Source: Geosiphon pyriformis uo1
Taxonomy: Eukaryota > Fungi > Glomeromycota
Assembly: GCA_016748015.1 (NCBI GenBank)
Contig: JAAOMT010000198.1
Coordinates: 477,380 to 541,379, forward strand
Direction of reading: 5' to 3'
DNA length: 64,000 nucleotides
In this document: positions 1-64,000 of the stretch, in pieces
Layout of the letters: each line of letters begins with the position of its first letter
How positions within the stretch are numbered: the stretch's first letter is position 1
Made by a program: the position numbers and the translations under genes
The notes under the pieces: model-generated
The model's input: only the letters and a program-made list of their open reading frames with translations
Told to the model about the DNA's origin: nothing
Databases searched by the model: none

Positions 1-1000
1 CATCATGTCTTTTTTTCTGTTTCTCTTGTAACTTTTGTATGTTATTAGCTGCTCTTTTTTGTTTGTTTTCCAATGTTTCCATTAAGTCATATGTTTTTCT
101 TAACAATGTTTCTTGGAAATTTTCTTCTGTTATTGGTTCAATTGGATATGTGTTGACCTCTATCTCCACTGGTAATGTTGCTGTTCTACCGTATATTAAT
201 TCAAATGGTGTTGCTTGTGTAATGTCTTGCTTCATTGTTCAATAAGCAAATAGTACTGATAGTATTAACACATCTCAATCATTCTGGTTTTCTTGACTGA
301 GCTTAACTATTGCTTCACACAATGTTCTGTTGAATTTTTTGACTAATCCGTTGGCTTGTGGATGATATGGTAATAATAGTGGTCTCTTAATTCCGAATCT
401 TTGGCTCAATTCTGTTAATGTTTTGTTCACAAAATGAGTTTCTTGGTCTGATAATAATTTCTTTGGACATCTGTGTTGACAAATTAAATCTTGATGAATG
501 AATTTGGCAATGGATTCTGCATCTGCTCTTTGAATTGCTTTCACCTCTGGCCATTTAGTGAGATAGTCCATGGCTACTGCTATGTACCTGTTTCCTCCTC
601 TGGTGATTGTTAATGGTCTGACTAAATCAATTCCAATACAGTCAAATGGTTGTCCCACTTTGATTGGTCTTAATGGTTCACTGGATTTTGTTCCTTCTCT
701 TTGCTAACAAGCATCACAATTTTGAACATATTGGATGATGTCTGGATACATTGATGACCAATAGTATCTTTTTCTGGTTTTTTCCATGGTTGCTTTTTTG
801 TGAAAGTGTCCTGCTGTTGGATTTAAGTGTATGTTGAATAATATTGTCTCTTTTTCTGGCTCTGTAATTACTCTGGTTGGTTGCTTTAGCTTTCTTCTAT
901 TTTTCTGATAAAGTATATTTTGGTGAGTGATAAAATATTTTGATTGTTGTTTAATACTCTTTCATTCTGTTTGAGATAAATTTTTCTTGAACTGTTGAGT
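1..1000 (-). pseudogene. Family B integrase (fragmented)
   Basis: ORF 275-658 has a degenerate rve core (PFDCIGIDLVRP, LLSDQ, YHPQANGLVKKFNRTL); HHCC remnant at ~700-835. Confidence 0.9.
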
Positions 1001-1118
1001 GTTTATGTAATGTTGCAGTTGTTGATATTTTTGTATGTTCATCTTTTGTTATATTTTTTGTTGGTATTGTTCTGGTTTTGTTATATTTTGGGTTGAAATG
1101 TTCTTAGATTTGTCTTAT

Positions 1119-2470
1119 TCACGACAAACTGTCAGCATTTCCATTGTCTTTTCCCTTTTTATAATGTATAGTATAATTATATGATGCGAGTGCTATTTTC
1201 CATCTTGACTGTCTTCTATCTCCAAATTCTTGTTTTTGAAGTGATGTTAATTCTTTGTGATCTGTGTATACTTCAAACTTCTGGCTCAAGTATTCTTTCC
1301 ATTTCATGACTGCCCAGTATATCACTAAGTGTTCTTGTTCTGGTGTTCCATAGTTCTTTTCGGCTGGTATTAAACCTCTGCTAACATATGCTACTGGATG
1401 TTCTCTGCCATCTGGTCCTCTCTGAGATAGTACTGCTCCCAATGCTTGGCCAGATGCATCAGTAGTGATGATGAATGATTTGCTGTGATCTGAATAAATC
1501 AGTACTGAAGCTTGGATGAGCTTTCTTTTCAGAATATCAAAAGCTTCTTGTTAACTTTCTGTCCATTCATATTTTGTATTTTTGTTTTGCAGTTGGTTGA
1601 GTGGCTGTGCTATCTTGGAGAAGTTTTTGATAAAATGTCGATAGTAGCTGGCAAATCCCAAAAATAATTTCAGTTCTGTTATATTGGTCAGCACTAAAGA
1701 GTTCTTTACTATCTCTATTTTCTCTGGATCCATTTTGATGCCATCTTTGCTAACTATGTGTTCCAAGAATTTTAGTTCTGTTTTGCTGAAAAAACACTTT
1801 GTTATATTTAACTTTAGTCCTGCTCTTCTTAGTTTTTCAAACACTTATTGAAGATGATAAAAATGATCATCAAATATTTTTGAGAACACATTGGTGTCAT
1901 CTAAGTATACAACTACTGATTTCCACAATAAGCCAGTATAAACAATTTCCATTAGCTGTTGGAAAGTAGCTGGTACGTTGGTTAAGCCAAATGACATAAC
2001 TTCAAACTCAAAGTTTCCTTCTCTTGTGGTGAATGCCATTTTTTCTTTGTTGGCTGGATCCATGACTACTTGCCAATAACTACTATCTAAGTCTAATGTT
2101 GAGAACCATTTGTTTCCACCAAAAGCATTGAATAGTTTTTGTATCCATGGAGTTAGATAGCTGTCTCCATGAGTTATACTATTTAGTTTCCTGTAGTCTA
2201 CACAAAATCGGATCTTTCTATTCTTCTTATGGACAAGTACTACTGGTGATGACTATGGGCTCATTGATGGCTGAATTAATCCATTGTCAAGCATTCGGTT
2301 AATCTCTTGACAGATGATTTCATGGCTGGCTGGTAGTACTCTGTATGCTCACTGTTTGATTGGCATTGCATCTCCAGTCATGATTTGATGTTAAATAATA
2401 TCAGTTCTGCCAAATTTGTTTTTGCTAACAAAGATGTCATTGAAATTGTTGAGTAACATCTTGAGCTGCA
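1119..2470 (-). pseudogene. Family B reverse transcriptase/RNase H (fragmented)
   Basis: ORFs 1845-2063 (MSFGLTNVPATFQ, VYLDD), 1551-1844 and 1119-1442 (GAVLSQ, AYVSR, YTDHK, NADSLS). Confidence 0.92.
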
Positions 2471-2618
2471 TATGTTGTAGTGGGTCTAGATTTCCCATGT
2501 TCATTTGTTTTAATTGTTCTGGTTAAAGCAAATAACATTCGTCTTGTCCATAGATTGTTTGTGATGTGATGTCAACATATTCACAAAGCTGTGGAAAGTC
2601 TGGAATGGAGTTTGGTGG

Positions 2619-3680
2619 TTAATTTTCTATTTCAGTGTTTAAGTATCCCATGGTGGTTCTGGATGGTATTACTATAACATTTTTTGTGTTGTTGTAGATG
2701 GGAATTTTGATGTGGCTGTAATCTTTGGCTGGTATGTGGAGATTAATGAATCCAATCTCTCCTGATTCGCAAAGGGTCAGTTCTGTTTCAAAAATCTGAT
2801 TCTGTTCTTTTTCTTTCCTTTCTATTGCTAGCATGTACTGGCTATATAATAGAATAGAAATAGCTTGACTGGTTGAGATAATTTTTCCTTGGCCAACAAT
2901 TTCTTTCTCTGTCATATTAACTGGTACATCTATTCTACCCATTAATCCAAATCCTTGTATCCCTCTTGCTGTTATTCCTAATTCATTTCTTGTTTTTATT
3001 GACACTAAGCTAGCTACTTTGACTAGTGGCAGGAATATGGCCTGTGCTATCTTTTCATTTGGCTCAATAGTATAAGTTTTTTCTGAGTCATTTTGTAGCA
3101 TGGCACTGATATTTTCTGTATATCCTGCATCCACTATTCCCTCTCTAATATTAATTCCTTTTTTCACTAAACTACTCCTAAACACTAACAGAACCATGGT
3201 TGTTGCTGGGATCTCTAGAGCTATTCTCAGATTAATGCATACTTGTGCATTTGGCTCCAATTTGATGGCATTTTTTCCTGGATATTTCAGATCAAACCCT
3301 ACATCAGTATCATGTGCGCGTTCTGGCATAATACCTTTTCCATTGTCACTATACCATTTCAACTTCTGTTCCTTAGAGAAATCTGGTAGTGCAATATATT
3401 GTTCATAGTTTGTATCAGAGTTTGGATCCGAGTTGGAATCATTGTTGTTGTCATTGCCATGTTGAATAGAGCTGGAACTGGTGTTTTCGTCGTCATTCTT
3501 GTCAGAGTTTGAATTGGAATTGAAAATTGATTCCAATTTTGATGTGCAGCTGCTGATTGGTTCTTCTTCTTTGAAGATCATATAGATCATGCATGGTGGT
3601 GGATTGTAAATAAGGTTACAATCATCACAATATTCAAAGTCACTGAGAATTAAACAATGGCAACACAGTCTTGTATTCAA
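2619..3680 (-). pseudogene. Family B pol segment containing a trimeric dUTPase domain, preceded by a Cys cluster and N/D/S-rich linker and followed by a possible second degenerate dUTPase-like domain
   Basis: The five dUTPase motifs are recognisable though mutated: PERAHDTDVGFDL, RSSLVKKGI, GIVDAGYTENI, EKIAQAI, RGIQGFG. Confidence 0.85.
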
Positions 3681-4387
3681 CTGTGCTAGCCATTGTTCTT
3701 ACTTCTCTCTAGTGGGTGCCAAGTTTTGGTAGTGTTTATAGAACTCTTTTGGTTCTAAGAAATTTATGACTGGCTCTGCATTTCAGTCAAGCTTAATGGG
3801 TTCTGGTGGGTTGTTTTTGATTTTTCTGATCTCTTTGGGTGTTGCTCCTTCTATTTTGGCAATTGCCATTCTCCAAATTTTGTTGTCATCATGTGGACAA
3901 CTGCCCAGTTGCTGTACAGCTCTTCTCCAAGTGGCTTTTATTAACATCCCTTTTTGTACCCAGTTGCTAATAAGGATTGTGTATTAACATGATACATCGC
4001 ATGTTTCTCCATGTCTAGGAATGTCATTCCATATTCCTTCATTGAAGAGGGTCTTGCCACAGGCTAAACATGGTGTATTATTCCTTTTTCCCACTTGTCT
4101 TGGTCTTCCAAAACGCTCGACAAGGCATGCGCAGCAATAGAACTTGGTTGCCATCTGATATTCTTTGTTGTTGCCACAGCATGTGTCTATTGATGACAAT
4201 TTCTTGCCACAATTAATGCACACTAGTTTGGGTCAGCAATAGATGGATTGTTGTGATGTTGTGTGTTGATAGGAGGTATATGGGTTTGTTGGCAGTGGCT
4301 CTTTTTCTTTCACTTTTCCTTTCCCTTTGTTGCTTTTTTCCTATTTTTAGCTGGAAGTCAGTTTGCTCTCGTCATTGTCGGTCCATG

Positions 4388-5179
4388 TCAGGTCATTGGT
4401 TTCCCAGGTAAGTTTTTCCTTCTGTTTTTCTTTGTCATCTCATGATAGAATAGGTGGCAATTCGTTGTGGTTGTCATTGGTTCAAGAGATTTGGTACGCT
4501 TTTCAGGTAGGTTTTTTTTTTTCTCTTTCTGTTTGATTAATAGTTTCTCTCTTGGAGGAGTTTTGAAGTGGCCACACATGACTGGTACACGTATGTGTCG
4601 GCCCTGATATGTTAGCTGGAGTTCCTGGATGTTCCAGTCTAATGTCACGTTGACTTTGAACAGCCAGTCATTACCAACAAGGGCTTGGTATTGGGTGGCT
4701 TCTATTATTAAAACTTTAATGGGAGTTATGATACTGTTGACTTCGAAAGAGAAGTTGTCGATTTTGCTGATTGGAGTTTTGGTCACTTCATTAGCAGTGA
4801 TAATTCTGGCACTGGCAGCTTGGTCAACCCAGTAACCTAATTGGTCTATGAGTTGCCTGGTGATAATGCTGTCTGCTGACCCACTGTCAAGAATTAATTT
4901 GATGAATTGTTCATCGACTTTGGCATCAGTGTACATGGCAGTGATCAGTTTGGCTTCAAGAGTGACTCCACTAAATAGCGGTGTTGCAGTTGTCTCTTCA
5001 AATTCGAATGGGAAAATAGCAGCCATGAACTCGTCTTCAGTGATGGTAGCAGATGGGATATTACTGGTGAGTAGTTGTTTTTGGGCGGATTCTGGGTTAT
5101 TGGCTGAGACGTCTTCTAGAGTGATCAGAAGACTTAAATAGTTCTGGGAATTCGGGTTCTGGGGTTGATCGGTACCCAA
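4388..5179 (-). pseudogene. Family B aspartic protease
   Basis: KLILDSGSADSIIT active-site motif and ALVGNDWL. Confidence 0.88.
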
Positions 5180-5518
5180 ATTCTACTAGTATAATCCAGA
5201 TAGTTGCTGTGAAAAACTGAAGATTGGCTGATGGATTATCATTGCCGATCTCCAGCTCTGTTGAGCCATTCTCGGTCTTTGTGTTCCATTGGGTGGTAAG
5301 TTTTGGGGTGGTGTTTGAATTTATTGGGGTTGATAGATTGTTGGTGGCTGTGGTTGTTGATAAATTACTTGTGGCTGCAGTTAATAAATTTGAGGTTAAT
5401 ATACTGGTGGTTGATAAATTGGTGGCTGTGTTATTGGCAGATAAGTAGTTTGATCTTAATTTGGATAATGATTTGGAGTTTGAAATCTGCAATCGAGGTT
5501 TCAATATTGATTTTCCAA

Positions 5519-7330
5519 TCATGAATTGTTGCTATAAAATCTGCAGTCTGTTCTTATGTGTTCTTGTTTACCACAGTTGTGACAAACATGCATTTCTGGC
5601 TGCCACGGCTGATTAGGTGCTACTGATGATGATAATGAACGCAACTGATTTTGGAAATAATTTGCGTTTCTTGGATTATTGCATTGTTGTGGTGGTTGAT
5701 AAATTGTGTGATTGTCAGCTAAGTATCCCTCTAACTTTTGATTAATTGAATTACTAAATTGTTTCAATTTAGAATCCAATTCAGATGATCTATTCATCAC
5801 TAGATTCACAGCATGAGTGTGATTGGCTTCTAATTCAGCAGATTCAAAATCTCTGGCATGTGTGACTGCATCCTAGAGAGTGGCTGGATGCAATGGGCAT
5901 ATGTGTTGCAAGATGCTACTGTGCAGGCCATGGATGAATTGATTAAGAATTTGTGGCACTGTGAAATAATTAGCATCAATTGCTTGGATTTGTCACAAAT
6001 TTCTATGGAAGCATTTCAGATATGTAGTAATTGCTTCAGTTTCTTCTTGTTTAATTGTAGTGAAAGTGTTGACTAATCTGTTGATGCTGTTGTTATTGCT
6101 AAAGTATCTCAAAAATTCTAATTTGAAGATGTTGAAATCTTGGGGTTTGTCAATCAGGCTTTGATACCATGAATCTGCTGTATTCTTAAGAAAATAAGAT
6201 ATGGTTTGCATAACTCTGATGTCATTCCATCCATTGGTTGTAATGGCTTTTTTTACATTGTTTAGCCAAACTTGTGCATCGTTCTTTTTGCCAGTGAATT
6301 TGTTGAGCTTTGCGATTGGTGCATATGCCATTTGTTGTTGTTGCTGTGGTGGGAGTTGTTGTTGTTGTTGAGGTAATACTGGGGGTGGTTGTTGAGTTTG
6401 TTGGTTTGGTATTTAGATGGGCTGACCAATTGGTTCAACTGGTGGTTGATTGATGACAATAACTGGAGGTAAGTGTTGATTAATTATTTCAGGATTTTGA
6501 TTTTGCAGTGCTTGAATATTCAGAGTTTTGATTTCCAAATTTTCTCACTAAGTTTGAATGTTCAGGATCCCAAATTCCAGGTTTTTAAGGATTGGATTTT
6601 GGTAAATAAATTCTTGATTTTCTGATTTTTCTTCCTCTTCTTCTTCAGATAGTTTCCATGGGGTAGTGGTTCCAAAGTCTGGTTGAGATGGTGGTGATTG
6701 AATTCCTGATGGTGTTAGTGATCATGACTTAAATTTTTCAAAATATTTGCTATATGGTCCTAGTAGATCTGTTTTTCTTTGTTTACTTTGGAATGGGAAT
6801 TGTCTGAATGTTGATATCGCATTTGATGTGGACGTGCTTGCTGATGTTATATTGATGGTGCTTCTTGGTGTGTAGTAATAGGATGAAACAGTTGGTAATT
6901 CAACTCTTGTTTTCTTCCAAGTAGGTGGTTGTATCCTTTTGGGTGTTATCACTAATGTTTGTAGTTTTCCTTTGCCTTTACTGACGTAAGTAATTGGATA
7001 TCTTTGTTGGATATGATGTTCAATTTTTTTGTTGATTTCAGTGATAATAGATGCAAAATTATGATTTGTTGGTAGATTGGTGTTTTGAATTAATTCTCTA
7101 TAGAAAGTTTCTCTTGCTGATTCAGTATTCACTAGTGTTCCTAACAAAGAAGAAATCTTTTTGTTAACGTAGAAATTAAAGGCTGATTCAGCAAATATAT
7201 GATTGTGATTTAATTCCAAGTGTTGACAATAGTGTTAAAATAGGGATTTTGCGAATTCTAAATGATTTGCTCCTATGTTTTCTGATTCTGCCACTTTTGG
7301 ATGGTGTTTGTTGGTGCTGATTCTCTGAAA
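5519..7330 (-). pseudogene. Family B gag (fragmented)
   Basis: Capsid-like MAYAPIAKLNKFTG...DAQVWL (5993-6331), zinc knuckle CHNCGKQEHIRTDC (5519-5809) and N-terminal frame 6722-7219. Confidence 0.8.
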
Positions 7331-7338
7331 GATTATAT

Positions 7339-7354
7339 CTCACAGGAAGCACCA
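7339..7354 (-). promoter_or_regulatory. Primer binding site, elongator tRNA-Met type (family B)
   Basis: Minus strand TGGTGCTTCCTGTGAG, 2 nt inside the LTR end. It matches the family A PBS apart from one C>T. Confidence 0.8.
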
Positions 7355-7356
7355 AA

Positions 7357-8221
7357 TGTTACAGATAACAATTTCTGGTGTTAAATTAAATACGAACCTG
7401 TAACTTGGTGTTCAAAGCTATTTTTATTGTCGATGATCTAAAGGTTTGGTATCTGAAGGTTTTGTATCTAAAGGGTTTGGTTGAGTTCTTTGTATAATGA
7501 ACAGAGATTCAATGATGATAGTTTTTTTTCATAGCTTTCCGAAACCGCAGTTTCGTCAATTTTTTTCTCAGCTTAATGGCTGGTATTCCTCCTGGTAAGC
7601 TATCCTCAATCAAATGTTCTACCCTTATTTCTGGGTCTTTTACCAGTCACGTTTATCCTGACGTTAGTGCTCCATGTATTAATCCTCAATAGAGTTAGTA
7701 AACAACAATAAAATCAAAGCAAGAAAATAAAGAAAATAAAATAAAATAAAGAAAGAAAAGAAATAAGCCAAGGCAATTTTACAAGTTAGTATTCCATCAA
7801 TAGCCATGATCAAGAGCTATTGTTCCAGTGTGGTTAAGTATCAATTACTATCAACATGGAAATGGGTTTGAAATAACAAATAGTTATTTATTAGATGATT
7901 GTAATTTGGAGAGTTGCTTAGATTAAATCTAAACTAAGAGGTCTGTCTTTTTAGCTTCTAATCCTGCTGCTATATATATATAATTGAAATTTCTCAATTC
8001 CTCGATTCTTCATGACAAGAATCCTGGAATTCCTGAAATCCTGCAATTCCTTTGAAAGGAATCTTGGAATTCTGGAATCCTGCGATTCCTCGTCAGAGAA
8101 TTCTGAAATTCCTGGAATCCTGTAATTTCTGAAAGGAATCCTGGAATTTCACATTTACTATGCCTACTTCTGATTGGCTAATAATCATGCTAATATATTT
8201 TTTATATTTCTATAAGTAACA
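7357..8221 (-). repeat. 5' LTR of family B
   Basis: Bounded by the inverted repeat TGTTAC...GTAACA, adjacent to the PBS, with a (TA)n TATA-like run at ~7972-7982, short GAATCCTG/GAATTCCTG repeats at ~8017-8150 and CCAAT at ~8173. The partner LTR is not in the window, so the outer boundary is inferred. Confidence 0.7.
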
Positions 8222-8360
8222 CTGGGAAATGTTAACTAAGAAATTTCTGTTTCCGCCTCCTTTTTTTTGTTTCTAATGTTACTGCTATATATATGTATTT
8301 TCTAGTTTTACAGAATTGCTTTGGATTGTTTGTTTTTGCTAGTTATCACTTCATTTTTCT

Positions 8361-8510
8361 TACATTATAACTAATTATCCAATGTTATAACATGTTATCT
8401 GATGTTATTACACGTTATTCTATGTTATTCCATATTATAACATATTATCCTATATTATAATGCATTATCTAATGTTATAACACATTATCCAACATTATTG
8501 CATACTATTC
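8361..8510. repeat. Degenerate ~20-bp tandem repeat (10-bp subunits TTATCCAATG/TTATAACATG)
   Basis: About 7 diverged units seen directly. Confidence 0.75.
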
Positions 8511-8584
8511 TGTGTCCCTTCATGTTTTATTATGTTTTTCTTCAGATCACATTTTTTCTTCTTTTTTTGATAGGCTTTTTTTCT

Positions 8585-10267
8585 TCAAGTAATACTGGCT
8601 TTACTATCAAACCCTATATAAGCACAGCTTATTCTGGTGTAGTTTTTGCTAGTTCTTAGAATAAAGCAAAATTGGTCTTTGATTTGGTCCAAAGTAGTGC
8701 TCAGATAGTAAGCAGTACAGTTTTGTGGTAGATTAACTAGCTTAGCTTTCCAGGTTTTTCTCTGCTCAATGATTTTTTGGGTACCTATCATTGAGTATAT
8801 TCTAACTGTGTCTTTTCTGATCAGGATCAACCATTGGTCCACAGCTCTAGTCATCTTTTTTTGGTTGTTAAATTCAATCACTGCTAACTGCTATTTTCCA
8901 GCCACTTTGATTTGGACTTTTTTCACCTCCCCAAATTCTTTCATGGCAGCTCCAACTTCTTTGTCAGAAATACCCAAGGGAATATCTCTAACTAAAACCT
9001 TCTTTTGACTAGCCATTTGATTGGCAATGCTGTTGGTTGTCATCAAAAATAACTCAATATCTATTTGCCAGGATCTTTTTAGCTTAATCTTTTTCAGCAA
9101 TTTGGGAGAAATCTATTTTGATTTCTTGATTTCTCATCATTATAGCCCCCAAAAAGTAACTGACATCCCCCAACAGATTGTAAATCCACCCCATCTTCTT
9201 TCCCATGTTTTTTTTTGGTATGTCCAATATCTGCACAAATAGAACATATCTCTTGGTGCCATGAATGACAGTCTTCCATTTTTCTTCTTAATTTGCCTCT
9301 GTAGACATGTCATTTCTCTTAGATAATTTGTTACTCTTTTGGTTCAGGCTTGGGCTTGGCATTCTGCTTAATAGACCTGATTTAGAATCTTTTATGTCTT
9401 TTGTAGTCTCTTCTAGATCAGCTATATCTTTGTTTATATCAAATAGATTGTCCATTTGCTTATTAGTTTTCTCTACAGATTTTTCTTTGTTGATCATGTC
9501 CAAAATTTCTGGGTTGTATTTTCTTAGAGCTGCTTCAATCTGTGCTGCTCTTTCAATCTCTTCAATAAGCAATTTGGATGGTTTATTCAATTTTTTCAGG
9601 GACTTTGAGGCCTCTTTTTCATCAGTCCAGGCTTCTATTTGAAACTTATTACTGTTACCTTCTTTATTGAACATTGATCACAAGACAAAATTGTTGGTTT
9701 GATCTGCTGTTTTATCAGTAAGTTTCTCTTCAATGACCTGGTTAAATTTTTCTGTTAGATCTTTAACACTTATTTTTCCCAAGTGTCTGTATTTTTTATT
9801 GGGTTTTTTTTCTAGTCTGTTGTCTATTATTGGAGAAAAATCAGCCACTCTTTAGTGTAGAGCTGTTTTTTTTGATGTATTTGCTATTCTAAAGGGTGTG
9901 TTGTCTCCACTGCTTGTGTTCACACTTCCAATTATTATACTGTTATGGTTAAACCTGAATGGAGATGTTGTAGTTCTTGTCTTTTCAACTGGTATTTGAT
10001 TTGGTATAAATGTGCTATTTCTTTCCTTCCTTGTACTGACAGTAGAATTTCCTTCCACTTGGTCTATATTTTTGGTAGTATTTTTGCTAGTACTTCTGTT
10101 TATGACTGTTGTCACTTTGCTATTAGTATTGTTGTCAGATACTTTAAAGTCTGTTATAATAATAAAGTGCATTTTAACTAAGGGTATCTTTTGGCAAAAA
10201 AACTATTTTTCTAAATTTAAGACAGTAATTTTTTGGTAGTAGACAAAAAAAGAAAAAGAGTTTTTTT
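8585..10267 (-). mobile_element. LINE family C copy 1: 5' UTR and partial ORF1, 3'-truncated
   Basis: RRM-like ORF1 fragments (VLVRDIPLGISDKEVGAAMKEFGEV; WKAKLVNLPQNCTAY). Colinear with 22850-24500. Confidence 0.8.
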
Positions 10268-13200
10268 ACGTGAATTAGCTATATCATCTATTAGTGTTTT
10301 GCCTTTTTGAGTATTCAAAGAGCATTTTCAAAAGTGCTGGTTGGTTTCTACTTCCATGTGACACATCTTGCAAAAATTGTTCAAATACACAAGAGAACAT
10401 CTGTTATATAGCACTTCTGCTATTGACAGCATGTTGTAAAATGATTTCATAATAAATATACACATTGCCAAGAAATCAGCTGAGGTAAAGCTTGAAGACA
10501 TTTTATTATCTCAGTTCCAAACCTTGATTATGCACTTCCAATCTATCTTTTGTTCTAAAAGCCTTAATGTCTCTTGGATTTTGTTATTGTCTCTCCAATC
10601 CAAAGCTGCTTGAAGCTCAGTCTGTTGGCTTAGAAAATATCTAATATTTAGATCCATTTTAACTTTTCTGCAAAAAAAAATATAACTGATATTTTTAGCA
10701 TTGTAAACTTATCCTACTGTACTAAAAGCAGTAGCTTCTTTGGCAAGTTTGTTAGCCTTCTCATTTTCTGAATTACCAGTGTGTATAGCCACTTTGTTTA
10801 TGTTGAGATTAATTTTTTTTTCATCTATTACTGCTTTGATTGCATTCTATGTACACCAGTTAGGAGTTTTGAGCTGTTTTCTAATAGACATAAAAAAATC
10901 TTTGGACAATTATTTATGAGCTGTTAAAACAACTGCTTGATTATTTGTATTTAATGTTAGTTTGTATTTATAAGATACTGCTTCTAAAGCCAGTAATACA
11001 GCTTTTGTTTCAGTTTTTGTTGATAATAACATTTTATTAATTGCTATACCAAAGTTGGCTTTTATTTCATGTGTTACAAAAGTGGCTGCTCTTTTAGCAT
11101 TCTTAAAACCAGTCTTTACCAGTGAGCCATTTGTTGATATTTTTATTTTCTTTTTGAGTCTTAACTTCTCTTGTATGCTTTTCCATTGTGATAATAAAGT
11201 ATTAGAAATTTGGATGTAAATAGAGTCTTTTTGCATCATTTCCAGGTCATTTGGTATTTGGTTATCTAGTTTGTATATTCCTAATACTTTATATTGAACA
11301 ACATCAATGTTCCTGTATTTATCCATAATGATTGTTGATTCTAATATCTTAAATCATATGAGTATTCTACTACTGTCACATTGTCTGTACCTCTTTGTAA
11401 AGTCCATCCATGTTATTAATGAACCATCTTTGATCTCTACTTAATGCAAATACAAAATGTTCTCTTTCCTTAACTTTATTGTAGATCATACTTGAAGCTA
11501 TAAGAGACTTAATTAAGTGTGCATGTGGTCTTAAAGATTTAGGTACTCCATATGTATTATCAAAGCTTCTGAATGAGATGTCTTTTTCTTCTATTATCTG
11601 CATAATATTTGCTATAAAATTAACTCCTAGCTTAGATTATTCATTAATAAAATATTCAAGTATACTAAGAGCTAACCATCTTTGTGTCTGCAAGTTAGCT
11701 AGTCTGATTTTTATAGCCATTTCAGCAATATTATTACTGTTTAATCTAACCAACAAATCTGTGATCTTGCTTTTTGCTTGTATATCATCAATTTTGAATA
11801 AGTTGTACAAAGATGGATGATGCATGACACTGGCTGAGAAATTTACTGAAAGTTTTGCCTTTTTTTTTACAGTGGCTGAGATCTTTGAAGTCTATCTTCT
11901 GGTCTAACTATTCAGAATATGGGTCAATTGAGATCTAAATTTTATGGCTGGACTAAGTACACTGTTAAAAATGTAAATTGCCTGTTTTTCAGTGATGTAT
12001 TTTTTCCTAATAACTCTATACACTGCTTTAATGTCAGATTCTATCATTTTTAGCACAGTTTTATTTTTTCTGTCTGCTCTAATCCACACCCCCAAATATT
12101 GAGTACATGTAGATAAGTTTAGCAATTTTAAGATTTGTTTGTTTGGACCAAATTTTAGCAGTTCAACCAACATTGATTTTCTTTTGTAGGGTCTGACCAT
12201 CATTGTTTCAGTCTTATCTAAGTTGATCTTAATATCTACTATTTTAAAGAAAAAGCTGGCTGTGTTCAGAATACTCTGTATTCTTTGTCTTGAGTTAGCT
12301 ATTCATATTGTGTTATCAACAAAGATAAAGTGATTTACTAATACCAACAGAGATTGTGTGTTTGTTTAATTGTCTTATTTTTTTTATTCAGCTGTTAATT
12401 TATATCTTTGACTATAATTGGTTTGTTTTACTTTACATAGTAAAAGGTCATAAAAAATCCTCTACATAACAGGTAAGCTTGTTTCCTCTTGATTCAGTTC
12501 ATTTTGTACTTGATATTCATTACTTAGTTCAAACTCAGTTATAGCTCAATAAATCTATTGTTCATCTTAATTCTCTTTAGTGCAGCTTCTATGAGTTTCT
12601 ATCTTACTGAGTTGTATGCCTTTTTTATGTTCTGAAATGTAAACTAAGTTTCATTACCAAATTCTCTTACATGCTCAGCAACAGCATTAATCACATGAAT
12701 TGGCACTACTATAAAAATATTCTTTAGAATTGAGGTGTTGTATCCTTTTAGAATGTTGTGAAGCTCACATGCTTTTAATATTCTTGTAGTTAGAATCTTT
12801 GTTAAAATTTTTTTAGTACTTTCAATAAGTGTGATTGGTCTGGTAATGTCAATATTACTATCTCATTCTTTTGGCTTTAGAATTAGTATAACTTGTGCTA
12901 TTCTTCACTCTTTAGGTATGTTTGTTGTTTCTATGCAAGCATTGAGCAATGTTCTCAATTTGGACTTGGTATTAAGCCCAGTTTTCCTCCATAGTTCAGC
13001 TTGAATGCCTGATGGGCCAAAGGCTTTGTTGTAAGATGTGTGGCTCAATATGTGTTCAAATTCTTTATTTGTTATTTCAACTATTACATTATCAAAAGTA
13101 TGGTCTGGGATGCTTTTAATTGGCTTAAACCTGTGTTTTTAACTTTTCTATAGTTCAGATTCAAGAATTCTTGTTTTAGTCCACCCTTGAGCTTTTTTGT

Positions 13201-14503
13201 TTACTAGCTTTTTGATTTTATCAAGATCATCATGAAATTCATCTTTTTTAATGACATGGTTCAATACTATTCTTTGTTTTTTTTTGTTTAGAATGTTTTT
13301 GATCATTGCTTCTTTGTTTAATTCAAAGTTTTGTTGTCTTTTAATAATATTATTCACTATCTGTTTCTGCTATTTTAGCCTAATCCTAGCATGCAGTATT
13401 AATCTGTATTTTTTTTTGATGCTGAATAATTCTGTAATAAGCTTATCTTTTGGAAGAATCATCAGATATGTATTTACTGCTTTAGGTTTTAGCTGTTTCT
13501 ATTTAGCCAACAGCTGCATAACATTGTTATCATGCATATCTGCATTGTTTACTTTTATTTGTTTAATTATATTAACAACAATCTTTACAAGCTTGTGTGT
13601 ACAGATTGGATTCCTACTTTTTTTTTAGTAAGCAGTCAGCAGCTTGTAACACAGTCTTATTAATTGTAAGCCACATCTAATTTAAATTATTATTGTTATT
13701 ATCTACTAATTTTCTTTGTGCTTTATCTGTTAATTGATTAGTTTCTTTTGCATAGATCTCTCATTGAACTCCAGATGCTTTTTTAATATCAATTATAATT
13801 ATACTACACTTCTTTCTTCCAAATCTAGATTTTTTAGTGCTTGCCAAGATTCTGTCAGATCAAATAATTGTTACTACTGCTTTGTGATCAGTGTTAAATA
13901 ATTCATTAACCTCAATCACCCCAATATTTATGACTATTGAAGCTATAACTGCATTAGTAAACACATAATCTAATCTTTTTTGTACTCTATTTAATGCCTA
14001 TGTTTTTTCTGGATTGTTTGTTGCATATACTCTATGTATATCTACCAAGTTCATATGTTGTAATATTGTAGCAGTGGAACAAGCTTTGGTTTTATTTGTA
14101 GTAAATGTTTCTTTAATTGATTTGGATATCAGATCTTCATTCAAATTGCCTGCAACTATAATTATCTTCTTGTTTTGCTGATTTCTTTAGCTACTGCTTT
14201 CTCAGTAGGCAATTTGGAAGCAAACATGTACAACCCAACTATATGCACACTAATTTTATCTCTAAATTTTAATACCAGATATAGCAGCCTCTCATAATAT
14301 TCCCTAATTGTTTCTACATAGTACATCCAGCATTTTTTAACCAATATACCAATCCCAGTTTCCATTTGTTTCTTAGCACTTACCTCCCAAAAAACATGAT
14401 ATTTATTAAAGCCAAAAAATATACCCTTTTCTTTGGGTGGAGTCAGTTTAATTTCTGTAATAATTACAAAGTCAAATTGTTCTTTAATACTTTATTGTAG
14501 TAC
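10268..14503 (-). pseudogene. LINE family C copy 2 ORF2 (APE endonuclease, RT, RNase H, CCHC zinc finger), heavily mutated
   Basis: Read manually on the minus strand: FDFVIITEIKL (~14450), RLDYVF and TDHKAV (~13880-13980), FVDNTI*IA for FVDDTIW (~12300-12330), RNase H STNGS/KAVLLAL/NTNNQA (10910-11326), CKMCHMEVETNQHF*KC (~10320-10375). Confidence 0.88.
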
Positions 14504-15253
14504 TGTTACGGGTTGGAATAACAAGCTAATAGATAGCAAGGGAGAACAGTATTGTATGATGATGAAAATAAACAAAGAGGGAATTACAATAAAGGAGCAA
14601 ATTGAATAAGTAGGAATTCAATGTGCGTGATCAGTCTCATAAAAATCACAGTTGCTAATCTTTTCTTAAATCTGAAGGTAGAGGAATAGTCCGTGATTGT
14701 CAATAAGATAACACCACTGCTATTATTCTATGCTTCAACTCGGCAATTCTTAGAATCAATAACAGGTATCATTGTACTTTTCAATCGTTTCTTTATTCAA
14801 TGAATTACAAGAGCAAGCCAATTGCTTCTCAGGCTATTTCTAACAAATACAAATCAAAAAGGGGAAAAGATAAGATATGTGAATGCCAACAAGTAGATAC
14901 TTGAAGGTAAGGAAAGGGGAATAAGTGATTATAAGAGGAAGTAATTGATATTGTTTATTTCATTACTTTGATCATGTCTTTCTACAGCTAAGGGAATCAT
15001 CGCTTATATAGCTATCTAAAGTAGTCAATAACTAGGTCAACAATCAGGTCAATGATCAGATCAATGATCAGGTCAATGATCAGGTCATTAATCAGGTTAT
15101 TGATCAGGTCAATGATCAGGTCAATGATCAGGTCAATGGTCAGGTTATTGATCAGGTCAACGATTACTATCTAAAAATAGGGTGGCTAATTATATGACAT
15201 CAGTGGCTAATACATGTGATAATTAATAAAAACTATGTGTTTTAACCATAACA
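14504..15253 (-). repeat. 3' LTR of A1
   Basis: TGTTACGGGTTGG...TTAACCATAACA, abutting the PPT (minus GGAGAGGATGA, 15254-15264); matches the sequence from 21561. Confidence 0.95.
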
Positions 15254-15969
15254 TCATCCTCTCCAAAGAGATTGAGCTTTGGCAAAATTAAACTATTTAT
15301 GGGATAGTCTATGTGAAGGGTTTTGTCTAACTCAAAACTAACTAGTTTGTTGAAGTCTTTTGTGGATAGAGTATCTTGAGGCAAAATAAACTTTGTATTC
15401 AAGAAACCAAATTTTTGTATAAAAGTTCTGGCTCTTTTAGCAATGGTCAAAACTCTTGGGACATCCAATCGTATAATGCCCAAAATTTCCACTTGTATCT
15501 CTGAAGTTGTTTTTTTCATGAGCTTCATGTCTTCTATGATTTCACCAAGATGACCATAGAGTTCTAGTTGTCTTCCATATGACAAATTTTTGTCTATGGG
15601 CAAGATTTTTTGTATTGTTTTTCCAATTGTGCTGGAAGATGAAAGTATTGCTGCTGTTATGCTTTCCAGCAGGTATTTATCCATTTTGCCACCAATTTTT
15701 TCTCTTCTGGTAGTTGTTTTTTTTGGTCTAATAACAGTATGAGTTCCACTGTTGTCTGTTATAGTGGTTTGTTTTCTGATAGTCAGAGTAGCATTTGGAT
15801 AGTTCTTGATCCAGTACTTATGGAGAGTATAGAAAGCGTTTTGAATGTTTTGATCCAGGAAATAATTGTTTATGTCAATTGAAAATACCTCTGTTTTGGG
15901 AATGGTGCATTTATTTATATCTAATTTTTGCTGATCATTTGGGTCAGTATTACCACAACAGATAACCAA
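15223..15969 (-). CDS. Family A ORF3 (unknown function), copy A1
   Basis: 248-codon open frame downstream of integrase, homologous to 27658-28314, with its stop inside the LTR. Confidence 0.7.
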   Translation of the reverse strand: MVICCGNTDPNDQQKLDINKCTIPKTEVFSIDINNYFLDQNIQNAFYTLHKYWIKNYPNATLTIRKQTTITDNSGTHTVIRPKKTTTRREKIGGKMDKYLLESITAAILSSSSTIGKTIQKILPIDKNLSYGRQLELYGHLGEIIEDMKLMKKTTSEIQVEILGIIRLDVPRVLTIAKRARTFIQKFGFLNTKFILPQDTLSTKDFNKLVSFELDKTLHIDYPINSLILPKLNLFGEDDVMVKTHSFY

Positions 15970-18900
15970 TCAAGTCGTTTGTGATATTTTTTGAGTTGTG
16001 TGCCATGAACAGGGCAATTACTGAATATTGTTCCATATTGATCTTGTAAGATATAAGAACTATTGTTCAAAACTTTGTTGACTATAAAGGGTCCTTTCCA
16101 CTGGCTAGAGAATTTATTACCATACACATTGTCTCTGTCTGAACGGTATTCCAAAACTAAGTCACCAACACTTAAAGAAAGTGTTTTATAGGTCTTTTTC
16201 TTTTTGAGCTTCTTTTGGACCTGTTTTATCTTTTCAAAGGCAATTATCCATGCTTCTACTAATGAGTCAAGAATGGTACCAAGTCTTCTTTGCAAAATGT
16301 CTTTGTAATCTCCTATTGTTATTTTTTCAAAAGATATTGTTTCTATATTCATTTCTATTAGTAGAGTTGCCATTTGTTCATAGAGCAGATAAAAGGGTTT
16401 ATAACTTGTTATGTCATGATTCACAGTTCTGTAAGCAAACAAGACTGAAGGCAATACTTTGTCTCATAAGTTGGTTTCTTCACTGGTTTTGGCTAGGGTT
16501 TCACATAGTGTTCTATTGAAACGTTTTACTAGGCCATTTGTTTGGGGGTAATAAGAGGAAGAGAGTTTATGACATATTCCCATTTTTTTGCAAAGTTCTT
16601 CAACCAGTGTACTGAGAAAAGCTCTTCCTTTATCAGATAAAAGTTCTTTGGGGCAGCTGTGACAACAGATAATATTTTTATAAATGAAATTAGCAATTGA
16701 GACTGCTGTTTGATCTGGGGTGGCTCTTGCTTCTACCCACTTTGTAAGATAGTCAGTAGCTGTGATAATGTATCTGTTGCCATCAGGAATTACTGTTAAA
16801 GGTCCAACAACATCTATACCAATTCTATCAAATGGTTGACCAACAGAGATTGGATGGATATCTTCCTTGCGATTGGGTTTTCCTCTTCTTTGGCAGGTAT
16901 CACAGGTTTTGATGTATTCAGCAATGTCTTTTTCCAAGATAGACCAATAATAGCGAGCTAAAGTTTTCTGAATTGTTTTTGTTTTTCCAAAGTGTCCAGC
17001 TAATGGATCAGTGTGCATATTGTAGATCACAATTTCTTTTTCTTCAAATCTAATGACTCTCTGGGGGCAGTCAGGATTTTTTCTATTTCTTTTATATAAC
17101 TGGTTCTGGCAAATCAAATAGAAATTTGATTGTTTGTGCAAATGTTCTCTTTGCTGTCAAGTATAGTCCGGTGGGTATTGTTCTTTACCCAAAAATTTCA
17201 TTAAAGCAGAGTAGTTGTCCAAGTCCATTATCGTGTTTGTTTGTGGGGGAGTTACAAATAATAAGGTTGGTTTGGTTTGAGAGGGTTTTACTATTACTGG
17301 ATGGTAAGTCTGGAGAGAGCATCGGCATTTTGATGATTAGCTCCTTTGCAGTATTGAATGTCATAGTCGAATTCGTCCAAGTGGAGTATCCAGTGAGTTA
17401 TCTATTTATGTTCCAGGTTTTTTTTGTTGCGTAGCCAAACCAAAGCTTGGTGATCTGTTACCACCAAAAATTTCACACCCTTAAGATATTTGTCCCAGTA
17501 GCTGGTAGCCCAAACTACTGCTAAGCATTCCTGCTCAGTAACTGAGTAGTTCCTTTCTGCTGGTGTGAGAGTTCTACTGGCATATGCTACGGCGTGTTTT
17601 CTGTTATCTTCATCTTTTTGGGAAAGAACAGCACCAAGTCCATAGCCAGATGCATCAGTGTGGAGGATAAAAGATTGATCCAAATTAAGTTGCATGAGAA
17701 TGGGTTCTGTAACCAGTTTTTTCTTCAGAATTTCAAATGCTTTTTGTTGATAAGTGCCCCAGTGATAATTGATGTTTTTCCTAAGTAGCTGATTGAAAGG
17801 AGTGGCAATTTTGAAGAAATCCTTGACAAACTTGCGATAATAAGAAGCCAAATTAAGAAAAGAGTGTAGTTCATGAACATTCATTGGTTGTCTAATGTTT
17901 TGAACTTTTTCAATTTTGGCTGGATCAGGGAAGATTCCATCTTTTGTAATAAGATGGCCAAGGAACTGGGTGGATTGACATTCAAAAAATGATTTGATTG
18001 GATTGATCTTGAGACCAGCATTTCTAAGGAGGTCAAAAACTTTTTGCAAATGTTCAAGGTGTTCATCCCAGGTTTTTGAGTATACCATTATGTCGTCCAA
18101 GTAGACTAGAACAAAGTTTTCTTTTACTGATTCAAATACTTTGTCTATTAAGCATTAAAATGTGGGAGGAGCATTTGTGAAGCCAAAAGGCATGACTGTG
18201 AATTTGTATACTTGGTGATGAAGACAGTTTTCTTTCTGCTTTCTGGATCCATCTCTACTTGCCAGAATCCAGCAGTTAAGTCAATGGTTGAAAAGAAAGC
18301 GGCACCATGGAATTGGTCTAGCATTGCATCAATTTTGGGAAGTGGGTACATGTCTCTTTCAGTAATGGCATTTAATTGGTGATAGTCAACACAAAAGCAT
18401 AGAGTTCTTCCTTTCTTGGATACCACTACAACTGGGAATGCCCATTCACTCTTGGTTTCCTGTATGAATCCAAGGGTTTTCATTCGGGTTATTTCTTTTT
18501 TTATAAACTCATCATTGCGTCTGTTGGATTAATAGGGCTTTAAATGGATGGGGTGAGTTTCTCTGGTGATGATGGTGTGTTGTATCACATGTGTATGTCC
18601 AGGAGGTTCACCTTCTTTTGAGATAACTGAGCTGTTTCTAGCCAGCAGGTTTTCAATGTCTACTTTTCTTTTTTCTGGAGAGGGTTTTTTTTGTTCTACA
18701 ACCAGTAATTGGATTTCAGGTGGTTTATTTTCAAAAGACTTTTAGACTTTTTTTATTTCCTCTTGGAATATCAAGCTGATTGGTTCCCAATCTTTGTAAT
18801 AGATCAGGCAGAACATGCATTCATCGCTAGGAGAGTATAATGGTTTGTCACACCAGCACTGGGCACAAAGACCATGCCACCAATAACTGTATTTGGCTTT

Positions 18901-19967
18901 CTGTCAAAGGTTTTTCTGAGCATGTCATAATAAGACCAGCAGATTAGCTTGCCATTGACAATGATTTCTTCTTTATCTGCCTTGACATTATCCAGTGGTT
19001 TGCCATTGCTAGTGAAGATGGTATAGGCAAGTTCAGCAGTTTCTTTTTGTTCTTCTTGTTCTTTTTCTTCCTCACTTTCTTTATCATCTGATTCATCTGA
19101 TTCATTTTCTTCTGGACTCTGCTTGGGTACTGGGGGAGTTGTCCAATGGTAACACTTAACCACAATGAGTTTCTTACCACATCTGATGGTTAGTTCACAG
19201 AGTTCATAATCAAGCAAAGCCTTTACTTTCTTGAGCCATTCATTGCCAACAATGATGGTGTATTCTTTTGCTTCAGACATTTCCATATCAGTTTTAATGC
19301 TGATGCCATTGATGCGAACAGGAATAGCTTTGGCTATGCCAAGCCCTTTTTTCTTATCACCATGCACATTGGTCATTGGTCGTGTGGATGGTTCATCAAT
19401 TTTTCTGCCAATTGTTTCAAGAAAGTGTTTAGCAATAACACTAAAAAATGATCCACTGTCTAGGATCAAATTGATGAAGTAGCCAGCCACTTGGGCTTTA
19501 CAAATTAGAGGAGTGACATTGCTATTGTCAGCAAGTCCAGCTTGGTGAGGGCGTTTGTTGGTTTTGGGTGTCTTTTTCTTTGGAATCAGGGATTTGTGAA
19601 GATTTTTTCTGAATTGTGGATGGGTCATCAATTGGCCAAAGGTTATATGTGCTGGGGTTTCCATAAGGTTTTTGACAACAGAATAGGGACCGGATTTTTG
19701 TACTATTTCTGGGGGTTCTAACTTTGGAGGGTTCTTGAAAACTTTGGCTTTTGGGGGCTCATTGTTGTCAGCAGTTGATGTAGAAGCTTTATTGGGGTCT
19801 AGAACGAAATCAACTTTGGCTTTCTTCTTCTTTCCTGTGGATTCAGAGGAGTTGATTGCTAATTCATCTATGTCATGGTCATCATCAGTTAAGTTAAAAG
19901 TATAAAAGAGGTTTTTTTCTGGTTGGCTTGCACTCTCACTTTTTGGAGATGTGCCTACCAATTTAAA
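15921..19967 (-). pseudogene. A1 pol (PR-RT-RNaseH-IN), disrupted
   Basis: LILDSGS, LDDIMVYS, HTDASGYGLGAVLSQ, HTDPLAGH...CDTCQ, GIDVVGP, WKGPF. Confidence 0.93.
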
Positions 19968-21508
19968 GGCTAATAAACAGTGGCTTCAACTAGGGGATTC
20001 TCTCCAAAGAAATTGATGTTGGCATGATTGGGTCTTTGGTTGGGCACATTGTTGTTGTTGATCCTGTTGTTCTGAGCATTATTGTTTCTGAGGACTGGTG
20101 GAGACAGTGGAGGATTGTTGCAATCTCTTGAAAAGTGTCCAGTTAATCCACAGCAATAGCATACAGGTGGGCCACAATTTTGTTGTCTTTGATAAGGTGG
20201 TTGCTGGGACTGATTGAAGTGTGGTTCAAATCTGGGTCTTTGTGGTTGCTGATTTTCTCTGACTGCTTAGGCTAAGGGTTCTAATAACCGAGCAAGATTT
20301 GCTATGAGTCTGTCTATTAACTGTTCATTTGAATCTTAAGTGTAAGTGGCAAAAGAAGTAGCAGCCATTTGAGGGGCAGGAGCCATGACAGGAACAGGAG
20401 CAAAAACTGGTAGTGTGGATCCCAAGTGCATCCTTTGGTTGTCTTCAATTCTTTGTGCTAATTCAATGGCCATATCTATGGTGGGATTATCTTTTAGAAC
20501 CAGAAGGGGCCAAAGAGCATACGATAGATCAGTTCTCAATTCTTTTGTGAAGGAGTAAATTTTCTGCTCTTCTGTCCAATTTCTTCTAGTGTCTACTCAT
20601 TTGATTAACTTTCTGATTGCTTTGGCATATTCGGTTACAACTTCACCGGGACCTTGGGTTCTTCTTTTCAATTCCATACGCCATTTTGATATTAATATTG
20701 GGATTCTGAACTTGTTTTCAAACTGGGTAGTGAAAGAAATGTTGATTTCTCCCACATTTGCTGGTGTCCATCTAATGATTCTTTGCTGGGCATTGGCATC
20801 TGTTTCTTGTGAGAACCAGGTAGCAGGGGATCCTTGAAGGTAGCCACCAACAATTTGGAACTTGTATTCATCATCATATTAATTGGCTGTAGCAGCTCTT
20901 TCAAAGTCATCCAACCATTCAATTGGATCTTGTACATCATCTCTAAATAATGGTATTGGGGTGTTGTTTCTTCACCCTAGAGCAGTTTGTATATCTTGGA
21001 GGGAGGCCAGAATGTTTGCTTGCATGGGGTTATTAGCCATTGGTTCAGGGGTAACTGTTTGTATAGACAAGTCTGATTCACTTGATAAAAGATCAAAAAC
21101 AGGGGCAGTTTGGTAGCTTTCTTCTTTTGTTTCAAAGGGAGTTTCAGTTGCTTGATGGGCAGCAATCCAAATATGGATTTGATGATTCAGATATTCGAAA
21201 TCAGGAGGCTGTTGTTCAAAAGTTGCAGAATATAAGAGTTGATTGATACTGTTGTTTCTTTCTTCAAAGTTGTTTTTAAAATAAGCTTGATCAAAGTAAT
21301 AGGTTGTATAAGCTGTATAGGTTTCAGCTGAATGCTCATTCAGGAACCAGTTCCAAAAGTCTTGGAATTGTCTACTGGATTGTTCTTCAAGGGGGAAACA
21401 GATCAAGCAAAAGGGCAGAGGATTAAGTTCAATGAAATTTAGATCATTTCTGTTGTGTGCTGCAAAGTGTTCTTCTGATTGCTGTGGCAGATATGAGTAA
21501 TCATCCAT
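19955..21508 (-). pseudogene. A1 gag, disrupted
   Basis: Fragments 20972-21508 and 20336-20539; CCHC knuckle at ~20120-20165. Confidence 0.88.
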
Positions 21509-21537
21509 ACAATGAGGGAATAAGTGAATTTTGACAA

Positions 21538-21554
21538 CCTCACAGGGAGCACCA
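21538..21554 (-). promoter_or_regulatory. PBS complementary to elongator tRNA-Met 3' end (A1)
   Basis: Plus strand CCTCACAGGGAGCACCA ends in CCA. It resembles recalled eukaryotic elongator tRNA-Met 3' ends (human CCTCACACGGGGCACCA, yeast CCTCCCCTGGAGCACCA). Confidence 0.82.
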
Positions 21555-21767
21555 CTTTTATGTTATGGGTTGGAGTAACAAGCTAACAGATAGCAAGGGA
21601 GAACAGTATTGTATGGTGATGGGAATAAACAAAGAGGGAATTACAATAAGGGAGCAAATTGAATAAGTAGAAATTCAATGTGCGTGATCAGTCTCATAAA
21701 AATCACAGTCGCTAATCTTTTTTTAAATCTGAAGGTAGAGGAATAGTCCGTGATTGTCAACAAAATA

Positions 21768-22294
21768 NNNNNNNNNNNNNNNNNNNNNNNNNNNNNNNNN
21801 NNNNNNNNNNNNNNNNNNNNNNNNNNNNNNNNNNNNNNNNNNNNNNNNNNNNNNNNNNNNNNNNNNNNNNNNNNNNNNNNNNNNNNNNNNNNNNNNNNNN
21901 NNNNNNNNNNNNNNNNNNNNNNNNNNNNNNNNNNNNNNNNNNNNNNNNNNNNNNNNNNNNNNNNNNNNNNNNNNNNNNNNNNNNNNNNNNNNNNNNNNNN
22001 NNNNNNNNNNNNNNNNNNNNNNNNNNNNNNNNNNNNNNNNNNNNNNNNNNNNNNNNNNNNNNNNNNNNNNNNNNNNNNNNNNNNNNNNNNNNNNNNNNNN
22101 NNNNNNNNNNNNNNNNNNNNNNNNNNNNNNNNNNNNNNNNNNNNNNNNNNNNNNNNNNNNNNNNNNNNNNNNNNNNNNNNNNNNNNNNNNNNNNNNNNNN
22201 NNNNNNNNNNNNNNNNNNNNNNNNNNNNNNNNNNNNNNNNNNNNNNNNNNNNNNNNNNNNNNNNNNNNNNNNNNNNNNNNNNNNNNNNNNNNNN
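21768..22294. other. Assembly gap (N run)
   Basis: Run of N. It hides the rest of the A1 5' LTR and its TSD. Confidence 1.
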
Positions 22295-24502
22295 GATGTA
22301 GTACTCTGGGTTTGTATTCTATTTTCCACTTTTTTCTTTTTCTCTGAAATGTGACTTTGCTGTTGAGTAATTATTACATCTTTTTTTTTTACTGTTACTT
22401 CAAGTTTGGCAGCTATTGCACTTAGCAGTTTGGTTATTTTATCAACCTGCTGTCTTAACTCATCAATTTCAGTCTTTTATGGTTGGTTGATCTCTTTTTT
22501 TAGTTGGTTTTCTCTATTGTTTACTTGTGAACCAGGTTTTTGAGATCTGTTTAGATTTGTGTTATTTGAATTTTGGGGCAATCTGAATGCAGCCATTTTA
22601 GCATATGATTTTCTACCAAAGGCCTTAATGGTTTTCTCTGGAACATTTCTCTTAACATACAGCTTTGCCAATCTAATATTGTTGGTAACTTTTTTGGTAT
22701 CTCCTTCTTTTTTCTTATGTAGAATTGAACATTTGGAGACCAAATGCTCTACCTGGTAACAAAAGTGGTACTCTTTGGCATTAATATGCACCCAGTAAAC
22801 TAATATGTTTTCAATTACTAAGAGCTTTTTGGTAGCACTGTTGTGACTAGTTTTACTGTCAAATTTTATGTAAGCACAGCTTATTCTTGTGTAATTCTTG
22901 CTAGTTCTTGGGATAAAGCAAGATCAGGCTTTGATCTAATCCAAAGTGGTATTTAGGTAGTAAACAGTACAGTTCTGTAGTAACCCTATTAATTTGGCTT
23001 CCCAGGTTTTTCTCTGTTCAATAATTTTTTGGGTTTCAATTATTGGGTAGATTCTAACTACATCTTTTCTGATTATGGTTGACTATTGGTTTACAGTTCT
23101 GGCTGTCTTTTCTTGGTCGATATATTCAACTACTGCTGATTGTCATTTTTTAGTTACTTTGATTTGAATTTTTTTTATCTTACCAAATTCTTTTATGGCA
23201 GCTTTTATTTCTTTGTCTGAAATACCTAAGAGGATATCTCTCACCAAAACTTTTCTTTAACCAGCCATCTAGTTGATAATGCCATCAGTAACCATCAAAA
23301 AAGATTTAATTTTATTACTTGTCAAGATTTTTTTGGCCTGATCTCTTCCTGTTACTTGGTAGAAATCCACTTGGATTTTTTGGTTTTTTACTATTATAGC
23401 CCCCAAGAGATAATTGACATCCCCCAAAAGATTGTAAATTCATTTTACTTTCTTTCTCATGATTTTTTCTGATATGTTTAGTGTCTGCACAAAAAACATA
23501 TGTCTTTTGGTTCCATAGACCATAGTTTTTTATTCTTTTTTATGGTTTGGTTCCATAAACATAGACTTTTTGCCAAGTGATTTACTACTATATTGTCTTG
23601 AACTAGGACTTTTCATTCTGCTAGATAGACTCAATTTAGAGTCTTTCATGTTCTATATGGTGTTATTCAGATCTGTCTTATCTTTGTTTGCAATAAACAG
23701 ATTGTCTATTTGCTTTTCAATTTCCAACACAAAATTTCCACTGTTGATCTTGTCCAAAATATTAAGATTGTATTTTCTCAGAGCTGCTTCTATTTGTGCA
23801 GCTTTTTTACTGTCTCTTTTAATTACTTTTAATAGTTTATCTAATTTTTTCAGGGACTTTAAGGCCTCTTTTTCACTAGTTTAAGCTTCTATTTGGAATT
23901 TGTTGCTATTTCCACTTTTGTTAAACATTGGTTACAAGACAAAGTTGTTGGTTTGGACAGTTAAGTTTTCAAATGAGTCTTTTTCAATTACTTGGTTGAA
24001 TCTCTTAATTAGATCTTTTACACTTATTCTTTCAATGTGTTTGTATTTTTTATTAGTCTTTTTCTCTAGTTTGTTGGCAGTTATTGGAGAGAAGTCTGCT
24101 GCTCACCTATATAGAGCTGTTTTTTTATGTGTTAGCTATTCTGAATGGTGTGTTATCTCCACTATTTGTATTTACACTTCTAAATAGTCTGTTAACAGTT
24201 TCAAATCTGAATAGAAGTGTAGTTTCTACTGTTGTTGAATTTCATAGAATTGTGTTATTTTCTTTTTTTTTTGTAGTGAAAGTATTGTTTTTCTTTATTT
24301 GGTCTTTACAATCAGTAGTTTCTACACTTGTACTTCTTTGCATGACTGGTATCACTTTACTGTTGGTGTTGTTGTCAGACACTTTTAAGTCTGTTGTAAT
24401 AGTAATAATATATTATAATTAAAGGTTTCTTTGCAAAAACTTATTTTCCAAATTTGAGGTGTAATAAATTGTGTGGTAGCAGTCAAAAATAAAAAAAGTT
24501 TT
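22295..24502 (-). mobile_element. LINE family C copy 2: 5' UTR and ORF1 (continues into ORF2 at 14503 across A1)
   Basis: Homologous to 8585-10267; degenerate zinc knuckle (HFCYQVEHLVSKC) and SYAK motif in 22477-22791. Confidence 0.8.
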
Positions 24503-24585
24503 GCATATTGTAGATTACAATTTTTTTTTCTTCAAATTTGATGACTTTTTGGGAGCAATCAGAATTTTTTCTGTTTTTTTTATAT

Positions 24586-25080
24586 TGTTACAAGTTGGAG
24601 TAACAAGCTAATAGATAGCAAAAGAGAACAGGATTGTAAGATGATAAAAATAATCAAAGAAAAAATTACAATAAAGAAGCAAATTGAATATGTATGAATT
24701 TAATATGCATGATTAGTCTCATAAAAATCATAGTTGTAAATCTTTTTTGAATATTTGAAAGTAGAAGAATAGTCCATGATTGTCAACAAAATAACACTGC
24801 TGCTATTATTCTATGCCTCAACTTGGTAATTTTTAGAATCAATAACAGATATTATTGTGCTTTTTAATCATTTTTTATTTAATAAATCACAAAAGCAAGC
24901 AATTGCTTTTCAGGCTAATTTTAACAATACAAATCAAAAAAGAAAAAAAATAAAATATGTGAATGCCAACAAGTAATTTTTTATTCCAAAATGTTCAAAT
25001 ACTTGAAAATAAGAAAAAAAAATAAGCAATATGAGAAAAAGTAATTGATAATGGGTTTTATTTTATTACTTTGATCATAT
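24586..25080 (-). repeat. Partial 3' LTR of the oldest family A copy (A0), interrupted by A4
   Basis: Begins TGTTACAAGTTGGAGTAACAAGC and is colinear with 14504-14975; strongly G>A/C>T mutated; left flank ATAT. Confidence 0.88.
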
Positions 25081-25784
25081 TATTATGGTTGAAACCTATA
25101 CTTTTTATTAATTATTACATGTATTAGCCACTAATATTATATAAATTAACCACTCTATTTTTAGAAAGTGATCAATGACCTGACCATTGATCTGATTATT
25201 GACTTAATCATTAACCTGATCATTAATCTGATTATTGATCTAATCATTGACCATTTTTGATAGCTATATAAGTGATGAATCTCTTAGTTGTAGAAAAGCA
25301 TGTAGAAATCAAGAAAATCAAATAAATAAAATAATAACTTTCATTTCAATCATTCTCTTATTGATAATTTCCTTTTCTCTACCTTCAAGTATCTGAACAT
25401 CTTGGGATAAAAGATCACTTGTTGGTTATTCCTTACTTTTTTCCTGAAATGTGTAATTACAACATTTGAAGATTATTGAATAAAATGTGACTAAAGAGTA
25501 CATCTGATAGCTGATATTGAATTCTAAGAGCACCAACGTGAAGCATAGAATTATACCAGTGTGTGATTATTTGTTGACAGTATGGACTATTCCTCTACCT
25601 TCAAATTCTCTGGTTATTTTAAGAAAAGTACAGTGACTGAGATATTATATGAGACTAATCTTGCATATTAAATCCATACTTATTTAATTTACTCTTTGAA
25701 GTTAAAATCTCTTTGATTCTTTTTATTACCCTACAATTCTGTTCTCTCTTGCTATTCATTAGCTTGTTACTTCAACCCATAACA
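25081..25784 (+). repeat. 5' LTR of A4 (PBS at 25791-25807)
   Basis: TATTATGGTTG (TG>TA mutated)...CCCATAACA, then TAAAAG TGGTGCTTCC. Confidence 0.92.
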
Positions 25785-27657
25785 TAAAAGTGGTGCTTCC
25801 TGTAAGGTTGTCAAAATCCACTTTGTTTCCTATTGTATGGGTGATTATTCATATCTGTCACAACAATCAGAAGAACACTTTGAAGCATACAACAAAAACA
25901 ATCTAGACTTTATTGAACTCAATCCTTTGCTCTCCTGCTTGATTTGCTTCTCCATTGAAGAACAATTCAGCAGACAATTCCAAGACTTTTGAAACTGGTT
26001 TCTGAATGAGCATTCAGCTGAAATCTATACAGCTTATACAATCTATTACTTTGACCAAGCTTATTTTAAAGACAACTTTGAAGAAAGAAACAACAGTATT
26101 AATCAGCTCTTATATTCTACAATCTTTGAACAACAGCCCCCTGATTTCGAATATCTGAATCATTAAATCCACATTTGGATTGCTGCTCATCAATCAACTT
26201 AAATTTCTCTTGAAACAGAAGAAAAAAACTATCAAACTACTTCTGTTTTTGATATCTTTTTAAGTGAATCAGAACACTCCACACAAACAGTTACATCTGA
26301 ACCAATGGCTCAAGACCCTTTGTAACAAAATATTCTGATTGTCTTCCAAGATATACAAACTGCTTTAGGGCAAAGAAACAACACTCCATTACTATTATTC
26401 AGAGATGATGCCCATGATCCAATTGAATGGCTGAATGATTTTGAGAAAGCTGTTACAGCAAACCAATATGATAATGAATACAAGTTTTAAATCATTGGTG
26501 GCTATCTCCAAGGCTCTTCTGCTACTTGGTTCTTACAAGAAACCAATGCCAATGCTTAGCAAAAAATCATTAGATGGACACCAGTAAATGTTGGAGAAGA
26601 TAACATCTCTTTTACTACCCGGTTTGAAACAAAATTTAAAACTTCTATCTTGATATCCAAATGGCACATGGAATTGAAAAGAAGAACTCAAGGCTCTGGG
26701 GAGATTGTAATGGAATATGCCAAAGCAATAAGAAAACTCATTAAACAGGTAGACTTTGGAAAAAATTAGACAGAAGAGCAGAAAATACATTTCTTCACAA
26801 AAGAACTGAGAACTGATCTATCATATGCTTTTTGATCTCTTCTGGCCTTGAAAGATAATTCCACAATGGATATGGCTATTAAACTTGTCCAAAGAATAGA
26901 AGACAATTAAAGAATGCACCTAGAATCTACTCTTCTAGTTTTTGCTCCTGCCCCTGTCATGGTGTTATGGGTTGGAGTAACAAGCTAACAGATAGCAAGA
27001 GAGAACAGTATTGTATGGTAATGGAAATAAACAAAGAGGGAATTACAATAAGGGAGCAAATTAAATAAGTAGGAATTCAATGTGCATAATCAGTCTCATT
27101 AAAATCACAGTTGCTAATCTTTTCTTAAATCTGAAAGTAGAGGAATAGTCCGTGATTGTCAACAAGATAACACCGCTGCTATTATTCTATGCCTCAACTC
27201 GGCGATTCTTAGAATCAATAATAGGTATTGTTGTGCTTTTCAATCGTTTCTTTATTCAATAAATTACAAGAGCAAGCCAATTGCTTCTTAGGCTAATTCT
27301 AACAAATACAAATCAAGAAGGGAAAAAGATAAGGTATGTGAATGCCAACAAGTAGATACTTGAAGGTAAGGAAAGGGGAATAAGCGATTATGAGAGGAAG
27401 TAATTGATATTGTTTATTTCATTACTTTGATCATGTCTTTCTACAGCTAAGGGAATCATCACTTATATAGCTATCTAAAGTGGTCAACGACCAGGTCAAT
27501 AATCAGGTCAATGATCAAGTCAACAATCAAGTCATTGATCAGATCAATGATTAGGTCAATAATCAGGTCAACAGGCAGGTCATTGATCAGGTCAATAATC
27601 ACTATCTAAAAATAGGGTGGCTAATTATATGACATCAGTGGCTAATACATGTGATAA

Positions 27658-28314
27658 CTAATAAAAACTATGGGTTTCAACCATAACATCATCCTCTCCA
27701 AAAAGATTAAGCTCCAGCAAAATCAAGCTATTTATGGGATAGTCTATGTGAAGGGTTTTGTCTAACTCAAAACTAACTAGTTTGTTGAAGTCTTTTGTGA
27801 ATAGAGTATATAATACTTGAAGTGAAATAAGTTTTGTATCCAAGAGACCAAATCTTTGTATAAGAGTTCTGGCTCTTTTAGCAATGGTCAAAACTCTTGG
27901 GACATCCAATCGTATAATGCCCAAAATTTCCCCTTGTATCTCTGAAGTTGTTTTCTTCATGAGCTTTATGTCTTCTATGATTTCACTAAGACGACCATAG
28001 AGTTCTAGTTGTCTTCTATATGACAAGTTTTTGTCTATAGGCAAGATTTCTTGTATTGTTTTTCCAATTATGCTAGAAAGTGAAAGTATTGCTGCTGTTA
28101 TGCTTTCCAGCAGATATTTATCCATTTTGCCACCAATTCTTTCTCTTCTGGTAGTTGTTTTCTTTGGTCTGATAACAGTGTGAGTTCCACTGTTGTCTGT
28201 TATAGTTGTTTGTTTTCCGATAGTCAGAATAGCATTTGGATAGTTCTTGATCCAGTACTCATGGAGAGTATAGAAAGCGTTTTGAATGTTTTGATCCAGG
28301 AAATAATTGTTCAT
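27658..28314 (-). CDS. Family A ORF3 (unknown function), intact 218-aa copy in A2
   Basis: ATG start MNNYFLDQNIQ; uninterrupted; homologues at the same position in all copies whose 3' end is visible. Confidence 0.75.
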   Translation of the reverse strand: MNNYFLDQNIQNAFYTLHEYWIKNYPNAILTIGKQTTITDNSGTHTVIRPKKTTTRRERIGGKMDKYLLESITAAILSLSSIIGKTIQEILPIDKNLSYRRQLELYGRLSEIIEDIKLMKKTTSEIQGEILGIIRLDVPRVLTIAKRARTLIQRFGLLDTKLISLQVLYTLFTKDFNKLVSFELDKTLHIDYPINSLILLELNLFGEDDVMVETHSFY

Positions 28315-28359
28315 GTCAATTGAAGATATCTCTGTTTTGGGAATGGTGCATTTATTTAT

Positions 28360-31300
28360 ATCTGATTTTTGCTAATCATTTGGGTCAGTATTACCACAAC
28401 AGGTAACCAATTAGATTGTTTGTGATATTTCTTGAGTCGTGTGCCATGAACAGGGCAATCACTGAATTTTGTTCCATATTGATCTTGTAGGATATATGAA
28501 CCATTGTTCAAAACTTTGTTGACTATAAAAGGTCTTTTCTAGTGGCTGGAAAATTTATCACCATAGACATTGTCTCTGTCTGAACAGTATTCCAAAACTA
28601 AGTCACTAACACTTAAGGAAAGTGTTTTATAGGTTTTTTTCTTTTTAAGCTTCTCTTGGAACTGTTTTATCTTTTCAAAGGCAATTATCCGTGCTTCTAC
28701 CAATGAGTCAAGAATAGTACCAAGTCTTCTTTGCAAAATGTCCTTGTAATCTCCTATTGTTATTTCTTCAAAAGATATTGTTTCTATATTTGTTTTTATT
28801 GGTAGAGTTGCCATTTATCCATAGAGTAGATAAAAGGGTTCATAACTTGTTATGTCATGATTCACAGTTCTGTAGGCGAACAAAGCTGAAGGCAATACTT
28901 TGTTTCATAAGTTGGTTTCTTCACTGGTTTTGGCTAGGGTTTCACATAGTGTTCTATTGAAACGTTCTACTAGGCCATTTGTTTGGGGGTGATAAGGGGA
29001 AGAGAGTTTATGACATATTCCCATTTTTCTGCAAAGTTCTTTAACCAGTGTACTGAGAAAAGCTCTTCCTCTGTCAGATAAAAGTTCTTTGGGGCAGCCG
29101 TGACAACAGATAATATCTTCATAAATGAAATTGGCAATTGAGACTGCTGTTTGATCTGGGGTGGCTCTTGCTTCTACCCACTTTGTAAGATAGTCGGTAA
29201 CTGTGATAATGTATCTATTGCCATCAGGAGTTACTGTTAAAGGTCCAACAACATCTATACCAATTCTATCAAATGGTTGACCAACAGAGATTGGATGGAT
29301 ATCTTCCTTGTGATTGGGTTTTCCTCTTCTTTGGCAGGTATCACAGGTTTTGATGTATTCAGCAATGTCTTTTCCCAAGGTAGGCCAATAATAGCGAGCT
29401 AAAGTTTCTGAATCATTTTTGTTTTTCCAAAGTGTCCAGCTAATGGATCAGTGTGCATATTGTAGATCACAATTTTTCTTTCTTCAAATCTAATGACTCT
29501 CTGGAGGTGGTCAAGATCTTTTTTATTTCTTTTATATAACTGGTTCTGGCGAATCAAATAGAAATTTGATTGTTTGTGCAAATGTTCTCTTTGCTGTTAA
29601 GTATAGTCCAGCGGGTATTGTTCTTTACCCAAAAATTCCATTAAGGCAGAGTGGTTGTCCAAGTTCATTATCGTGTTTGTTTGTAGGGAAGTTACAAATA
29701 ATAAGGTTGGTTTGGTTTAAGAGAGTTTTGCTATTACTGAATGGTAAGTCTGGAAAGAGTATTGGCATTTTGATGATTAGCTTCTTTGCGGTGTTGAATG
29801 TCATAGTCAAATTCATCTAAGTAGAGTATCCAGCAAGTTATCCGTTTATGTTCCAGGTTTCTTTTGTTGCATAGCCAAACCAAAGCTTGATGATCTGTTA
29901 CCACCAAAAATTTTACACCTTTGAGATATTTGTCCCAGTAGTTGATAGCCCAAACTACTGCTAAGCATTCTTGCTTAGTGACTGAGTAGTTCTTTTCTGC
30001 TGGTGTGAGAGTTCTACTGGCATATGCTACAGCATGTTCCTTGCCATTTTCGTCTTTCTGAGAAAGAACAGCACCAAGTCCATAGCCAGATGCATCAGTG
30101 TGGAGGATAAAAGATTGATCCAAATTAGGTTGCATGAGGATGGGTTCTGTAACCAGTTTTTCCTTCAGAATTTCAAATGCTTTTTGTTAATGAGTGTCTC
30201 AGTGATAATTGATGTTTTTTCTAAGTAGCTGATTGAAAGGAGCGGCAATTTTGAAGAAATCCTTGACAAACTTGCGATAATAAGAAGCCAAATTAAGAAA
30301 AGAGTGTAGTTCATGAACATTCATTGGTTGTCTAATGTTTTGAACTTTTTCAATTTTGGCTGGATCAGAGAAGATTCCATCTTTTGTAATAAGATGGCCA
30401 AGGAACTGGGTAGATTGACGTCCAAAGAATGATTTGATTGGATTGATCTTGAGACCAGCATTTCTAAGGAGGTCAAAAACTTTTTGCAAATGTTCAAGGT
30501 GTTCATCCCAGGTTTTTGAGTATACCATTATGTCGTCCAAGTAGACTAGAACAAAGTTTTCTTTTACTGATTCAAATACTTTGTCCATTAAGCATTGAAA
30601 GATGGGAGGGGCATTTGTGAGACCAAAAGACATGACTGTGAATTTGTAGGTGTCATACTTGGTGATGAAGACAGTTTTCTTTCTGCTTTCTGTATCCATC
30701 TCTACTTGCCAGAATCCAGCAGTTAAGTCAATGGTTGAAAAAAAAGCGGCACCATGGAATTGGTCTAGCATTGCATCAATTTTGGGAAGTGGGTACATGT
30801 CTCTTTCAGTAATGGCATTTAATTGGTGATAGTCAACACAAAAGCGTAGAGTTCCTTCTTTTTTGGATACCACTACAACTGGGAATGCCCATTCACTCTT
30901 GGTTTCCTGTATGAATCCAAGGGTTTTCATTCGGGTTATTTCCTTTTTAATAAACTCATCATTGTGCCGGTTGGATTGATAGGGCTTCAAATGGATGGGG
31001 CGAGTTTCTCTAGTGATGATGGTGTGTTGTATCACATGTGTATGTCCAGGAGGTTCACCTTCTTTTGAGACAACTGGGCTGTTTCTAGCCAGCAGGTTTT
31101 CAATGTCTATCTTTCTTTCTTCTGGAGAGAGTTCTTTTTGTTCTACAACCAGTGATTGAATTTCAGGTGGTTTGTTTTCAAAGGACTTTTGGACTTCTTT
31201 TATTTCCTCATGGGGTATTAAGCTGATTGGTTCCCAATCTTTGTAATAGATCAGGCAAGACATGCATTCATCACTAGGAGAATACAATGGTTTGTCACAC

Positions 31301-32427
31301 CAGCACCGGACACAAAGACCATGCCACCAATAACTGTATTTGGCTTTCTTGTCTGGCTTTCTGTCAAAAGTTCTTCTAAGCATGTCATAATAAGACCAGC
31401 AGATTAGCTTGCCATTGACAATGATTCTTTCTTTATCTGCCTTGACATTATCCAGTAGTTTGCCATTGCTGGTGAAGATGGTATAGGCGAGTTCAGCAGT
31501 TTCTTCTTGTTCTTCTTGTTCTTTTTCTTTCTCACTTTCTTCATCATCTGATTCATCTGATTCATTTTCTTCTGGGCTCTGCTTAGATACTGGGGGAGTT
31601 GTCCAATGGTGACATTTAACCACAATGGGTTTCTTACCACATCTGATGGTTAGTTCACAGGGTTCATAATCAAGCAAAGCTTTTGCTTTCTTGAGCCATT
31701 CATTGCCAACAATGATAGTGTATTCTTTCACTTCAGATACTTCCATATCAGTTTCAATACTAATGCCATTGATGCGGACAGGAATAGCTTTGGCTATGCC
31801 AAGCCCTTTCTTCTTATCACCATGTACATTGATCATTAGTCATGTGGATGATTCATCAATTTTTCTGCCAATTGCTTCAAGAAAGTGTTTAGCAATAACA
31901 CTAACAGATAATCCACTGTTTAGGATCAAATCGATGAAGTAGCCAGCCACTTGGGCTTTGCAAATTAGAGGAGTAATATTGCTATTGTCAGCAAGTCCAG
32001 CTTGGTAAGGGCGTTTGTTGGTTTTGGGTGTCTTTTTCTTTAGAATCAAAGATTTGCGAAGATCTTTTCTGAATTGTGGATGGGTCATCAATTGGCCAAA
32101 GATTATATATGCTGGGGTTTCCATGAGGTCTTTGACAACAGAATAGGGGCTGGATTTTTGTACTATTTCTGGGGGTTCCAACTTTGGAGGGTTTTTAAAA
32201 ACTTTGGCTTTTGGGGGCTCATTGTTGTCAACAGTTGATGTAGAAGCTTTATTGGAGTCCAGAACGAAATCAACTTTGGCTTTCTTCTTCTTTCTTGTGG
32301 ATTCAGAGGGGTTGATTGCTAATTCATCTATGTCATGGTTATCATCATTTAAGTTAAAAGCGTAAAAAAAGTTTTTTTTTGGTTGGCTTGCACTTTCATC
32401 CTTTGGAGGTGCACCTACCAGTTTAAA
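28360..32427 (-). pseudogene. A2 pol (PR-RT-RNaseH-IN), few disruptions
   Basis: ORFs 31840-32181, 30199-31836 (VYLDDIMVYS), 29734-30135, 28905-29378 (GIDVVGP, LSDRG, GLVERFNRTL). Confidence 0.94.
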
Positions 32428-33497
32428 GGCTGATAAACAGTGGCTTCAACTAGGGGATCCTCTCCAAAGAAATTGATGTTGGCATAATTGGTTTTTTGGT
32501 TGGGCACATTGTTGTTGTTAGGTCTGTTGTTCTGAGCATCATTGTTTCTGGAAACTAGTGAAGGCAGTGGAGGATTGTTGCAATCTCTTGAAAAGTGTCC
32601 AGTTAATCCACAGCGATAGCATACAGGTGGGCCACAATTTTGTTGTCTTTGATAAGATAATTGCTGGGGCTGATTGAAGCATGGTTCAAATCTGGGTCTT
32701 TGTGGTTGTTAATTTTTTCTGACTGCTTGGGCTAAGAGTTCTAATAACTGGGCAAGATTTGCTGTAAGTCTGTCTATTAACTGTTCATTTGGGTCTTGAG
32801 TATGAGTGGCAAAAGAAGTAGCAGCCATTTGAGGGGCAGGAGCCATGACAGGAGCAGGAGCAAAAACTGGTAGTGTGGATCCCAAGTGCATTCTTTGGTT
32901 ATCTTCAATTCTTTGTGCTAATTCAATGGCCATATCCATGGTGGGATTATCTTTCAGGGCCAGGAGGAGCCAAAGAGCATATGATAGATCAGTTCTCAAT
33001 CCTTTTGTGAAGGAGTGAATTTTCTGCTCTTCTGTCCAATTTCTCCCAGAGTCTACACGTTTGATTAGCTTTTTAATAACCTTGGCATATTCAGTCACTA
33101 CTTCTCCAGGACCTTGGGTTCTTCTTTCCAATTCAATGTGCCATTTGGATATTAATATTGGAGTTCTGAACTTGGCCTTAAATCGGGTAGTGGAAGAGGT
33201 ATTTTCTTCTCCAGCATTGATTGGTGTCCATCTGATTATTCTGTGTTGAGCATTGGCATCTGTTTCTTGTGAGAACCAGGTAGCAGGAGAGTCTTGGAGG
33301 TAGCCACCAATGATTTGGAACTTGTATTCTTCATCATACTGGTTGGCTGTGGCAGCTCTCTCAAAATCATCCAACCATTCAATTGGATCTTGTGCATCAC
33401 TTCTAAATAGTGGTAGTGGAGTATTGTTTCTTCTTCCTAGAGCAGTTTGTATACCTTGGAGGGTGGCCAGAATGTTTGCTTGCATGGGGTCATTAGC
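32415..33497 (-). pseudogene. A2 gag (5' part lost in gap 33498-33906)
   Basis: 258-aa ORF 32709-33485 (DPIEWLDDFERAA; QGPGEVVTEY); CYRCGLTGHFSRDC at ~32579-32620. Confidence 0.9.
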
Positions 33498-33906
33498 NNN
33501 NNNNNNNNNNNNNNNNNNNNNNNNNNNNNNNNNNNNNNNNNNNNNNNNNNNNNNNNNNNNNNNNNNNNNNNNNNNNNNNNNNNNNNNNNNNNNNNNNNNN
33601 NNNNNNNNNNNNNNNNNNNNNNNNNNNNNNNNNNNNNNNNNNNNNNNNNNNNNNNNNNNNNNNNNNNNNNNNNNNNNNNNNNNNNNNNNNNNNNNNNNNN
33701 NNNNNNNNNNNNNNNNNNNNNNNNNNNNNNNNNNNNNNNNNNNNNNNNNNNNNNNNNNNNNNNNNNNNNNNNNNNNNNNNNNNNNNNNNNNNNNNNNNNN
33801 NNNNNNNNNNNNNNNNNNNNNNNNNNNNNNNNNNNNNNNNNNNNNNNNNNNNNNNNNNNNNNNNNNNNNNNNNNNNNNNNNNNNNNNNNNNNNNNNNNNN
33901 NNNNNN
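33498..33906. other. Assembly gap (N run)
   Basis: Run of N, shorter than the gag start, PBS and LTR sequence it should contain. Confidence 1.
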
Positions 33907-36639
33907 AGGAATAGTCCGTGATTGTCAACAAGATAACACCACTGCTATTATTCTATGCCTCAACTCAGCGATTCTTAGAATCAATAACAGGTATTATTGT
34001 GCTTTTCAATCATTTCTTTATTCAATGAATTACAAGAGCAAGCCAATTGCTTCTCAGGCTAATTCTAACAAATACAAATCAAGAAGGGAAAAAGATAAGG
34101 TATGTGAATGCCAACAAGTAGATACTTGAAGGTAAGGAAAGGGGAATAAGCAATTATGAGAAGAAGTAATTGATATTGTTTATTTTGTTACTTTGATCAT
34201 GTCTTTCTACAGCTAAGGGAATTATCACTTATATAGCTATCTAAAGTGGTCAACGACCAGGTTAATGATCAGGTCAATGATCAGGTCAACAATCAGGTCA
34301 ACAATCAGGTCAACAATCAGGTCATTGATCAGGTCAATGATCAGGTCAATGGTCAGGTCATTGATCAGGTCAACAATCACTATCTAAAAATAGGGTGGCT
34401 AATTATATGACATCAGTGGCTAATACATGTGATAACTAATAAAAACTATGGGTTTCAACTGTAACAATGGTTTCAGCTCCACAAATAGCAGCTATTTCTT
34501 TTGCCATTCACACTCAAGATCCCAATAAACAATTAATAAACAGACTTACTGCTAACTTTGCTCAGCTATTAAAATCATTAGCCCAAGCAGTCAAAGACAA
34601 CCAGCAACTCCAAAGACCCAGATTTGAACTCTGCTTCAATCAGCCCCAACAACCACCATATTAAAGACAACAAAATCATAGCCCACTTATGTGCTATCAC
34701 TGTAAACTAACTGGACACTTTTTCAGAGACTGCAACAATCTTCTATTGCTCTCTCCAGCTCCTAGAAATAATGACACCCAGAATAACAGACCCAACAATA
34801 ATAATGTTCCCAATCAAAGACTCAATTATGCCAACATCAATTTCTTTGGAGAGGATCCTTTAGTTGAAGCTACTGTTTATCAGCCTTTAAACTGGTAAGC
34901 ACACTTCCAAAGAGTGAGAATGCAAGCCAACCAGAAGAAAACCTCTTTTATGTCTTTAACCTAACTAATAATAACTATAATATAAATAAACTGGCAATCA
35001 ATACATCTGACTTAACAAAAAAAAAGAAGAAAGCCAAGATTGATTTTGTTCTAGATTCCAACAAAGTCTCAACTTCCACTGCTGACAACAATAAGCCACT
35101 AAAGGCTAAAGTTTTTAAAAATTCTCCAAAGTTGAAATTTCCAGAAATAGTACAAAAATTCGGCCCCTATTCTGTTGTTAAAGATCTTATGGAAACCCCA
35201 GCACACATTACATTTGGCCAACTAATGACTCATCTACAGTTCAGAAAAGATTTTCACAAATTATTAATACTAAAAAAAAAGACACCAAAAACCAATAAGC
35301 ATTCTCGCCAAGCTGGACTTGCTGACAACAGCAATGTTACTCCTCTGATTTGCAAAGCCCAAGTGACTGGCTACTTTATCAATTTGATTCTAGACAGTAG
35401 ATTATCTGTTAGTGTAATTGCCAAACACTTTCTGGAAGCCATTGGAAGAAAGATTGATGAACCTTCCACCTAGCCTATGACCAATGTACATGGTGACAAA
35501 AAAAAAATCTGGGTATAGCCAAAGCTATTTCTGTTTACATCAATGGTATCAGCATTGAAACAGGCATGGAAGTATCTGAAGCAAAAGAGTACACCATAAT
35601 TGTTGGCAACAAGTGGTTTAAGAAAGCCAAAGCACTACTTGACTATGAACTTTGTGAGCTAACAATCAGATATGGTGAGAAACCCATTGTGGTTAAATGC
35701 CATCATTGAACAACTCCTCCAGTAACCAAACAGAACCAAAAAGAAGAACAATCAGATGAATCAGATAATAATGAGAGCGATGATGAAAAAGATCAAAAAG
35801 AACAAAAAGAAACTGCTGAACTTGTTTATACTATCGTTACTAGCAATGGCAAGTCATTAGACAATATTAAAGCAGATAAAAAAGGAATTATAGTAAATGG
35901 CAAGCTGATTTGCTGGTCTTACTATGATATTATTACAGTTGAAACCCATAATTTTTATTAGTTATCACATGTATTAGTCACTTATGTCATATAATTAGCC
36001 ACTCTATTTTTAGATAGTGATTATTGACCTGATTAATGACCTGACTGTTGACCTGGTCATTGACCACTTTCAATAGCTATATAAGCAATGAGTCTCTTAG
36101 CTGTAGAAAATCATCTCTCAGACAAGAATCAAATAAATAAAAATAACAACTTTCATCTCAATCACTTTCTTATCACTAATTTCCCTTTCCCTACCTTCAA
36201 GTATCTGAACATCTTAGAATAAAAGATTACTTGTTGGTCTTTTCCTGTTTGAATAATTGTAGTATTTGAAGACTATTTGTATAAATGTGACTGAAAAGCA
36301 CAAGTTGATACCTGATATTGAATTCTAAGAGCACCAACATGAAGGCATAGAATTAATACCAGCAGTAATCAATTGTTGACAGTATGGACTATCCTTCTAC
36401 CTTCAGATTCTCTTGTTACCTTTTGAAAAGAATAGCGACTGAGATATTTTATGAAACTGATCTTGCACATTGAATCCATACTCATTCAATTCACTCTTTA
36501 AAGTTGAATTTCCCTTTGATTATTTCCATCACCCTACAATTCTGTTCTCCCTTGCTATCTGTTAGCTTGTTACTCCAACCCATAACATAAAAGTGGTGCT
36601 CCCTGTGAGGTTGTCAAAATTCACTTATTCCCTCATTGT

Positions 36640-38175
36640 ATGGGTGATTATTCATATCTGCCATAGCAATCAGAAGAACACTTTGCAGCACACAACAGAA
36701 ATGACCTAGATTTCATTGAACTTAATCCTTTGCCCTCCTGCTTGATCTGCTTTCCCATTGAAAAACAAATCCAGCAGACAATTCCAAGACTTTTGGAACT
36801 GGTTTTTGAATGAGCATTCAGCTGAAACCTACACAACTTATACAACCTATTACTTTGATCAAGCTTATTTTGAAGATAACTTTGAAGAAAGAAACAACAG
36901 TATCAATCAGCTCTTATATTCTACAATCTTTGAACAACAGCCCCCTGATTTCGAATATCTGAATCATCAAATCCACATTTGGATTGCTGTCCATCAATCA
37001 ACAGTAACTCCTCTTGAAACAGAAGAAGAAAGCTACCAAACAGCCCCTATTTTTGAACTCTTCTTAAGAGAATCAGAGCACTCCACACAAACAGTAACTC
37101 CTGAACCAATGGCCCAAGTCCCAATGCAAGTAACCATCCTGGCCGCCCTCCAAGGCATACAAACTGCTTTGGGATGAAGAAACAACACCCCACTACCCCT
37201 ATTCAGAGGTGATGTCCAAGATCCAATTGAATGGTTGGACGATTTTGAAAGAACAGCCACTGCCAACCAATATGATGATGAGTACAAGTTCCAAATTGTT
37301 GGTGGCTACCTCCAAGGCTCCTCTGCTACCTGGTTTTCACAAGAAACCAATGCTGGTGCTCAACAAAGAATTGTTAGATGGACCCCAGCAAATATTGGAG
37401 AAAACAACACCTCTTTCACTACCCAGTTTGAAAACAAAATCAGAACCCCCATCTTAATATCCAAATGGCATATGAAATTAGAAAAAAGAACCCAAGGTCC
37501 TGGTGAAATTGTGACTGAATATGCCAAAGCAATCAGAAAACTCATCAATTGTGTAGACTCTGGTAGAAACTAGACTGAAAAGCAAAAGATCCACTCCTTC
37601 ACAAAAGGATTGAGAACTGATTTATCATATGCTTTTTGGCCTCTCTTGGCTTTAAAAGATAATCCCACCATGGATATGGCCATTGAACTCACCCAAAGAA
37701 TTGAAGACAATCAAAGAATGCATTTGGGATCCACACTTTCAGTTTTTGCTCTTCTCAAATGGCTGCTACTTCTTTTGCTGCCCAAACCCAAGACCCAAAT
37801 AAACAATTGATAGATAGACTCACAGCTAACCTTGCCCGATTATTAGAACCATTGGCACAAGCAGTCAGAGATAACCAGCAACCACCAAGACCTAGATATG
37901 AACCTCTTTTTAACCAGCTCCAACAACCTCTCTATTAAAGACAGCAAAATCGTGGCCCACCTGTGTGCTATTGTTGTGGATTAACTGGACATTATTCAAG
38001 AGATTATAACAATCCTCCACTGTCTCCTCCAGCTCCCAGAAACAATGACAACCAAAACAACAGACCCAACAACAACAACAATGTCCCCAATCAAAGACCC
38101 AATCATGCCAACATCAATTTCTTTGGAGAGGATCCCCTAGTTGAAGCCACTGTTTATTAGCCTTTAAACTGGTAG
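36640..38175 (+). pseudogene. A3 gag, disrupted
   Basis: ATG MGDYSYL at 36640; fragments 36758-37177, 37235-37573, 37963-38160. Confidence 0.9.
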
Positions 38176-38210
38176 GCGCATCTCCAAAGGATGAGAGTGC
38201 AAGCCAACCA
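38163..38210 (+). promoter_or_regulatory. Putative -1 ribosomal frameshift signal (T TTA AAC plus hairpin) joining gag and pol
   Basis: X XXY YYZ heptamer in the gag frame, one codon before the gag stop. The -1 frame reads FKLVGA... into pol. Retained in all six visible copies. Confidence 0.82.
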
Positions 38211-41200
38211 GAAGAAAACCCCTTTTATGCTTTTAACTTAACTGATGATGACCATGACATGGATGAACTAGCAATCAACACCTCAGAACCAACCAGAAAG
38301 AAGAAGAAAGCCAAGGTTGATTTTGTTTTAGACCCCAATAAAGCCTTAACTTCTACTGCTGATAACAATAAGCCACCAAAGGCTAAAGTTTTTAAGAATC
38401 TTCCAAAGTTGGAACCCCCAGAAATTGTACAAAAATCTGGACCCTATTCAGTTGTTAAAGATCTCATGGAAATCCCAGCACATATTACCTTTGGCCAGTT
38501 AATGACCCACCCACAGTTCAGAAAAGATCTTCGCAAATCCTTGATTCTAAAGAAGAAGACACCAAAAAACAACAAGTGCTCTCACCAAGTTGGACTTGCT
38601 GACAACAGCAATGTCACCCCTCTGATTTGTAAAGCCCAAGTGGCTGGATACTTCATTGACTTAATTCTGGACAGTGAATCATCTGTTAGTGTCATTGCCA
38701 AACACTTCTTGGAAGCAATTGGTAGAAAGATTTATGAACCTTCCACCAGACCAATGACCAACGTACATGGTGACAAAAAGAAAAAACTGGGTATTGCCAA
38801 AGCTGTTTCTGTTCGCATCAATGGAATCAGCATTGAAACTAACATGGAAGTTTCTGAAGCCAAGAAATACACCATCATTGTTGGCAATGAATGGCTCAAA
38901 AAAGCAAAAACTTTGCTTGATTATGAACTTTGTGAATTAACCATCAGATGTGGTGAGAAACCCATTGTGGTTAAGTGTTGCCATTGGACAACTCCCCCAG
39001 TACCCAAACAAAACCAAGAAGAAGAACAATCAGATGAATCAGATGATGAAAAGAGCGATGAAGAAGAAGAACAAGAAGAGCAAGAAGAAACTGCTAAACT
39101 CGCCTATACCACCTTCACCAGCAATGGCAAACCACTGGACAATGTTAAAGCAGACAAGGAAGGAATCATTGTAAATGGCAAGCTGATCTGCTGGCCTTAT
39201 TATGATATTCTTAGAAGAACCTTTGAAAGAAAACCTGGCAAGAAAGCCAAATACAGTTTTTGGTGGCATGGTCCTTGTGCCCAGTGTTGGTGCAACAAAC
39301 TCTTGTATTCTCCAAGCAATGAATGCAAATCATGCCTGATCTATTACAGAGATTGAGAACCAATCAGTTTGATACCCAGAAAAGAATTGAAAGAAGTACA
39401 GAAGTCTTTTGAGAATGAACCACCTGAGATCCAATCACTGGTTGTAGAACAAAAAGAACCCTCCCTAGAAGAAAGAAAAATAGACATTGAAAATTTGCTG
39501 GCTAGAAATAGCCCAGTTATCTCCAAAGAAAATGATACCCCTGGACATACCCATGTAATACAACACACCATCACCACCAGAGAAACTCGACCCATCCGTT
39601 TGAAGCCTTATCAATTCAATCGGCACAATAATGAGTTTATCAAGAAAGAGATAAACTGGATGAAAGAACTTGGATTCATACAAGAAACCAAGAGTGAATG
39701 GGCTTTCCCAGTTGTAGTGGTATCCAAGAAAAGTGGAACACTACACTTCTGTGTTGACTACTGCCAATTAAATGCCATCACTGAAAGAGACATGTATCTA
39801 CTTCCCAAGATTGATGCAATGTTAGACCAATTCAAAGATGCTGCTTTCTTCTCAACTATTGACTTAACTGCTGGATTCTGGCAAGTAGAGATGAATCCAG
39901 AAAGCAGAAAGAAAACTGCCTTCATCACCAAGTATGGCACTTATGAATTCACAGTTATGCCTTTTGGTCTCACCAACGCCTCTCCCACCTTTCAATGCTT
40001 AATGAATAAAGTATTTGAATCAGTCAAGGAAAACTTTGTTCTAGTCTATTTGGACGACATAATGATATACTCAAAAACCTGGGATGAACACCTAAAACAT
40101 TTACAAAAAGTTTTTGACCTCCTCAGAAATGCTGACCTCAAGATCAACCCAATCAAATCTTTTTTTGAAAGACAATCCACCCAGTTTTTTGGTCATCTTA
40201 TCACATAAAATGGAATCTTTTCTGACCCAGCCAAAGTTGAAAAAGTCTAAAACATCAAACAACCAATGAACATTCATGAACTATGCTCTTTTCTTGGTTT
40301 GGCCTCTTATTATCGCAAATTTGTCAAGGATTTCTCCAAAATCACCTCTCCTCTCAATCAGCTACTCAGGAAAAATGTCAATTACCATTGGGGAACACAT
40401 CAGCAAAAAGCCTTTGAAACTTTAAAGAAAAAACTGGTTACAGAACCCATCCTCAAGCAACCTGATCTAGATCGACCCTTTATTCTCCATACTGATGTAT
40501 CTGGCTTTAGACTTGGTGCTGTTCTCTCCCAGAAAGATGAAGATGGCAAAGAACATGCCATAGCCTATGCCAGTAGAACCTTTTCCCCAGCAGATCAGAA
40601 CTATTCAGTCACTGAACAAGAATGCTTAGCAGTAGTATGGTCCACCAGTTACTGGAGTAAGTATCTTCTTGGTGTGAAGTTTTTGGTGATAACAGATCAC
40701 CAAGCTTTGGTTTGGCTGCACAACAAAAAGAGACTAGAACACAAATGGATAACTCATTGGATACTCCACTTGGATGAATTTGACTATGATATTCAACATC
40801 GCAAAGGAGCTAATCATCAAAATGCCGACGCTCTCTCCAAACTTACCATCCAGTGACAGAACAACCCTCTCAAACCAAACCAACTTAATTATTAGTAATT
40901 CCTCCTTTTTAACAAACACAATAATGGACTTGAACAACTACTCTGCCTTAATGAAATTTTTGGGTAAAAGACAATACTCACCAAAATACACATGACAACA
41001 AAGAGAACATTTGTGTAAACAATCAAATTTCTATTTGATTTGTTAGAACCAACTTTATAAAAGAAATAAAAAAGATCTTGACTGCCCCCAGAGAGTCATC
41101 AGATTTGAAGAAAGAGAAATTGTGATCTACAATATGCACACTGATCCATTAGCTGGACACTTTGGAAAAACAAAAACAATTCAGAAAACTCTAGCTTGCT

Positions 41201-42237
41201 ATTATTGGCCTATCTTGGGAAAAGACATTGCTGAATACATCAAAACCTGTGATATCTGCCAAAGAAGAGGAAAACCCAATCACAAAAAAGATATCCATCC
41301 AATCTCTGTTGGTTAACCCTTTGACAGAATTGGTATAGATGTTGTTGGACCTTTAACAATAACTCCTGATGGCAACAGATACATTATCACAACTATCGAC
41401 TATCTTACAAAGTGGATAGAAGCAAGAGCCACTCCAGACCAAACAGCAGTCTCAATAGCCAATTTCATTTATGAAGATATCATTTGTCGCCATGGCTGCC
41501 CCAAAGAACTTTTATCTGATAGAGGAAGAGCTTTTCTTAGTACACTTATTAAAGAACTTTGCAGAAAAATGGGAATACGTCACAAACTTTCCTCTCCTTA
41601 TCACTCCCAAACAAATGGCCTAGTAGAACATTTCAATAGAACACTATGTGAAACCCTAGCAAAAACCAGTGAAGAAACAAACTTATGGGACAAAGTACTG
41701 CCTTCAGCCTTGTTTGCTTATAGAACTGTGAATCATGACATAACAAGTTATGAACCCTTTTATCTATTCTATGAACAAATGGCAACCCTACCAATAGAAA
41801 CTGACATTGAGACAATACCCTTTGAAGAAATAACAATAGAGAATTACAAAGACATTTTGCAAAAAAGACTTGGTACCATTCTTGACTCATTAGTAGAAGC
41901 ACAGATAATTGCCTTTGAAAAGATAAAACAATTCCAAGAGAAGCTTAAGAAAAAAAAAACATATAAAACACTTTCCTTAAGTGTTGGTAACTTAGTTTTA
42001 GAATACCGTTCAGACAGAGACAATGTCTATGGTAATAAATTCTCTAGCTAGTGGAAAGGACCCTTTATAGTCAACAAAGTTTTGAACAATAGTTTTTATA
42101 TTCTTCAAGATTAATTTAGAACAATCTTTAATAATCATTCTGTTCATAGTACATAACTCAAGAAATATTATAAATAACCTGATTGGTTGTCTGTTGTGAT
42201 AATACCAACCCAAATAATCAACAAAAATTAGATATAA
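38163..42237 (+). pseudogene. A3 pol, disrupted
   Basis: ORFs 38259-39356, 39369-40208, 40266-40856, 41122-41316, 41569-42051. Confidence 0.93.
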
Positions 42238-42278
42238 ATAAATGCACCACTCCCAAAACAGAGGTATCTTCAATCGAC

Positions 42279-42868
42279 ATGAACAATTATTTCCTAGATC
42301 AAAACATTCAAAACACTTTCTATACTCTCCATGAGTACTGAATCAAAAATTATTCAAATGCTACTCTGACCATTGGAAAACAAACCACCATAACTGATAA
42401 CAGTGGAACACATACTGTTATTAGACCAAAGAAAACCACTACCAGAAGAGAAAAAATTGGTAACAAAATAGATAAGTATTTGCTGGAAAGTATAACAGCA
42501 GCAATACTTACACCTTCCATGACAATTGGAAAAATGATTAAGGAAATCTTGCCCATAGACAAAAACTTGTCATATGGAAATCATAGAAGAAATAAAGCTT
42601 ATGAAGAAAACAACTTCAGAGATACAAGTGAAAATTTTGGGCATTATACATTTAGATGTACTCTTATACAAAGATTTGGTCTCTTGGATACAAAGCTTAT
42701 TTTGCCTCAAGTACTATACACTCTATCCACAAAAGACTTCAACAAACTAGTTAGTTTTGAGTTAGACAAAACCCTTCAATTAGAATCCCTATAAATAGCT
42801 TGATTTCGCCAGAGCTCAATCTCTTTGGAGAGGATGATGTTACAGTTGAAACCCATAATTTTTATTAG
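42279..42868 (+). pseudogene. A3 ORF3, disrupted
   Basis: Homologous to 27658-28314, with stops and deletions. Confidence 0.8.
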
Positions 42869-42924
42869 TTATCACATGTATTAGTCACTGATGTTATATA
42901 ATTAGCCACTCTATTTTTAGATAG

Positions 42925-43068
42925 TGATCATTGACCTGATCAATAACCTGACTGTTGACCTGATCATTGACCTGATCATTGATCTGATCAATAACTTGAT
43001 CATTGACCTGATTATTGACCTAATTATTGACCTAGTCGTTGACCTAATTGTTGACCTGGTTGTTGACC
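42925..43068 (+). repeat. 12-bp tandem array (TTGACCTGATCA-like) in LTR U3, immediately upstream of GCTATATAAG
   Basis: About 12 units here. The array is present with variable copy number in every family A LTR that includes this region. Confidence 0.9.
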
Positions 43069-46000
43069 ACTTTCAATAGCTATATAAGCAATGAGTCTCT
43101 TAGCTGTAGAAAATCATCTCTTAGACAAGAATCAAATAAATAAAAATAACAACTTTCATCTCAATCACTCTCTTATCACTAATTTCCCTTTCCCTACCTT
43201 CAAGTATCTGAACATCTTAGGATAAAAGATTACTTGTTGGTCTTTTCTTGTTTGAATAATTGTAGTATTTGAAAACTATTTGTATAAACATGACTGAAGA
43301 GCACAAGTTGATACTTGATATTGAATTCTAAGAGCACCAACGTGAAGGCATAGAATTAATACCAGCAGTGATCAATTGTTGACAGTACGGACTATCCCTC
43401 TACTTTCAGATTCCCCAGTTACCTTTGAAAAGAATAGTGACTGAGATATTTTATAAGACTGATTTTGCACATTGAATCCATACTTATTCAATTCACTCTT
43501 TAAAGTTGAATTCTCCTTTGATTATTTCCATTACCCTACAATCCTGTTCTCTCTTGCTATCTGTTAGCTTGTTACTCCAACCTGTAACAATATTCTCAGA
43601 AGAACTTTTGACAAAAAGCCTGGCAAGAAAGCCAAATACAGCTATTGGTGGCATGGTCTTTGTGCCAGGTACTGGTGTGATAAACCTTTGTATTCTTCTA
43701 GTGATAAATGCAAGTCCTGTCTAATCTATTACAAAGATTGGGAGCCAATTAGTTTGATACCCAAAAAAGAACTAAAAGAAGTATAAAAGTCCTTTGAGAG
43801 TAAACCATCTGAAATCCAATTACTAGTTGTAGAACAAAAAAAACCTTCCCTTAAAGAAAGAAAAATGAACATTGAAAATCTGTTGGCTAGAAATAATCCA
43901 GTTATTTTAAAAGAAGGTGACACTCCTGAATGAACCCATGTGATACAACACACCATTACCACCAAAGAAACTCACCCCATTCATTTGAAGCCTTATCAAT
44001 CTAATCGATGTAATGATAAGTTTATTAAGAAAGAGATAAACTAGATGAAAGATCTTGGATTTATACAAAAAACCAAGAGTAAATGGGCTTTCCCAGTTAT
44101 AATAGTGTTATGGTTGAGACCTATACTTCTTATTAATTATCACATATATTAGCCACTAATGTCATATGATTAGCCATACTATTTTTAGAAAATGATCATT
44201 GACCTGATCAATGATCTGACCATTGACCTGACTGTTGATCTGATCAATGACCTGATTAATGACCTGATCATTGATCTGATCATTGACCTGATCATTGACC
44301 ACTTTTGATAGCTATATAAGCAATGAATCTCTTAGCTGTAGAAAAGCATGTAATAACAAGCATCTGAATAATCAAGAATAAATAAAATAACAACTTTCAT
44401 CTCAATTCTTCTCTTATCGCTAATTTTCCTTTCTCTACCTTTAAGTATCTGAACATCTTAAAGATAAAAGATTACTTGTTGGCCTTTTCTTGATGTATAT
44501 AATTGTAGCATTTGAAGATTATTTGAATAAACATAACTGAAAAGCATAAGTTGATACCTGATATTGAATTCTAAGAGCACTGACATGAGGCATAGAATTA
44601 TACCAGTGGTGATCAATTGTTGACAGTACGGACTATCCCTCTACCTTCAGATTCCCCAGTTACCTTTAAAAAGAATAGCGACTGAGATATTTTATGAGAC
44701 TGATCTCACACATTGAATCCATACTCATTCAATTTGCTCTTTAAAGTTGAATTCCCCTTTGATTATTTCCATCACCCTACAATCCTGTTCTCCCTTGCTA
44801 TCTGTTAGCTTGTTACTTCAACCCATAACATAAAAGTGGTGCTTCCTGTGAGGTTGTCAAAATTCACTTATTTTCTCATTGTATGGGTGATTATTCATAC
44901 TTGCCACAGCAATCAGAAGAACACTTTGCAGCACACAACAGAAATGACCTAGAGTTTATTGAACTCAATCTTTTGCCCTCCTGCTTGATCTGTTTCTCTG
45001 TTGAAGAACAATCCAGTAGACAATTTCAAGACTTTTGGAACTGGTTCCTGAACGAGCATTCAGCTGAAACCTACACAGCTTATACTATCTATTACTTTGA
45101 TCAAGCTTATTTTGAAGACAATTTTGAAGAAAAAAATACCAGCATCAATCAGCTCTTATACTCCACAACCTTTGAACAACAGCCCCCTAATTTCGAATAT
45201 TTGAATCACCAAATCCATATTTGGATTGCTGCTCACCAACTAGTTGAAAACTCCTTTGAAACAGAAGAAGAAAGTTACCAAACTGCTCCTATTTTTGATA
45301 TTTTCTCAAGTAAATCAGAGCACTCTACACAAACAGTAACTCCTGAACCAATGGCCCAAGATCCAATGCAAGCAAACATTTTGGCTGCCCTCCAAGGTAT
45401 ACAAACTGCCTTGGGGTGAAAAAACAACACTCCACTACCATTATTCAGAGGTGATGCACAAGATCCAATTGAATGGTTGGATGATTTTGAAAGAGCTGCT
45501 ACNNNNNNNNNNNNNNNNNNNNTACTATCTATTACTTTGATCAAGCTTATTTTGAAGACAATTTTGAAGAAAAAAATACCAGCATCAATCAGCTCTTATA
45601 CTCCACAACCTTTGAACAACAGCCCCCTAATTTCGAATATTTGAATCACCAAATCCATATTTGGATTGCTGCTCACCAACTAGTTGAAAACTCCTTTGAA
45701 ACAGAAGAAGAAAGTTACCAAACTGCTCCTATTTTTGATATTTTCTCAAGTAAATCAGAGCACTCTACACAAACAGTAACTCCTGAACCAATGGCCCAAG
45801 ATCCAATGCAAGCAAACATTTTGGCTGCCCTCCAAGGTATACAAACTGCCTTGGGGTGAAAAAACAACACTCCACTACCATTATTCAGAGGTGATGCACA
45901 AGATCCAATTGAATGGTTGGATGATTTTGAAAGAGCTGCTACAGCCAACCAATATGATGATGAGTACAAGTTTCAAATTGTTGGTGGCTACCTCCAAGGC

Positions 46001-46307
46001 TCTCTTGCTACCTGGTTCTCACAGAAAACTGATGCTAATGCCCATCAAAGAATCATTAGATAGATGCCAGCAAATGCCGGAGAAAACAACATCTCTTTCA
46101 CAACCTGGTTTGAAAACAAGTTCAGAACCCCAATCTTGATATCCAAGTGGCACATGGAATTAGAAAGAAGAACTCAAGGCCCTGGTGAAATTGTAACTGA
46201 ATATGCTAAAGCAATCAGAAAGTTNNNNNNNNNNNNNNNNNNNNCAACCATACCAACATCAATTTCTTTGGAGAGGATCCTCTAGTTGAAGCCACTGTTT
46301 ATCAGTC

Positions 46308-49300
46308 TTTAAACTGGTAGGCACACCTCCAAAGGGTGAGAGTGCAAGCCAACCAGAAGAAAACCCCTTTTTCACTTTTAACTTAACTAATGATGACCAT
46401 GACATGGATGAATTAACAATCAACACTTCTGAATCAACCAGAAAAAAAAAGAAAGCCAAGATTGATTTTGTTCTAAATCCCAACAAAGCCTCAACTTCCA
46501 CTGCTGATAACAATGAGCCACCAAAAGCCAAAGTTTTTAAGAACCCTCCAAAGTTGGAATCCCCAGAAATTGTGCAAAAATCTGGACCCTATTCTGTTGT
46601 CAAAGATCTCATGAAAACCCCAGCACACATTACCTTTAGCCAGTTAATGACCCATCCACAGTTCAGAAAAGATCTCCACAAATCTCTAATTCCCAAGAAG
46701 AAAACACCAAAGACCAATAAACGCTCTCACCAAGTTGAACTTGCTGACAACAGCAATGTCACTCCTCTAATTTGCAAAGCACAAGTGGCTGGTTACTTCA
46801 TTGACTTGATCCTAGACAGTGGATCATCTGTTAGTATAATTGCCAAACACTTCCTTGAAGCAATTGGCAGAAAAATTGATGAGCCTTCCATCTGACCAAT
46901 GACCAATGACCAATGTACATGGTGACAAGAAGAAAGGTCTGGGCATTGCCAAAGCTATTCCTGTCCACATCAATGGCATCAGTATTGAAACTGACATGGA
47001 AGTTTCTGAAGCTAAAGAATACACCATTATTGTTGGCAATGAGTGGTTCAAGAAAGCAAAAGCCTTACTCGACTATGAACTTTGTGAGCTAACCATAAGA
47101 TGTGGTGAAAAACCCATTGTGGTTAAATGTCACCATTAGACAACTTCTCCAGCAACTAAACAAAATCAAGAAGATGAGCAATCAGAGGAATCAGATGATG
47201 AAGAGAGTGATAAAGAAGATGAACAAGAAGAACAAGAAGAAACTGCTGAACTCGCCTACACCATCTTCACCAGCAATGGCAAGCCACTAGACAATGTTAA
47301 AGCTGATAGAGAGGGAATTATTGTAAATGGCAAGCTGATCTGCTGGCTCTACTATGATATTCTAAGAAGAACCTTTGACCAAAAGCCTGGCAAGAAAGCC
47401 AAATACAGTTATTGGTGACATGGCCCTTGTGCCTAGTGCTGGTGCAATAAACTTTTGTATTCTCCAAGTGATGAATACAAATCATGCCTGATCTATTACA
47501 AAGATTGAGAACCAATTAGCCTAATACCAAGAGATGAATTAAAAGAAGTACAGAAGTCCTTTGAGAATAAACCACCTGAGATTCAATCATTAGTAGTAAA
47601 ACAAAGAGAACCCTTCCCAGAAGAAAGAAAGATAGACATTGAAAATCTGTTGGCAAGAAACAGCCCAGTTATCTTAAAAGAAAGTGATACCCCAGGACGA
47701 ACCCATGTGATACAACACACCATCACCACCAGAGAAACTCACCCCATCCATTTGAAGCCTTACCAATCCAATTGCTGAAATGATGAGTTCATCAAGAAAG
47801 AAATAAACCAGATGAAAGAACTTGGATTCATACAAGAAACCAAGAGTAAATGGGCTTTCCCAGTTGTAGTGGTATCCAAGAAAGATGGAACCCTATGCTT
47901 CTGTGTTGACTACCACCAATTAAATGCAATCACTGAAAGTGACATGTACTCAAAGATGCTGCTTTTTTTTCAACCATTGATCTAACTGCTGGATTCTGGC
48001 AAGTAGAGATAGATCCAGAAAGCCAGAAGAAAACCACCTTTATCACCAAGTATGGTACCTCTGAATTCACAGTCATGCCTTTTGGTCTCACCAATGCCCC
48101 TCTCACCTTTCAATGCTTAATGGATAAAGTATTTGAATCAGTAAAAGAAAACTTTGTTCTGGTTTATCTGGACGATATAATGGTATACTCAAAAATCTGG
48201 GATGAATACCTTGAACATTTGCAAAAGGTTTTTGATCTTCTCAGAAATGCAGGTCTCAAGATCAACCCAATCAAATCTTTCTTTGGAAGACAATCCACCC
48301 AATTCCTTGGCCATCTTATTACAAAAGATGGAATCTTCCCTGATCCAGCCAAAGTGGAAAAGTTCAGAACATAAGACAACTAATGAATGTTCATGAGTTA
48401 CATTCTTTCCTTGGTTTGGCCTCCTATTATCACAAATTTGTTAAAGATTTCTCCAAAATTGCCTCTCCACTCAATCAGCTACTCAGGAAAAATGTCAACT
48501 ACCATTGGGGCACACATCAGCAGAAAGCATTTGAAACCCTTTAAGAAAAATTGGTTACAGAACCTATTCTCAAGCAACCTGATTTGGATCAACTTTTTAT
48601 CCTTCACACTAATGCATCTGCCTATGGACTTGGTGCTGTTCTCTCACAAAAAGATGAAGATGGCAGGGAACATGCAATAGCCTATGCCAATAGAACCCTT
48701 ACACCAGCAGAAAAGAACTATTCAGTTACTGAGCAGGAATGCTTAGCAGTAGTTTGGGCTACCAGCTACTGGGATAAGTATTTCCTTGGTGTGAAGTTTT
48801 TGGTGGTAACAGATCACCAAGCTTTGGTTTGGCTGCACAACAAGAAAAGGCTAGAACATAAATGGATAGCCTGCTAGATACTCTATTTGAATGAATTCAA
48901 CTATGATATTCAACACTGTAAAGAAGCTAATCATCAAAATGTTGATGCTCTCTCCAGACTTACCACCAAGTGACAGTACAACCTCCCAAACCAAACCAAC
49001 CTAATTATTAGTAATTCTTTTACAACCAAACACAATAATGGACTTGGACAACTACTCTGTCTTAATGGAATTTTTGGGTAAAGGACAATACCCACCAAAA
49101 TACACTCAACAGCAAAGAGAACATTTGCGCAAACAATCAAATTTTTATTTGATCTGCCAGAACCAATTATATAAAAGAAATAGAAAAGATCCTAACTGCC
49201 CCCAGAGAGTCATAAGATTTGAAGAAAGAGAAATTGTGATCTACAACATGCACACTGATCCATTAGCTGGACACTTTGGAAAAACAAAAACAATTCAGAA

Positions 49301-50350
49301 AACTCTAGCTCGCTATTATTGACCTACCTTGGGAAAAGACATTGCTGAGTACATCAAAACCTGTGATACCTGCCAAAGAAGAAGAAAACCCAATCGCAAA
49401 GAAGACATCCATCCAATCTCTATTGGCCAATTCTTTGACAGAATTGGTATAGATGTTGTTGGACCTTTAACAGTAACTTCTGATGACAACAGATACATTA
49501 TCACAGCTACTGACTATCTTATAAAGTGGGTAGAAGCAAGAACCACCCCAGATCAAACAGCAGTTTCCATTGCTAATTTCATTTATAAAGATATTATTTG
49601 TTACCATGGCTGCTCCAAAGAACTTTTATCTGATAGAGAAAGAGCTTTTCTCAGTATACTGGTTAAAGAACTTTGTAGAAAAATGGGAATACATCACAAA
49701 CTTTCCTCCCCTTATCACCCCCAAACAAATGGCCTAGTAGAACATTTCAATAGAACACTATGTGAAACCTTAGCCAAAACAAGTGAAGAAACAAACTTAT
49801 AGAACAAAATACTGCCTTCAGCTTTGTTTGCTTATAAACCTGTGAATCATGACATAACAAGTTATGAATCTTTTTATCTGCTCTATGGACACATGGCAAC
49901 ACTACCAATAGAAACTGACATTGAAACAATACCCTTTGAAGAGATCACAATAGCAAATTCCAAAGAATTTTGCAAAGAAGACTGGATACCATTCTTGACT
50001 CATTGGTAGAAGCACGAATAGTTGCTTTTGAAAAGATAAAACAGTTTCAAGAAAAGCTTAAAAAGAAAAAAACCTATAAAATACTTTCTTTAAGTGTTAG
50101 TGACTTGGTATTAGAATACCGTTCAGACAGAGACAATGTTTATGGTGATAAATTCTCTGGCCAGTGGAAAGGACCTTTTATAGTCAACAAAGTTTTGAAC
50201 AATGGTTCTTATATTCTTCAAGATCAATCCAGAACAATCTTTAATAATCATCCTGTTTATGACATGTGACTCAAGAAATATCACAAATGATCTGATTGTT
50301 TACCTGTTGTGGTAATACCGACCCAAATGATCAGCAAAAATCAGATATAA
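46308..50350 (+). pseudogene. A5 pol, disrupted
   Basis: LILDSGSSVS (46404-46895), VYLDDIMVYS (48075-48374), integrase 49038-50269. Confidence 0.92.
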
Positions 50351-50391
50351 ATAAATGCACCACTCCCAAAACAGAGGTATCTTCAATCAAC

Positions 50392-50987
50392 ATGAACAAT
50401 TATTTTCTGGATCAAAACATTCAAAACACTTTCTATACTCTTTATGAGTATTGGATTAAAAACTATTCAAATGCTACTCTGACCATTGGAAAACAAACTA
50501 CAATAACTGACAACAGTGGAACACATACTGTTATCAGACCAAAGAAAACAACTACCAGAAGAGAAAAAATTGGTAGCAAAATAGATAAGTATTTGCTGGA
50601 AAGTATAACAGCAGCAATACTTGCACCTTCCATCACAATTGGAAAAACAATTAAAGAAATCTTGCCCATAGACAAAAACTTGTCATATGGAAGACAACTT
50701 CTGAGATACAAGTGGAAATTTTGGACATTGTACGATTATATGTCCCAAGAATTTTGACCATTGCAAGAAGAGCCAAAACTCTTATACAAAGATTTGGTCT
50801 CTTGGACACAAAGCTCATTTTGCCTCAAGTTTTATATACCTTATCCACAAAAGACTTCAACAAACTAGTTAGTTTTGAGTTAGATAAAACCCTTCAAATA
50901 GAGTATCCCCTAAATAGTTTGATTTCACTGGAGCTCAATTTCTTTGGAGAGGATGATATTATAGTTGAGACCTATACTTCTTATTAA
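50392..50987 (+). pseudogene. A5 ORF3, frameshifted by internal deletion
   Basis: ORFs 50296-50757 and 50712-50987. Confidence 0.8.
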
Positions 50988-51673
50988 TTATCACATGTAT
51001 TAGCCACTGATGTCATATGATTAGCCATACTATTTTTAGAAAGTGATCATTGACCTTATCAATGACCTGACTGTTGACCTGACCATTGATCTGATCAATG
51101 ACCTGATCAATGACCTGACTGTTGACCTGATCATTGACCACTTTTGATAGTTATATAAGTGATAAATCTCTTAGCTGTAGAAAAGCATGTAATAACAAGC
51201 ATCTGAATAATCAAGAATAAATAAAATAACAATTTTCATCTCAATCCTTCTCTTATCGCTAATTTCCCTTTCCCTACCTTCAAGTATCTGAACATTTTAA
51301 AGATAAAAGATTACTTGTTGGCCTCTTCCTGACATATATAATTGTAGCATTTGAAGATTATTTGAATAAACGTGACTGAAAAGCACAAGTTGATACTTGA
51401 TATTGAATTCTAAGAGTGCCAACGTGAGGCATAAAATTATACCAGTGGTGATCAATTGTTGACAGTACAGACTATCCCTCTACCTTCAGATTCCCCAGTT
51501 ACCTTTAAAAAGAATAGTGACTGAGATATTTTATGAGACTGATCTCGCACATTGAATCTATACTTATTCAATTTGCTCTTTAAAGTTGAATTCCCCTTTG
51601 ATTATTTCCATTACTCTACAATCCTGTTCTCCTTTGCTATCCATTAACTTGTTACTCCAACCTGTAACAATAG

Positions 51674-54600
51674 TATCCAAGAAAAGTGGAACCCTATGCT
51701 TCTGTGTTGACTACTGCCAATTAAATGCCATCACTATAAGAGACATATACCCACTCTCCAAAATTGATGCAATGCTAAATAAATTCAATGGTGCTGCTTT
51801 CTTTTCAACTATTGACTTAACTGCTGGATTCTGGCAAGTAGAGATAAATCCAGAACGCAGAAAAAAAACTGCTTTCATCACCAAGTATGGCACCTATGAA
51901 TTTACAGTTATGTATTTTGGTCTCATCAATGCTCCTCTTATCTTTCAACACATAATAGATAAAGTGTTTGAATTAGTAAAAAAAAACTTTGTTCTGGTTT
52001 ACTCAGATGACATAATGGTATATTCAAAAACCTGGGATGAATACCTTAAACATTTACAGAAGGTTTTTGACCTGCTCAGAAATACTGGCCTTAAGATCAA
52101 CCCAATCAAATCTTTCTTTAGACACCAATCCACCTAGTTCTTTAGTCATCTTATTACAAAAGATGGAATCTTCCCTGATTCAGCTAAAGTTGAAAAAGTT
52201 CAAAACATTAGACAACCAATGAATGTTTCTGAACTACACTTTTTTCTTGGTTTGGTCTCTTACTATCACAAATTTATTAAGGGTTTCTCCAAAATTGTCT
52301 TTCCTCTTAATTAACTACTCAAAAAAAATGTCAATTATTACTGGGGCACTTATCAACAAAAAGCTTTTGAAATTTTGAAGGAAAAACTTGTTACTGAACC
52401 AATTCTCAAGCAACCTGATCTGGACCAACTTTTTATCCTCTACACTGATGCATTTGGCTATAGACTTGGTGCTGTCCTTTCACAGAAAGATGAAAATAGC
52501 AGAGAACATGCCATAGCATATGCCAGTAGATCCTTCACACCAGCAGAAAAGAACTATTCAGTTACTGAACAAGAATGTTTAGCAGTAGTTTGGGCTACTA
52601 GTTACTGAGATTAATATCTTCTTGGTGCAAAATTTTTAGTGGTAACAGATCATCAAGTCTTGGTTTGGCTGCATAAGAAAAAGAAGTTGGAACACAAATG
52701 AATAACTCGCTGGATACTCCACTTGGATGAATTCAACTATGATATTCAATACCACAAAGGAGCAAATTATCAAAATGCTAACACTCTATTTAGACTTACC
52801 ATCCAGTGACAGTACAATCTCTCAAACCAAACCAACCTAATTATTAGTAACTTCTTTATAAACAAACATGATAATGGACTTGGACAACTACTCTGTCTTA
52901 ATAGAATTTTTGGGTAAAGGACAATACCCACCTGAATACACTCAACAGCAAAGAAAACATTTGTGCAAACAATCAAATTTTTATTTGATCCACTAGAATC
53001 AATTATACAAAAGAAACAGAAAAGATCCTGACCACCCCCAAAGAGTCATCAGATTTGAAGAAAGAGAAATTGTAATATACAACATGCACACTGACCCATT
53101 AGCTGGACACTTTGGAAAAACAAAGACAATTCAGAAAACTTTAGCTCACTATTATTGGCCTACTTTGGGAAAAGACATTGCTGAATACATCAAAACTTGT
53201 GACATTTGTCAAAGAAGAAGCAAATCTAATCACAAAGAAGATATCCATCCAATCTCTATTGGTCAACCATTTGACAAAATTGGTATAGATGTTGTTGGAT
53301 CTTTAACAATCACTCCTGATGGCAACAGATATATTATCACAGCTATTGACTATCTTACAAAGTGGGTAGAAGCAAAAGCCATCCCAGACCAAACAGCAGT
53401 CTCAATAGCCAATTTCATTTATGAAGATATTATCTGCCACCATGGCTGCCCCAAAGAACTTTTATCTGATAGAGGAAGAGCTTTTCTCAGTATACTGGTT
53501 GAAGAACTTTGTAGAAAAATGGGAATACATTATAAACTTTCTTCCCCTTATCACTCCCAAACAAATGGCCTAGTGAAACATTTTAATAGAACATTATGTA
53601 AAACTCTAGCCAAAACCAGTGAAGAAACAAACTTATGAAACAAAGTACTGCCTTCAGCTTTGTTTGTTTATAGAACTGTGAATTATGACATAACAAGTTA
53701 TGACCATTTTTTATCTGCTCTATGGATGCATGGCAACACTACCAATAGAAACTGACATTGAAACAATACTCTTTGAAGAGATCACAATAGGAAATTACAA
53801 AGACATTTTGCAAAGAAGACTTGGTACCATTCTTGACTCTTTGGTAGAAGCATGAATAATTGCTTTTGAAAAGATAAAACAGTTCCAAGAAAAGCTTAAG
53901 AAAAAGAAAACCTATAAAACACTTTCTTTAAGTGTTGGTAACTTGGTATTGAAATACCATTCAGATAGAGACAATGGTTCTTATATTCTTCAAGATTAAT
54001 CTGGAACAATCTTTAATGATCATCCTGTTTATGATACACAACTCAAGAAATATTATAAACGACCTGATTGGCTGCCTGTTGTGGTAATACTAACTCAAAT
54101 GATCAGCAAAAATCAAGTATAAATAAATACACCATTCCCAAAACAGAGATATCTTTAATCGACATGAACAATTATTTTCTGGATCAAAACATTCAAAACG
54201 TCTTCTATACTCTTCATGAGTATTGGATCAAAAACTATCCAAATGCTATTCTGACCATTGGAAAACAAACTACCATAACTGATAACAGTAGAACACATAC
54301 TGTTATTAGATCAAAGAAAACCACTACCAAAATAAAAAGAATTGGTAGTAAAATGGATAAATATTTGTTGGAAAGTATAACAGCAGTTATACTCCTACCT
54401 TCCAGCACAATTAGAAAAACACTCCAAGAAATCTTACTCATAGACAAAAACTTGTCAAAGATACAGGCAGAAATTTTTGGGCATTATATGGTTAAATGTC
54501 TTAAGAGTTTTAACTATTGCTAAAAGAGCCAAAACTCTAATACAAAGATTTGGTCTCTTGGATACAAAACTCATTTTGTCTCAAGTGTTATATACCTTAT

Positions 54601-54723
54601 CCACAAAAAACTTCAACAAACTAATTAGCTTTGAGTTAGATAAAACCCTTCAAATAGATTACCTCATGAATAGCTATATTTTGCCAGAGCTCAATCTCTT
54701 TAAAGAGAATGATGTTATGGTTG
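51674..54723 (+). pseudogene. A4 RT-RNaseH-IN and ORF3 (3' portion of host element)
   Basis: Resumes VSKKSGTLCFCVDY after the A5 TSD; integrase 53084-53638; ORF3 from 54164; PPT and LTR start at 54713. Confidence 0.9.
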
Positions 54724-57156
54724 TTTTTTTTTTTGTTAATGTGTAGTCATACCTGTCGTTTATTAGTTATTCCACAGTAATGTGGCAGTTTCATAAAACC
54801 AGCTCACCCAATAATACATATTACAAGATGCGGCTAACCACAAGCAAAAAGCTCTAACTACATGCTAGTACTACCTTTGCTACCTAATGTATTAAACATA
54901 TCTAATTCATACATCTTACTCATAATGCATACAAGTTCATGACTACTCTTAACAAGACTGCTCATCCACTTAGCAGTCTGATCTGGATCGGACTTGATAT
55001 TAGAGGATTGAACCTCCCATAACTCCATCATCACATCAAATGTATCATCATAGACCAAAAAATCTTTAGCATTACCATCATCATCATCATCATCATCATC
55101 ATCCATGTCTTCATCATCAGATATGTTATAGTGTACCTTCTCACTCCTCAACTTGAGGGCCTCCATTTCCTTTTGCAGTACAGAAGCCACAGCACAAACA
55201 GCTTTAATTTGGTTTCCCAATCCAATCACACTTTCCCTCATTGCCTCTGCCATAACTGGTGGAGTAGACAATAACATAGTAACCAATGCAACCAAAGAAC
55301 CCACAGGCTCAACAATAAATTTGATCAACAAAGACAGTTCACTAAGTTGGGTTTCCAGAGAAGCCAATCTAGCATTAACAGCAACATCTGAACCAAAGGA
55401 GACAACTGGCAACAGCAGCACCACAACTTTGGGGAAGGTACTGAAAGCCAGACCCATATCAGCAGCAGCAGCAACAGGAGGAACCACAGAAGTGGCAGCT
55501 TTGGCATAGGATTTAGCTCCAACAAGGGATGACTTGAAAATGATGGGACCACCAGCAGAATTAGAAGAGAGTTTGGGAGGGAGAGGTGGCAACACCTTGC
55601 AGTCCACAGCCAAATGATCTAAACTTTGACATCTATAACAGTGACAACATCCAGGAGTTTCCCACCAGATGCGGCAGCCACGTAAGGTACCAGTTTTTGA
55701 AACAGCAGCATTCAAGGATTCCAAAGAGCCAAAGGTCACCACTGCAAAGTGTTGATGTCAATAGGAATCAGAGGAGCAGGGAATAAAACACGTACAGCCA
55801 CCAACTTGGGAGACCAGATCACTTATCTCAAATGCAGTGCAGTCAAATGGAAGATTAACCAGCTTAGCTTTGAAAGCATCTCTTGAGGAGATAACCTCCT
55901 TTTGGTTGGCAATAGGAAGAATCCTAATACTATCTTTTCTGACCAACACAGACCAGTTAGAGAGAGCAGCAGCCGCAGAAGAAATGTCCTTAAAGTTAAC
56001 CACAGCATATTGCCATAAGCCAGCAGGCTTCAACTTAACAGAAGTGACAACACCAAAAATGCCAAGAGCAGATTTGATGTCATCAGAAGAGGCACCCAAG
56101 GGTACATCACACAGTGCAACTAACAAAGAAGGGGAAAAAACAGAGGCCACTCCTGAAGACTGTGCAATCTTAAGAGTGGTCAAAAAAACCTCATCACCAA
56201 TGGCCACTTTGGTAGCACCATTTAGACACTCCTGAGATGCAAATTCCACACAGAACAACTTGACAGCATCTCATGAAACAGATTTAAGCCCAATACAACC
56301 AGGCAGCAACTGAAACAAAGAACTGAGCAAAGCCATCTTGATCTTAAATGTAGCACTAGGTATAAGATTGGAGGCCATCCAACCAGAGAACCTTTGACAT
56401 CCATTCATATTTACCCAAGCACCAGCATCAGATGCACCAGAAACTGGGGGGGAACAGTTAATTCCATTTCCATCTGATCAGCCCAATCTTTGAGATCATC
56501 TGGATTGATGGACTGTTTTGCTACTGGGATTGGCAATGATCTGCTGGAGAGTACCACATCAGGCAACACAGCCAGTGGTTGATCTTGGCCCATCTTGGGA
56601 GATGTGCTGCTGCTGTTGCCATCCATATCAGAAAGAGGGCTTGCTGCTGCTGTGAAGATCTTACCGAAGATCTCATCTGGAACCACAAAGGGGTTCAGTG
56701 TAACCATAGCAGTTGTGACTGCCTGCTGCTGTTTTTTGGGATTTTTCGCTTTTGCGGCCATTTGTGAAGTAGTAGTAGTAGAAGTAGTAGTGAGAATGGT
56801 GAAAGCAGGAAAAACCAACTTGTTGACTGGTCTGTTATTAAAAATTTTTGGGCTCTTTGAAGTGGTAGAGACAACACTAGGACTAACCTGAATGTGTCTT
56901 TTTGAAGGGACTTTGACTGGAGAAGAACTTCCAGCCAAAGAAGAAGAAAATGAACCAAAAGCCACTAAAGGCAGCTTATTACTATTATTTTTTAAAGGAA
57001 ATGTTGCCAGAACGTTTTGTCTAGCTGCTTCAATAACAGAGAGACCCTTTCACATTGAAACTTTATTAGTTACTATAGGAAAAGTAACGTTTGCAACTTT
57101 TTTACTCTTAGCTCTATCCGTGGTCATGAAAATTAGGAAAGAAAGAGTTTTTTTTT
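54724..57156 (-). mobile_element. Family D copy 1: ORF1-only non-LTR retroelement with poly(A) tail and 14-bp TSD
   Basis: T11 at 54724-54734; TGATGTTATGGTTG duplicated at 54710-54723 and 57157-57170; a single ORF1-like coding region and no RT. Confidence 0.9.
54858..57127 (-). pseudogene. Family D ORF1-like protein (~750 aa: S/T-rich N-terminus, RRMs, CCHC knuckle, coiled coil, poly-Asp), a few stops/frameshifts
   Basis: Fragments 56411-56965, 55758-56258 and 54858-55742. VALCDVPLG...FKAKLVNLPFDCTA aligns by eye to the LINE C ORF1; CYRCQSLDHLAVDC knuckle. Confidence 0.85.
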
Positions 57157-57159
57157 TGA

Positions 57160-57790
57160 TGTTATGGTTGAAACTTATACTTCTTATTAATTATCACATG
57201 TATTAGCCACTGATGTCACATAAATTAGCCATTCTATTTTTAGTAAGTGATCAATGACCACTTTTGATAGCTATATAAATAATGAATCTTTTAGCTGTAG
57301 AAAAACATGAAGAAATCAAGAAAATAAAATAAATAAAATAACAACTTTCATCTCCATCATTCTCTTATTGCTAATTTCTCTTTTCCTATCTTCAAGTATC
57401 TGAACATCTTGGGATAAAAAATCACTTGTTGGTTATTCCTTACTTTTTTCCTGAAACATGTAATCGCAGCATTTAAAGATTATTGAATAAAATGTGACTA
57501 AAGAGTACATCTGATACCTAATATTGAATTCTAAGAGCACTAACATGAGGCATAGAATTATACCAGGCATGATCATTTGTTGACAGTATGAACTATCCCT
57601 CTACCTTCAGATTCTCCAGTTATCCTTTGAAAAGTATAATGACTGAGATATTTTATGAGACTGATCTTGCACATTGAATCCATACTTATTCAATTCACTC
57701 CTTAAAGTTGAATTCCCTTTGATTATTTCTATCATCCTACAATTATGTTTTCCTTTGCTATCCGTTAGCTTGTTACTCCAACCCATAACA
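57160..57790 (+). repeat. 3' LTR of A4 (first 11 nt also at 54713-54723 because of the D1 TSD)
   Basis: TGTTATGGTTG...CCCATAACA followed by ATAT and no PBS. Confidence 0.9.
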
Positions 57791-57794
57791 ATAT

Positions 57795-60787
57795 AATGTC
57801 TAAAATTTCTACCTGTATCTCTGAAGTTGTTTTTTTTAGGAGTTTTATATTCTCCATGATTTCACCAAAGCAACCATAGAGTTCTAATTGCCTTCCATAT
57901 AACAAGTTTTTGTCTATGGGCAAAATTTCTTGAAAGATGAAAATATAGCTGCTGTTATACTTTCCAACCAATTTTTTCTCTTCTGATAGTAGTTTTCTTG
58001 GGTCTAATAACAGTATTTATTTTACTGTTATCAGTTATGATGGTCTGTTTTTCAATGGTCAGAGTAGCTTTTAGATAGTTTTTGATCCAATATTTATGGA
58101 GAGTATAGAAAGCATTTTGAATGTTTTGATCCAGGAAATAATTGTTCATATTGATTTTTTTTTGTTAATGTATAGCCATGCTGGTCATTTATTAGTTATG
58201 TCCACAGTAATATGGCACTTTCATAAAGCCAGCTCACCTAATAATACAAATCACAAGATACAGCTAACCACAAGCAGAAAACTCTAACTACATGCTTGTA
58301 CTACTTTTGCTACTTAATGTATCAAACATATCTAATTCATATATCTTACTCATAATGCTAACAAGCTCATGACTATTCTTAACCATATCACTCATCCACT
58401 TAGCAGTCTGATCTGATACTGAAAGACTAATCTTCCCAAAAATACATTATAACATCAAAAATGTTATCATAGACTGAAAAATCTTTGTCATCATCATCAG
58501 ATGCATCCTTCAAGCAGATCTGCTCACATTTTTTCTCAAGGTGTGTTATTTTTTTCTGCATTATGGAAGCAACAGCAGCCAAGCTTTTATTTTGCTTAGC
58601 CAATCCAGCCACACTTTCATTAACTAATACATCCATGGCAGGTGGAGTAGACAGCAATTTGGTAACTAATACAACCAAAGCACCAACAAATTCAACCAAG
58701 GATTTTATCAACACAGACAGTTTACCAAGGTGAGATTCCAGAGAAGTCAACCTAGATTTAACAGCAAAATTGGGAGCAGAAGAAACAACAGGCAACATGA
58801 GTGTTGTAGTTTTGGGGGGACTACCAAGATCCAAGTTTATATTAGCAGCAGCAGCAACAGGAGAAACCACTAAGACAGCAGCTTTGGCATAAAATTAATA
58901 TCCATCAAATGAAGGTTTGAAAACTTTGGAGCCACCAGAAGTGTTGAAAGAGAGTTTGGATGGAAGAGATGACTTCTTGCAGTCCACAGCCAAATGATTC
59001 AAGTCTTGATACCTGTAGTAGTGACAACATTCAGGAGTTTCCCACCAGATGCAGCAACCATGCAGGGTACCAGTTTTTGACACAGCAACATTCAGAGATT
59101 CCAAAAAATCAAAGGTAATTACAGCAAAGCATTAACATTGGTAAAATTCAGAGAAGCAAAGAATAAAACATGTATGGCCACCAACTTGAGAGACCAAATT
59201 ACTTATCTCAAAGGCAGTACAGCCAAAGAAAAGAAATAACATCATTTTGGTTGGTAACAGAGAGAATTCTAATACTATCTTTCTTAACCAGCACAAACCA
59301 ATAAGTAAGAGTGGCAGCAGCAGAAGAAATGAACCACAGCATATTGCCATAAACCAGCCAGCTTCAACTTGACTGAAATAATGACACCAAACATGCCAAG
59401 AGCAGATTTGATGTCATCAGAAGAGGTACCCAAAGGTATATTATGAAGTGCAACTGACAAAGAAGGGGAAGAAACAGAGGCCACACCAGAAGACCTTGCA
59501 ATCTTAAGAGTGGTCAAAAAAACTTCATCACCAATGGCCACTTTGGTGGCACCATTTAGACTTTCCTGAGATGCAAATTCCACACATAACAACTTAACAG
59601 CATCTCTTAAAACAGACTTAAGCCCAATGCAACCAGGCAGCAACTGAAACAAGAAACTAAGCAGGGCCATTTTGATCTTAAATGTAGCACCAAGTACAAG
59701 ATTGGAGGCCACCCAATCAGAGAACCTTTGATAACCATTCATATTTTCTCAAGCACCACTATCAACAACACCAGAAACTGGAGGAAGAGCAGTTGATTCC
59801 ATTTCCATTTGATCAGCCCAATCTTTGAGATCATCTGAAATAATGAGCTGTTTTGCTACTGGGATTGGCAATGATCTGCTAGAGAGTACCACATCAGGCA
59901 ACACAGCCAGTAGTTGATCTTGGCCCATCTTGGAAGCTGTGCTACTGTTGTTGCCATCCACATCAGAAAGGGAGCTGGCTGCTGCTGTAAAGATCTTACC
60001 CAAGATCTTATCTGAAACCACAAAGGGGTTTGGTGTCACCAAAGCAGTTGTGAGTGCCAGCTGCTGTTTTTTGGAATTTTTAGCTTTTATGGCCATTTGT
60101 GAAGTAGTAGTAATAGTAGTAGTAGTAGTAATGGGAATGGTGAAAGCAGAGAAGACCAACTTGTTGACTGGTCTGTTATTAAAAATCTTTGGGCTTTTAG
60201 AAGTAATAGAAACAACACTGAAACTAATCTGAGTGTGTCTTTTGAAAAGAACTTTGACTGGAGAAGAACTACTAGCCAAAAGTGAAAAAAATGAACCAGA
60301 AGCCACTAAAGACAGCTTTTCACTAATGTTTTTTAAAAGAAATGTAACCAAAACGTTTTGTCTAGCTGTTTCAATAACAGAAAAACCCTCTTGTGTTAAA
60401 ACTTTATTAGTTATTATAGGAAAATTAACATTTGCAACTTTTTTACTCTTAGCTTTAGTTGTGGTCATAAAATTAAGGAGAAAAAAAGTTTTTTATTCCT
60501 TTTATGTTGATTGAAAATACCTCTGTTTTGGGAATAGTGCATTTATTTATACTTGATTTTTGTTGATTATTTTGTTTGGTATTATTAAAACAGGCAACCA
60601 ATCAGATCATTTGTGATATTTCTTGAGTTGTATGCCATGAACAAAGTGATCATTAAAGATTGTTCTATAGTAATTTTGTAAGATATAAAAACTATTGTTT
60701 AAAACTTTGTTGACTATAAAGAGTTCTTTCCACCAGCTAAAGAATTTATTGCCATAGACATTTTCTTTGTCTGAGCAATATTCCAAT
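57795..60787 (-). mobile_element. Remainder of A0 (ORF3 and integrase C-terminus: 57795-58156 and 60513-60787), split by D copy 2
   Basis: MNNYFLDQNIQ ORF at 57955-58149; sequence resumes GAAAATACCTCTG at 60513. Confidence 0.82.
58157..60500 (-). mobile_element. Family D copy 2: ORF1-only non-LTR element
   Basis: Poly-T at ~58155-58163; degenerate 12-bp TSD TTCATATTGATT (58145-58156) / TTTATGTTGATT (60501-60512); colinear with D1 from ATG 60468. Confidence 0.87.
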
Positions 60788-61421
60788 TACACACTAGTAC
60801 TACTTATGCTACTTAATGTATTAAACATATCTAATTCATATATCTTATCCATAATGTTAACAAGCTCATGACTATTTTTAACAAGACTGCTTATCTACTT
60901 AGCAGTCTGATCAGAATTAGATTTGACACTGGAAGACTGATCTTCCCATAAATACATTATAACATCAAAAATGTTATCATAAACTGAGAAATCTTTTTCA
61001 TTATTATCATTATTTTTTAATTGTTTATTAGCTTGTCCAATGATACAGTTGGCACTTTTATTTTTTTTATTGTTAACATGTAGCCATGCCAGTCATTTAT
61101 AAGTTATGTCCACAGTATTATGGTGCTTTCATAAAACCAGCTTACCTAATAATACAAAAATCACAAGATGCGGCTAATTACAAATGGAAAGTCCTAACTA
61201 TATGCTAATACTACCTTTGTTACCTAATGTATTAAATATATCTAATTTGTACATTTTACTCATAATGCTAACAAGCTTATAACTATTCTTAACCATATCA
61301 CACATCTACTTAGCAGTCTGATAAGAACTGGATTTAATATTGGAGAGCTAATCTTCTCATAAATTCATCATAAGATTAAAGATGTTATCTTAAACAGAAA
61401 AATTTTTAACATCATCATCAT
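60788..61421 (-). mobile_element. Two further family D 3' fragments (~60788-61012; ~61056-61421 with poly-T), the second interrupted by A6
   Basis: Match to 54724-55090 (3' UTR and end of ORF). Confidence 0.78.
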
Positions 61422-64000
61422 TGTTATGGTTGAGACCTATACTTCTTATTAATTATCACATGTATTAGCCACTGATGTTATATGATTAGCCATACTATTT
61501 TTAGAAAGTGATCATTGACCTGATCAATGACCTGACCATTGACCTGACCATTGATCTGATCAATGACCTAATCAATAACCTGATTATTAACCTGATTATT
61601 GACCTGATCATTGACCACTTTTGATAGCTATATAAGTGATGAATCTCTTAGCTATAGAAAAGCATGTAATAACAAACATCTGAATAATCAAGAATAAATA
61701 AAATAACAACTTTCATTTCAATTCTTCTCTTATCACTAATTTCCCTTTCCCTACCTTCAAGTATCTGAACATCTTAAAAATAAAAGATTACTTGTTGGCC
61801 TTTTTCTAATGTATATAATTGTAGCATTTGAAAATTATTTGAATAAACATGACTGAAAAGCACAAGTTGATACCTGATATTGAATTCTAAGAGCGCCGAT
61901 GTGAGGCATAAAATTATACCAGTGGTGATCAATTGTTGACAGTATGGACTATTCCTCTACCTTCAGATTCCCCAGTTACCTTTAAAAAGAATAGTGACTG
62001 AGATATTTTATGAGACTGATCTCGCACATTGAATCCATACTCATTCAATTTGCTCTTTAAAGTTGAATTCCCCTTTGATTATTTCCATCACCCTACAATC
62101 CTGTTCTCCCTTGCTATCCATTAGCTTGTTACTCCAACCCGTAACATAAAAGTGATGCTCTCTGTGAGGTTGTCAAAATTCACTTATTTCCTCATTGTAT
62201 GGGTGATTATTCATACTTGCCACAGCAATCAGAAGAACACTTTGCAGCACACAACAGAAATGACCTAGAGTTTATTGAACTCAATCTTCTGCCCTCCTGC
62301 TTGATCTGTTTCTCTGTTGAAGAACAATCCAGTAGACAATTTCAAGACTTTTGGAACTGGTTCCTGAACGAGCATTCAGCTGAAACCTACACAGCTTATA
62401 CTATCTATTACTTTGATCAAGCTTATTTTGAAGACAATTTTGAAGAAAAAAATACCAGCATCAATCAGCTCTTATACTCCACAACCTTTGAACACCAGCC
62501 CCCTGATTTCGAATATCTGAATCACCAAATCCATATTTGGATTGCTGCTCACCAACTAGCTGAAAACTCCTTTGAAACAGAAGAAGAAAGTTACCAAACT
62601 GCTTCTATTTTTGATATTTTCTTAAGTGAATCAGAACACTACACAAACAGTAACTCTTGAACCAATGGCCCAAGATCCAATGCAAGCAAACATTTTGGCT
62701 GCCCTCCAAGGTATACAAACTGCCTTGGGGCGAAAAAACAACACTTCACTACCATTATTCAGAGGTGATGCACAAGATCCAATTGAATGGTTGGATGATT
62801 TTGAAAGAGCTGCTACAGCCAACCAATACGATGATGAGTACAAGTTTCAAATTGTTGGTGGCTACCTCCAAGGCTCTCCTGCTACCTGGTTCTCACAGAA
62901 AACTGATGCTAATGCCCATCAAAGAATCATTAGATGGATGCCAGCAAATGCTGGAGAAAACAACACCTCTTTCACAACCTGGTTTGAAAACAAATTCAGA
63001 ATCCCAATCTTGATATCCAAGTGGCACATGGAATTAGAAAGAAGAACTCAAGGCCCTGGTGAAATTGTAACTGAATATGCTAAAGCAATCAGAAAGTTAA
63101 TCAAGCATGTAGACTCTGGAAGAAATTAGACAGAAGAGCAAAAGATTCATTTCTTCACAAAAGGATTAAGAACCAATTTATCTTATGCTCTTTGGCCTCT
63201 CTTGGCCCTGAAAGACAATCTACAATGGACATGGCCATTGAACTTGCCCAACGAATTAAAGACAACCAAAGAATACATTTGGGATCTACACTTCCAGTTT
63301 TTGCTCCTGTTCCTGTCATGGCTCCTGCCCCTCAAATGGCTGCTGCCTCTTTTGCTGCCCAAACTCAAGATCCAAATAAACAATTAATTGATAGACTCAT
63401 AGCCAATCTTATCTGGTTATTAGAACCTTTGACACAAGCAGTTAGAGATAACCAACAACTACAAAGACCCAGATATGAACCACATTTTAATCAGCCCCAG
63501 CAACCTCCTTATCAAGACAGCAAAATCGTGGTCTTTCTGTATGTTATAGATGTGAATTAACTGGACATTTCTCAAGAGATTGCAACAATCCTCTTTTACC
63601 TCCTCCAGTCTCCAGAAATAATGACAATCAAAACAATAGACCCATCAACAATAATGCTCCCAATCAAAGACTCAACCATACCAACATCAATTTCTTTGGA
63701 GAGGATCCTCTAGTTGAAGCCACTGTTTATCAGTCTTTAAACTGGTAGGCACACCTCCAAAGGGTGAGAGTGCAAGCCAACCAGAAGAAAACCCCTTTTT
63801 CACTTTTAACTTAACTAATGATGACCATGACATGGATAAATTAACAATCAACACTTCTGAATCAACCAGAAAAAAGAAGAAAGCCAAGGTTGATTTTGTT
63901 CTAAATTCCAACAAAGCCTCAACTTCCACTGCTGATAACAATGAGCCACCAAAAGCCAAAGTTTTTAAGAACCCTCCAAAGTTGGAACCCCCAGAAATTG
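61422..64000 (+). mobile_element. Family A copy A6 (5' LTR 61422-62146, mutated PBS 62153-62169, gag 62199-63748, start of pol), runs off window
   Basis: LTR, gag ORFs 62199-62660, 62626-63129 and 63192-63560; slippery site 63736-63742; very close to A5. Confidence 0.94.

Follow-up and report, generated by a model that had tools for sequence, protein, structure and literature searches.

Among vertebrate retroviruses, lentiviral nef is an accessory ORF at the 3′ end of the genome that overlaps the polypurine tract (PPT) and U3, and the foamy virus Tas/Bel region is likewise an accessory ORF at the 3′ end, with Tas transactivating its own LTR. In LTR retrotransposons, extra ORFs in the slot behind pol have been described in plants (PMC7264820), in rotifers (PMC5408684) and in some fungi (PMC2774666), a fungal case being the antisense brtn of Boty. 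Transposons can also encode anti-silencing factors, and the targets of one of these, VANC, are described as forming tandem repeats (PMC5735166). As extra ORFs in the post-pol slot are known from plants, rotifers and some fungi, the third ORF described here (ORF3) is of a kind already known, and what appears to be new is its protein family.

The window, as the whole 64-kb stretch analysed is called here, comes from Geosiphon pyriformis, in whose genome LTR sequence is reported to make up 41.2% (PMC11952901). Within it, decayed members of a single LTR retrotransposon family sit nested inside one another, and these copies are old, since the identity within LTR pairs is 91-93%. Copy A2 lies on the minus strand in the order 5′ LTR, gag, pol, ORF3, 3′ LTR, with the following features.

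34467-34470 and 26959-26962, 4-bp target duplication flanking the element
33907..34466, minus strand, 5′ LTR, identity to the 3′ LTR 92.9%, its own 3′ part missing in an N gap
32709..33490, minus strand, gag (Retrotrans_gag), start hidden by the N gap at 33498-33906
28356..32445, minus strand, pol in the order PR-RT-RNaseH-IN, interrupted by stops, stop codon at 28358-28356
27658..28314, minus strand, ORF3, 218 aa, intact
27689..27699, minus strand, PPT, in frame within ORF3
26963..27688, minus strand, 3′ LTR, 726 bp, TG...CA with terminal inverted repeat
27482..27601, U3, 12-bp tandem array of about 10 copies, 56 nt beyond the ORF3 stop, unit containing a TGATCA palindrome, candidate binding site

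The LTR edges of A2 at 26963 and 27688 were set by the loose ends of public contigs; both LTRs start with TG, and the CA end is visible on the 3′ LTR. With gag, PR-RT-RNaseH-IN, two LTRs, a PPT and a target site duplication all present, the host element of ORF3 is a Ty3/gypsy element. No chromodomain was detected in the integrase pieces scanned or in the gene models holding the integrase C-terminus, in agreement with the first-pass annotation made from the sequence, and the element thus lacks the defining feature of chromoviruses.

Several other features were observed in the window. In the long spacer between protease and RT, at about 31250-31320 (minus strand), a run of acidic residues is accompanied by a stretch rich in Cys and Trp, with two pairs of Cys and one further Cys; it has no Pfam match and may be an insert that binds zinc. 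PBS-like sequences starting with TGG six bases past a 5′ LTR end are located at 36587-36610, 44831-44855 and 62147-62170. A separate gypsy-like element at 275-5900 (minus strand) encodes a dUTPase at 2619-3698 (E 1e-18) and, at 4388-5182, an aspartic protease, and a second decayed repeat element at 54726-61421 contains a pair of about 2.4 kb (54726-57156 and 58155-60497, 79%) and a CCHC zinc knuckle ORF (54858-55757). At 45083-45942, two 420-bp stretches that are 100% identical lie on either side of a gap of 20 Ns (45503-45522), a duplication that is likely an assembly artefact.

The ATG of ORF3 lies 41 nt past the pol stop, and its frame spans the PPT and ends 31 nt into U3, matching the approximately 30 nt given in the first-pass annotation. 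With the LTR edges fixed by the contig loose ends, U3 supplies the final nine codons and the stop (31 nt), all of them past the PPT. The plus strand opposite ORF3 is rich in stops. Sequence homologous to ORF3 was found in all six window copies reaching the region, as had been claimed, and is intact in one of them, A2. The other five are as follows.

15223..15873, minus strand, copy A1, frame open, start codon changed from ATG to ATA, 6-nt deletion
42279..42868, plus strand, copy B1, one stop, deletions
50392..50987, plus strand, copy B2, frameshifting deletion
54164..54723, plus strand, copy C, deletion, frameshift, 3′ truncation
57792..58149, minus strand, copy D, 5′ fragment with deletions

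The earlier description of A2 as intact and A1 as still open thus stands for both frames, but A1 has lost its start codon and 6 nt. Its description of the layout as nef-like is apt, with the likeness limited to layout.

To measure selection, window copies were projected on A2 and changes were counted by codon. Because C>T and G>A changes make up most of the post-insertion decay, selection on active lineages is best read from transversions and from changes shared between at least two copies. Transversions in ORF3 (16 synonymous, 22 nonsynonymous) gave a pN/pS of 0.25 (p 6e-5) and shared transitions (25 and 14) a pN/pS of 0.28 (p 8e-5), values that are rough because each codon is covered by only four to six copies. 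Private transitions were near neutral (0.79), as expected for post-insertion change. In the two other sense frames the transversion pN/pS was 2.4-4.4, and in the LTR control 1.0-1.8. Only one antisense frame of ORF3, which has third positions in common with it, echoed the signal (0.48); the equivalent mirror frame over integrase gave 0.51. The values for gag and pol were 0.09-0.17, with 0.09 in the protease-spacer region, which is under strong selection. By its presence across the family and by these ratios, ORF3 is conserved in the manner of gag and pol. Among the window copies, purifying selection therefore acts on ORF3 in its own reading frame, and the ratio near 1 that the first-pass annotation had named as refuting its proposal was not what was found. 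Stops in ORF3 copies were fewer than expected (1 vs 5.2, P 0.035), but no post-insertion selection is claimed from this deficit because four of the six copies carry deletions.

The 29 codons that precede the ATG showed no selection in the ORF3 frame (shared transitions 3 synonymous and 10 nonsynonymous, transversions 0 and 3). The overlap of ORF3 with the end of pol in the -1 frame, which had been proposed, fails on this point, on the position of the pol stop ahead of the ATG, on a TAG within the upstream open frame of A2, and on relatives that begin at the same Met. A -1 frameshift fusion to integrase is rejected, given the unselected upstream codons and the conserved start Met.

A profile search of 1.84 billion representatives with ORF3 returned 28 proteins, including five distant metagenomic ones (E 6e-20 to 1e-4). 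Together with cluster members, the latter form eight rows of an alignment (A7) at 25-37% identity, of which six begin exactly at the aligned Met and two have short extensions containing that Met. The three full-length distant rows, from two clusters, share the C-terminal acidic peptide which is encoded here by the PPT and the LTR start; judged by this peptide, the distant homologues probably occupy the same slot. The basic patch (RPKKTTTRREK) to which weight had been given is replaced in all distant homologues covering it. Because selection is frame-specific and the homologues share the start, ORF3 is almost certainly a real protein gene encoded by the element. Named proteins among the matches (best 120 of 130) are all G. 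pyriformis hypothetical proteins with 60-93% identity, as are 10 of 10 longer matches, and many intact 218-aa copies are present in the database. A consequence for genome annotation is that well over 100 of the "hypothetical proteins" of Geosiphon derive from this transposon ORF, as copies or as chimeras, and are not host genes.

ORF3 generated no significant match in Pfam, PHROGs, NCBIfam or PDB sequences, and none by phage tblastn, so that the described family whose discovery would have told against the earlier proposal did not turn up. DNA-pattern scans based on the alignments of ORF3 or of family A6 (see below) yielded no locus in contigs of viral, metagenome or prokaryote origin. With a pLDDT of 40, the AF2 model of ORF3 is too poor to inform, as is its empty Foldseek search; this low-confidence model predicts helix and strands in residues 1-50 and a helical region at about 78-190. 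No description of ORF3 or its family was found in the literature, where subscription papers, supplements and TE libraries could hold one, and the protein family appears to be undescribed.

Related elements were collected by an integrase scan, in which 80 metagenomic loci were fetched, 33 with at least 120 nt past the integrase stop. Twenty-one of the 33 go directly from integrase stop to PPT and 12 do not. Two of the 12, the soil loci L004 and L006, whose integrases are 43-44% identical to that of the window, each carry an unbroken sense ORF, roughly 150 aa long, that stops shortly ahead of the PPT. These ORFs share 43% identity and belong to a family called A6 here.

L004 5190-5636, between integrase and PPT, A6 ORF, all-helical
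L006 1378-1845, between integrase and PPT, A6 ORF, all-helical

Family A6 has 25 matches, one of them a fragment in Diversispora epigaea. Its predicted structure is confident (pLDDT 89.6) and all alpha, and neither Foldseek nor VIA gave it a usable match, with none in PDB or BFVD, which by itself does not establish a new fold. The PDB sequence search gave no usable match, and the best Pfam hit was RAD51D_N (E 0.002, 9 of 26 members). The predicted helix spacing of A6 resembles that of ORF3 residues 99-180, and five of the six Atlas feature clusters listed for the ORF3 homologue P0203 are also listed for P0134. The ORF3-A6 comparison scored 23.5, above 60 of 60 shuffles (reversed control, 17.0), with an hhalign probability of 3-6%; of 5628 control sequences, shuffled or reversed, 14 reached the best HMM score, 7.9 bits. 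Kinship between ORF3 and A6 is no more than suggestive.

Further short sense ORFs, some broken, follow integrase in three other lineages (L016 1725-2003 with L036 and L049; L038 from 1215; L047); they have a similar-looking residue pattern and showed no statistical link. Downstream arrays of 10 bp and 15 bp were noted in L038/L040 and L049, respectively.

The LTRs of the window hold nine 12-bp arrays of 4-11 copies each, and all long LTRs carry one. Among the integrase-related soil elements, arrays of at least seven copies occur in three of four lineages with a post-integrase ORF, Geosiphon included, vs none of three without (Fisher p ~0.11, by hand), an association that is non-significant because the lineages are too few. 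The copies have a CpG observed/expected ratio of 0.13, and C>T changes reach 0.30 at CpG vs 0.10-0.12 elsewhere. In Rhizophagus, TEs are described as CG-methylated and targeted by small RNAs, with gypsy elements yielding small RNAs (PMC8647823).

The idea of a helical DNA-binding protein was formed before the following structure comparison was available. In the Atlas model of P0203 (pLDDT 0.60), residues from about 55 or 78 to 190 align to two ParB-containing clusters, one of them 32% HTH_ParB, at sub-threshold TM by query of 0.39 and 0.38. The predicted structure also aligns, again sub-threshold, to three unnamed phage or Bacillota clusters, and the highest-ranking row for it is a cluster of fungal SET-domain proteins (TM 0.49) whose aligned part is without family. 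Three families chosen by eye, DUF3102, ParB HTH and YhcG-N, were compared by profile. A7 against 18 DUF3102 (PF11300) sequences scored 17.9, above 60 of 60 column shuffles, with an hhalign probability of 1.2%, and Pfam gave no match of ORF3 to PF11300. The ParB HTH profile was at chance level against ORF3; for DUF1016_N (YhcG), the profile probability was below 1% and 2 of 60 shuffles scored as high. The ParB clusters, the DUF3102 profile and the U3 array are thus three weak leads for DNA binding on the element's own LTR.

The reading we favour, tentatively and as something short of probable, is that ORF3 is a soluble DNA-binding regulator which acts on the 12-bp array of its own LTR and keeps the element transcribed. 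Expression of ORF3 would rely on a spliced or subgenomic transcript or, the pol stop being so near, on reinitiation, and the protein would act in the nucleus. Its C-terminal domain may be helix-turn-helix-like and would bind the LTR array, with an anti-silencing or transactivating effect against host methylation.

Alternatively, ORF3 may tether the element to chromatin in place of a chromodomain and steer insertion into heterochromatin or into other copies. The integrase is without a chromodomain, vs the chromodomain reported for most of the fungal gypsy elements surveyed in PMC3248453, the window copies are nested in one another, and the SET-domain row and a weak TAF6 histone-fold row (E 0.41) point the same way. 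However, the 21 related soil loci that reach the PPT directly do so without any such ORF, a conserved Pro-containing break interrupts what would be the long histone-fold helix, and ORF3 is separate from integrase; we consider targeting unlikely.

A role in RNA or particles, as an RNAi suppressor, RNA export factor or Gag chaperone, would correspond to what retroviral accessory factors do, and a small, basic (pI ~9), soluble protein would suit it, as would the gypsy small RNAs described in Rhizophagus (PMC8647823). Closterovirus coat and phage translation-repressor clusters are found among the Atlas feature matches at 0.87-0.94, but the number of features in common is low (111-146 of 256) and the same clusters come up with both queries, so that they may be hubs. 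With no match to an RNA-binding family, this role seems about as doubtful as targeting.

It is improbable that ORF3 represents a strongly diverged Env or fusogen, or another factor that serves spread. It lies between pol and the 3′ LTR on the sense strand, the position of env, and the metagenomic loci L031, L041 and L054, probably from animal hosts and related in their integrases, hold long Env-like ORFs there, with TM-like and signal segments. A quick tree places the Geosiphon integrase near these three loci with 89% SH-aLRT, a placement that is unsure because the tree is quick and the Geosiphon branch long. Against this, neither a signal peptide nor a transmembrane anchor was indicated by hydropathy across 28 database copies (best 19-residue value 1.1-1.8, on the hydropathy measure alone; N-terminus polar), and no homology to viral fusion glycoproteins was found in Pfam or PDB sequences. 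These copies have 0-1 Cys and a pI of 8.4-10.1, and no Cys is conserved in them or in the alignment of distant homologues. As it has neither a transmembrane segment nor a conserved Cys, ORF3 is not regarded as an Env. The first-pass view that it is no classical Env, having no obvious signal peptide or membrane segment, agrees with these data, and its proposal of an undescribed non-Env accessory protein fits a product that is selected and has neither a family match nor a membrane segment; the roles it offered, anti-silencing, transactivation or targeting, are candidates.

That ORF3 is a mere by-product, an uncoded spacer or an unselected captured fragment, may draw on the five broken window copies of six and the near-neutral private transitions, but is largely refuted by frame-specific purifying selection, by homologues of 25-37% identity that begin at the same Met, and by the many intact 218-aa database copies.

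Returning to the regulator acting on its own LTR, a wider scenario can be sketched, though as a whole it is speculative and somewhat unlikely. In gypsy elements of the arbuscular-mycorrhizal type there would be an ancient, exchangeable ORF3 family of helical proteins that bind DNA, co-evolving with the arrays in their own LTRs as a VANC-like, sequence-specific system of anti-silencing or transactivation, and this would have helped one family to fill much of the Geosiphon genome. A selected, family-less protein and an adjacent candidate array make it directly testable how an LTR family outran host silencing in G. pyriformis. The few accessory genes known from retrotransposons gain an undescribed protein family in ORF3, and possibly a second one in A6, with its confident all-alpha model and no match.

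Compared with known systems, Tas/Bel and nef belong to vertebrate retroviruses with env and have no homology to ORF3. The additional ORFs of LTR retrotransposons resemble ORF3 in slot, in orientation and in their presence in all copies of a family, whereas ORF3 has no TM segment, spans the PPT into U3, resides in a fungal host and matches none of them in sequence. The non-envelope ORF3s described in bdelloid rotifers (GDSL, DEDDy, coiled-coil, TM) are family-specific modules gained and lost, as among the soil relatives here; those described match known enzymes or carry TM segments, whereas the Geosiphon ORF3 matches none (PMC5408684). Boty/BcGypsy1 of Botrytis is, like the element described here, a fungal gypsy element with an ORF past pol, but brtn is described as antisense whereas ORF3 is sense (PMC7264820; bioRxiv 2021.04.13.439636). 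VANC of the VANDAL elements belongs to a plant DNA transposon and is described as having a MAIN-related fold, whereas ORF3 has no sequence match to it and the array is a candidate target only; the two are alike in proposed mode only, that of an element-encoded protein with tandem-repeat targets in its own element (PMC5735166; PMC13547354).

Follow-up and report, generated by a model that had tools for sequence, protein, structure and literature searches.

Why do the LTRs of a fungal retroelement carry two short boxes that together complement the anticodon arm of a tRNA-Met, the tRNA class to which the PBS of the same element also points? We addressed this question in a 64,000-nt stretch of the Geosiphon pyriformis genome, hereafter the window, which is a nest of decayed Ty3/gypsy copies in which CpG is strongly depleted (0.13). 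The protease-RT frame finds its best matches among Geosiphon pyriformis gene models, with up to 89% identity for RT, and remoter relatives at approximately 40% identity in metagenomes and in Rhizophagus; a search of viral contigs with the RT query returned no relative. Other repeated families lie among the gypsy copies, at 54720-61420 and at 8594-10258/22846-24498, and the ORFs at 54858-60492 have no Pfam match.

The boxes belong to a decayed, LTR-to-LTR Ty3/gypsy copy on the forward strand (44106..51669), a 7.6-kb coding element delimited by a 4-bp TSD and by an LTR pair identical at 663 of 713 positions (93%), which sits within the RT region of another copy. Its assignment to Ty3/gypsy is based on TG...CA LTR ends, a TSD, a PBS and a polypurine tract (PPT), together with a gene order in which gag is followed by protease-RT-RNase H-integrase (ORFs 38145-42051). 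The gag, protease, RT, RNase H and integrase families were all detected in sibling copies of the element, and no chromodomain was found in the 10 ORFs scanned. The TSD measures 4 bp in both clear pairs (44102-44105/51670-51673 and 34467-34470/26959-26962); in fungal gypsy elements it is usually 5 bp. The preliminary description reported the boxes in an LTR at this site, and the boxes are real, but the LTR that contains them (50957..51669, forward strand) is the 3' one, abutted by the PPT (50946..50956, forward strand) and with no PBS after it. Its 5' partner spans 44106-44830 on the forward strand and is followed by a PBS from 44837; this LTR is the functionally relevant copy, with boxes at 44643-44653 and 44692-44703.

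Box 1 (51482..51492, forward strand) complements positions 37-47 of tRNA-Met, with a core at 38-46, and box 2 (51531..51542, forward strand) complements positions 27-38, with a core at 27-35. These coordinates are exactly those first given; the boxes have 2 nt in common at their junction, giving a 21-nt target, and they are oriented antisense to the tRNA, as in a PBS. Their distance to the LTR 3' end at 51669 is 127-187 nt, close to the earlier estimate of about 130-190 nt. As originally described, the spacer is 38 nt long in this LTR (51493..51530, forward strand) and 26 nt long (14643-14668) in a second subfamily, whose boxes were located by sequence match on the reverse strand (14631..14679). 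The hairpin proposed within the longer spacer, 51496-51502 with 51517-51523, is also the predicted fold, at -7.6 kcal/mol. Across the 38-nt subfamily, predicted values range from -3.2 to -7.6 kcal/mol in all five cases tested, and the hairpin of the 26-nt subfamily is weak (-1.1 kcal/mol).

The identity of the tRNA was approached by scanning viral contigs with the gapped two-box pattern, which returned 9 loci. In 8 of these, the 21-mer corresponds to positions 27-47 of tRNA-Met(CAT), which comprise its anticodon arm together with the variable loop, as had been claimed in the preliminary description; ARAGORN provided the tRNA call for the eighth, which lies at a contig end. We take this anticodon arm to be the one carried by yeast and human elongator tRNA-Met. 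The anticodon stem of initiator tRNA has three G-C pairs, which are missing from the folded arm stem that the boxes complement, and the boxes complement the anticodon arm rather than the T and D arms of an initiator-type target. Among 34 control tRNA genes there is no split match of at least 16 nt to either subfamily or to the distant relative L032, described below, and neither ARAGORN nor Rfam detected a tRNA in the window.

The PBS, recognized by its match to a tRNA 3' end, lies at 44837..44855 on the forward strand and recurs at 36594, 25791 and 62153 on that strand and at 21554 on the reverse strand. Eight fetched tRNA genes end in its complement, seven of them tRNA-Met(CAT) and one Leu. 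The tRNA-Met genes in this set carry an anticodon arm other than the boxes' target, and in one tRNA gene recovered with the box pattern the 21-mer arm occurs together with a T stem compatible with the PBS. Both the PBS and the boxes indicate tRNA-Met(CAT), with a full match to both in none of the single genes fetched, and the two probably match one host tRNA. Scans with the PBS pattern gave 8 viral loci, including 4 tRNA genes and no retroelement, as well as 2 genome loci and a further 7 viral loci, none of which is a tRNA.

Twelve LTR copies in the window were aligned, of which 11 have sequence at the boxes, the other being truncated by Ns. Both boxes are exact in 6 of the 11, and only 12 of 253 box cells differ, 9 of them by C>T or G>A changes. 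When copy b25075, which looks recombinant, is omitted from the subfamily comparison, the subfamily majorities agree at 23/23 box columns versus 505/688 elsewhere (Fisher p 0.0009); the comparison with the 127 columns downstream gives p 0.03. The earlier claim that the boxes are kept between subfamilies therefore stands, but other LTR blocks are kept equally well, with 18 runs of at least 11 agreeing columns between subfamilies across the LTR, and for this reason the argument from boxes versus flanks needs L032 to be decisive. In the contigs of run X1 over the 5' LTR (13055 pieces), none of the 40 variants listed, out of 189, falls in the boxes, where approximately one is expected.

L032 came from a metagenome scan by the PBS alone, which yielded 22 loci: this one related element, 4 tRNA-Met genes, and a remainder without a retroelement protein. 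Its Gag is 31-41% identical over 69-81 aa to that of family A, to which the boxed copies belong, its neighbours carry Retrotrans_gag, and a tract like the PPT of the boxed copy precedes its LTR. By BLASTN, similarity to family A is clear only at the PBS/LTR end and at the PPT/LTR start, and the L032 LTR is otherwise unalignable with that of family A. The two LTRs were compared by exact words; MAFFT misaligned box 1. The only colinear exact words of at least 9 nt are a 13-mer, the TATA box, the box 1 core, the box 2 core and the LTR end. Each box core is exact over 9 nt in L032 (1064-1072 for box 1 and 1081-1089 for box 2), and the two keep their order, 8 nt apart, at positions -172 and -155 relative to the PBS. 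Two ordered 9-mers were obtained in 0/20000 dinucleotide shuffles, and 8-mers in 4/20000.

These matches bear on the proposal that the words are conserved for some other reason, as protein-binding or DNA cis elements, and resemble tRNA-Met by chance. Such an account draws on the equally conserved LTR blocks in the window and on the unexplained 13-mer that L032 also has; we nevertheless consider it highly improbable, given that the boxes match neighbouring segments of a single tRNA arm in the right order, from the tRNA class indicated by the PBS, a combination for which the 34 control tRNAs offer no parallel. Our findings instead suggest that the boxes are extra parts of a multipartite PBS in the 5' leader that would open the anticodon arm of elongator tRNA-Met, a reading of the sequence to which we assign a probability of roughly two in three (0.68). 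In its favour we observe complementarity, order, conservation and one compensatory change.

The preliminary description had left the choice between such multipartite capture and an antisense fossil of an intron-containing tRNA gene; the former gained independent support from the cores, a 6-mer and a helix in L032, and the latter was weakened. In its broader form, the fossil explanation states that the boxes are a non-functional antisense remnant of a tRNA-Met gene with an intron, or of a tRNA copy derived from RT read-through. The pieces do follow the order of the tRNA reverse complement, family A is split at 37/38, which is the usual tRNA intron site, and such capture could plausibly have given rise to the boxes even if they are functional today. 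HIV-1 U3-R provides a precedent, since a tRNA-Lys3-gene-like sequence is reportedly on record there, interrupted at the intron site, and LTR-embedded sequence of this kind is said to aid minus-strand transfer. The work on this HIV-1 sequence is cited in PMC6468702 and PMC11241228. A neutral fossil, however, would not survive where the remaining LTR is unalignable. The extra length between the box cores is 40, 28 or 6 nt (38-nt subfamily, 26-nt subfamily and L032, respectively), positions 36-37 of the tRNA are unmatched in L032, and the 10-11-nt insert between the 6-mer and box 1 is foreign to any tRNA gene. There is no acceptor 5' strand, and ARAGORN and Rfam are negative. The D-loop-like word described at 14609-14616 is present, but it is altered in the 38-nt subfamily and absent from L032. 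Taken together, these points make a fossil very unlikely.

The position of the boxes in the transcript was assessed from flanking signals. A TATA-like box at 51152..51158 on the forward strand (44312-44322 in the 5' LTR), which its sequence suggests may act as such, is a 9-11-nt exact word common to L032 and colinear with it, and in family A it precedes the boxes by 330-380 nt. AATAAA-like words occur 100-300 nt upstream of the boxes in both family A and L032. Because the boxes are downstream of the TATA box and after the AATAAA-like words, they should be in R or U5; on this sequence evidence U5 is likely, which would place them and the PBS at one RNA end. A variable 12-nt repeat array occupies U3 ahead of the TATA box, at 51050-51140 and in other LTRs. 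The 13-mer noted above is also in U3 of family A (50981-50993; 618-630 in L032) and is a possible transcription-factor site.

Box 2 might alternatively serve as a site for tRNA halves or fragments, either as a half-tRNA primer site like those of copia and Ty5 or as a host silencing target, and it does complement the region used by half-tRNA primers according to section 3.6 of PMC10886601 and PMC5371799. However, box 2 stops 127 nt short of the LTR end, and priming at a site about 130 nt inward would leave out the terminal part of U5. The LTR is followed by an intact 3'-end PBS, unlike in the half-tRNA PBS type, where an anticodon-arm complement comes directly after the 5' LTR instead, and one would expect a silencing target to disappear rather than to be retained. 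We find this explanation scarcely credible.

The vicinity of the boxes contains further candidate contacts. A conserved 6-mer (44628..44633, forward strand; CpG-decayed at 51467-51472), predicted to pair with T-loop positions 53-57, lies 10-11 nt upstream of the box 1 core and is exact in L032 (1047-1052), across unrelated linkers; it is intact in 6 of the 12 window copies, and the other 6 show CpG decay. A predicted helix, here called helix H, would join an upstream strand at 44620..44626 (51459-51465 in the 3' LTR) to a complementary downstream strand at 44854..44860 that abuts the PBS, both on the forward strand. It comprises 7 bp in family A and 9 bp in L032, with a compensatory change from a G-C to an A-U pair. 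In a post hoc count, 14/400000 random draws contained, within 45 nt, the 6-mer plus 7 bp of complementarity to the strand that follows the PBS.

A U5:AUG-type helix is also predicted on the forward strand, where 44771-44783 would pair with approximately 44878-44891 (44771..44891) and enclose the PBS and the first gag ATG. It is predicted in all five family A leaders and in L032 with the PBS blocked, and shows duplex values of -13.6 to -16.6 kcal/mol in the five tested and covariation in L032. In the latter it spans about 1177-1282. The first gag ATG, which the helix would sequester, lies about 46 nt after the PBS start; in several copies the gag frame is open through the PBS. Single-strand folds of every leader lack helix H and consistently form the U5:AUG helix. 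Helix H crosses the U5:AUG helix, so that the two would be alternatives or form a pseudoknot.

Co-folding of the tRNA with the leader, envisaged in the preliminary description, predicts a gain of -19.3 to -19.4 kcal/mol in each of the two subfamilies as well as in L032, beyond a null in which 0/600 non-LTR windows reach -12.7 kcal/mol; with LTR copies included in the null, 1, 1, 3 and 4 of 400 reach the observed value. We also modelled three strands, combining the leader with a stand-in tRNA fragment (positions 27-76) carrying no base modifications. In this model the PBS and both boxes form, as do helix H and the 6-mer:T-loop helix in most cases. The probability of helix H is approximately 0.99, 0.97, 0.4 and 0.3 for the leaders at 21554, 36594, L032 and 44837, respectively, and thus weak in 2 of the 4 models. 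T-loop pairing reaches 0.9, 0.7, 0.25 and 0.5 in the same leaders, with a range of only 0.24-0.29 in L032. The pairings of the boxes, the 6-mer and helix H are accordingly all to be read as model predictions.

Helix H also bears on the possibility that the boxes lie in R or act on the second packaged genome, where the tRNA might bridge RNA ends and aid minus-strand transfer or dimerization, as in Ty3, Drosophila Gypsy and HIV-1 U3-R. The strands of helix H are near-palindromic, which would suit such bridging, but the helix requires the strand that follows the PBS, which exists at the 5' end alone, and the AATAAA-like words upstream of the boxes point to U5. We regard bridging as unlikely, although it is the chief competing explanation.

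For the multipartite PBS, we propose a mechanism in which the 3' 17-19 nt of elongator tRNA-Met would anneal to the PBS in the standard manner. Helix H would close a junction immediately after the PBS and place the upstream block beside it. The freed T-loop (53-57) would go to the 6-mer, positions 38-47 to box 1 and positions 27-37 to box 2, and the spacer would loop or fold out. The break between the boxes at 36-38 may reflect poor pairing of A37, a modified base in tRNA, and the greater ease of forming two short helices than one long one. The likely benefit would be to select and hold a translating elongator tRNA and to pace initiation up to the point where RT, in copying U5, displaces the boxes. 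A more extensive version can be suggested tentatively, although we lean against it: in a lineage of fungal gypsy elements, a U5 scaffold would grip approximately 45 of the 76 primer nt (27-47, 53-57 and 58-76) through two RNA junctions, fully unfolding elongator tRNA-Met with its anticodon arm, and would have arisen from RT read-through capture of the primer and been kept across families. If true, primer unfolding would be more complete here than in any other retroelement known.

Extra primer contacts have precedents (section 2.1 of PMC5371799, section 19 of PMC1635307 and PMC3592414). In the extended PBS of Ty1, as described in PMC3592414 and in section 2.1 of PMC5371799, several short boxes near the PBS (boxes 0, 1 and 2.1) likewise complement other parts of the primer tRNA-Met. 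Ty1 differs in being copia-type and in using initiator tRNA, its T and D regions and a short 10-nt PBS, whereas the Geosiphon element combines an elongator-type arm and a 17-19-nt PBS with boxes that lie 140-210 nt upstream inside the LTR and complement the anticodon arm. Box 2.1 was predicted, yet PMC3592414 reports it as not confirmed in particles, so complementarity need not mean pairing. Ty3, from the same superfamily, also has extra tRNA-complementary segments inside the LTR in its bipartite PBS; according to section 2.1 of PMC5371799, however, its second part belongs to the U3 region of the 3' end, approximately 4800 nt away, and binds the T and D arms of initiator tRNA, whereas the Geosiphon boxes are downstream of the TATA box and complement the anticodon arm. 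The 3' PBS of Drosophila Gypsy is a single box near the RNA 3' end, in contrast to the two or three boxes of the Geosiphon element, which extend over both anticodon-stem strands and are likely in the 5' leader.

The HIV-1 PAS is similar in lying in the U5-PBS leader, where it pairs with the T-stem 5' strand, as stated in PMC8473020. HIV-1 differs as a retrovirus whose embedded tRNA-like sequence is in U3-R, and in its cryo-EM initiation complex, as presented in PMC8473020, the anticodon arm stays in the tRNA's own hairpin, whereas the Geosiphon model would open it. Helenus TRIMs also have tRNA-related sequence inside the LTR, and in fungi, but PMC10886601 describes them as non-autonomous elements that keep Pol III A and B boxes and whose tRNA-like part is not tied to the PBS. 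The Geosiphon element is autonomous and keeps only primer-complementary pieces; besides its coding capacity and the negative ARAGORN and Rfam results, no B box was seen by eye next to the boxes, which sets it apart from the Helenus/TRIMp3 type. In the literature searched, largely without subscription papers and supplements, split boxes against the anticodon arm are not described for any fungal gypsy LTR, which is weak evidence of novelty. Overall, the boxes are a real, conserved feature and likely a variant of the extra primer contacts used by yeast elements and by HIV.

So far, extended contacts with the primer have been described in a few model elements, and most of them involve the T and D arms of initiator tRNA. 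If a conserved site opens the anticodon arm of an elongator tRNA on both strands, this would reveal how a specific tRNA can be withdrawn from translation by an element, and boxes that co-vary with the PBS would provide a sequence signature that can be scanned across LTR libraries. The locus also provides an independent case outside viruses in which to distinguish gene fossils from selected primer grips among LTR-embedded tRNA complements, a question that HIV-1 U3-R has raised.

A second family in the window, family B, has its LTR at about 8500-7357 on the reverse strand and a PBS at 7354 that is the same as that of family A. Its RT is approximately 48% identical to that of family A, and a dUTPase frame (2619-3698) lies between protease and RT. 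No box 2 was found in this LTR; three tandem box 1-like words (7436..7476, reverse strand) lie 90-120 nt upstream of the PBS, comprising one exact 10-nt box 1, a match obtained in 94/20000 shuffles, and two degenerate copies. For a family far more distant than L032, the shared PBS and exact box 1 speak for the multipartite reading and the missing box 2 against it. Also counting against it is one sequence present in four soil contigs (L033, L034, L036 and L037), which has neither boxes nor a retroelement protein match but shows this 16-nt PBS-like word behind a candidate LTR end (~1500). Finally, an 8-nt word complementary to the PBS start occurs about 260 nt upstream in the 38-nt subfamily (51418-51425) and is absent from the 26-nt subfamily. 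Intact copies lie near 36310 and 43315, and in the predicted fold of the 36594 leader the word is paired to the PBS; it could possibly act as a PBS-masking switch.
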